Counted from the first letter of the stretch, positions 1-64,000 are shown. The stretch is DNA of 64,000 nucleotides from Piromyces finnis finn (GCA_002104945.1 MCFH01000055.1:186001-250000); one strand, 5' to 3'. Program-made: numbers and translations. Notes: generated from the letters alone by a model not told the origin.

Positions 1-2
1 AA

Positions 3-3000
3 ACCACTGAAGACTTTGAACCAGAAGTTGGATATCAAGATTTGTTTACAGTTGATTACAATACATTATTTGACAATAACAATGATGAATGTAATAATAA
101 ATCATGCAATTACGTATCTTGTGAAAATGTACCTACAAGTTTTACTACATGGACTTTAGATTCTGGTGCTTCTAATCATATTACCAAAGATATAGGAATT
201 CTCAAAAATGTTTTTGAACATGTAGAACCAATCAATTATGCAAATGGAGCGACTACAAAGTCAACACATATGGGTGAAGTAAATGGATCTATTAATGAAG
301 AACCAATAAAATTAGAAGATGTAATGTACATCCCAGATGTAAAACGAAATTTAATTTCTGTTGCCAAGTTAGTTAAAAGTGGCTACCAAATAATCTTTGA
401 TGAGAAGAACAATAATGTATTTGCATATATAAAAGATAAGAAAACAGATAATGTATACGAAGTTAAAGCAAATGAATATGATGTATTCAATTTGTACATC
501 AAAGAAGGTAATGTAGTTAATAATTACTCAATGTGCGATAATGTACGAAACAATGGTGAATACTGGCATAGAAGAATAGGGCATCTGAATTTCAACAATA
601 ATGATGAAAAGAACAATATTCACAATTGTACAATATGCATGAGAAGCAAAATGAAAGAAATCCCTCATAAAAGGTCAGATAGTAGAGCATCAAGTGTTTT
701 GGAACTAGTACACATCGATTTGGTAGGTCCAATCACACCATCAATTCATGACAACGTATACTTTTTAAGTATCTTAGATGATTACAGTCGATATGGATGG
801 GTAATATTTGTCAAGAATAAAAGTGATGTTTTCAAAGAATTTGGAAATTGGCTGAATAAAACTACTAATGAATTATCATCCAAAGTAAAATATCTTAGAA
901 GCGATAATGGAACTGAATTCACTTCTAATAACTTCAAGGAGTTATGTAACGAATATGGAATAACTCAACAATTCACCGTCCCTGGAAATCCGGAGCAGAA
1001 TGGAAGAGCAGAAAGATTCAATGGAAAGTTAATAAAAACTGCTACTGCAATGTTAATGGACGCAAGGTTATGTCGTCGCTTTTGGGAAGATGCTGTGAAA
1101 ACAGCGAACTATGTTCATAATCGAGTTCCGCACAGTGGAATTAATGGTGAAATACCATTTGAATTAATGTACAACAGAAAAGTTGATTATAAAAATTTAA
1201 GAGTATTTGGATGTAAAGTGTATTATTTAGATGACAGTAACATTCCAAAATTTCAAGACAAAACTAAGGAGGGAATCTTTATCGGATATGATGAATCTTC
1301 AGTAGGATACAGAATATTCGACATAAAATCAAGGAAAATTAAAGTGAAAAGAGTCGTAGGTTTTTTAGAAGAAGAACCTGGTGACTACAATTATAATTTA
1401 GAAAAAGAAAATAATAATGAAACATATAGTCAAGATACAGAAACTTTTCAAGTAAGGAACTTTAATTATATGTATGATAAAGAAAATGAAAACAATAACA
1501 ATAAAGACAAAAAAGAAAAGGACATTTCAAATGAAAATGATAAATTAATGAATGAAAACCTAGAAACACTCAATGATAAAACTAGTAATAAAGAAGACTT
1601 AAAAGAAGTAAATTATGAAGAAAAATTTAGAAATATAGAAGAAAAGCTGGATAAGCTCACGTCACTATTAAATAAAGAAAAAAATAATAGTTCTGAAAGT
1701 TTTATGCAAGTCTGCGAGGACACTAATGATAGTAATATGAGTATAGAAGACTCAGAAGAAGAAGACTTAAATCTCTTAGACTATATTAAACTAAAAGAAA
1801 AGAAAAAAGAACGTTTGAACAAAAATAATTACCAGAAAATTGAAGGAATGGAAGAAAATAAAGAAATTAAAATAAGTACTTCAATGGAATCTGTAAGTGA
1901 AACCAATAAAGAAAAAGAAAACAATAATGACATTTCAGGAAGTAACGACGGCAATATAAATAACTTTACCTTGGAAGAAAATAATTTAAAATATAATAAT
2001 TTAAAATATAATAGTGCTGACGAAACTGAAATTTGTGAAATTAAAGAAGTGAATATAAAGAGAAATGACGACAAGAAAAATAAAAATATAAACAGTAAAG
2101 ACAATTCAAATATATCAAAGGATAATAAAAGGAATAATAAATACCTGAATGCAAAAGGAAATGTTTATTTTATAGAAGAAAATTCAGACATTGTAAATAA
2201 AAATGAATTAATTGAAGAAGTATTAAAAATACCATCAGAAATGGAGATAAATGATTTAACTGGAGAAATTGACAATAATGATTTTTTAAATATCCTGAGT
2301 CCTGACATTGATTTAGGAACAAGAAAGAAAATTGATTTTGAAAATATTGAGAGTGTCAAAAATAATATAAATAAAAATAATAGAAAAGAAATAGAAAATA
2401 ATTATTCAAATGTAAAAGTAAATTATAAGAATGAAGAATATTATAAGAAAAATTACATACCTATTAATGAGAATGAAATAAGAAGAAATTTGAATAAAGA
2501 AAATATCAATATTCCTGAAGAAAAGTCCAAATTTAAAAATATTTCTGATGAAAAAGAAAGTAATTTAAATAATCAAAATAAAAAGGAATATAATTTGAGA
2601 AATTTAAAAAATAAAAATGAAATTAAAGATCCAATCAATAAAGATAAATCTAAGAAAAAATTTTTTGATAAGAAAAAGTTATTATCAAAACAAAATTTTT
2701 TGAATAAGAGAAATCTAAATAGAAAATTAAAATCCAATAAAAATTTTAAATTAAATGAAAATCATCCACCAAAGGAAGAAAAATTCCCAAGAAAGCGGAA
2801 ACTTGTTCCAAGTGAAGATGTCATAGAAGAAAAATTTAGTAAGCCACATGAACATGAACCAGAAAAGAAGAAAATTAAGGAAGTGGCGCTAACTATAGCA
2901 CAAATCAAGGAGCCAAATTCCTATAATGATATATTTAAAAGAAAAGATAAGGATAAGTGGATAAAAGCAATAGAAGCCGAATTGCTAAATATGAAAGAAA

Positions 3001-4427
3001 GAAAAGTGTTCAAAAGAATAGATGAAGTTCCAGAAGACGCCAATATTATTGATTCAAGATGGGTATTTAAGATAAAAAGGAATAGCACTGGTGAGATAGA
3101 AAAATACAAAGCTAGACTTGTAGCCAGAGGTTTTACACAAGAATATGGAGAAGACTACAATGAGACCTTTTCTCCTACTCTAAAACAAGACTCATTAAGA
3201 ATCCTAATAGGAATAGCTGCAATTAATAACTATAAAATCCATCAATTAGATGTTAAGGCCGCATATTTGTATGCAGATTTAAAGGAAGATATATATATGA
3301 AAGCACCTGAAGGAGATAAAATGTATAAAAAAGGATTATGGAAATTAAATAAAGCATTATATGGCTTAAAACAAGCAGCAAGAGAATGGAATAACAACAT
3401 CAGCAATACTCTCATTGAACTAGGATTTCAGAAATTAGTTAGCGAACCATGCATATTTATAAAGACCAAAAACAATAAATTAGTATGTTTAGTTGGAATA
3501 TATGTTGATGACATCCTAATAACTGGTAAAAAGGAAGAAATAGATAAAACTATTAAATTAATTAAAGAGAAATATGTTATCACGGATGTTGGTGATGCAA
3601 ATTTTATCATAGGAATCAAAGTAGAAACGTTAAAAGATGGGTATTTGTTACATCAAGAAAGGTATTTAAAGGATATATTACACAAATTTGGTTTAGAAAA
3701 CTGCAGAGGATCAAAGACAACTACACCAATCAAGAATGATGAACAACTCAATCAGCCTTTTGACCCTACTACTTATAGAGCTGCAATAGGAAGTCTTTTA
3801 TATTTAGCCATAGGTACTCGTCCAGATATCTTATTTTCAGTAACCAAAGCATCTAGGTTCTCACAAAATCCTACTATCCAAAATTGGAAGAATGTATTAC
3901 AAATATTCAAATATCTGAAAGAAAATCCTCATTATGGAATCCGTTTTGAAAGAAACTTAAATTTGAAGATTTTTGTAGATTCAGACTATGGGGGAGATGA
4001 AGAAACAAGAAAATCTACCACTGGATTTGTATTTTTATTGGGAAATGGACCAACAAGCTGGTACTCAAAACTGCAAAAATGTGTATCAACTTCAACCGCC
4101 GAAGCAGAATATTATGGACTTTGTGAATGCTCAAAGCAAGCTCTGTGGTATAGAAATATTTTTAGTGAATTAAAAATAAAGGAAGAATGCTTAAAAATCA
4201 ATATTGATAATCAAGCAACTATTTACAACGCAAATAATGAAACGATTAATCCAAAGTCAAAACATATTGATATTAAGTACCATAAAGTAAGAGAATTAAT
4301 TAAAGAAAATAAAATCAGTCTAGAATATATAAAATCAGAAGAAAATTTAGCAGATGGTTTTACTAAATACTTGAATAAAAATAAAATGAAAATATTTAGA
4401 GATAGTTTATTATATAAATACAAATAA
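3..4427 (+). CDS. Ty1/Copia Pol polyprotein (protease-integrase-RT-RNase H); 5' end lies outside the window
   Basis: The frame is open from position 3 to the stop at 4427. Motifs occur in Copia order: protease WTLDSGASNH; HRRIGH..C..C zinc finger; integrase core HIDLVGP / DDYSRY / RSDNGTEF / NGRAER; RT KARLVARGFTQ, QLDVKAAYL, YGLKQAAREW, YVDD; RNase H DSDYGGD, STAEAEY, KHIDIKYH, ADGFTK. No stops or frameshifts. Confidence 0.97.
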   Translation, partial: TTEDFEPEVGYQDLFTVDYNTLFDNNNDECNNKSCNYVSCENVPTSFTTWTLDSGASNHITKDIGILKNVFEHVEPINYANGATTKSTHMGEVNGSINEEPIKLEDVMYIPDVKRNLISVAKLVKSGYQIIFDEKNNNVFAYIKDKKTDNVYEVKANEYDVFNLYIKEGNVVNNYSMCDNVRNNGEYWHRRIGHLNFNNNDEKNNIHNCTICMRSKMKEIPHKRSDSRASSVLELVHIDLVGPITPSIHDNVYFLSILDDYSRYGWVIFVKNKSDVFKEFGNWLNKTTNELSSKVKYLRSDNGTEFTSNNFKELCNEYGITQQFTVPGNPEQNGRAERFNGKLIKTATAMLMDARLCRRFWEDAVKTANYVHNRVPHSGINGEIPFELMYNRKVDYKNLRVFGCKVYYLDDSNIPKFQDKTKEGIFIGYDESSVGYRIFDIKSRKIKVKRVVGFLEEEPGDYNYNLEKENNNETYSQDTETFQVRNFNYMYDKENENNNNKDKKEKDISNENDKLMNENLETLNDKTSNKEDLKEVNYEEKFRNIEEKLDKLTSLLNKEKNNSSESFMQVCEDTNDSNMSIEDSEEEDLNLLDYIKLKEKKKERLNKNNYQKIEGMEENKEIKISTSMESVSETNKEKENNNDISGSNDGNINNFTLEENNLKYNNLKYNSADETEICEIKEVNIKRNDDKKNKNINSKDNSNISKDNKRNNKYLNAKGNVYFIEENSDIVNKNELIEEVLKIPSEMEINDLTGEIDNNDFLNILSPDIDLGTRKKIDFENIESVKNNINKNNRKEIENNYSNVKVNYKNEEYYKKNYIPINENEIRRNLNKENINIPEEKSKFKNISDEKESNLNNQNKKEYNLRNLKNKNEIKDPINKDKSKKKFFDKKKLLSKQNFLNKRNLNRKLKSNKNFKLNENHPPKEEKFPRKRKLVPSEDVIEEKFSKPHEHEPEKKKIKEVALTIAQIKEPNSYNDIFKRKDKDKWIKAIEAELLNMKERKVFKRIDEVPEDANIIDSRWVFKIKRNSTGEIEKYKARLVARGFTQEYGEDYNETFSPTLKQDSLRILIGIAAINNYKIHQLDVKAAYLYADLKEDIYMKAPEGDKMYKKGLWKLNKALYGLKQAAREWNNNISNTLIELGFQKLVSEPCIFIKTKNNKLVCLVGIYVDDILITGKKEEIDKTIKLIKEKYVITDVGDANFIIGIKVETLKDGYLLHQERYLKDILHKFGLENCRGSKTTTPIKNDEQLNQPFDPTTYRAAIGSLLYLAIGTRPDILFSVTKASRFSQNPTIQNWKNVLQIFKYLKENPHYGIRFERNLNLKIFVDSDYGGDEETRKSTTGFVFLLGNGPTSWYSKLQKCVSTSTAEAEYYGLCECSKQALWYRNIFSELKIKEECLKINIDNQATIYNANNETINPKSKHIDIKYHKVRELIKENKISLEYIKSEENLADGFTKYLNKNKMKIFRDSLLYKYK

Positions 4428-4449
4428 TGAATTTATAACTTTGGGGGAG

Positions 4450-4538
4450 TGTGAAAATAAAATACATTACAAAATAATATTTTATGTATTTTTTATGTAT
4501 TTGTATTTTATAAAATTATAAATTAATATTGTACTACA
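4450..4538 (+). repeat. Putative 3' LTR, TG...CA, about 89 bp (minimum extent)
   Basis: It starts TG right after the PPT and ends ...CTACA. It matches 17208-17295 with 5 substitutions and 1 indel. The 3' boundary is uncertain because both copies run into T-tracts. Confidence 0.75.
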
Positions 4539-7500
4539 TTTTTATTCTTGGGTTATTTTTTAATAAAAAGATTTTAAGAAAGTTACAATATTTATATTAT
4601 AAAATAAATATAAATAAATAAAAGATTATAAAAACCCAAATAGTTTTATAAATAAATTTAAGTGTAAACTAAATTTATCTGACAAAAAAGATAAAAATGT
4701 ATACAATAAATTTATTATTAAATATCTATCTATTTTTTGTGGTTAGGTTAATGAATGGTGATAAAAGAAAGAAAAAAAAATATATAAATATGATTTTGAA
4801 TTTTTATATATACTTTTTATTTTATTATAATTAATAATCAATGAATATTGTTTATTTAATTTTAAAATAAAGAAAGATCAAGTCAAGTTTATTTTTTAGT
4901 AAAAAAGATAATAATAATTTTTAAATATAATAATAAACATTTTTTATATTGCTTTGTTTTTGTTAATATTAATTAAAGCATCAATTTAAATATAATTTTT
5001 ATTTAATATTAAAAAAAAAAAAATAGAATTTGAGTGCTAATATCTAATATTAATAATTGTTAAAGTAATTATAAGATAAAGTATTTTCTTAATAAATATA
5101 CTTATTTATAGTAACAATAATAAATAAATATTATAAAGTATTATTATGATATTACATTTTATTGTAAAATTTCTTAACCTTTTAACTTATTTAATTTATG
5201 ATTTTGATGAAACACACGTGTTTTAATCAATGATACGAGTTATTTTTATGTAGAAAGAACTTTACTTTATTACGTTTCAATACTTCTATTTTGTCTAAAT
5301 ATATGTTTGTCCTGTCGTAATTAACTATTAAAATCTAACTAAAACAAGAAGCTTTGTTTAATAATAATATTCTCTAGTCTATTTATATTAATAAGGCCTA
5401 CTTAATAATTAGTTGTCCAATTAAGGCTGGAACAATATATTTATATTACATTGTTATATATTATACATCGTACATCGTAGAAAATAATTTATATTTATGA
5501 TTTATATTTATAAAAATTAAAAATTATTTTTTTATACAAATATCTTTGCTTTTTTTTAATTCTCAATATCCTTAGATATTGTACTATTTAATTCTTTGTT
5601 AGCAAGTTCCCTATTTTAAATATATGACAAATATTTATAATTTATATATAGTAATATTAAAAAAAAACACCAATATTTAAACTGGAAATAAAATTATTTT
5701 ATGTTTTAGCTAAAAAAAACTATGACTAATAAATTAATGAGTATCAAAAAAAAAAAGTTTTCTTTCTATCAAAAATATATTATAGCATTAACTGGATAAA
5801 AAAGAAAATAAATAAAGGATATTAATGATTAATAATGCTTAGAATGATTTAAAAAAAGTATTTTTTTATTTTAGGTTATTTTGACATAATTACTATTTCT
5901 ATATTTTATTGAGTAGCGAATACAACATCTGCTTATTGTAGTACTGGTGTTTCTTTTATTCTTATGTACTTTTTTTTTTTTAATTTAACCATTCATATTT
6001 AAAATGTCTATTCATTTATTAGTCATAATTTGATGATGAAAAATTAAATTAAAACTTTAAAAATTTAATATAAATAAAAAAAATTTTTTTTTTCTTAAAA
6101 TTGATAATTATAAACTAAATTATAATAAAATCTTATGGTTGTGGTTATTTTGATTAGGAACATTTAACTATGAACAAAGTATTGATTACCATTGTTTTGA
6201 TAAACTTAATAATAATACTTTAAGGATTATATAAACTATGTTTTGTATACAAAGGGAGAAATACTATTTATTACAAAATTTTATTGTTTTTTTTTTTTAA
6301 TGTTAAAGTTGTGATACAAATATTAGTATCAACATTACAAATGATAAAAAGGCGAATTGTTATTAAAAAATATGAGACAAAATATTTATAAGATAAGCAT
6401 ATTTTAATTTTACTTTATAAATGTGGGATAATCATCTAATGTCTTTACCTATCCAAATAATCTAAATATAGTATAATATTATATATTATATTATAATATT
6501 TAGTAAAATGAATACTAAAGAAGTTTGTACAAATGAAAGATTGTAATTACATTTTTTGTCTTCAATTGTAATGTATTTAATATTCCATGAACATTCCCCA
6601 CTTTTTTTTATTCTAGTAAAAAGGTTGTTCTACATTATTGTAATATATAATTTCATTGTCATTTTATATTGGTGTTGTTGTAGATATCATATCATTATGA
6701 CTTTTTTTGGTAGGTACACAAATATTCATAAAAATACATAAAAATATGATATATTGTTATGACTTCGGAATCATTTTTTTTTATTTCTTTAAATGGCAAC
6801 TAGCGTCATCTAATTTTTAATTTTAATTTAAAAGCCAATTTATAATTTTCTCCTGCCTGCTAATTACTTAATGATCATATTTTTATTAATTTTTTTTAAA
6901 CTTTTTTTTTTGACCCTCTTTTTTTATATTAAATTAAATTTAATATAATATTGGCTATTTTTAATTAAATAATATTCCATTACCCCTTTAATTTTGCAAA
7001 TCTTTTAATTTTAGTCATTTTAATTTATTTGTATAAATTAAATAATAATGGTTAGATTATAATTTTATTGAGATAGATTTTTCAGGGTGATTTCTAAAAA
7101 CGGAAATTTTTTGTAATTAATCTTCTTTTATTAATTAATATATAATTAATATTTTTTATCATCCCAATTTTTAATAATTAATAACCTTATTTATATTGAA
7201 GATTTACAATATATAAAGTTTATTTATAAGTGAATAAATAATATAAAAATGGTTGAAGAATAAATTCAATGCTATAGAGTAATCTTAATAGTAACTAATA
7301 CTTATTAAATAATTAATATTATTATATATTAGTTTATATTATTAATAAATCACATTATTTTTTCTTATTATTATGAATATATCATCATTGCTTTTTTAAA
7401 AAACATATGAAATTATTTTTTTTTGAAATGAAAATATTTTCATGGTTTATATATTTATAAGAATTTTTATTTTATCTATACAATATTATCATTATTTTAA

Positions 7501-7752
7501 AAAACTATAATTTTTTTTATATGCTTTATATTGCTTTATATTGTAGATACGTTTTGGTTTATTTCAAATTTTATATTAATAAATTTTGTTTATTAATCTA
7601 GAATATTTAGAATGTTCTATCAATAAAGCAAACATAAAAATAGAAAATATTTTTATTAATTAATAAGATTAAAAAAATTATATATCTAAAATTTCCCAAT
7701 CATACTTTATTAAAAATGTTCTATCAGTTTAGTATTGTTTTTATCTATATAA

Positions 7753-7992
<240 letters not shown>

Positions 7993-8282
7993 TCTATTTA
8001 GGAATGTTATTTAGTATTATTAATAAGCATAATAGTTAAGTAATAAAAATCAAAAAATTAACATTATGGTAATGACAATATGAAAAAAACTGTAATTTAC
8101 AACAATTTATGAAGATATAAACTATTTTAAATTAAAATATTGCTTTTATTTCTTAAATAAATGAAAAATTCAAATATATTTTGGTGTTATAAAAAAAAGT
8201 TAACTTATTAAAATCTATATATTAAAATATAAACTAAAAAGTTTTTATTTAAATTCTATATGATACTTATATACTTATTATT

Positions 8283-8819
8283 CCTGGTTGTTAAGGCGTT
8301 TCCTTAGCATACATAAGGCTTCTGGTTCGACCCCGCAGATGTCAGTGCCTGTGGATTTTCCCACTGGGTTTGCCATGGGTTGGGTTATGATATTCAGGTA
8401 AGTATAAATGAACTTTCTAATTTACTACTATGATAATAACACTCGTCTAGCCGGCCTGAGAGGGTCTAGTGTACATGGTACATTCCAAATTAGAACTTAA
8501 TAAGTGGTGACTTAGGCTATGCCAAAAACACATAATATTCCTTAATCAATTTAAGTGTAAACATTAGGGGGCGGTTGACACGTGATCAAATTGACTATAA
8601 GAGGCTTAGCATTGTAGTTGTGAAATATCGTACAACGACATGCATCTAATGTACATGGATTAAGTGAGCGTCGAAGCTGAAGAAACAGTATGACAGACCA
8701 GGAGGGTCACAACCACCTAGCAATAGGAATGAGCCAACGTTTCTCTAAGAACCACCATTGGAGCTAACTCTGATCGATGGGAGAAATGCACTCGGAAGTT
8801 AAAAAAAAAAAAAAAAAAA
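8283..8819 (+). mobile_element. tRNA-headed SINE-like non-autonomous retroelement (537 bp)
   Basis: Perfect 15-bp TSD TATATACTTATTATT at 8268-8282 and 8820-8834, and an A19 tail at 8801-8819. There is a B-box GGTTCGACCCC at 8324-8334 and a D-loop/A-box-like TGGTTGTTAAGGCG at the 5' end. The body is GC-richer than its flanks, has no long ORF on its own strand and no T-run longer than 4. Confidence 0.85.
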
Positions 8820-11800
8820 TATATACTTATTATTAACTCTATTTCTAGTACAAAGATATAGACTATTAAACTATTTTTTAATTTATAATAATAATAAAAT
8901 GTATACAAACCCTCCATATTAGCCCATATATTAATGTATACAGGAATAACTTTTTATTTCATATTAAAACTATTTTTGGATAAAAAATGTTAAAAGAATT
9001 TAATATTTAATGTCAACCACGCCAATATAAATAATAAAGTTTGAATAAAAAATTATTGTAATTTAATTTATATTATTTTATATTTTATAAAAAATATTAA
9101 TATATGATAAATATATTACAATATACCATGATAATATATTTATAATAAATTTATATCAATATGAATATATTAATATATAGATTTTCTTTATATATACATT
9201 TTTTACTTTTTTTATTAAATTATTTAATATGATAATTATGATAATATTGTGGTAATAAATCATTGTTCTCTTTTTTTTTTTATTTTATATACTAATGTAT
9301 ATTAATGAGAATGAAAGTTTAATTGTTATCTGATTTATATACATCCGCTTTTCATAATATTTATAAATGTATTTTATATTATGCAATGAAATTTAAATTG
9401 ATGTGTTATAGAAAATCATGTATACTGCTGCTTTTGTATTAATTTTTATTAACATAAATAATATTAATAATGTCATTGTAATAAACTATTCAGTTTAATA
9501 TTTATAAAAATAAGTATAAATTTTCGGATAATTTTTTTATAAAATAAATTATTATTTACAAATCATATTGAATATTTTTTCCATTAATCATAACAATAAT
9601 TAAATATATATAATAATATTACTATTTTATTTTGTATTTCTCTAAACTTGTTAAAAATTAGTATTCCTAATTTTATAATATTAATAAAAATTTTTATTCT
9701 ATTCTAAAACATAGAATAATAACAAAATATTATTTTTATATGTTTTATATAATGAATTGGTAAATTTACCAAATTGCAATTATGCATTTCATTGTACAAT
9801 TACAATTACATTGTCCCATAAAATTAATATTTATTTTTTTATTTCCTTATTTCCTTTTTTCCTAATAAATAGATTTTGACAAATTATTAAATTAAATTAA
9901 TTTAAGAATTAATTTATTATGGAGTTTTTTTACCAATGTTTCGATGGCCAAAAACTTTATTAATAATTTCATCATAAAAAAGATAAATTATTAATACATT
10001 TTATGTATAGAAACTAATATGTATATTTAAATACAACCAATATGTAACATTGATATTAAAATATGATTAAAAATTAACAATAAGTATCATTTAAAAAGTA
10101 TTTATGTCATATAAAATTTTTATAATAATATAAAAATATATGTTACATTATTATTCAATTGTACATGATCATTTTATGGAAAAAAAAAAGAGGTATCTTA
10201 AATATAATAATAGATTATTAATATACCATAAAAAAAATTTTTTTTTACAAAATTTGGTTTAAAATAGTTTTAAATAAATTAATTTGTAATTATTAATTAA
10301 TTGAAAAGGTAAATCTCTTCATATAATTAATATGATATTTAATTAATATACTTATATATTATTTTTATGCTTTTATCTAATGATTAAATGATAAAAATTT
10401 TTTTCAATAACTAATAAATAAATAATTAATTAATAAATATCATATATAATTATGGAATTATTATTTTTAATTTAAAAACTATTAAAATAATAATATTAAT
10501 ATACATCATAATCATATTATATATTAAAATATATATAAATAAAAGAAAATCACTTTATTTTTTCTGTATTTTTTATTATAACAATTATGAACAGTAATAT
10601 TTAAAATCAACCATCTTAACATTATGATGAGTAATTCTATTATTTAAACAATTTTATTTTAAAGGTTATTCTTTCTATTCTTTATTTATATTTATTAATA
10701 ATTTCATATATTTGCATTAATTAAACCTATTTTAATTTCTAAAAATTTATTAGTAAATATTAAAATTTTTATTATCGACAAAAAAAGAAGCTTACTATAA
10801 CTATTATGAATAGTTTAAATTTATATTATAAATATATATTATTGTCATTAAAAAATATAAATTCTTTTTACTATAATATAAATATAATTTTAAAACTATT
10901 TTTATATCCACTTTTTGTATTTATGTTTATTTTTAAATTAAATTATCTTCCATATAAATGAAAAGAAAAAGTCAAAATAAAAAAATTTTTCTAGACTTTA
11001 ACCCAAAAAAAATATTCTTACTCCTTAAAATATAAAAACTTTCCGTTGAATGCTGATCATGAAATGAATAAAAATATTAAACTTTGAACCCTTGAAATTC
11101 AATTTTCCTTTGCGATTTTAATAGATTAAATGGATAGCCATTTTTTAAATATATATAGATATATAGAAAAAAAGAAAATTTCTTAAAAAATAAGTGGGTA
11201 ATGTGATTAACTATATTATTATAATAATTATTCTTTTTTAATATAAATTATTATTATTTTCTAAATGATAAAACTTAATGCTTAATTATAATTACTGCTT
11301 TATTAATAACTAACATTGGAATAAATTTCTTTTTTTTTTTTTCCTTTTCAGTATTTATATAGTATAGAAAGTTTATAAGCGTTTAGATAGAATATAAAAG
11401 AGTTTTATTACTTTTGCACATAACATTGAAAAACAAAAAGTATCTAAATGAATAATTTGTTTTATTTTCAATATATTTTCAATATATTCTAATTTATTTA
11501 TTTAACAATATATTATAGGTTGAAATTTTATTAGTATTATTTATCATTTTATATTTAATAAAATTTTTATAATAGCATTAATTAGAGTATAGCATCAATT
11601 TTTATTTTATAATAAATAAACTTTATTTAATAATTAAGAAATATAAAAGTTATTTTTATGTTTTTTATTTTTTAAAGTTAATCATTAGATATTCAGAACA
11701 TCAATTTATTTATATAAATTAAATTCGTACTTTATTTATTATAAAAAAATAAAGTTTTTAAACTTTATTTTCAAGAAATATTATTTATTTCATTTTCATA

Positions 11801-13764
11801 TAATAATCGGAATGAATAAAGTTTTTTGTTTTCTTTTTTTAATTTTTTGTATTCATCTACATTTTATCTAATTTAAATGTTAAAAAAAATTGATGAAATT
11901 CACAAATATACTATTAATATATGTCATATCATTTATTTTAATATAAATATATATTTCTATTGAATGGCTCATCTCTCATTCTAAATAAAGCTTATTTATT
12001 ATACTTTTTTGTTTATTATTTTAATAGTTATTTAAACCAATATTTAACATTTTTTGAGGGTAGAAAATAAATCAATAAAGATAATAATTTGTTATATTAT
12101 ATATTTCAATATTTATTATATTTTAAAAATATATCTATATTATATTTTAATAAACTAATTAATTTTATCTTTTAAATGCTAGATTAAATTCTGGAATATA
12201 TAAAAAGTAGAACTTATAAGAAATAATGAATTATATTTAATCTTTGTATGAAATATTAAAATTTAATTAAATTATAGTTTATTTTATAATATTTTTTATT
12301 ATTATTTAATTAAAAAAGACATATTATTCGTTCATATATTACAATAAATAATTTGAAGTATTTATATTAAAAAACTTCATTTAATTATTGTTAATATTTT
12401 TTATATAACTAAGATTTCTTTAAAAAAAAAAAAAGGATTAGTTAATAGAAACTTTAATACTATTCATTTACTATAAAACCGTATATCCAACTGAATAAAG
12501 TTCTTTTAATAAAATTTTTAATTTATGTTTTTTAATAGTTGCTGTTTTTATTATACTATTTCTTTAATATTAATATATACTAAAATTATAATTGTAATAA
12601 TAAATTTATTAAAGTAAGTCAAGTCAGTAAATTTAATATCATCAATTAAAAATATTAATAACCAATATATTATTTTTGTAATGGTGTATGTCTATAAATA
12701 TATTATTATATATTTATTATTATTATATGAATTATACTCTAGAATACAATCATATTAAACAATAACCTAATTTCATATGAATGTTAAATAAAATATTTAT
12801 ATTATAATATATGACTAAATAATACTCTATATAATATTATTTTAATATTATTATATATGTATAAATGAATTAAATTATTAGTTAGTAATGTTTTCATTAC
12901 ACAATTTTATTAATATATTTTATTTAATAATATTTTTAATAAATAAATAATTTATATTATTACACAAGTATATAACTATTTATTTATATAATTTTTTATG
13001 TGAAAATATAATTGATTATATATATTATCAATTATTGAAATTATATATTCTATACAAAATTATTATATGGTATTACAAAAAAAATAGGAAATGATTTTTT
13101 TTTATTTAAAAAAGATTTTTTCTCTTTCATTTTTCAATATTAAAATAAATTTTGTTTTTTTGTTTATAAATAAAAAATAATAACAATAAAAAAAAAAGGA
13201 AGAGTAAAAAAAAAAATAATAAAATTTAAAATAATAAAATTTAAAATATAGATTATTTTAAAATTATTAAGATAAAAAGTAATTTTTAGAAATATAAATT
13301 TTATTGTATAATAAAAAATTATTAAAAAGAAACAATTTTGCAATAATAAATTTTAAAATAATATAAAATAATTATTTTTTTTAAGTTGATTTTAAAAAAA
13401 TAATTCTTATTTAAAAATTATTTTAAAATTAAAAAAAATAATTATTTTATATTTTGTAATATATATAAATAAATATATAAATACATAAAATTATTGTATT
13501 ATATAATAAAATAAATCTTAACAATTTTAAAGTAAAATGAATTAAACAAAAAATAATAAACTAAATAAAACTAAATAACAATAAAACACAAAATTATATA
13601 AAATAAATTAAATAACAAAATAACAAATAAACAAATTAAACTAAATAAAATAAAATAAAATTATTAATAATACATAATATTTAAGTAAGTTTATAGTTAT
13701 TATTATTTTATTTTATTAATATTAAGTAAGTGTTAACATTTATTTATTTTATATATTTATAGAA

Positions 13765-15555
13765 ATGATGTCAAATCAAACAAATATACTCGAAGCAGTG
13801 AATCAATTAAGATACTTCTTAAGTTCTGCTCACTTAAATTGGGCAGTAAATCAAACATTAAAACGTTTTCAATTGCCAAATGGTGAAACAATATCATGTG
13901 TCTATTGGAAAAATACTTTTTATATAACAGGTACTGATATTGTAAGATCCCTCGTCTTTCGTTTCCAAGCATACGGCAGGCCCGTAAAGAATATCAAAAA
14001 GTTTGAAGAGGGTATCTTTTCTGATTTAAGAAATTTAAAGCCAGGAGTTGATGCAATTTTAGAAGAACCAAGATCTGAATTTTTAGAAATGTTATATAAA
14101 AATAACTGTATCAGAACTCAAAAGAAGCAAAAAGTTTTCTTCTGGTTCTCAGTTCCACATGATCGCTTATTTATTGATGCTTTAGAACGTGATCATAAAA
14201 GAGAAGCCGAAGGTAAGGAACCTTCCACTGTTGCTCTTCAAAGTGCTCCACTCCTTGAAGCTATGGCAATGAATCCACAAACAAAAATACCAAATAATTT
14301 AAAACAATATTCCACTGCTTCTAATAAAGCTACTCTTCCATCTCAACAAAATACAAATAATGTTAATTATTATATAAATTCAAATGAAAGACCACAATTA
14401 CAACCAATCAATACAAATATTAGCCAAGATAAAGCCGTTAATATGAATTATCCAATGGTACAAACACAAGTTGTACAAATGGTACAACAACCAGTATATC
14501 AACAACAAATGTATACTCCAGTTCAAAATTCTACACCAGTATATAATAATACTCAATATGTTTTAACACAACCACAAAATAATCAAATGATGACTCCAAC
14601 TTCTGCAGTTGGTGTTGATCAAATGACTCCAACTATGAATAATGTACAAGTTGTTAGTTCTCCACAAATTATCACCTACCAACAAGGTCAAATAATAAAT
14701 AACCAAGTTACTCCAATCACTACTTATGCTCAAGAAGGGCTGGGCCAATCTGAAGTTAAGAGTGGTGAAATGATTAATACTCCAACTATGATTAACACTC
14801 CAATTGTATATACTACTGTAAGTTCATCTACCCAATCATCTCCAGATTCATTAGAAAGTGAAGAAATTGTATTTGGTGAACAAGAAAGTAAAGAAGAATA
14901 TATTTACACATGTGAAGTTAAGGGTTGTGGAAGAAAATTTAAGCGTGCAGAATTTTTAAGAAGACACCAACGTTGTCATAAGACTGATTCTGGATATGGA
15001 AAGGAAATGCTTCAACGTCAATCCAGTGTAAATAAGCTTAAAATCCAAACTCCATATATTATAAATACTCAATCTCAATACACTCCACAAACTGTTAGTT
15101 ACATTCCAAGTACTGGAATTTCTACTCCAATTTCTTCTAACCCAATAAATCAAATGCCATCACCACCAACTAATGACGTTAGTTACAATAATGTAATTAT
15201 TAAAAATGAAATGTGCAATCCAATTTCTCCAAATGAAACTAATGGTGCTTATTATGCAGGTGAAGTTAGTCCAGTCACTAGTAACCAAACTTCACCAATT
15301 ATTGTTACAACCGCTGGAGCTGTATACACTAGTAATGTTACTGTTACTACTTCTTCCCAAGCTGTTAATGGTAGTACATTATTCCCTTCTATTACTGAAA
15401 GTCAAACTACTTATGTTCAAACTCCAATAATTCAAACTGATTCTACTACCAGTGTTTGTCAAATGCCATCCCCACCACTTCAATATCAACCAAATTACAC
15501 ACAAGTAACATATCAATCACAACCAGTATACACTACAGCAACTCCAATTTATTAA
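13765..15555 (+). CDS. STE12: Ste12-like transcription factor (STE domain plus a single C2H2 zinc finger)
   Basis: STE domain signatures ITGTDIVR, KKFEEGIFSDLRNLK and CIRTQKKQKVFFWFSVPHD. One C2H2 finger, CEVKGCGRKFKRAEFLRRHQRCH. The CDS is intronless; there is a probable 5'UTR intron (GTAAGT 13685 ... TAG 13762). Confidence 0.95.
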   Translation: MMSNQTNILEAVNQLRYFLSSAHLNWAVNQTLKRFQLPNGETISCVYWKNTFYITGTDIVRSLVFRFQAYGRPVKNIKKFEEGIFSDLRNLKPGVDAILEEPRSEFLEMLYKNNCIRTQKKQKVFFWFSVPHDRLFIDALERDHKREAEGKEPSTVALQSAPLLEAMAMNPQTKIPNNLKQYSTASNKATLPSQQNTNNVNYYINSNERPQLQPINTNISQDKAVNMNYPMVQTQVVQMVQQPVYQQQMYTPVQNSTPVYNNTQYVLTQPQNNQMMTPTSAVGVDQMTPTMNNVQVVSSPQIITYQQGQIINNQVTPITTYAQEGLGQSEVKSGEMINTPTMINTPIVYTTVSSSTQSSPDSLESEEIVFGEQESKEEYIYTCEVKGCGRKFKRAEFLRRHQRCHKTDSGYGKEMLQRQSSVNKLKIQTPYIINTQSQYTPQTVSYIPSTGISTPISSNPINQMPSPPTNDVSYNNVIIKNEMCNPISPNETNGAYYAGEVSPVTSNQTSPIIVTTAGAVYTSNVTVTTSSQAVNGSTLFPSITESQTTYVQTPIIQTDSTTSVCQMPSPPLQYQPNYTQVTYQSQPVYTTATPIY

Positions 15556-17003
15556 AAAAGACAAAACGTACAAATCATAACGTAAAACATTATTATTTTA
15601 ATTTTCAAACTGGAGTTATATATAAATATATTTATTTATAGAAACACTTTAGTTTTTATTTTTAGATATTTATTATTTATGAGAAAAGTATTTGACTATA
15701 TATAATATATTGTATATATCAGATTTCTTTTCTATTTTTAAAAAGATGAACCAATAATCTTTACAAACCACTATTTATTATTATAATAGTAAATAAGATA
15801 ATTTATTTTCTATTTTTTATTACATTTCAATTTTTTTAGAAAAATGTTAAAACTTTTGACGAGTTGATCTCTAATAAAGGTTTAATTTTTTTTAAAATAA
15901 AGAAGTAATTAAAAAATAGAGAAATGTATTATTTAGAAAAAGTAAATTGTTTTATTTATGAAAAAGATTCCCAATGGTTTAATTGATTATTTTCTTTTTG
16001 AAATTAAGAAAACGCGTATACTGAAAATGATGATATATACAAAGGGTAGTTTGGTTGTCAAATATTTATCATATAAATAGCATCACAATTATTTATTTTA
16101 TTAAATAAATACCAATTATTTACGAATTCAAATCAGCGTTAATTTATAAAATACCAGTATAATCAGTATATTATGTTTTTTTAACATGATATCTATTTAT
16201 ATTTTTTAAACATAATTATAAATGAAGTCGATTATATTTTAGATTTCATAATTATATTTAACAAAAAACAAAAAAATATAAAAATAGAAAACAATAAGAT
16301 TATTAAAATTATCAATAATAATAGCATAAGATATTATAAAAATATTAAGAAATATAAAGAAGTAAAAATAGATTTATTCTTTATGAAAAAGTTTTCTTAA
16401 TATTTTTTCGTTTATAAAGAAAAATATCTTAATTTTAAATTGATAAATTTAATATAATATATCTATTAAACGAAGAGAATATGAAAACTAGAGGCAAATT
16501 AGTAAAAAAGAGAAATATGGATAGCTTTGGAAATTTTATAGTGTTGATCATGAAAAATTTTCCTTTAAAAGTTGCCCATTTTTTATTTTTTATATTAATA
16601 ATTTATCTCTTGTTTTTAGTAATTTTTTTATGCTTGATAGAATAATATAATTAAATTTTAATGTTTAAAATTTTAAAAATAGAAAATAAATAAAAATATT
16701 AAAAAGTAAAAAGAAAGATTAATGGAATTTGTTTTTTTTAAAGTTTGGTGTTTTTTTTTTTTTTTTAAATTATTATTGTTAAGAGATGGGCAGAGATTAT
16801 TTTGTTAGGGTTTATAAAGTTAATAATTAAGCTTATTAAGAAATGCTTGAATCAAGAGAATCGACGTTGTACCGATATAGTGGCAAAGGAACAATCTTGA
16901 TGTTTTGTACAAATGGTTCAAAATTAATATTTCTTTGAAGTGTTTAGTAGACATCACACTTATACACCTGATGTTACTTTTCTTTTTTATTACATTTAAT
17001 TAA

Positions 17004-17165
17004 GTAGGGACCAATCCTTCTCGGTAGAAATGTAACACATACTATTTTAATCCCTAAATCCGGGAAGAAAGAAATCGATTCATTAATATCGGTAGTTTAC
17101 AAGTTTAAATATGATCTGTTTTACAATTATTCCAAGTAAATCCAATAGAATAATTTGGATTCTTA
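17004..17165 (+). pseudogene. Decayed non-LTR (LINE) reverse transcriptase fragment
   Basis: It reads across a stop and frameshifts as GTNPSR*K..TILIPKSGK..YR..SL..*FGF, resembling the LINE RT N-terminal pattern G..P..WK....IPK.GK....YRPISL...Q.GF. Locally GC-richer. Confidence 0.5.
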
Positions 17166-17207
17166 CATGAAGTGTGGTAATTTACTCATTATAGTATGGT
17201 TTTATAA

Positions 17208-17295
17208 TGTGAAAATAAAATATGTTTCAAAATAATATTTATGTATTTTTTATGTATTTGTATTTTATAAAATTATAAATTAATATTGTATCACA
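17208..17295 (+). repeat. Isolated (solo-like) copy of the Copia LTR
   Basis: 88 bp, TGTGA...TCACA terminal inverted repeat, about 93% identical to 4450-4538. No internal Copia sequence is adjacent and no clear TSD. Confidence 0.8.
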
Positions 17296-19462
17296 TTTTT
17301 TTTTTTTTTTTTTTTTTTTGATTATTTTTAAAGGACGGAAGGGCCTCTAATTTTTTCTATTCCTCAATGATAATTTCTTGTGGATTAGCATTATTATTCG
17401 ATTCCTTATCATAATTTCCTCTTTGCCTTTCGATGCCAAAGCTCTCAGCAATATAGTTGGTCTAATGTTGGTACTTTTATAAATCAATCCTTGGGTGAAA
17501 GTCACAAATCACAATCGACATAATATAAGAATACAGGAAAGAAGACTTTTTCGAAAAGAAAATTGTGATTCTCCTGTTACTTATCTTCATAAAGCATGTA
17601 GAAAAACATGCGAATCAAAAGGTCATTATATGATGAATATTATAATGGATATAGTATAGGAAAATATTCTATGGTCTTTTTAAATATTCCAGATGATTTT
17701 TAAAATCCATTTACAAAATGTGGTGCTTTAGTTGATGTTAGTGTTAATGCTAATGATAGTAACAGTTATTATTCAGCTTATAATAATAACGTTTTAAATA
17801 GAAATATGAAAAAGAGAGTTGCAGTTGAAATGAAAAAAATAAATAAACGTTGTTTAGTTGGTGGTGGATGATGTCCATGTTAAGATCAATTTATATATAT
17901 ATATATATATATACATTTAATGAATATCTAGTAGTTTTTAAAACTTTCTATGATGGATGATGTATATATACGTATATATTATTGATTACATTCAATATTG
18001 TATTATTCCATTTTATACTATTTAATATAATATATCATTTTTTGCCTATTAAAAAAAAATAGATTTTATGAGATTTTTTTTTTTAAATAAATAATTCTTA
18101 ATTTTAATAATGATGAATAGATAAATAAATTCAAAAAAAAAAAAAAAAAAAAAAAAATTTGAACTATAGGTTTAAAAGAAAAGAGGAAGGAACTTTATTT
18201 CCCGGAGCATTGCTTATAAAACCTAATACTTACATTTTATATATATTTAGATACAATGAACTAATAAACAAAGAGTTGGGCAAAAAATTATATATTATAT
18301 TAAATAGTTATAATTATCATCATTTTATTATTTGTATATTTATATCCATATGCTTTATTCCTATTTTTTAATATTTATTAATAGTTTATATATAGCTATA
18401 ATAAAAAGCCTATAAATTTGTATATATATTTATATATTTATATATTAATCTTATTGTATTCATAATTAATTATTAATAACAAAATATCTAAATATGACTC
18501 AAATAGTTTACTCCTCACTACCTGCCTATCTATTTTATAATGGCGAATAAAGTATATAAAAGTCCTATTCATTCAATACATTGATTATTGTATTGTAAAT
18601 GATTTAATGTAATGTATTTTTTGGTTTATTTACAACAAAAAATTTCATTTCATTTAATTATTGATGGATTTTTTTTTTTTTGTGTAAAACTATACTTTTT
18701 TTTGAATATTTTCATAGAATTTTATGCAAAACTTTTTTTTTGTTTTACTTGATAGGCTTATTATTTATGAAAAGTAGTGGCAAACCTTTTTTTATTTATA
18801 TATTGTCAATAAGTTTATAATAATAATAATTAGGATAGTGCTAAAAAGAATAATTTTTAAATATTAATTTAAGTTATAAGAAAAATATTATATTTGAAAT
18901 AAAATCATATTTATTTTCACCATTTCCTTCTTTTTCTTCTTTTTTTTTTTTTTTTCACTTTTACCTTTTATTTTCATTTTATTTAAAGTCTTTTGTTCAA
19001 AAAATGAATCAAAAATGAATAATGCTTTTTTTTATTATTTATATATTTATTAATTAAAGTTTTATAATATTGGAGAAATCTACTAAGAAAATAAATTAAA
19101 AATAAATTAAAAAGAAAACTTTAACAAATATAATATTTTTTATTTAGTTACACAATACATTGAAATAGAATCCTTCATCTTCATTTCTATTTGATAGTTA
19201 CTATGAATATATTACAATACATTAATATTATATTATTTATATATATTCAACATTAAAAAAAAAAGTGTTACAAATAAAAAAAAAACTTAAAACTGTCACT
19301 CTTTATTACTATTTTTTTTTTTATGTATAGGAATAATTTTGAACAATTCTATTTCTTTTTATTTTACCTTATTTTTTATATCTATATATCTATTTTCTTT
19401 AGTTATCCTGTTAAATAAAAAATAACTTAAATATTTAAACATTTATTTTTTCAGTTAATTTA

Positions 19463-20218
19463 ATGCATTATTTGAAATTTCTAGTATTTTTTTCCATTAT
19501 TTTAACTTTGGTATTATCCAATGTTATTGATGCCATACTATTAAAAAAAAGGAGTTTACATATAGCTCTTGAAAAGAATGATTTTAAAAGTATTAATAAA
19601 GATTGTTATGAAGATTTATTGAATCTTGATGAATGTCTTCATGGTATTGATGAAGCAAGTAATAAAATAACAAAAGATAATTACAAAAACGTTTGCATTG
19701 TTTATAATACCAATAAATGTCAAAATTTTATAGAAAATCCCATGAAGTCATTAAAAAATTGTAATGGTACTATTCTTGTTCAATTATTAGATAAATCCAT
19801 AGTAAATTTATTAAAATCATATATGAATATTATTTGCTCAAAAGATGAGAATGATAGTATATGCCCGATGGGTGACCTTTATCTTTCAGAAAATATGGCC
19901 AAGGGTAACTTAACAAAAGTATTGAATAATACTTGTAAATCAAAAAAATGTATTGATATTACCGTTCAATCTTTAAGAGCATCTATAGATTATTCAAAAG
20001 ATATTGAAAATCTTGGCCATATGATTAAAGGTGAAGTTAATAAGAAAGAAGAGAAAAATGTCAATACCATGATACAATATTTAAAAAGCGATACATGTAT
20101 GGCTATGACCAACACTATAAGCCATGCTAGTTCTTTAACATTTAATTATGTTTCAATTTTAAGAATCATATATAGTTTAGTTTTTTTTTCATATAGTTTC
20201 ATTAATTTTTTTTATTGA
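19463..20218 (+). CDS. Secreted, probably GPI-anchored Cys-rich protein of unknown function
   Basis: Intronless 251-aa ORF with a hydrophobic N-terminal signal peptide, a KKR dibasic site near residue 30 and 10 Cys. It ends in a small-residue stretch (SHASS) followed by a hydrophobic C-terminal tail. Confidence 0.8.
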   Translation: MHYLKFLVFFSIILTLVLSNVIDAILLKKRSLHIALEKNDFKSINKDCYEDLLNLDECLHGIDEASNKITKDNYKNVCIVYNTNKCQNFIENPMKSLKNCNGTILVQLLDKSIVNLLKSYMNIICSKDENDSICPMGDLYLSENMAKGNLTKVLNNTCKSKKCIDITVQSLRASIDYSKDIENLGHMIKGEVNKKEEKNVNTMIQYLKSDTCMAMTNTISHASSLTFNYVSILRIIYSLVFFSYSFINFFY

Positions 20219-22506
20219 AAGAATATTATCCTCATAATTAATAAAGGATGCTAATAAACATTTATAAAAAATATTTTAATGCTTACAAAATTCTAATACT
20301 ATAATAAGCATAAAATAAAAGAAAAAAAGATATCATGTTATTTATATAGAACCATTTAATATTTATTATTGTTATTTTAAATATTCTTTTATTATATAAA
20401 AAAAATTAAATAATAAAGTATTTTTTTTTATTTTGAATAAAAAATAAAGTGTTTGAATAATGCAATTTTTCATTATTCACCATCAAATAAAGAATAATCA
20501 AGATGAAATTAAAATGCATATAATTCAATTTTCCATCTTATAGATAAACTGCTGATAAGTTGAGTAAATAAATAAAAAACAAACTTTTTCAATACTTTAT
20601 TATACTAAATAAAAAAGAATCCCTTATAAAAACTTTTTTTTTATAATTTCCACTATTAATACACCACACCTTAGACCATCATCCTTTTTTTTCAGTGGAA
20701 TACCTATTTATTTATTTAATTAATGAATTAGACATTTCATATTTAATAATAATTAAGTTTTTCGCTTGATATCCTAGCCAAAAAAAAAAAAAAATTAATT
20801 TAAATATAACATTAATTAAATAGTTTATTATTTATCAAACTTTATATATATGCTTTATATATTATAATATATTTAATAAATTGAAAATAAATTTTAAATA
20901 TCACACAAACATCATTTATTAATATATGATATTTTAAATGGAAATTCAAATATTGAAATAGTATTTAAAAACATTCCAGTCCAATCATTTTTTAAAATAA
21001 AAGTTTGATACATATTGTATACATTATGAATTATATTAGAAATGGAAAGGAACATAAAAATAGCATGACATATTTTGATGATGAACCATATCAAATTTAA
21101 AAAAAAAATAGATAAATGAATAGTTTATAGTTTATTTATAATGAAAATAAACTATACAATGCATACCAATAATAAAAGTTGAAAAATCAATATTATTTTA
21201 TTATTTCATATTCTGTCTTTTTTTATTCATATTTCATTATAAATCATTCATTTTCATTATTATCATAACTATCATATTTAATATATATTTTTCATCTATT
21301 TGAAATTTTCAATAATTTTTAATTATGGAAAATTTATAATTTATTTTTGCCATTACATTCAATATATTGATATATATTATAATATATGGTCAAATATAAT
21401 TAAATTATAAAGGTTTAATTTTTTATTATTAAAGAATAATTACACAGAAAATTTAAAAAAAATTATAAATATAAAAAAAAAAAAAGATTTCTTTTTTTAT
21501 TCTATTAATATAGTTTAAAAAAAAAAATAAAAAATTGAATTGAATTAAAAAAAAAAAAGAAAGAATAATAATAAGAAATAATAATAAAAAAGTTATTTTT
21601 TTAAAGCAATTTATGGTTATAAATAATAAAATATATATTATAAATACACATATATATACATTGAAAAAAAAATAATTAATTTCCAAATATAACTAGTGTA
21701 ATAATAGTAAAAATTAAAAGTAATATAAAATAAAACTTGATAAAATATACTTTATCATTTTGTATTTTAAAAGTATATTTTTTAGATGGAATAAAAATAG
21801 TAATAAAGAAATTATTTTTATTAAATGAATAGAAAAAAGATTATATATAATAATATTGATTTTATAATCTTTTAGTTCTTTTTATATATATATATATATA
21901 TTCATTAAAACGAAAAAAAAAAAAAATTGAATTTAAGCAATATATACATTGTTAATTTATTAAACAGTTTATTTAATTAATATCTATAATAATTATATTT
22001 ATAAACAAGAAATAAAATTGGGAATATTTAATTGAATAAATTATACTATTAAAGAACAATAAGAAATTTTTTTGAAATCTATTTTTATGAAAAAAAACAA
22101 GTTTTATATTATAAAGATGTTTTAGTTATTATAAAAGGAAAAATATTCACATTTATAATATTCAATAATAATAGTAGTAACACTTATAAAAAAGGAAAAA
22201 TAAAAAATACACAACAATTAATAACAATAAAAAACGAATGATAACAATTTAATGTAAAAGTTCTTTATTAATACAAACAAAAAAATTTATTTTAATATTC
22301 TTGAAATTCAAATTATCTTTTATCTATTTAAATTAAAAAAGTAAAAATATACATATAAATAACAATAACAATAATAAAAAGAAAAAGAAGAAAAAAAAGG
22401 TTTAGTGGACAATTATCATAATTGTAGTAATAAAAAATAATCAATAAAATAAATATTTTTTAATTTTAAACCATATTATCGTAAATATTTTGTAACATAT
22501 ACGTAA

Positions 22507-24012
22507 ATGAATTCTAAAAAAGATCAGGAAGACTATAGTGGCTTTATAAATAAAAATATAGATGTAATAGCAATTACATTAATAATAATATGCATATTAT
22601 TATTGATATGTTGTGCTCTTCTTTCTTATATGGTATTTTCATATAGAAATGAATTAAAAAATTTTAAAAAGGAAATTTTTAATGATGCTATAATAGAAAG
22701 AAAAAATGTAAATAATGATATATTGAATATAACTCCTGTTGATAATATAGATGTCACCGCAAATCCGAATAATTTAAAATCAATATCAGTGGTACCAGCA
22801 ACAGTTCTAGAAAACGATAGTATGAATGATTTTACCATATATAATTCTCTTTCTTCAAAAAGTTACAATAAAAACCTTATATCGATGAATAATGAAGATA
22901 ATGTTATCACTAATTATGCTTCACCTAAACAAGCTTATGAAACAACTCCTACTTCAAATGTAAATGATTATCTTACACATAGTTATAGTTATAGTGCTAA
23001 TCTAGATAAATCCAATAAATTTCAATATAATCATCGTAAGAATAAGTCATTAGTTAATAATAGTTCAATACTAAATAGTAGTTCGTTAATTAATAACAAT
23101 CATAAACGATTACCGTCGATAAAAAAACCGAAGAATTTATATGAGCGTCAAAGTAGTATTTCCTCTACCCTTGGCTCTGTAAAAAGTATGTTAAAAAGGC
23201 ATTATTCTATTCGTTCCAAAAATCATTCTAGAAATCATTCTACAAATTCAAAGGTATATAATTATATTCTCATAATACTATCAAACTATATAATAATGAT
23301 AATAAATTAAACTAAAATTAAATGTAAAACCTTATATTTTTATTGATTTTCATCATTTTTTTAGATACCCAGTATTCTTAAACAAAACAATATACCATTA
23401 AATTTTATAAATGAAGAATTGGATAGTAAATCATTATCACTTAATGAATATTGTCAATCTGTTGCGTCCTCATCCGCGACGGATAATAATAATAACCTAA
23501 AACAAAAATTGAATTATTTATCTTCGTCATCCAATAAAATAAAATTTGATGAGGATTTACCTATTACTGATATATTAATTCCACCTTCATCATCTTATTC
23601 TTATTCATCCAAAACAGTACTGTGTAATAATTCCTATGAAAATTACAATACTATTTATAATGATATAAATAATGAAGAATTTATAAACACTGTAAATAAT
23701 CTAGAATTAAATAATATGTACAAAGAAAATTACAATTCCAATAAAATATACCATATGATATACAGTAATAAAAAACCTGAAGATTCTATCTATTCTCTTT
23801 CACCATTTTCTAATTATTCGGATAATATATCTTATATGAGTAAATTTGTTAATGAACCAGAAAATGAAGATGATACCAATCATCAAAATAATGATGATTT
23901 AAACCGTGAATATCATAGACAAGAATTACTTAGTATACCAGATACGAATAAAATGAATATGAATTCAATAGATATATCTTCTTTAAATATAGAATATAAA
24001 AAGGAAGAATAA
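22507..24012 (+). CDS. Single-pass membrane protein with Asn/Ser-rich cytoplasmic tail (2 exons)
   Basis: TM helix IAITLIIICILLLICCALLSYMVF. A GT..AG intron at 23254-23364 joins ORFs 22507 and 23419 in frame (phase 0). Confidence 0.75.
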
Positions 24013-25849
24013 ATCTAAAAATCTCAAAAAAAAAAAAAAATTTTTTTTGTAAATATTTATTATATCTTTTTCTTTCTTTCCTTTTTTTTTTTTTTTTATT
24101 TTTATTATTACAATATAGACAAAAAAGATAATAGTAGTAAAATAAAGTTAAAAAAAAAAAAAAAATCAAGTAAATTATAGAATTCTAATGATAATCATAC
24201 TAAAGACGACTATTTTTCTATTCTTCAATTATTATATATATATAAGATGTAAATACACACATATATATAGAAACTTTTTTTTTTTTTTTAAAAAAAAATC
24301 ACATATTTCATAATACTTTTAATTAATATTTACAATTCACGAAATAAAATTAATTTCAAAAAATAAATGTAGAATGTAAACAAAAGATTATTATATTTTA
24401 ATTCTTTTAAAATAATAATAATAAAAAAATCAAATAGTATATATTATTTTCCATTTAAATTAATTATTTAACATTTTTTTTAATAGAGTGTTGTTTGATT
24501 ATATTTCATTTTTATTTATTTATTATTTTTTTATGAATATATGGTATGTGGTATACTTATAACTAATATAATAATATTGTTTATTTCTTCTTTTAATAAT
24601 TTAACCATCTACTTAAATAATTATAAATGAAAATAAATTAATAAAGTTTCTTTAGATAAAAGAAAAGTAGATAAAATATGGATGAAAATAGGTTAAAATT
24701 AATAATGATATACATTATTATCACTATAATGTATATACTTTTATTGTAATATTTAGAATATATTTAGAATAACAATGCATGAATAAATGGTTCAATTAAA
24801 TATTTTTCACCATCACTTTTAAATAAAACTTTATTAAATTTATTTCTTTCCATTAAAACTTTAATTGACATTTATAGGTTACACAAAGAATAGTATTAAT
24901 TTTTATTTTTTTTTATTTTTTTTTATTTGGAAGAAGAGAGAAAGTGAAAAAAAAAAAAAAAAAGGTTTAATACCTATCATTAGTAATAACATTGAAGCTC
25001 TTTTTTTTTTTTTTTTTTTACTATATTAATAATAATTTATAAAAGAATACAAATACTATTTTTTTTTAATAATTATATTTTATAATTAGTACAACACTAA
25101 TGAAACTTTTTTTTTATTCGTTGCTAGTAATAATTTACTTTTCTGGTTTAGTTGATGTTAAAAAGTAATATGTAATATCATTTTAATTAAGAATAGAAAA
25201 AAAAAAAAAAGAAATTAAGAAGTATTTTTCAGTAACACTTATTAACATTTATTACTTGATAATTATGATAATTGATATGTATAATTTATAATAAAAAAAA
25301 TAAATATAAAATGTAGATATATAATTGCCATACTAAGCATAATTTAAACATTAAATCGATAATATTATTAAAAAAAAAGGTTTATTTCTTTTATCAAAAA
25401 TATAATTTAAAGTATTAAATCAGTATAAAAGGTTTAATATGAAAATTAAAAAAATTCTATAAAATTCTATTTTTATTCTTTTTCTTTTCTTCTTTTTCAT
25501 TTTATAACTTGATTTTTTTAATATTACAAGAAAAGAAAAATGAAATAAATCTTTTAAAGTTTCAATATACTTTAATTATTATTTTTTTTGCAAAAAAGAA
25601 AACTTCATCTTAAAAGAAAATTGAAAAGAATTAATTTAGTTTTTACTTTTTTAATAGTTTTTTTTTTAAAATTTTATTATATTTATTTTAATGAAATGAT
25701 TGGTAAAAATTTAAAAAAAATAAATATTCATATTTTTTTTTTTTTGGAATATAAAATTTTATTATATATAATAATTATTAATTAAATATAAAAGAAATTC
25801 TTTTTTTTTTTTCTTTAAAATAATAATAATATAAAATCCAAATTTTAAA

Positions 25850-27819
25850 ATGTAAAGTTAATTAAATTTATTTTTGAAAAAAAAAAAAAAAGCTTATATA
25901 TATAAGATTATTCCTATAAAAATTCTTTAAAATTACTAAAGTCTTATTATTATATATATATCTGTCTATCTTTGTATAAAAATATTTATATTTTGTTAAT
26001 ATAATAATATTAAAAGGGGAAAGCAATGTCAATTAGTTATAGGACCTGCAGGTTCTGGAAAAGTAACGCTATGTTGTCATATTTATTATATTATAATTTT
26101 TTAAATTTTAAAATATATATGTATTATTATTTAAAAAGAGCTGAATGAAAATTTTTAATATTTTTATATATATTCTATGAAATATAAAATTTCATTTTAA
26201 TGTTTAATTTTATAAACTTATTAGAGTACTTATTGTAGAACTATTATGTCTCACTGTCAATCTATAAAAAGATCTGTTCATTTAGTAAATTTAGATCCAG
26301 CTGCTGAAAATTTCGAATATGAACCAACCATCGGTAAATATATTTACTATTATTAAAGATAAAATTTAAAAATAAAATTGAATAAAGGAATAGCGTTTTT
26401 TATTTTATTAAATTCAAAATTTAACAATATAAAGATATCAGAGATTTAATTACTCTTGACGATGTTATGGAAGAATTAGACTATGGACCAAACGGTGGTC
26501 TCGTTTATTGTATGGAGTATGTATTATTGTATTATATATCTATTTCAAATTTGAAATGTCTTTTTTTTTTATTAATTTTTTTTTTTTTTTTTTTTAATTA
26601 ATAAAAAAAGATTTTTAATTAACAATATAAATTGGTTAGAAGAAGAATTAAACAACTATGAAGATGATTATTTAATTTTTGATTGTCCAGGTAAATTTTT
26701 GAATCAATTGAACAATTATTTCAATTTTTTTATTTTTCTTTTTACAAAAAACAAAACAAAACAAAACAACTTTGTTACAAAATCAAAAGTTTAGTACTTT
26801 TATTTATATATTTAATTAAATATGCAACATAATTTTTAAAATGTATTTTACTTTATAATTTTATATTCAACATTTCAATTAAAATTTCTAAAATGAATTT
26901 CAACGTACATCATAATTAAATTTACATATTAACATTTAAATTATTGATATGTATTTGAATATTATATTTAATCCTATTTATGAAATGATATCATTCCTTG
27001 TTATTATATATATATTTAAAAAAAAAAATACCTATGGGAATGATGATATAGGTCAAATTGAATTATATACTCATTTTCCAATTATGAAAACTATTGTTCA
27101 AACATTACAAAAATATGATTATAATGTTTGCTGTGTATATTTATTAGATAGTCAATTCATTGAAGATACATCAAAATTCTTTTCTGGTGTTTTAAATGCA
27201 ATGTCAGCAATGATTCAATTAGAAATCCCACATATTAATGTTTTAACAAAAGTAGATTTATTGGATAAAAAAGTTCAAAGATCCAGAGATTTTGAAAGGT
27301 AATTTTGTTAATAATTTCAAAAAGTTATTTATTTTAGAAAAAACAAAAAACACCTTATTTAATATGCTTACCTCTTTATAATACATATTAATTTTCTTTA
27401 ATATCTTATTTAAATATTGATTTTCAAAAAATAAAAATAAAAAAAAAAAAAATAGATATTTAGAAGTAGATTCTTCACTATTGACAGAAGATATTAATAA
27501 TAGAATGAGACCAAGATACCAACATTTAAATGAAGCTATTGTTCAACTTGTATGCTAAAATAATTATAATTAGAATCATTTTTATTATATATATTATATA
27601 TTATTTGATGGTACATTTTATTGAAACTCTATGTATATATTTTTTGTAAAGATTGATGAATATAATATGGTCAATTTCTTACCATTAGATATTTCAGATG
27701 AAGAATCTGTTGCCTATGTTTTAGCTCAAGTAGATAATTCTATACAGTATGGTGAAGACTTGGAAGTAAAGGAACGTGAAGATTTTACTGAAGATGTTGA
27801 TGATGATTATGACTACTGA
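25850..27819 (+). CDS. GPN3: GPN-loop GTPase 3 (multi-exon)
   Basis: Spliced exons give [15 protein letters not shown]|STYC (P-loop), [36 protein letters not shown] and [11 protein letters not shown]. The start codon appears split as AT|G by an intron at 25852-26016. Confidence 0.93.
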
Positions 27820-27878
27820 TAAGAATAAAAATAAAAATAGATAAATTTAATAAATAAAAGTTACTATTATTAATAATA

Positions 27879-27915
<37 letters not shown>

Positions 27916-28462
27916 ACTAAGAAGTTGATAAATATTTTATCTATTCTATTTAAAAAGCATATAAAAATAAATAAATATAACAATATATATAAAGAAAAAA
28001 TAAAAATTATTGAATTAATTGAAAAACAAAAGTTTAAAACTTTTAGATTTTATTAAAGTACGATAACATCAATATATATTGCAATTTTTTTTTTTTTATT
28101 TTTTTTATTTTTTATTTTTTATTTTTATTTTTATTTTTATTTCTATTTTTCATTTTCTTTGTGCAATATTCATTACTTGTAAAAATTAAAAATTAAGAAG
28201 AAATAAGTTACTTTATTTGGTGATTTAAATGTACTTTTGAAATAAAACATATATATGTAAGTAAATTTCATAATTAAAATTTAAATAAAATGGATGGTAT
28301 ATACATTTACATACATACATATTTAAAACATATAATATACATATAAAGAAAGAAAAAAAATAAAAGAAGTTTATTTGATATATTAGGTTGGTATCTTTAA
28401 AAGTTTTCTTATTCATAATAAAAATGATGATTATCTGTTGTTATTATTTTCATAGGCCATTT

Positions 28463-29172
28463 TTATATATTATTTTTCTTTTCAGTAGTTTGATTAGTTT
28501 TAGAAATTTCATTAAGATCATGGGCTAGAGAATATATCTTATTGTTATATTCTGCCTCTTTATTTCCAATTTTACTATGAAGATCAATAAATTGAATAAT
28601 GGTTTCATATTTAGATTGACTTACTAAACAATTTAAATTGGAAGCATTTAAATTAGTATTAATTATACTAAAAAGTTCATTAAATTTCTTTATTTTTTCT
28701 ATATGAATAATGTTGCGATGATATTTTTTTTTTTTTTTTTGTTTCATTTTTATATATATATATAAAAAGAGAATATATACATCATATACATATAAAAAAT
28801 AAAATAATAATAATAATTATAAAAGAATATATAAGTATATATAATTATATATATATATATTTTTTAAATACTTTTTCTTTTCTTCAATAAATTACCTTTC
28901 ATTCTTTCTTTTATAATAGGATTTTGTGTTGAACCTTTTCTATTTATTATTATTATTAGAGATAATAGTAATGACAGTAAAAAAAAACATTAATTTTTTT
29001 TTTTTTAAAATTAACAATATATGTATCTATGTTTAGTTAATAATAAAATATCATAATATATATATTACATATCATTAATAATAGTATTGCCTTGTTCTTC
29101 TAATTGAGTTAATAAATCCAACAACTTTTCTACCATTTCTGTATGTTGGCCATTTGAATTTGTGTTGCTCAT
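28463..29172 (-). CDS. Small helical hypothetical protein (3 exons, about 127 aa)
   Basis: ATG at 29172. The exons MSNTNSNGQHTEMVEKLLDLL...NDI | KGSTQNPIIKERMK | EKIKKFNELF...KKNNI* join in frame through GT..AG introns. Confidence 0.6.
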
Positions 29173-29678
29173 TTTTAATTATTTGAAAAAAATATAAAAA
29201 TAAAAAAAAAAAAAAAATCCAATATTAATTAAATTTCTTTCATAAAAAAAAAAGAAAATAATAATCTTTATATTCTACTACAATTTTCATAATTTTAAGG
29301 TTAAATAAGTATAATAAATGTAAATTTTTTTTAAATAATAAATAATTAATAATAAAGTTCTTCACATTTTATTAACATAAAAGACATTAAAAATTTACTA
29401 TATCTAATATCATAACACCACACAATAATCTTCATCTAAAACATATGAATTTTAATTTTAATATTTAAAAAATTTTCTTTTATTTATTTTTTTAGTTTTT
29501 TTATGTTTTCTTTCTTTGCTTTTTTCACAATTTTTCTCTCATTTTAAGAAAAATATTTTTTTTCGTTTATATTATTATTATTTTTAATTTTAAATTATTA
29601 TAATAATAATTATAAAAAAAATATTCCTAATTTATATAAAATATTTTTTTTCTCTTATAAATGTATCGTTATATGAAC

Positions 29679-30431
29679 TTATAACTTTTCAATCTTAAGA
29701 CCATCCTTGAAAATAGTGAAGTATGGAGTGACACCATCTTCTCTGTAGTTAAGAAGAAGGACAGCACCATCTGGATCCATAGATTCACCAACGTAGAATT
29801 CGTAATCCTTGAAGTTGGCAAGGATCTTCTTGAAAAGAACAACAGCTTCCTTTTCGAATTCTGGAACACGTTCTGGGTTGTTTTCTTGGAGGTACTTTCT
29901 GATGGACTTCATGTATCCCTTCATGTAGATCTTGTAAGAAGCCTTATCGAATTGAGTTTCTTGAAGACGGAAAGAGTAAACGACGTTGTTAACAACTTCA
30001 GCATCTTCTGGGATTGGTCCATCATCTTCTTCTTCAGCAGATGGGTTAGCACCAATATCGAAATCTTGGTTACCAGAAACGGTAATCATCTATTTTTATA
30101 ATAATATTTAAGAACATTATAATTTATACATTAATTTTCTTTCTTTATATTCATATTTCTTTATCACTTCTTTTATAAACATATTTTGCAAATTTGTAAT
30201 AATATTTTTTTTTTCACTTACTTTACAGTCAACTTCAATGGCAACACCGTTACCAATTTCAGTGATCTTGTAAGCATCAGAGACGATTTCGTCACCTTTT
30301 AAATTTTAATAAAATATTTATATATAATACGATAAAAATAATTAATTTCTGTACAACATTTTGGTTTTCTTATTTTTTATTCCATTGCTCCATATTTACA
30401 TACCAGAGATAACGTCACGGTAAAGAATCAT
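29679..30431 (-). CDS. TCTP: Translationally controlled tumour protein (TCTP/Tma19), 3 exons
   Basis: MILYRDVISG|DEIVSDAY...EVDCK|MITV..DIGANPSAEE...FYVGESMDPDG...FKDGL. Many C-ending codons, as expected of a highly expressed gene. Confidence 0.97.
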
Positions 30432-32060
30432 GTTGTTTAAATTATTATTATACTAATTTAAAAATTTAAAAAGTGTGTAGTTCAAAAAATTGGAAATTTT
30501 GATTTATTTTTATAGTAATTTTCTAGCCAATAATAATCACAATAAATCCAAAAAAAAAAAAATTAGCCAATAATTTTATCATATCAAAGCCATATATAAT
30601 ATTAAAGAATTTATTTAAATATATTGATATATATTAAAAATGTTAAATGCAATATAAAAAATATTAAAAAAAAAATCGATTTTTAATACTTAATAATATT
30701 TACATTATTTATATTGTCTTATTATTTTTATATATTTGTATATTAAATATATATGAAATATATATCCCTATATATATTACACAATATAAAATTTTAAAGT
30801 TTTATATAATTTTAATATATAAATGTATTACATTACGTATTATTGTTAAAATGTAACATTGTCATAAAGTAAAACTTTAACATATAATAAATTTATTATT
30901 ATAATATTCTTATTAAAAATTAATATAGATCGAGGCAATTGAATTTATATTTTTCCATTTCAATTTTTTTTATATAAAATACTTGTAAATAATTATAAAT
31001 AATGCTTTAAAAGTATGTATTAATTCTGTGTAAATAAAATAATATTTTAGAAATAATAATTCAATTGAAAAATAAAAAGTTTTATATTTAAGTTGGATAA
31101 ATGAATGAATAAATAAATATTAAAATTTCTATTAAAAAAAAAGTTATCTTGGTAATTAAATTTTTTTTGTAAACAAATTTAAAAAAAAATATTTTAAAAT
31201 GATTGTGGATAAATTTTTAATTAATTTTTATTTCTTTTAATCAAAAAACAAAAATTTATATAACTATTTTATGAAGAGATTAAAGTGAAAATAATTAATT
31301 ATATAGTAATTCTTTTTTATATTTATATAATCATTAAGTTAGTGTAAAGTAGTCTATTTTTATTACAATGTAAAACATGATAATTAATTATTCTTTACTA
31401 TTTTTATTATAATTTATATGGTTAATTTTTTTTAAATATTAATTATATTTTTGATAATTAAACAAAATAATATATTATTATGAATATAATAATATTAAGA
31501 AAGTATAAGATGTGTTATTATTTTTAAAAAATAGAAATGATAATAATAATTACTTGATATTACTTTTATATTATTTTCAAATTATTATATTTAAATTTAT
31601 TCTTATTAAATTAAATAATAAAATATAAACAATTTTGGTATATTTAGTTATGAATATAAATTATAATACATTGTAATAATAATATTAACTGTCAAATGAG
31701 ATGTATAATATGTATAATATTTGTTCTTTTTTTTTATTTAAAAATAAATAAATTCTCTTTAGATTATTATTCATTTTAATTTTATTTAATAAAATTATAA
31801 GATCAAAAAATTTAATTATAAATTGGAACGACTCATTCCAATATTTAATTAAATTAATTAAAAATTTTTATTTTATATTAAACTTTTTTTTTTTTTATTA
31901 CTTAGTATTGCAATAGAATAATAAAAATCTGAAAATTTATTATGTTTTGAATAATATATATATATCAATAATAAATATATATTTAAACTAAGAAATTGAA
32001 AGTAACTATAAATTAAATTCGATTTTGATACCCACTTTTTAAATAAGTATTCATTTTAAA

Positions 32061-39207
<7,147 letters not shown>

Positions 39208-39794
39208 AATAATACTTTTTCTATAAACTTCTTTCCAATTTTAATAAATTATTTAAGAAAGCCCAAATATATATTTCATTTTAATTATAAATTTCATAAA
39301 TTCTAATTATAATAGATCATTATTATTTCTTTTTTATAGTCATATATACAATTTGTAATGCTATCTATACATTTTATTTTATAGTATTTATTTTATGATA
39401 TCTATTATTATAAAAGTATAATTAAAGAACTTTATAGAATATTGAAATTATAATAATAAAGGTATTTTATAAATAAACACTTTTATATTTTAATTTTTAG
39501 TTTTTTTTTTTTCTTTTTTTAATTTTTTAAAATTTTTTGTACCACTTTAATAAATAAAAAAAAATACATAAAATAATAATTTAAATACATATATTTTAAT
39601 TATATGATATCACATGAAATGAAAAAACAAATGGATTTTCTATTATTACTATTTATTCAAAAACTATTTTTTATCATTCTATAGAAAAAGTAGAAAAGTT
39701 AGTGAATATGTTAATAACTACAACTTTATTTTCATAAAAATATAAATATTTCATTGCATAAAAAACAACTGACGTTTATTTTCTTTATTCAAAT

Positions 39795-39836
39795 AAATAT
39801 ACAAATAGGAATTATATAATTCCTATTTGTATATTT
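39795..39836. repeat. Perfect 42-bp spacerless palindrome
   Basis: AAATATACAAATAGGAATTAT|ATAATTCCTATTTGTATATTT is its own reverse complement. Confidence 0.95.
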
Positions 39837-41029
39837 GAAATTAAGGATTAAATTTTTTTTTTTTAAAAAAAAAAAAAATTACTATTAACTTTAATTAAAT
39901 GTATTTTATTAAAAATACAATAATAATTATTAAACTTTCATAGAGTGTTATCAATATTACATATTAAACATCGTTTGACGTTAATATTATTATGTTTGTT
40001 ATTATTAATTAATAACATTGATCTTTTATTTTATAATTTGTTTTTCATTACCTTTTCCTTCAAAATAAAACCATTTAAGCAATTTTTTATATTCACTAAT
40101 ATATTCTAATATATTATATAATATATGTTTTTTATTAAAAATTTATAAACATTAACATAAATTTTACTAAATTTGTATAATAACCTTTTCTTACGATCAT
40201 CATTTTTTAATAGTTATTAGAGTTATATATTTTTGGGTAAACTTGTTTATTATATTTATTTACCATATATTATAATTAATTTGACTTTATTGAATTGATA
40301 ATTCATAATATATTAAAAAAAACTAACTTTTCTTTCTAAAATATATGAAATGAAATATATAATAGGAATATGTGTAATTGAATTAAACACCAATACAATA
40401 TATTATATTAATTAAAAGATATATTATTAAGGTAGTTTTAATGTTTTTTTTTTTTTTTTAAAAAACTTTCAAAACAACATTATTCATAACAAAAAGAAAA
40501 AAAAAAACTAATAATTATATAATAATAATAATAAGAAGAATATAACAACAACAATAATAAAAATCTTATTATTGTAATAATAAAATATCATTTATTTTTT
40601 CATTGTAATTTGTAAACAATAAAAAAAACCATTAAACATAATAAACCTTGTTGAAAAGGCCACTATTATTAATGATTTTTCAATACATTTTATAGCTATT
40701 ATGAAATATTAAATAATAAACAATAGAAAGAGGAAATACAATTAATTTAAAAAAAAATTATTAAAATTAAAAATACAATTAAACATATATATATTTTTTT
40801 TACGAAAAGTTAAAAAAAAAAAAAAAAAAATAAAAAAAATAGGTTTTAATAGAAATAAACGATAGCTTCTTTAATATCAATTATAATAATAAAAGTTAAA
40901 TATATAGAACATAAAACATTTTTCAATCTAATGCAAATATAATTATATAGAATATAAGATATATATAACAAATAAAAAATACAATAAACAATCATATTCA
41001 TAATAAGCATTATTTAATAATAAATAGAA

Positions 41030-44000
41030 ATGGATAGAGATGATATAAATAACAATCCGTTTATGACGTATTCATTTGAAGATGGAAACTATGAAGACGA
41101 CAATGATACTTATGAAATGAACAATTATGACGATGATGTTGGTTTAACAACGGGACAAACCAATTATCAGCAGAAAAATTTTGCTAATAAATATGCACAA
41201 AGAAGTTTAGTAGATAAAATAAAGAATAGTTCCGCATATAACTCAGTAGCTCATGTATTAAATTTAATGAGAGGAAAAGATGATACACCACCTCCACAAG
41301 ATTCCTTTAGATATATCCAAGTAAATATCATAAATACTATATACTAATTTAAATTATAAATTCAAATATTATATATTTATATTTATTATTTTTATAATTT
41401 TTATAATAGTTAAATGATCCAATGACAAATTCATTAGCAAAATATTCTCACAATAGAATTTCAACAGCAAAATACAATGTATTTACATTTTTATATAAAT
41501 TCCTTAAGGAACAATTTTCAAAATATGCCAATGTTTTTTTCTTAGTAACAGCATTAATTCAAGTAACTATTATAGTTTATAAATATTGGAATATAGATTA
41601 TATGTTACATATAAATAAATAATTTACGAGTTATATCAATGAAATTTTACAATACAATCTTTTTTTTTCTAAATTTAGCAAATTCCAGGTGTTTCACCAT
41701 TAAATCCACTTACTACAATTCTTCCTTTATCTTTTGTATTGCTTGTTTCAGCTGTTAAGGAAATATTTGAAGACTATGTAAGCATAAATTATATTTATAA
41801 TATAAATGATAAAATAACTAATTTTGTTTTATTGTAAATAAATAAAAAAAATTAAATAGAAAAGACATATGTCTGATAATGATGAAAATAATAGAAAAAT
41901 CCAAGTATTAGTTGGAAATACATTTGTAGAAAAAAAATGGAGGGATTTGCATGTAGGTGATATTGTTAAAGTTGAAAATTCTAGTTTTTTCCCTGCAGAT
42001 TTAATTTTATTAAGTAGTAGTGAACCAGACGCATTATGTTATATTGAAACTAGTAATTTAGATGGGTAATTATATATATATATACATTCAATTAATTTCG
42101 TAAATATTCTATAGTAGTTTTATAAATTATTAAATTAATTGTATTTAAAAAGTGAAACCAATTTAAAGGTTAGACAAGGTTTGCCTGAAACAGCAAATTT
42201 AACAAATGCAAATGCAGTATCTGAAATTAGAGGTGTTTTAAAATCAGAACAGCCAAATAATAGCTTATATACATATGAAGGTGTTATTGAATTAAATGGA
42301 AAAGAATTACCATTGACTCCAAATCAATTACTTCTTAGAGTAAATATTAATATCATTACTTAAAATATTTTATTTAATTACAGGAATTAAAGAATTTATA
42401 TATATATACATATATATATTTTAAAAGGGATCACAATTAAGAAATACTAAATGGGTTTATGCCATTATTATCAATACTGGTCATGATACAAAATTAATGA
42501 AAAATGCAACGTAAATTTTGATTATTTAAATTGGATTGTTATTCAGTATATAGAATTAAATTAATATATTCTAATAATATATTATATATTTTAATGATTT
42601 TTATAATATTTAATATGTTAAATATATTTATAAATTAAATATATTTATATGTATAGTGAATCTCCAATAAAGCAAACTAATTTAGAAAAAATGACAAATG
42701 TTCAAATTGTATTTTTGTTTGCTATTTTAATAGCGATGTCATTAATTTGCTCAATAGGTTACTTCTTTAAAGATGTAAGAATATTATTAAATTTAATTTC
42801 TTTATTTGTCAAGTTATATATTCATTATTTTTTTTTAACTATAATCAAAAGTTTGCCACTTTTCAAGAAGAAATATTCCATGAAAAATTATTACAAAAAT
42901 TCACAGATATTATTTATGGATTCTTTACATTCATTATTTTGTTTAATAATTTAATTCCAATTAGGTAAAATTTTATTATTTATTTACAACTTTAGATTTT
43001 CAATAAAATAATAAAGAATAGGGTTAATGATCATAAATTCTAATGTTTTTTTTTTTTTTTTTTTTTTTTTTATACATTAATCATAATTATTAAATTTAAA
43101 ATTAATCATAATAGTTTGGTAGTTACAATGGAATTTGTAAAATATGGTCAATCAATTTTGATTAATTCCGATATTGAAATTTATCATGAAGAAACAGATA
43201 CCCCAACTCAATGTAAAACTAGTAATTTAGTTGAAGAATTAGGACAAGTTGAATATATTTTCTCTGATAAAACTGGTACTTTAACATGTAATGTTATGGA
43301 ATTTAAAATGTGTACTATTGCTGGAAAATCTTATGCTAAAATTGTTACCGACGATAAAAGAATTGTTAAAGGTGAAAATGGCGTCGAAAAAGGTTACTAT
43401 GATTTTAATAGATTAATAGACAATTCAAAATCTGATGCTACTGCAGATTCAATAGTAGAATTCTTAACTCTTTTAGCTGTATGCCATACTGTTATTCCAG
43501 AACAAAATGAAAACTCTCCAGAAGGTTATATTTATCAAGCATCTTCACCAGATGAAGGTGCTCTTGTTAAAGGTGCTGCTACACTTGGCTATGTATTTAC
43601 TACTCGTAGACCAAAGAGTGTTACAATTCAAGTTGAAGGACAAGAAAAAGAATATGAGTTATTAAATATTTGCGAATTCAACAGTACAAGAAAGCGTATG
43701 AGTGTTGTTGTTCGTACCCCAGAAGGTCAAATTAAATTATACACTAAAGGTGCTGATACTGTTATTCTTGAAAGATTAGCAGGAAATAACCCATATGTTG
43801 ATCACACTTTAAATCAATTAGAAGAATACGCCACTGAAGGTTTACGTACTTTATGTCTTGCTACTCGTGATATTCCTGAAGATGAATATATTAATTGGAA
43901 TAAAGCGTATGAAAAGGCAGCAACTTCATTAACCAATAGAGCTGCAGAATTAGATAGAGTTGCAGAATCAATTGAAAAGGAATTATTCTTATTAGGTGCT

Positions 44001-45572
44001 ACTGCTATTGAAGATAAATTACAAGATGGTGTTCCAGATACTATTCATACCTTAGCACAAGCTAATATTAAGCTTTGGGTTTTAACTGGTGATAAACAAG
44101 AAACTGCTATTAATATTGGTTATTCATGTAAACTATTAACAGAAGAAATGTCTTTGATTGTATGTAATGAAGAAACCCATAACACTACAAAAGAGTTTAT
44201 TTCAAATCGACTTCGTTCATTAAAAGAAAGTATGCCTTCCTATATTTCCAAAAGAAATTTCCAACAACAAACTCAATCAACAAAAATTAAATCATTAATT
44301 TTTGGTAAGAAAGATGAATCCGTCGATCTTGATGATATTGAACCATTAGCTTTAGTTATTGATGGTAAGTCCTTAGGTTATGCCTTAGAACCAGATATGG
44401 AATTAATGTTTTTAGAACTTGCTACCTTATGTCGAGCTGTTATCTGCTGTCGTGTTAGTCCATTGCAAAAGGCATTAATTGTAAAATTGGTCAAGAAATA
44501 TACTAATTCTATTCTTTTAGCAATTGGTGATGGAGCTAATGATGTTGGTATGATTCAAGCAGCACATGTTGGTGTTGGTATAAGTGGTGTTGAAGGTCTT
44601 CAAGCTGCCAGATCATCTGATTTTGCTATTGCCCAATTTAGATACTTGAGAAAATTATTATTAGTTCACGGTTCATGGTCATATCATAGACTTTCTAAAT
44701 TAATCTTATATTCCTTCTATAAGAATATTGCTATGTTTATGACTCAATTTTGGTTCACATTAGATAACGGTTTTTCAGGACAAACTTTATATGAATCCTG
44801 GACAATTACATCTTATAATGTTATTTTTACTGTATTTTCACCTGTTGTTATTGGTTTATTTGATCAAATTTTGAATGCTAGAATGTTGGATCAATATCCA
44901 CAATTATATAAGATTGGTCAAAAGTCTGAAGTTTTTAATATTAAAATCTTTTGGGGATGGATTATAAATGGTTTTTTCCATTCCTACGCCATTTATCATA
45001 TGACTAAATGGATATGGCATGAATCAATTGTCACAAGTAATGGATATAGTGCAGATTTATGGATGATGGGTATTGTTATGTTCACCATTGTATTGGCCGT
45101 AGTATTATCTAAGGCTATTCTTATCACTAATAATTGGAATAAGTTTACTACTTATGCTACTATTGGTGCTTTTGCTGCATGGGTTATTGGTTTACCAATT
45201 TATGGATGGATTGCACCAAAGCTTCTTGGTATTTCACCAGAATTAATTGGTGTTTCTATGCCACTCTACACTGGTTTAATGTTTTGGGTTTCCGTGTTAG
45301 TTATACCTGTATTCTGTTTATTAAGAGATTATATATGGAAATATTACAAAAGATTCTATAAAACCGAATCCTACCATATTGTACAAGAAATTCAAAAATT
45401 CAATATTCCAGATTATCGTCCAAGAATGGAATGGTTTAGAAAAGCAGTACATAAGGTTCGTATGGTACAACGTTTAAAGAGGAATCGTGGTTATGCTTTT
45501 TCACAAAATGAAGGAGGACAAGCTCGTGTTATTAGAGCTTATGATACTACACAAAATAAACCTATTGGTTAA
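41030..45572 (+). CDS. DRS2: P4-type ATPase phospholipid flippase, Drs2/ATP8A-like (9 exons)
   Basis: Motifs ETSNLDGETNLK, PISL (TM4), DKTGTLT (phosphorylation site), TGDKQETAINIG and GDGANDV. The TM1 QQ motif (LIQ|QIP) and C-terminal GYAFSQ regulatory motif are typical of Drs2/ATP8A. Confidence 0.96.
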
Positions 45573-46164
45573 AAAAAAAATAATAATTAATAAATCATTA
45601 AAATAATACATATTGTTATTAATATAGATCATTAATCATTATTATTACTATGAAAAAGAAAGAGAAAAAAAAAAAAAAGAAAAGTAAAAAAAAAAAAAAG
45701 ACAATACTGTTTTATATACATATAGATTATATATACCTTTTCTATCCTCTTTTTTTTTTTTTTTTTTTTCTCCTACTTCACCTACTTCTTATTATTCATT
45801 TTTGAAATATTTATGTATTGAATAATAATAAATGATTTTTAAAATTTTATATTTTATTATTCTTTTATATAAATAATCAAAAAAAAAAAAATTTTTTTTT
45901 TTTTATTATCATTAGAGTTGTTTTTTTTTTTATTATTATTATTATTATTAGTATTAGTATTAGTAATATTAGTATTTCATTTTATTATTAGTATTTTTTC
46001 CATCTTAAGAAAAGTATAGTATATATTATTCAATTACAGTTAATAAATAAATAAATAAAATATTAATAATCCAAATAATATTTTAATTAATATGATTTTA
46101 TTCTTTTTATTATAAAAATTTATTTTTTAAAAATTAAAACAAAAAACCTCTAATTGAAAATAAA

Positions 46165-46206
<42 letters not shown>

Positions 46207-46441
46207 TATACCATTATTAAAATATATAATAAAATAAAATAAATAAAAAATAAATAAATAAATAAAGCCTATTATAAAAAATAAATTGCAAATTTTAATA
46301 TAAAAAAAAGCATGAGTGTATATTTTTATTATAAATATTTATTATTACTATCATTAATATTTATCTATTAAAATTATAAAAAAAAAAAAAATAAAGTGAC
46401 TATATTATTAAAAAAATAAATAAATAAAAAATAATAATTGA

Positions 46442-48795
46442 CTAACAATCTTCAACAAAATCTTCTCTTGCCCAATCGGGTAAACTTGTTTTAAAACTCC
46501 AGGCATCCTCTAAAATGGTTGCATGTGAATTATAATTTTTATTTTCTGATGGCACTTCTTCTCCTGCCTTTGGTTTTTCTTCTTTTTCTTCTCCATCTTC
46601 TCCTTTTTTATTTTCACTCGATAACTGTTCTTCGGTTGTTGAATCAGTGCTACTATTACTTGAGTAAGAGTAAGCATGTAACCAAATACACATTTGATGT
46701 GGTTTTGGATCACTCTTAGGATGAATACAATCATCACAACTTTCAACAAACCATGATGGCTTTTCTTTTTCTTGATTAACATCATTTTGTGATGGATTTT
46801 GATCAGTTTCTTGTTTGTTTTCTGATTCATGGTTTTCTGTAGAAATTGACTTATTAGTATCAGGACATTCTAAATTTGGGAAACCCATTGCCATCATATT
46901 TCCAATGACTTTATCAATGCCTTCTTTATTTACACCGCCTTTACCACATTGTTGACCCCATATATCAGTATTGCAATAAAGAGGGTCATTTGCTATTGGA
47001 TAACCTATTACATGAGAAAAAGCCAACATATATTTGTAAATTTAACATGTTTTTTTTTTTTATTATTTTATTTTATTTTATTTTATTTTATTTTATTTTA
47101 TTTTATTTTATTTTATTTTATTTTATTTTATTTTATTTTATTTTATTTTATTTTATTTTATTTTATTTTATTTTATTTTATTTTATTTTATTTTATTTTA
47201 TTTTATTTTATTTTATTTTATTTTATTTTATTTTATTTTATTTATTTTATTTTATTTTATTTTATTTTATTTTATTTTATTTTATTTTATTTTATTTTAT
47301 TTTATTTTATTTTATTTTATTTTATTTTATTTTATTGGTTTTTTATTTAAATTTTATATATTTATATTTAAAAAGTATAAATATTATATATGTATTCAAA
47401 TATTTACCTAAATATTGTAAGTGAACTCGAATTTGATGGGTTCTTCCTGTTAATGGTTTACCTTTCATATATATATAAATATATATATATAAAAATGAAT
47501 AAATAAATTTTAACAATATAGGATTATCAAAAATACTCACATAATACCAAACTAGTTTTTCCATTAAAATGAAGTTTCTTAAATATTGTAGTGCATGGTT
47601 TTCCATCAGGTGAAACAGAATTTAAACCAAGTTTAAAAGATACAGTTAAAATTGGTTCATTACACACAATTTCTTCACTTTATTATAAAATATATATAAA
47701 TAAAAGTATAAAACTTTTCATAAATAACTACCCTAGATATATTTATATAAGAAGTAGAACTAAAATTGAATTTTAAATCTTACTCTGGAAAATTTCCTAC
47801 AACTCTAGCTAAATATTCTTTAAGAATTGTTTTATGCCTTAAATTATATTCCATTGCTTTTGCCCTTTCTGGATTTAAACAAATAATATTTAGTCCTGAA
47901 GTTAATCTATCTAAACGATTGGATGCTGATCAATGAATATGAATAAATTCCATTTTTATTTTAAAATTTTAAACCGAATTTTTTGAATTGATTTTGAAAA
48001 AGTGATTTTTAAATTATTTAATATATTTATAATAATTACATTTATTAGTATTTAAAGTTACATTACCCAATAAAAAAAGAAAAAGAAAAGAAAAATTAAT
48101 ATAGCAACTTACGATATAATTTTTTATAACCATATTCGTTCATTAAAATGTGTAATACTGTATTATGATTATATCTACCACTTGGATGAACTGGAATAGA
48201 AGAAGGTTTATTAATAATAAGAAAATCATCTGTTTTTTTGACAATTTCAATTTTTTGAGATGTAACTGGAGGTTCATGACGATGAATTGAATGTGACACA
48301 ACATCACCATTCTTTAACAAATAGTCGGGACTAACAATTTTATTATTGACCTTGATTTTTCCTGTTTCAATAGCTTTTTTCTTATTTATTTAAATAATTG
48401 AAATATAATTGAAATATTATAAAATTGAATTTACTAATTATTTTATTTTATTTTATTTTACTTTTTTATTTATTAAATTCTTTACATAATATTCGGGTGT
48501 ATGATCTTGAAATTCTTTACAGAATATACTATATATAGATTTTTCATACCAACGTCCTTTTGTAAATGTTTTGTAGGTAAAAAAGTAAGGTTGAACTTTT
48601 CTTAGCCCTTTTTAGATAATATTATCAGTATATTTTATTATTTTTTATGGTAAAAGAAATAAAGTTGTTTTTTCTTTTTTTTTTTTTTAAATTATACGTA
48701 TATATAAATAAGCAAGTAAAATTACCATTTTCAAAGTAATATTTCGCATTAGAAGGTGGTTCTTCATTATTGATATCTTTATAACTTAGATTTCT
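46442..48795 (-). CDS. RluA-family pseudouridine synthase (Rib2/Pus9/RPUSD2-like), multi-exon; true 5' end slightly upstream and unresolved
   Basis: Exons encode KVQPYFFTYKTF, HRHEPPV, INKPSSIPVHPSGRY, catalytic NRLDRLTSGL, KPLTGRTHQIRVHLQYLG and GYPIANDPLY. Confidence 0.9.
47066..47335. repeat. (TTTTA)n pentanucleotide repeat, about 54 units, in a pseudouridine synthase intron (47005-47407)
   Basis: Read directly; one 4-nt interruption. Confidence 0.97.
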
Positions 48796-49133
48796 CTTTA
48801 TATAAATACATTACAATAAATACATTGCCATTTTCTATTATTACTTAATTAATTAAATTTATTATTTGAATAAATATTAAGAAAAAAAAAAAATATACTC
48901 TTTTATTTTTTTTAACTTTAGGCATTGTGCTTTAGTAATACTTTTTTATTTTTTAAAATGTCTTCGTTCTATAAAAAAATAAAATAAATTAAAAAATTTT
49001 TTAAGTGTTAAGGTAATAATAATTTAAATATATAAGCCACATTGTAAATATATAAATGCATACAATATGTATTTATTTTATCGCTTTTAATAATAATAAA
49101 AGAAATAATAATAAAATCTAATCAAGAATATCT

Positions 49134-49270
<137 letters not shown>

Positions 49271-49446
49271 CAGTATTTTTATATTAATATTGTAAAAGAA
49301 TAATAATTTTTTTTGTTAATTTTCAAATAATTATTTGGTATCTTAATTATATCTTACATTTAATTATAGTTTTTTTCTTTGTAATAATATTTTATACTTT
49401 AATATTCAATTATTAAAGTAAAGTTTTACTTTTCATTTTTTATAGT

Positions 49447-50526
49447 TTACCAACCAGCAATGTTTTTGTAAACATGAGATTTATCAACATTACCATTAAT
49501 ACCTTTAACAGAACCAGAAGAAGAGTATTGCCAAGCATCATATGAAGAAGTAGATGGACTATTGTTACTGTATTTAGCTACCCAAATGTAAGCACCAGCA
49601 TCAGTTAATTTCTTTAAATCAAGATTATCTCTAAACCAACTTTCAGAAGCGTAAACTCCAGCCTTGTAACCAAGAGCCTTAATCTTTTTAATGAAAGCAA
49701 CAGCACAATTTGTTCTAGTAGTTTTAGATAAACCATCAGCTCTTCCAGTATTACCTGATGCACCAGATAATTCAGAATCCCAAAAGATTGGGAAGTTGTT
49801 AGTCTTACCCTTTAAAAGAGTATTGACAACATAAGTAGCTTCAGCTTCAGCTTCGGCAGTAGTCTTAGCTTGAGTAAAGAAATAATAACCAATCTTTGTT
49901 TTTCCTTTGAAACCATTATAGTGAGTTTCTAAACTATCATCTTTTGCTAAATTACCAGCAGATCCATATCCTCTTATACCACAACGAAGAATAACACCAT
50001 CGATTTCTTTAGCAGCAGCAGCATAGTCAGTAACAACATTCCATTTAGAAAGATCAATAATTTCCTTTTGTTTAAATGTTGTTGGTTTAATAATAGTTGT
50101 AGTCTTCTTAGTGGTAGTTGTCTTTTTGGTAGTAGTAGTAGTCTTTTTAGTAGTAGTAGTCTTTTTAGTAGTAGTAGTTACTTTTGGAACACATAACTTT
50201 ACATTACTACTTCCTGGACATTGATTAGAGTAAAGAGTGTTTGAATTGGTTGGGCATTTGGAAACATTTTTGCAAACACCTGCTTTACTAAGGTTTGTAC
50301 CATTAGTAAGTTGTGTGACTTTCTTAACACAACATAAAATATTAGCTGGATCATTTTTACAATAGCCAGTATAAGTAGTTGCAGTACCTTTTTGACCACT
50401 TGACATTTTACATAAAGATTTATCTATACAAACACCTTCGCCTCCAGGGGCAGTACAAGGATCTTCAACTTTAGCAAGAGCTAATGGTACTAATAAAGTT
50501 AATAAGCATTTTAAATTTAAACGCAT
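49447..50526 (-). CDS. Secreted GH25 muramidase (lysozyme), type A: signal peptide + 2 Cys-rich repeats + Thr/Lys linker + GH25
   Basis: GH25 motifs IIDLSKWN, RCGIRGYG, GYYFFTQA, catalytic FWDSE (DxE), GRADGL, GYKAGVYAS, IWVAKY, AWQYSSSG and GINGNVD. Intronless. Confidence 0.92.
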   Translation of the reverse strand: MRLNLKCLLTLLVPLALAKVEDPCTAPGGEGVCIDKSLCKMSSGQKGTATTYTGYCKNDPANILCCVKKVTQLTNGTNLSKAGVCKNVSKCPTNSNTLYSNQCPGSSNVKLCVPKVTTTTKKTTTTKKTTTTTKKTTTTKKTTTIIKPTTFKQKEIIDLSKWNVVTDYAAAAKEIDGVILRCGIRGYGSAGNLAKDDSLETHYNGFKGKTKIGYYFFTQAKTTAEAEAEATYVVNTLLKGKTNNFPIFWDSELSGASGNTGRADGLSKTTRTNCAVAFIKKIKALGYKAGVYASESWFRDNLDLKKLTDAGAYIWVAKYSNNSPSTSSYDAWQYSSSGSVKGINGNVDKSHVYKNIAGW

Positions 50527-50606
50527 TTTTATTTTCTTTTTTTTTTTAGAAAAATATTCTGTGATTTTTTTATCTTTTCTTTTATTTATGTATAATTTAT
50601 ATAATT

Positions 50607-50718
50607 ATACTTTTTTTTTTTTTGTATTTAAAAAATTTTTAATAATTATACCTCTATTTATACTTTTTTTTTTTGTATTTAAAAAATTTTTAATAATTAT
50701 ACCTCTATTTATACTTTT
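50607..50718 (-). promoter_or_regulatory. About 51-bp tandem duplication carrying two TATAAATA boxes upstream of GH25 type A
   Basis: The unit ...GTATTTAAAAAATTTTTAATAATTATACCTCTATTTATAC occurs twice, placing TATAAATA on the minus strand at 50655-50662 and 50706-50713. The paralogous promoter at about 60343 has one copy. Promoter function is inferred. Confidence 0.5.
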
Positions 50719-51969
50719 TTTATATTATTGTTATTAGTAGTAACTTATTGGCAAAATATCATCTTCGAAAGTATTTCCCTTTATTAAAAGAATAGAATAT
50801 TCTTATTAATATAAAAATAATAATATTTAAAAATACTTACAATGGTTTATTCATATTATTTAATTTCAATCATTAATATTATTATTGTTTTTTTATAAAA
50901 ATATATATAGAATATATAATATATATAGTATATATAGTATTATTCATCTTTATTTTTTAATTCTATAATTTTAATAGTAAAACTATATAAAATATACTTT
51001 TCTTTTAATTATTAATGGTTAAAGGTAATTAAAAATTAAAAATTGGCTTTTTTTTATTAGATAATTAATCATTAAAATTATATTAAAATATTTATTATTA
51101 AATATATTTATAATTTATTTAATAAAAATAAGCTTTCTTGAAATTTGAGTAATAAGATCGGAGAGAAAATAACAATTTATTTGATAAAATAAAAAAAAAT
51201 AGTAATATTAAAAAATAGTATTAATAAAAAAAATAATTTTGATATAATGAATATTATGTTAATAAAAATAAAATGAAAAAAAAACTTTATCAAAACCATT
51301 TTCTTTAATAAAAAAAAAAACATCTACTTTTTAATAGAAAAAAACAATAAAAAAAAAAAAAAAAATCATTCGAAAATTTATTGGGACAATTAAATATAAA
51401 TTATTATTTTAATGACTAAGGTTTAATTAAAATAAAAACATAATTTTTTTTTAGTGTAACATTATATAATAATTCTATAAAACAAATAAAAATTAGTTTT
51501 TTTTAATATTATTATTATTATACTAATAATTTGACTTTTTTATAAAGCCACTTTACTTTTAATTATAAACTACTGTTTTAATAATAAAAAAGTATCAACT
51601 TACTATATAATAATTCAATAATACACTAAATATTTTATTTTATTAAAAAGATTTATTATTTAATTTTATTTTTATTTAATTTTTATTTAATTTTTATTTT
51701 TTTTATCAATTATAAAACCATTATTTAAATTTTTTTATTTAAAAAATAAAATTATAAAGTGTTTTTTTTAACTAGCAATATAAATACATAAATAATAAGC
51801 ATCATTAATTTCATTAATTTTTGATTTAATTATAAGACGAGGTGAGTATGGTTAATTACAATAATAATTTATAAGATTTATAATCCAAATTGTAACTATA
51901 AGAATTAACAATTTGGTTGAAATTATACATATTAATGAAAACTAATTATCATATATTTTATATTACAGT

Positions 51970-53052
51970 TTACCAACCAGCAATGTTTTTGTAAACATGA
52001 GATTTATCAACATTACCATTAATACCTTTAACAGAACCAGAAGAAGTATATTGCCAAGCATCATACGAAGAAGTAGATGGACTACTGCTGCTGTATTTAG
52101 CTACCCAAATGTAAGCACCAGCATCAGTTAATTTCTTTAAATCAAGATTATCTCTAAACCAACTTTCAGAAGCGTAAACTCCAGCCTTGTAACCAAGAGC
52201 CTTAATCTTTTTAATGAAAGCAACAGCACAATTTGTTCTAGTAGTTTTAGATAAACCATCAGCTCTTCCAGTATTACCTGATGCACCAGATAATTCAGAA
52301 TCCCAAAAGATTGGGAAGTTGTTGGTCTTACCCTTTAAAAGAGTATTGACAACATAAGTAGCTTCAGCTTCAGCTTCGGCAGTAGTCTTAGCTTGAGTAA
52401 AGAAATAATAACCAATCTTTGTTTTTCCTTTGAAACCATTATAGTGAGTTTCTAAACTATCATCTTTTGCTAAATTACCAGCAGATCCATATCCTCTTAT
52501 ACCACAACGAAGAATAACACCATCGATTTCTTTAGCGGCTGCTGCATAGTCAGTAACAACATTCCATTGAGAAATATCAATAATTTCCTTTTGTTTAAAT
52601 GTTGTTGGTTTAATAATAGTTGTAGTCTTCTTAGTGGTAGTAGTAGTCTTTTTAATAGTTGTCTTTTTAGTCGTAGTTTTTGATTTTGGTACACATAATT
52701 TAACATTATTAGTTCCTGGGCATTCATAAGTATTAATTAATGTATTAAAAGTTGTTGAACACTTTGAAACATTTAAACAACGACCAGTAGCACCAAGAGC
52801 TTGACCACTTCTAAGTGTAGTAACCTTTTTAATACAACAAATAACATTATCTGGATCATTTGGACATGGCCAATTTGGAGCTGAACCAGCATATTTAATA
52901 GCTGAACCTTTTTGACTACCATACATTATACAATCGGTATCTTTAACACACACACCTTCACCATAGGAACCACCATTACATGGTTGATCAATATAAGCAA
53001 GTGCAGTTGGAACTGCTAATAAACTTAATAAATATTTTATATTAAAATGCAT
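51970..53052 (-). CDS. Secreted GH25 muramidase, type B (different Cys-rich module, near-identical catalytic domain)
   Basis: Same architecture as type A; the catalytic domain differs from A at only about 5 residues; intronless. Confidence 0.92.
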   Translation of the reverse strand: MHFNIKYLLSLLAVPTALAYIDQPCNGGSYGEGVCVKDTDCIMYGSQKGSAIKYAGSAPNWPCPNDPDNVICCIKKVTTLRSGQALGATGRCLNVSKCSTTFNTLINTYECPGTNNVKLCVPKSKTTTKKTTIKKTTTTTKKTTTIIKPTTFKQKEIIDISQWNVVTDYAAAAKEIDGVILRCGIRGYGSAGNLAKDDSLETHYNGFKGKTKIGYYFFTQAKTTAEAEAEATYVVNTLLKGKTNNFPIFWDSELSGASGNTGRADGLSKTTRTNCAVAFIKKIKALGYKAGVYASESWFRDNLDLKKLTDAGAYIWVAKYSSSSPSTSSYDAWQYTSSGSVKGINGNVDKSHVYKNIAGW

Positions 53053-54093
53053 TTTATTTTTTATTTAAATTTTTAACTATATTTTTAATATTAATTTATT
53101 TTATATTTATTCTATTTTATATATATTCTATTTTTTATTTATTCTATTTTTTATTTTTTTATTTTTTTTTTTTTTTTTGAATAAAAAAATTTTGCAGAAA
53201 ATATCTTTATTTATATTAATTCTATCCACGTTGAATAATTCTTAACGCCAATATATATTTTTATTTTATTTCCATTATTCATTATTAGCTATTCATTTTA
53301 TTTAATTTCATTCATTAATATTATACTTGTAACTTCCATAAAATGGTTAATATTATTCTTTTAAACAAACAAAAAAAGAAATAATAATTAAACCTTAAAT
53401 AATATACTTTAACTAGTGGTGTTACACTTTTGAAATTTTTATAAAAATAAAATTTAATTAATCTATTAATTTAATAAATTAAATTTTCAAGATTTTTTAA
53501 TAGAAAATATTAAATAAATAGAACATTCTTTCTATTTAATAAAATATTAAATGTATCATAATATTTATTTACAATAAGCATTATATAGCTTTTATTAATA
53601 TTCTTTTAAAATAAAATAATAAAGCTATTTATATAATTATCAAAATTTCTTTTTATATAAATATTTTAATACAATGGATGTTGCACTATCAAAAGTAGCA
53701 GGAAGGTTCACTATAATAAATTTAAACTTAATAAAGTAATTCAGTATAATGTTTTTAAAAATAATTATATTGATAAAAATTTTAATGGTTAATCAATTTA
53801 ATTATTAAAATCAAAATTTTAAATTTTATTGAAAAAAAAAAATGTATGGAATATAATTTTCTTTCATTAATTATTCAATATTCCATTAGTATGGTCACCT
53901 TAAATAATTTAAATTTAGCATATAATAAAAATTACATAAATTTTTAAAGTAAACTTAATTGAATTTCTATAAAAAAAATAAAAAAGAAATTAAATAGCTT
54001 TGACACTACAATTTATTATTTAGCATGAATTAGCATGAAATAATAGCTTCAACTTTTTTTAATGGAGTAGTTGAGACTTTTATTTATTGATAC

Positions 54094-54682
54094 ATATATT
54101 TAAAATATTTAAAAATAAATTTAAAACTTAAAAATTAAGAATTTTTAATAAATAAATTAAACAAAACTGAATAAAAATAGGATATAATATATTTTAGTAA
54201 TTTTAATTAAAGTTAAAAGGCCATTATTGCATCTATTACATTAAAACAATAATTAATATTTTACTTTCAATTGGACTTGGCGTCAAAAAAATAAAGTTTT
54301 GTTAGTGGAAAAAATTATGTTCTGCATTGGGTAGTGGGGGAGGGAAAATCCTGTCTTACTGTTTCTTCAGCAATGATATCAATCATATCCTTTCCAATCT
54401 TTTGATATTTAACGATGAAACAATTATATGTTTTTAAACAGTATATACTAAAATCAGGAAATCAAAATAAAACTATTTGAATTTTTATTAAAAAATAAAA
54501 ATGAATATTATTTATTTACATAATAAAATGTAGCAGCTTAAATATTATAAGTCGATTTTAGAGTTATTTATTTTTAATATATTTTATTAATTTAAATATA
54601 TATATATGTAACATATTTATGAAGTTATATTGAATTACTTTTCTATTTTATACATTTTTTTTACATTTTATTTTATTTTATT

Positions 54683-54717
<35 letters not shown>

Positions 54718-55827
54718 GTTATTTTATTATTTTATTATTTTATTGTATTGTATTATTATTAATATTAATAATTTATTTTATTTTATTCAACTTTGTTTTA
54801 TTATATTCTATTTTATTAAATCTACCTTATATACTTTATTTCATTTCATTTTATCTTATTTTATTTCTAATAATTCAGTTTTTAGTTTGGAACACATAAT
54901 TTAACATTATCGCTTCCTGGACATTCGGCGGTATTAACTAAGTAATGATTTTTGGTTGAGCAGTTAGAAACATTTAAACAACGACCAGTCTTCTTAAGTA
55001 CTATTCCACTTTTAAGAGTAGAAACCTTCTTAACACAGCAAATAACATCATCTGGGTCATTTGGACATGGCCATCTTGAAGAAGTACCAGCATATTTATA
55101 AACTGAACCTTTTTGATTACTGTACATTTTACAATCAGAGCTTTTAATACAGACACCTTCACCATGAATAATATCAGTTTTACATGGTTCATCAATGTAA
55201 GCAAGGGCAGCTGGAACGGCTAATAAAGCTAATAAGTATTTTAAGTTGAATTGCATTTTGTAATTTTAATTTTAATTTTTTTTTTTCTTTTTAGTTTATA
55301 TTAATTTTTTAATTATATTTTATTTATTTGATTTGATTTAAAAAAAAAGTTTATTGAAAATTGTTCTTATTTATACTAATTTCGCCATTATTAAATTATA
55401 TTCAAAAAGGTTACTAAAAGTTATTTGATAATATATAAAACTCTTTTAATTTCTATTAAAGTTTAGTTATTTATCAATCACTTATTTTATTTAGTTTCAC
55501 TTATTAATTTCGTTGCTATTATTTTCATAATCTTTAATAATACGGTTAGTATTATTCTACTAATTTCTAATTTTTATAATAAAAAAGTAATTAATGTTAT
55601 TTTATTGTTCTTGTAAGTAAAATAAGTAAAATATACCTAATCAAGAACCTTAAATAATATTCTTTAAACATTAATATTATTTAAAGTTTTGGTAATTGTT
55701 TTTTGTTTGTTTGCTTTGTTTTCTTGTTTATAAGAATAATGTTAACAATTCTTATGAAGATTAATAAAATAATATTAATTAACAGAAGTTAAATAAAATA
55801 AATAATTAATAAATTACCAAACTGAAT
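54094..55827. repeat. Left arm of a 1734-bp near-perfect inverted repeat
   Basis: Mirrored ORF coordinates all sum to 112684 with identical translations. Boundaries were read by eye; one mismatch seen (55812/56872). Confidence 0.93.
54882..55256 (-). CDS. Secreted Cys-rich protein, type C: stand-alone copy of the GH25 N-terminal module without linker or enzyme
   Basis: Signal peptide MQFNLKYLLALLAVPAALA and 10 Cys with the same spacing pattern as types A/B; stops at VKLCVPN*. Confidence 0.85.
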   Translation of the reverse strand: MQFNLKYLLALLAVPAALAYIDEPCKTDIIHGEGVCIKSSDCKMYSNQKGSVYKYAGTSSRWPCPNDPDDVICCVKKVSTLKSGIVLKKTGRCLNVSNCSTKNHYLVNTAECPGSDNVKLCVPN

Positions 55828-56856
55828 TTTTAATAATTCTAATTGGTCTACCAATTAAATTTAATTAATTCGATTAAATCTAAATTATTAAGTTTGATTA
55901 ATGAAAAGTATACATGGAATATGGAATATGGAATATTAGATAATCTTTTCATTAACTATTCAATTAAACTATTCGATTCAACTATTCGATATTCAATATT
56001 CCATTAGTATTACCAAGTTAAAATAATTTAAATTGACCATATAATAAAAATTAATTATTGTTATTATTTTGTTTATTCGCAACGATTTTTAAAGTAAAAT
56101 TTATTGATAAAAATGATATATAAAAATAAAAAAGGAAATTAAATGTTTTAATTATTTAATATTCTTAAATAGTAAAGTTTAATGAATTAATTTTTTATTA
56201 TATAGAAAGAAAGAAATAATAACCCTAAATATTTTAAAAATACTCCCAATTCTAAAGTATGAAACAATAAATTATTTCTATTATTGTTGACCTAGTTATT
56301 ACCTATCTAGTATTATTCATCAATAATTTTTTTGGAATATTTCATAAAAATATAAACTTTATTCTTTGCATTATAAATAACAAAAATTGATCGACCATAT
56401 AAGTAGTTCTTTTATTCCCACTTTTAAAAGAAGAAAAGTAATAAAGTTCAAAACTTTGATTTTTTGTATATAAGGTAAAACAGAAATTAAATTAATTATT
56501 AATTAAAAACTTTAATTATTATGAGAGTTACATAAGAATACATAAAATTAAAATTATACTTATGAGTTAACGTGATCAAAAATAATGAGGCGCAATAAAA
56601 TTCACAAAAAATTAAGATTTCATATATTAAAGAAGTATAAATTTTATTTTAATCTATAGAATTGTATATTTTGCTATATGGCTGGTAAACATTCAGGTTA
56701 TTGATACAATACTTAAAGTTTTAAGATTACACAATAATACTAAATAAATTAATATTTTTAATTAATGTGAATAAATTATTTAAATATTAAAAATTCACAT
56801 ATTTAATTAGATATATGATACATTTAATTATTATTGTTAGAATTTTGGTAGATTTT

Positions 56857-57966
56857 ATTCAGTTTGGTAATATATTAATTATTTATTTTATTTAACTTCT
56901 GTTAATTAATATTATTTTATTAATCTTCATAAGAATTGTTAACATTATTCTTATAAACAAGAAAACAAAGCAAACAAACAAAAAACAATTACCAAAACTT
57001 TAAATAATATTAATGTTTAAAGAATATTATTTAAGGTTCTTGATTAGGTATATTTTACTTATTTTACTTACAAGAACAATAAAATAACATTAATTACTTT
57101 TTTATTATAAAAATTAGAAATTAGTAGAATAATACTAACCGTATTATTAAAGATTATGAAAATAATAGCAACGAAATTAATAAGTGAAACTAAATAAAAT
57201 AAGTGATTGATAAATAACTAAACTTTAATAGAAATTAAAAGAGTTTTATATATTATCAAATAACTTTTAGTAACCTTTTTGAATATAATTTAATAATGGC
57301 GAAATTAGTATAAATAAGAACAATTTTCAATAAACTTTTTTTTTAAATCAAATCAAATAAATAAAATATAATTAAAAAATTAATATAAACTAAAAAGAAA
57401 AAAAAAAATTAAAATTAAAATTACAAAATGCAATTCAACTTAAAATACTTATTAGCTTTATTAGCCGTTCCAGCTGCCCTTGCTTACATTGATGAACCAT
57501 GTAAAACTGATATTATTCATGGTGAAGGTGTCTGTATTAAAAGCTCTGATTGTAAAATGTACAGTAATCAAAAAGGTTCAGTTTATAAATATGCTGGTAC
57601 TTCTTCAAGATGGCCATGTCCAAATGACCCAGATGATGTTATTTGCTGTGTTAAGAAGGTTTCTACTCTTAAAAGTGGAATAGTACTTAAGAAGACTGGT
57701 CGTTGTTTAAATGTTTCTAACTGCTCAACCAAAAATCATTACTTAGTTAATACCGCCGAATGTCCAGGAAGCGATAATGTTAAATTATGTGTTCCAAACT
57801 AAAAACTGAATTATTAGAAATAAAATAAGATAAAATGAAATGAAATAAAGTATATAAGGTAGATTTAATAAAATAGAATATAATAAAACAAAGTTGAATA
57901 AAATAAAATAAATTATTAATATTAATAATAATACAATACAATAAAATAATAAAATAATAAAATAAC

Positions 57967-58001
<35 letters not shown>

Positions 58002-58590
58002 AATAAAATAAAATAAAATGTAAAAAAAATGTATAAAATAGAAAAGTAATTCAATATAACTTCATAAATATGTTACATATATATATATTTAAATTAATAA
58101 AATATATTAAAAATAAATAACTCTAAAATCGACTTATAATATTTAAGCTGCTACATTTTATTATGTAAATAAATAATATTCATTTTTATTTTTTAATAAA
58201 AATTCAAATAGTTTTATTTTGATTTCCTGATTTTAGTATATACTGTTTAAAAACATATAATTGTTTCATCGTTAAATATCAAAAGATTGGAAAGGATATG
58301 ATTGATATCATTGCTGAAGAAACAGTAAGACAGGATTTTCCCTCCCCCACTACCCAATGCAGAACATAATTTTTTCCACTAACAAAACTTTATTTTTTTG
58401 ACGCCAAGTCCAATTGAAAGTAAAATATTAATTATTGTTTTAATGTAATAGATGCAATAATGGCCTTTTAACTTTAATTAAAATTACTAAAATATATTAT
58501 ATCCTATTTTTATTCAGTTTTGTTTAATTTATTTATTAAAAATTCTTAATTTTTAAGTTTTAAATTTATTTTTAAATATTTTAAATATAT
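56857..58590. repeat. Right arm of the 1734-bp inverted repeat (spacer 55828-56856, 1029 bp)
   Basis: Reverse complement of 54094-55827. Confidence 0.93.
57428..57802 (+). CDS. Secreted Cys-rich protein, type C' (identical inverted copy of 54882-55256)
   Basis: Identical 124-aa translation; transcribed divergently from type C. Confidence 0.85.
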   Translation: MQFNLKYLLALLAVPAALAYIDEPCKTDIIHGEGVCIKSSDCKMYSNQKGSVYKYAGTSSRWPCPNDPDDVICCVKKVSTLKSGIVLKKTGRCLNVSNCSTKNHYLVNTAECPGSDNVKLCVPN

Positions 58591-59120
58591 AGTTATAATT
58601 TCAATTAAAATAATAATAAAAATTTTAAAATATTTGCTAAAGTTCAAAAAATAGAGAAATGGATGTAATGGTGTTAAAAAATATTTAAATTTCATGTTTC
58701 CGTTAAATTATAAATATTTATTTTTCCAAATTTTATTATTATCAAAAAAGATTAGTTACTATATAATTATTGTTAATAAAAAACATATTAAATTTTAATA
58801 AAAAAAAAATACACCATTAATCATGCATAATATAATATATTATAGAATATTAGATCTTTTCTTAATATCAAATTTTATTATAAAAAATGTGTTTTTATAA
58901 TATTTTTTATAAAAATATTTGTTTTTTATTTTTTTTACTTTTTGATTATAAAATGTACAAATGTATAAATGTATTATAACATTATAATATATTTAACATT
59001 TTTATGATACATTATTTAATATTAATTAATATTAATAAGTATTTTTTATGATTATTAAATTTCATTATTACTTATAATAAAAGAATTATCGAAATACTTA
59101 AAAAAAAATCAATAGATTTT

Positions 59121-60200
59121 TTACCAACCAGCAATGTTTTTGTAAACATGAGATTTATCAACATTACCATTAATACCTTTAACAGAACCAGAAGAAGAGT
59201 ATTGCCAAGCATCATATGAAGAAGTAGATGGACTATTGTTACTGTATTTAGCTACCCAAATGTAAGCACCAGCATCAGTTAATTTCTTTAAATCAAGATT
59301 ATCTCTAAACCAACTTTCAGAAGCGTAAACTCCAGCCTTGTAACCAAGAGCCTTAATCTTTTTAATGAAAGCAACAGCACAATTTGTTCTAGTAGTTTTA
59401 GATAAACCATCAGCTCTTCCAGTATTACCTGATGCACCAGATAATTCAGAATCCCAAAAGATTGGGAAGTTGTTAGTCTTACCCTTTAAAAGAGTATTGA
59501 CAACATAAGTAGCTTCAGCTTCAGCTTCGGCAGTAGTCTTAGCTTGAGTAAAGAAGTAATAACCAATCTTTGTTTTTCCTTTGAAACCATTATAGTGAGT
59601 TTCTAATTTATCATCCTTTGCTAATGAACCAGAAGAGCCATATCCTCTATAACCACAACGAAGGATAACACCATCGATTTCTTTAGCAGCAGCAGAATAA
59701 TCATTAACAACATTCCATTTAGAAAGATCAATAATTTCCTTTTGTTTAAATGTTGTTGGTTTAATAATAGTTGTAGCCTTCTTAGTGGTAGTTGTCTTTT
59801 TGGTAGTAGTAGTAGTCTTTTTAGTAGTAGTAGTCTTTTTAGTAGTAGTAGTTACTTTTGGAACACATAACTTTACATTACTACTTCCTGGACATTGATT
59901 AGAGTAAAGAGTGTTTGAATTGGTTGGGCATTTGGAAACATTTTTGCAAACACCTGCTTTACTAAGGTTTGTACCATTAGTAAGTTGTGTGACTTTCTTA
60001 ACACAACATAAAATATTAGCTGGATCATTTTTACAATAGCCAGTATAAGTAGTTGCAGTACCTTTTTGACCACTTGACATTTTACATAAAGATTTATCTA
60101 TACAAACACCTTCGCCTCCAGGGGCAGTACAAGGATCTTCAACTTTAGCAAGAGCTAATGGTACTAATAAAGTTAATAAGCATTTTAAATTTAAACGCAT
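59121..60200 (-). CDS. Secreted GH25 muramidase, type A' (paralog of 49447-50526)
   Basis: Identical to A except 7 residues: one in the linker and six clustered at the start of the GH25 domain (NDYS...GYRGYGSSGSLAKDDK). Confidence 0.92.
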   Translation of the reverse strand: MRLNLKCLLTLLVPLALAKVEDPCTAPGGEGVCIDKSLCKMSSGQKGTATTYTGYCKNDPANILCCVKKVTQLTNGTNLSKAGVCKNVSKCPTNSNTLYSNQCPGSSNVKLCVPKVTTTTKKTTTTKKTTTTTKKTTTTKKATTIIKPTTFKQKEIIDLSKWNVVNDYSAAAKEIDGVILRCGYRGYGSSGSLAKDDKLETHYNGFKGKTKIGYYFFTQAKTTAEAEAEATYVVNTLLKGKTNNFPIFWDSELSGASGNTGRADGLSKTTRTNCAVAFIKKIKALGYKAGVYASESWFRDNLDLKKLTDAGAYIWVAKYSNNSPSTSSYDAWQYSSSGSVKGINGNVDKSHVYKNIAGW

Positions 60201-61869
60201 TTTTATTTTCTTTTTTTTTCTAGAAAAATATTATATGTTCTTTTTTTTTATTTTATTACTATAAAATTAATATAATTATTTTATTATTATTATTTACAAT
60301 TATAATATTTCTTATTTTAAAATTTTTTAACAATTATACCTCTATTTATACTTATTTTTATTAATAATATGTTATTTTCATATGAATATTCCTTATCTTC
60401 ATTGAAAATATATAATAAATATATTATTTTTATTTTAAATTAAAAAGTTTTTCTTGATATATTTAAAAATAAAAATGGTTTGATAATTATTCATATTATT
60501 TAATTTCAATCATTAATATTGTTCTAATTATTTTTAAAAATATATATAGTATATATAGTATTATTCATCTTTATTTTTTAATTCTATAATTTTAATAGTA
60601 AAACTATATAAAATATACTTTTCTTTTAATTATTAATGGTTAAAGGTAATTAAAAATTAAAAATTGGCTTTTTTTTATTTAGATAATTAATCATTAAAAT
60701 TATATTAAAATATTTATTATTAAATATATTTATAATTTATTTAATAAAAATAAGCTTTCTTGAAATTTGAGTAATAAGATCGGAGAGAAAATAACAATTT
60801 ATTTGATAAAATAAAAAAAAATAGTAATATTAAAAAATAGTATTAATAAAAAAAATAATTTTGATATAATGAATATTATGTTAATAAAAATAAAATGAAA
60901 AAAAAAACTTTATCAAAACCATTTTCTTTAATAAAAAAAAAAAACATCTACTTTTTAATAGAAAAAAACAATAAAAAAAAAAAAAAAAATCATTCGAAAA
61001 TTTATTGGGACAATTAAATATAAATTATTATTTTAATGACTAAGGTTTAATTAAAATAAAAACATAATTTTTTTTTTACATTTTCTATTTATAGATTTTA
61101 GTGTAACATATTATAAAAATGTATTTATAAACGTTTTAGGAGAGGTTTTAATTTACTTTTAATGAATTTCATTATTTTAATTATTTGTTGTTTTATGATC
61201 TATAGTACATATTTCTATAATATTATGATAATTTTCCTATTTCTAATAAACGATATAAAAAGTATAATAAAATATTATTTAAATTTAATTATTAGGTATT
61301 TCTAGTATTTCTAATATTTTCAATGTATCAGTTGTTTAGATATTATGAACTATTATTACATTTATTATTTAATTTATATTTTATTATTATTTCATATCAA
61401 AATAAAAATTAGTTTTCAATAATGAAAAAATAATATTATACTAAATTGACTTATTAAAATAATAGTTTTTTATAAACTATTATTTTAATAATAAAAAAGT
61501 ATCATAATTTACTATATAATAATTCAATAATACACTAAATATTTTATTTTATTAAAAAGATTTATTATTTAATTTTATTTTTATTTAATTTTTATTTAAT
61601 TTTTATTTTTTTTATCAATTATAAAACCATTATTTAAATTTTTTTATTTAAAAAATAAAATTATAAAGTGTTTTTGTCAACTAGCAATATAAATACATAA
61701 ATATTAAGCATCATTAATTTCTGATTTAATTATAAGACGAAGTGAGTATGGTTAATTACAATAATAATTTATAAGATTTATAATCCAAATTGTAACTATA
61801 AGAATTAACAATTTGGTTGAAATTATACATATTAATGAAAACTAATTATCATATATTTTATATTACAGT

Positions 61870-62952
61870 TTACCAACCAGCAATGTTTTTGTAAACATGA
61901 GATTTATCAACATTACCATTAATACCTTTAACAGAACCAGAAGAAGTATATTGCCAAGCATCATACGAAGAAGTAGATGGACTACTGCTGCTGTATTTAG
62001 CTACCCAAATGTAAGCACCAGCATCAGTTAATTTCTTTAAATCAAGATTATCTCTAAACCAACTTTCAGAAGCGTAAACTCCAGCCTTGTAACCAAGAGC
62101 CTTAATCTTTTTAATGAAAGCAACAGCACAATTTGTTCTAGTAGTTTTAGATAAACCATCAGCTCTTCCAGTATTACCTGATGCACCAGATAATTCAGAA
62201 TCCCAAAAGATTGGGAAATTGTTGGTCTTACCCTTTAAAAGAGTATTGACAACATAAGTAGCTTCAGCTTCAGCTTCGGCAGTAGTCTTAGCTTGAGTAA
62301 AGAAATAATAACCAATCTTTGTTTTTCCTTTGAAACCATTATAGTGAGTTTCTAAACTATCATCTTTTGCTAAATTACCAGCAGATCCATATCCTCTTAT
62401 ACCACAACGAAGAATAACACCATCGATTTCTTTAGCAGCAGCAGCATAGTCAGTAACAACATTCCATTGAGAAATATCAATAATTTCCTTTTGTTTAAAT
62501 GTTGTTGGTTTAATAATAGTTGTAGTCTTCTTAGTGGTAGTAGTAGTCTTTTTAATAGTTGTCTTTTTAGTCGTAGTTTTTGATTTTGGTACACATAATT
62601 TAACATTATTAGTTCCTGGGCATTCATAAGTATTAATTAATGTATTAAAAGTTGTTGAACACTTTGAAACATTTAAACAACGACCAGTAGCACCAAGAGC
62701 TTGACCACTTCTAAGTGTAGTAACCTTTTTAATACAACAAATAACATTATCTGGATCATTTGGACATGGCCAATTTGGAGCTGAACCAGCATATTTAATA
62801 GCTGAACCTTTTTGACTACCATACATTATACAATCGGTATCTTTAACACAGACACCTTCACCATAGGAACCACCATTACATGGTTGATCAATATAAGCAA
62901 GTGCAGTTGGAACTGCTAATAAACTTAATAAATATTTTATATTAAAATGCAT
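61870..62952 (-). CDS. Secreted GH25 muramidase, type B' (paralog of 51970-53052)
   Basis: Protein identical to B; the few nucleotide differences seen are synonymous. Confidence 0.92.
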   Translation of the reverse strand: MHFNIKYLLSLLAVPTALAYIDQPCNGGSYGEGVCVKDTDCIMYGSQKGSAIKYAGSAPNWPCPNDPDNVICCIKKVTTLRSGQALGATGRCLNVSKCSTTFNTLINTYECPGTNNVKLCVPKSKTTTKKTTIKKTTTTTKKTTTIIKPTTFKQKEIIDISQWNVVTDYAAAAKEIDGVILRCGIRGYGSAGNLAKDDSLETHYNGFKGKTKIGYYFFTQAKTTAEAEAEATYVVNTLLKGKTNNFPIFWDSELSGASGNTGRADGLSKTTRTNCAVAFIKKIKALGYKAGVYASESWFRDNLDLKKLTDAGAYIWVAKYSSSSPSTSSYDAWQYTSSGSVKGINGNVDKSHVYKNIAGW

Positions 62953-64000
62953 TCTTAAGAATTTTTTTCTATTAAATTTCTTATATTTTTAAAAATTTTT
63001 TATTTTCTTTTTACTAAAAAATATATATATATATAAGGATCTATATCTATATTTATAATATTTTCTACTTTATTATTTACTGCTTTAACTCAAATAAACC
63101 AATAATATTTATTTATTAAAGTTATAATTTTCTTATTACATTATATTTATTTTTAGTTATATCATTCAACTTTGATATGTTTATTACAATTTAAGCTTCA
63201 CTAATATATAATTTATAAATTTTTTTGTATAAAAATTAAAATTTAAATTATTAAAACAAGCAACAAATGAACGATAATTTCTTTAATATATTAAAATTAT
63301 GAAAAGATAAAGATAAATTATTGGCAATTAAATTAATAAAAAATAGAAATACTCTTTTCTTATATTATTATAGTAATTTAAAAAAAAATTATTTGATTTT
63401 TTATTTATATAAAGTAAATATAAATTTTAAAATTATTTATATTCTAACCCTATTGTTGTTAAATATTTTAAATAATAATCTACTTAGCATAGAACATTAT
63501 ATTAACAATATATACAGACAGACAACATAATTTATATGTTGACATAATATTGAATGTTATTATATTATCAAATAAAAAATATTCATTATATAAAAAAAGA
63601 AAAAGAATTGATACACTGTTAATTTTTATTTTATTTTTTTTATAACTTTATCATCAAAAATAATTCTATTAATAGAATTACTAATAAAACTATTAAAATC
63701 AATATTTAATATATATATTTTTACGATTAATAGAAAATATATTTTGTTTTTATAATCTAATTCATAATTATATTCATTATTAAATTTAAAAGTTATGATT
63801 TCAAAATGTACCAGTAATCAAATACTATAAATATACATAATAGGTATTATGGATAAGAAATTTAAATATTGAGTTTTTTAACAAACAAGCAAAACAAACA
63901 AAAAAATATTACATCATTTGTATTAACAGACAACTATTCAAGGAGAAACAATAATAGAAAATAGAAAAGGCAACTAAAAATAGGAATATATTTCAATCAA

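Follow-up and report, generated by a model that had tools for sequence, protein, structure and literature searches.

A duplicated gene cluster of putative secreted modular muramidases with a disulfide-rich N-terminal module in a gut fungus

Main finding and organization of the cluster

The six genes described here, located in a 64,000-nucleotide stretch of DNA (the window), are probably best explained as a gene-converting cluster of secreted modular muramidases that equips a gut fungus with an envelope-targeting module. This recently duplicated cluster of a Neocallimastigomycota-like fungus would encode secreted, strongly cationic enzymes in which an N-terminal eukaryotic disulfide-rich module replaces the bacterial wall-binding domains SH3b, LysM and CW_7. 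The module would target the bacterial envelope, and an endolysin-type enzyme could thereby act from the outside on living or dead rumen bacteria.

The first-pass annotation of this DNA had described four genes combining a cysteine-rich module with a GH25 domain, together with two module-only genes. All six ORFs were indeed found, intact and without interruption, at the following positions:

49447-50526, minus strand: gene A, 359 aa (ORF; GH25 Pfam E 1.2e-21); signal peptide aa 1-18, short-type 10-Cys module aa 19-115 (nt 50182-50472), Thr/Lys linker aa 116-149, GH25 aa 150-359 (nt 49450-50079)
51970-53052, minus strand: gene B, 360 aa (ORF; GH25 Pfam E 3.9e-22); signal peptide, long-type 10-Cys module aa 20-123 (nt 52684-52995), Thr/Lys linker, GH25 aa 151-360
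54882-55256, minus strand: gene C, 124 aa; signal peptide and long-type 10-Cys module only
57428-57802, plus strand: gene C', 124 aa; copy of C in inverted orientation, the two genes lying head to head
59121-60200, minus strand: gene A', 359 aa; copy of A (GH25 Pfam E 9.3e-22)
61870-62952, minus strand: gene B', 360 aa; copy of B

All six proteins have a hydrophobic, signal-like N-terminus that ends in ALA, and secretion is predicted on this sequence basis. In the four GH25 genes the module is followed by a Thr/Lys linker, some 27-34 residues in length, and by a GH25 domain with intact acidic motifs, the architecture initially proposed; A can be aligned over its full length with 13 homologues of identical architecture. 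The three module versions announced by the annotation are real as well, A and B sharing about half of their residues (pairwise identities: A/B 52.6%, A/C 52.6%, B/C 65.4%), and the GH25 domains of A and B are 97.6% identical. The reported absence of a dockerin agrees with the Pfam search of A, B and A', in which GH25 is the sole family at E <= 1. Bacterial contamination was considered and is ruled out because the neighboring genes (a copia RT, a STE12-like factor, a P4-ATPase, TCTP and the condensin Cnd1) are all eukaryotic.

A GH25 domain of bacterial type

The Pfam family Glyco_hydro_25 (PF01183) spans residues ~157-344 in A, B and A', covering positions 1-180 of the 180 in the model, with scores of 78-80 bits for a cut-off of 27 (E ~1e-21 to 4e-22). 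The motifs IID(L/I)S, WDSE and NVDKS are present in all four GH25 genes, and D158, D250, E252 and D348 occupy invariant or near-invariant alignment columns shared with the bacterial-like relatives. By analogy with Cpl-1 and cellosyl, we take D158, D250-S-E252 and D348 to be the catalytic residues. Judging from these sequences, A, B, A' and B' would be active muramidases.

The full-length model of A reaches a pLDDT of 82, with a linker predicted at low confidence and a GH25 part whose mean pLDDT is 81-98 in most ten-residue blocks. When the latter was submitted to Foldseek, the best match was LytC (2ww5, E 5e-14), followed among the top matches by the phiSM101 endolysin (4kru) and cellosyl (1jfx). 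The matches to 2ww5, 4kru, 1jfx, 4jz5, 2x8r and 6zm8 range from E 5e-14 to 3e-8, and the Dikarya GH25 structures 2x8r and 6zm8 rank below the three bacterial and phage enzymes. At the sequence level, the PDB matches of the domain are Firmicute and phage endolysins only. In the phylogenetic tree, 31 gut-fungus-like GH25 domains constitute a single clade (SH-aLRT 96) nested within bacterial-like GH25, beside a Lachnospiraceae clade, and the surrounding bacterial-like proteins carry M23, LysM, CW_7 or PG_binding partners. Pfam, tree and structure matches thus agree with the earlier proposal of a bacterial-type GH25 joined to a Cys-rich module, the latter being non-bacterial. The domain was probably gained once by the gut-fungal ancestor from a Bacillota source, either a Lachnospiraceae-like bacterium or its phage; this donor placement comes from a quick-search tree in which the nearest bacterial-like sequences are metagenome proteins.

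A two-lobed cysteine-rich module

The module comprises about 100 residues with 10 cysteines that are invariant in the alignment, and it matched no Pfam family. Its model (pLDDT 89.9, pTM 0.82) predicts with confidence a two-lobed, CLIP/beta-defensin-like fold. The first-pass description of two Cys-rich repeats is weakly supported: the two halves can be aligned by hhalign with their cysteines in register (E 0.004), with C1 and C5 missing from the second half. Lobe 1 displays the pattern C-x8-C-x5-C-x16-21-C-x8-CC, which we take to be that of beta-defensins and CLIP domains, and lobe 2 has four cysteines. The loss of exactly C1 and C5 agrees with a putative C1-C5, C2-C4, C3-C6 pairing, which the spacing in lobe 1 would fit.

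Of 48,161 PDB chains compared by VIA, only two reached Z >= 2, one being a big defensin and the other human beta-defensin 4 (6qbk and 5ki9; Z 2.0-2.1, near noise). The Pfam CLIP family (PF12032) appears below threshold in 4 of 16 module sequences (best E 0.0067); none of the 16 reaches the cut-off, and the cluster's own C gives no CLIP match. The module profile picks up, at E 1e-9, a CLIP-like repeat protein from an insect, and the language-model neighbors of the module include Defensin_beta clusters. In the module tree the sequences of the short type group into a single clade (97), and the nearest relative of the B module is P0012 (79%). Net charges are +3 to +7 for the modules of the cluster and +23 for mature A (pI 9.5), and extend from -10 to +11 across the members of the family.

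These properties raise the possibility, which we regard as rather doubtful, that the module is itself antimicrobial through an action on membranes or lipid II. A and B would then be bifunctional and C and C' stand-alone antimicrobials, a reading that overlaps with the targeting explanation preferred here. The six-Cys pattern of lobe 1, the defensin identity of the sole PDB chains at Z >= 2, the Defensin_beta neighbors and the positive net charge are all in its favor, as are the recurrence of free modules in other gut fungi, the transcription of C and the induction by bacteria of the defensin-like proteins (DLPs) of Coprinopsis cinerea (PMC6461984). Z values of about 2 are however close to noise, the charge range of the family is unlike that of typical cationic peptides, and the module alternates on the same enzymes with SH3b, a binding domain. 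Furthermore, in the portion of the C. cinerea study available, the antibacterial assays cover lysozymes and Copsin paralogues, DLPs not being among them (PMC6461984).

Duplication and gene conversion

The cluster is built from a direct and an inverted duplication:

49440-53109: A-B duplication unit, copy 1, matching 59114-63013 (self-blastn, repeat families D1-D9)
59114-63013: A'-B' duplication unit, copy 2, direct orientation (self-blastn)
54094-55827: left arm of the inverted repeat, 1734 nt, carrying C (repeat pair I1)
55828-56856: spacer between the arms, 1029 nt, AT-rich, with no ORF of note
56857-58590: right arm of the inverted repeat, 1734 nt, carrying C'

The A-B and A'-B' units correspond in three blocks of ~96-99% identity; they have diverged by ~4%, and the DNA between the genes contains indels. 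The two arms are 99.94% identical by blastn, with a single mismatch at 55812. The six genes represent three gene types, recently duplicated.

B and B' encode the same protein with five nucleotide differences, all synonymous, and C and C' are identical in both protein and CDS. A and A' are separated by 17 nucleotide and 7 residue differences, all confined to one 222-nt tract (CDS 424-645). Between A and B, dS amounts to 0.053 in the GH25 domain versus 0.90 in the module, and the module type is scattered over the GH25 tree. The contrast in dS, the A/A' tract and this scattering together constitute a signature of gene conversion or recombination. The near-identity of the GH25 domains, initially read as a "constant enzyme", is consequently better attributed to gene conversion. 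Another gut-fungal contig, L081, has retained the order B then A. According to the proposed scenario, the short (A) and long (B, C) module lineages would be old and would stay distinct, and the catalytic halves would have been homogenized repeatedly by gene conversion within the genome.

The module-only genes C and C'

No GH25 remnant was found by tblastn downstream of C, whose stop codon lies directly 3' of CVPN, and the homology between C and B stops within ~15 nt of this stop codon. For C versus B, dN/dS is 0.50 at a dS of 0.47, and the enzyme-linked modules have a dN/dS of 0.41. Every sampled word of C is present in the RNA contigs of run X2, and a fraction of 0.78 in those of X4; the RNA contigs contain ~30% of a 6-kb stretch, in keeping with its coding share. 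The module-only genes noticed in the first pass are thus real. C and C' would be enzyme-less derivatives of a B-like gene; their intact state and their transcription make it probable that they function as free proteins of a binding or defensin-like kind. The co-effector or decoy role first suggested for them is conjectural. C may also be a young relic.

It is unlikely, in our opinion, that C and C' are non-functional remnants of a truncated B-like gene and that a very recent duplication or an assembly artefact has raised the number of genes to six, with two lysozyme genes, B plus A, as the actual unit. Such a decay did occur on L081, where a module-only ORF arose from an A-type gene by internal deletion. 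No close stand-alone orthologue of C was found, the best others being 46-56% identical and bearing extra tails, and the identity of C and C' within a near-perfect inverted repeat, like the five synonymous changes between B and B', would fit an inflated count. C has nevertheless kept its start codon, signal peptide and 10 cysteines despite its divergence from B, its dN/dS is close to that of the enzyme-linked modules, and it is represented in the X2 contigs. The ~4% divergence of the units, their intergenic indels and the direct rather than mirrored orientation of A'-B' are also a poor fit to a simple palindromic artefact.

One module family on many hydrolases

A module profile was searched against 1.84 billion proteins and yielded 52 cluster representatives, the named members being from Piromyces finnis and Anaeromyces robustus. 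The partner domains matched by profile are GH25, GH108 with PG_binding_3, GH24, GH73 with NlpC/P60, NlpC/P60, Phage_lysozyme2 with Peptidase_M15_3, SH3_3 and Chitin_bind_1. Free modules and enzyme-less proteins combining the module with SH3b are also found among the gut-fungal members. Across gut fungi the situation is therefore the reverse of the "constant enzyme, variable module" put forward initially, a single module family being carried by many catalytic families. All partners of the module are peptidoglycan hydrolases or wall-binding domains, so that an antibacterial or bacteriolytic role, as first suggested, is the natural reading of these sequences.

This fold is also predicted on the N-terminal side of GH24 in Basidiomycota, NlpC/P60 in Mucoromycota, VldE/ARB_07466 in Ascomycota and Peptidase_C39_2. 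The predicted structures of Basidiomycota GH24 lysozymes resemble the module with a TM of 0.56-0.63 over ~82 residues, a likeness between predicted structures alone, and the AFDB entry A8P7Y8, presumably a C. cinerea protein from its accession, with a TM of 0.52.

In the GH25 tree, closely related domains bear alternately the Cys-module or an SH3_3 N-terminus. This interchange of module and SH3b between sister GH25 domains suggests that the module may target the bacterial envelope. This role is read from domain association and analogy, and binding of the module to bacterial surfaces is proposed on these grounds. A broader version, which we advance tentatively, is that a pan-fungal CLIP/beta-defensin-like module serves as an outside-in adaptor for phage and bacterial hydrolases of at least seven families, that its lineages recognize different ligands and that the free modules are effectors. 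If true, the module would set the target range, and in gut fungi its old lineages would survive recurrent conversion of the catalytic half since each recognizes a different bacterial surface ligand.

Alternatively, the module could be a regulatory or stabilizing pro-domain, like the arthropod CLIP, that keeps the enzyme folded, resistant to proteases or latent until the Lys-rich linker is cut and has no bacterial ligand. The recurring CLIP matches below threshold, the profile match to the insect CLIP-like repeat protein and the position of the module, which in the aligned homologues is always N-terminal to a Lys-rich linker, flexible and modelled at low confidence, could be accommodated in this way, and five predicted disulfides would fit a protease-rich rumen. 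We consider it highly improbable: it leaves unexplained the stand-alone modules, the enzyme-less module and SH3b proteins and the persistence of two distinct module lineages despite gene conversion, and GH25 endolysins need no activation.

Comparison with known systems

The design, whose novelty the first pass had left open, has a precedent in C. cinerea. In Kombrink et al. 2019 (PMC6461984), this fungus is described with LYS1-5 lysozymes and DLP1-10 defensin-like proteins, and the LYS with a defensin-like N-terminal domain, attached to GH24, lyse bacteria and are induced by them. In both systems a signal peptide precedes an N-terminal Cys-rich domain (~100 residues), which a linker connects to the C-terminal phage/bacterial-type lysozyme; stand-alone Cys-rich paralogues, expanded clustered families and a proposed antibacterial role are likewise common to the two. 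They differ in that GH24 and 12 cysteines in a cysteine-stabilized alpha-beta defensin are found there, whereas GH25 and 10 conserved cysteines in a predicted all-beta, two-lobed module are found here, and in that the gut-fungal module is also carried by at least six further hydrolase families.

A second parallel is the fungal SH3-like wall-binding domain (CWBD) of GH24 and GH184 (PMC10394673), an N-terminal non-catalytic domain of fungal muramidases that is also found on amidases, C40, M23 and GH73, with an identical module-walking logic. This CWBD, different from the present module, binds cells and raises activity, and its deletion from a fungal GH24 lowers activity (PMC10394673). Its 73 residues, its two disulfides and its SH3 fold set it apart from the module (PMC10394673). 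The module profile found no sequence match in the PDB, this CWBD included, and neither Foldseek nor VIA matched the module to the CWBD structures present there; between P0115 and 8b2s, the GH24 part alone aligns.

The modular endolysins and autolysins known from Bacillota and from phages of these bacteria (LytC, Cpl-1/Cpl-7, phiSM101 Psm) share the GH25 fold, the motifs and the combination of catalysis with wall targeting, the nearest sequence relatives carrying LysM, CW_7, SH3_3 or M23. Here, in contrast, the proposed targeting domain is eukaryotic, disulfide-rich and N-terminal; the protein also has a signal peptide of eukaryotic type and a Thr/Lys linker, and it is encoded on a fungal chromosome. 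Other transfers to eukaryotes (GH25, Metcalf et al. 2014, PMC4241558; Trichomonas vaginalis NlpC/P60, bioRxiv 10.1101/320382) likewise concern a domesticated peptidoglycan hydrolase in a host living among bacteria, but here a host-derived module has been added that is common to many independently acquired hydrolases. The arthropod CLIP (PF12032), beta-defensins and big defensins, finally, share the six-Cys spacing of lobe 1; the module differs from the arthropod CLIP by a lobe 2 with four cysteines and by partners that are peptidoglycan hydrolases rather than serine proteases.

Biological role and significance

As regards ecological purpose, which we infer, a nutritional role is conceivable: the enzymes could break down the walls of dead bacteria to obtain amino sugars and peptides, rather than kill competitors. 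Feeding on dead bacteria by means of wall-binding domains was proposed by the authors of the fungal GH24/GH184 work (PMC10394673), and Orpinomyces GH25 transcripts change with the growth substrate in pure culture (PMC4672494). The two purposes are however inseparable by sequence, a cationic charge and a defensin-like module fit an action on live cells equally well, and the C. cinerea lysozymes are induced by live bacteria (PMC6461984). We therefore give the nutritional alternative a place as a possible but somewhat doubtful one beside the envelope-targeting muramidases favored above.

Anaerobic gut fungi sit among rumen bacteria, and their means of acting on them are almost unstudied. In the searchable literature, the only mentions of their GH25 genes are numbers listed in tables of enzymes (PMC4672494, PMC7142291), and a phage-type lysozyme of Piromyces finnis was described as having no clear function (bioRxiv 10.1101/2021.12.02.471044). 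The locus suggests that transferred bacterial and phage catalytic domains were refitted with one common fungal disulfide-rich module into an organized arsenal. Should the module indeed guide enzymes to the surface of bacteria, engineered lysins and feed enzymes would gain a new wall-targeting domain, and module walking from it could bring additional hydrolase families to light. The locus would then also be a natural example of gene conversion and selection working in opposite ways on the two halves of a single gene.

Gene content and layout of the lysozyme cluster

The first-pass annotation had placed six open reading frames (ORFs) between positions 49447 and 62952 of the window, and all of them were found, uninterrupted, at exactly those places.

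Genes and repeats of the lysozyme cluster (window positions)
49447-50526, minus strand: gene A, uninterrupted ORF, 359 aa
51970-53052, minus strand: gene B, uninterrupted ORF, 360 aa
54882-55256, minus strand: gene C, uninterrupted ORF, 124 aa
57428-57802, plus strand: gene C', uninterrupted ORF, 124 aa
59121-60200, minus strand: gene A', uninterrupted ORF, 359 aa
61870-62952, minus strand: gene B', uninterrupted ORF, 360 aa
49440-53109: A-B unit, with a direct copy at 59114-63013 (three blocks, 96-99% identity)
54094-55827 and 56857-58590: inverted repeat holding C and C' head to head, 1734 nt per arm

The N-terminus of each protein is a hydrophobic signal-like segment with ALA at its end, followed by a module of about 100 residues with 10 invariant Cys and, in the four GH25 genes (A, B, A' and B'), by a Thr/Lys linker. 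The proteins B' and B are identical, as are C' and C, and A and A' differ at 7 residues. The six genes amount to three gene types that were duplicated recently. A spacer of 1029 nt separates the arms of the inverted repeat, which differ by 1 mismatch. The A'-B' unit is direct, not mirrored, and differs by about 4% from A-B, with intergenic indels; both features make a simple palindromic artefact of assembly unlikely. An (ATA/TAA)n microsatellite lies at 54690-54760, about 130 nt downstream of the stop of C, and is mirrored at 57925-57995 downstream of C'; its opposite strand carries a spurious 89-aa poly-Tyr ORF.

Bacterial contamination was ruled out because the neighboring ORFs are eukaryotic (copia-type RT/integrase, a STE12-like factor, a P4-ATPase, TCTP and condensin Cnd1) and the window is very AT-rich throughout, with a GC content of 13-29% per 2-kb windows. 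The closest named homologues belong to Piromyces, Orpinomyces and Anaeromyces, and the host of the cluster is an anaerobic gut fungus. Several features of the surroundings can be reported in their own right. Near the window start, an uninterrupted ORF at 42-4427 (plus strand) encodes a 1461-aa polyprotein of Ty1/copia type (Pol_BBD, integrase core, SH3_retrovirus and RVT_2 domains); a retrotransposon that was active not long ago may be its source. The 596-aa ORF at 13765-15555 (plus strand) resembles a Ste12 homologue without introns. It has a strong STE-like transcription factor domain (E 4e-56), to which inspection by eye adds a stretch like a C2H2 zinc finger and long Gln/Thr/Pro-rich tracts of low complexity. 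A 10-nt unit forms a tandem array at 46950-47430 (plus strand), two frames of which give FILFY repeats; the array lies just downstream of an ORF without Pfam match (46442-47029, minus strand).

Glyco_hydro_25 is matched full-length in A, B and A' (E about 1e-21 to 4e-22, 78-80 bits for a cut-off of 27). It is their sole Pfam match, which agrees with the earlier observation that no dockerin is present. The motifs IID(L/I)S, WDSE and NVDKS, which we take to be the GH25 catalytic Asp, the DxE motif and the C-terminal Asp (after Cpl-1 and cellosyl), occur in all four long genes, on columns that are invariant or near-invariant across homologues and bacterial-like relatives; the catalytic Asp and DxE are thus intact, as had been claimed. 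A full-length model of A reached a pLDDT of 82, the catalytic part having mostly a mean pLDDT of 81-98 per ten-residue block, and this part matches LytC, the phiSM101 endolysin, cellosyl and other GH25 structures (E 5e-14 to 1e-9). The mature proteins are strongly cationic: the net charge is +3 to +7 for the modules, +9 for the linker and +17 to +23 for whole mature proteins, with a pI of about 9.3-9.5.

Existing gene calls seem to split these lysozyme genes at the Thr/Lys linker. Two database proteins lie on the same contig as the window's proteins: P0100 (114 aa) is identical to the first part of A as far as CVP, and P0006 (225 aa) begins within the linker of B. Entries that look 'module-only' may therefore in some cases be artefacts; possible cases are the partial P. 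finnis entries ORX49607 and ORX49609, whose accession numbers lie on either side of that of the lysozyme ORX49608.

Probable bacterial or phage origin of the GH25 domain

In metagenome data, a search with A returned numerous proteins that share its architecture over the full length (46-69% identity), together with gut-fungal GH25 proteins, one of them assigned by name to Piromyces sp. E2, in which a bacterial SH3_3 domain stands in place of the module. At lower ranks were found bacterial-like GH25 proteins carrying LysM, CW_7, M23 or PG_binding domains, with 42-51% identity over the catalytic domain. A genome scan with the fungal GH25 domain found no bacterial locus. The same scan with a bacterial-like relative, P0033, produced 80 loci, almost all labelled Lachnospiraceae or unclassified Bacillota/Clostridia; the Lachnospiraceae include Butyrivibrio, Acetatifactor and Roseburia, and many of the loci come from rumen or gut MAGs. 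Their identity to the GH25 domains of the window is 37-47%.

In a tree of 122 rows built from a quick search, the 31 gut-fungus-like GH25 domains form one clade (SH-aLRT 96), which is nested among bacterial-like sequences and adjoins a Lachnospiraceae clade. The PDB sequence matches are Firmicute and phage endolysins; the GH25 muramidases of Dikarya are absent from these matches at E <= 0.01 and rank lower by structure. This single nested clade beside Lachnospiraceae and the nature of the PDB matches support a putative single acquisition of GH25 from a Bacillota bacterium or a phage. The phage collection yielded distant endolysins only (<=41% identity), and no specific donor phage emerged from it. 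Transfer of GH25 into eukaryotes is already known (PMC4241558), and bacterial hydrolases have been domesticated by protists (bioRxiv 10.1101/320382).

Sequence and predicted fold of the module

No Pfam family covers the module. Matches shared by several members (4/16) are to CLIP alone, below threshold and with a best E of 0.0067; a CLIP-like regulatory role is one function that the module may have. An AlphaFold model computed from 16 sequences is all-beta, with high confidence (pLDDT 89.9, pTM 0.82). Foldseek found nothing meaningful for it in the PDB, and the module profile gave chance-level matches only against PDB sequences. An exhaustive VIA search of 48,161 chains reached Z >= 2 only for oyster big defensin and human beta-defensin 4 (both Z about 2), and the module may itself act directly, in a defensin-like manner.

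The two halves of the module align weakly to each other (hhalign E 0.004) with their Cys in register, and the Cys missing from the second half are precisely the first and the fifth. In beta-defensins and CLIP domains, the Cys are paired C1-C5, C2-C4 and C3-C6. If the same pairing applies to the module, the joint absence of these two Cys is expected. Fungal GH24 and GH184 muramidases carry an SH3-like wall-binding domain (PMC10394673); identity of the module with this domain was rejected, as no sequence or structure match was obtained although the domain is in the PDB.

One module family on many wall-degrading enzymes

The module profile retrieved 52 proteins from 1.84 billion cluster representatives. 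Their partner domains are GH25; GH108 with PG_binding_3; GH24 (Phage_lysozyme); GH73 glucosaminidase with NlpC/P60; NlpC/P60 alone; Phage_lysozyme2 with Peptidase_M15_3; SH3_3; and Chitin_bind_1. All of them except Chitin_bind_1 act on or bind peptidoglycan. The named proteins come from Piromyces finnis and Anaeromyces robustus and are described in UniRef as Peptidase C39-like, NlpC/P60 or lysozyme-like. In a GH24 search with the database protein P0115, the best matches were bacterial or phage GH24; the P. finnis member combining GH24 with the module is closest to such proteins with choline-binding or SH3_3 domains, and is therefore a second transferred enzyme on the same module.

Searches of predicted structures find the fold more widely. 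It is predicted at the N-terminus of GH24 lysozymes of Basidiomycota, VldE/ARB_07466 proteins of Ascomycota, Peptidase_C39_2 proteins and an NlpC/P60 cluster whose few taxon-labelled members are Mucoromycota. Further out, the profile also matches an insect repeat protein that is CLIP-like and a dictyostelid protein containing about 11 single repeats. On sister GH25 catalytic domains, the module alternates with SH3b. A single module family is shared by many wall-degrading enzymes, in the place taken by SH3b, LysM or CW_7 in their bacterial relatives. The initial picture of one enzyme with variable modules has to be inverted at this larger scale, since the module family is found on many hydrolase families.

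Enzyme-less module proteins with other tails also occur among related gut-fungal sequences. P0105 has a C-terminal hydrophobic segment resembling a membrane or GPI anchor, P0273 an SH3_3 domain and P0106, by eye, an SH3-like tail; such proteins would serve for binding only or be anchored at the surface.

Mosaic evolution of modules and catalytic domains

Synonymous divergence (dS) between A and B is highest in the module, at 0.90 (dN 0.37), drops to about 0.39 in the signal peptide and linker, and is only 0.053 in GH25. The 17 nucleotide differences between A and A' all fall within CDS positions 424-645, the genes being otherwise identical. Over the whole GH25 domain, in which nearly all of these differences lie, A and B show 12 differences versus 28 for A' and B. 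In the module tree, the 12 sequences of the short type (A), drawn from several sources, group in one well-supported clade; all others are of the long type (B, C). In the GH25 tree, short, long and SH3-type N-termini are interleaved, with 6-7 changes each.

The near-identical catalytic domains had been read as a constant enzyme; that selection has kept this enzyme constant was rejected in favor of gene conversion, on the basis of the dS contrast between GH25 and module, the scattered N-termini and the A/A' tract. L081, a contig of another gut fungus with a GC content of 18%, has an A-type gene 1.3 kb downstream of a B-type gene, and the B-then-A order is therefore old. Taken together, the comparisons show two old module lineages carried on catalytic halves that were repeatedly homogenised or exchanged within genomes. 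We infer that the lineages were kept distinct by selection preserving their differences.

Origin of the free modules

C is nearest to B (65% identity, dS 0.47) and retains the signal peptide and all 10 Cys; its stop lies one codon past the last module residue. No trace of GH25 was found downstream, and past the stop only about 15 nt show possible similarity to the B linker. This stretch is compatible with a possible origin of C by a one-base frameshift (1-nt deletion), but the sequence is AT-rich and contains no enzyme remnant. The dN/dS ratio is 0.50 for C versus B and a similar 0.41 for the enzyme-linked modules of A versus B. RNA evidence was taken as the share of sampled words present in the contigs of a run: those of C are all present in one RNA-labelled run and 78% of them in another, and in the former a 6-kb stretch has a share of 30%, equal to its coding fraction. 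The proposed module-only genes are accordingly upheld, C and C' being ORFs with a signal peptide and 10 Cys, and the words of C being all found in RNA contigs.

No close stand-alone orthologue of C was found, and stand-alone or module plus SH3b proteins occur in other gut-fungal sequences. At positions 4942-5311 of L081, an A-type gene has been reduced by an internal deletion to a module-only ORF, in which the module, cut before its last CPG...C segment, is joined out of frame to GH25 residues ~202-220. This decayed copy adjoins the intact B-type gene. Free modules thus emerge time and again when the enzyme half is lost. C itself looks functional but young, and may act as a co-effector or decoy.

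Proposed function and relation to known systems

We think that these proteins are module-directed muramidases, which would be secreted and brought by the module onto the bacterial envelope from outside. This reading is favored because the partners of the module act on or bind peptidoglycan, apart from Chitin_bind_1, because the module alternates with SH3b, because the mature proteins are strongly cationic, and because two precedents have been published. The activity of a fungal GH24 drops when a different N-terminal wall-binding domain is removed (PMC10394673), and the GH24 lysozymes of Coprinopsis cinerea with a defensin-like N-terminal domain are bacteria-induced and able to lyse bacteria (PMC6461984). 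The enzymes may serve to scavenge bacteria instead of killing them, and the sequence would fit both. Of the first-pass annotation, the observation was confirmed and the interpretation holds in part only.

The closest known system is this C. cinerea family of lysozymes and defensin-like proteins (LYS/DLP), likened here by its published description. It combines a signal peptide, a Cys-rich defensin-like domain, a linker and GH24, and includes ten free DLPs (PMC6461984). The overall design is the same, but the present cluster differs by its GH25 catalytic family and its two-lobed 10-Cys module. In gut fungi, the range of enzymes joined to the module is also much wider, and mosaic evolution has left a clear trace.

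In the literature found, anaerobic-fungal GH25 is an enzyme-table entry only (PMC4672494, PMC7142291), and a phage-tail lysozyme of P. finnis was remarked upon as being without clear function (bioRxiv 10.1101/2021.12.02.471044). No description of the module was found in the literature on anaerobic fungi. The interest of the cluster is moderated by the close precedent of C. cinerea. The module nevertheless appears undescribed in gut fungi, which makes it worthwhile to pursue the hypotheses on the module and its lysozymes, and these are directly testable.
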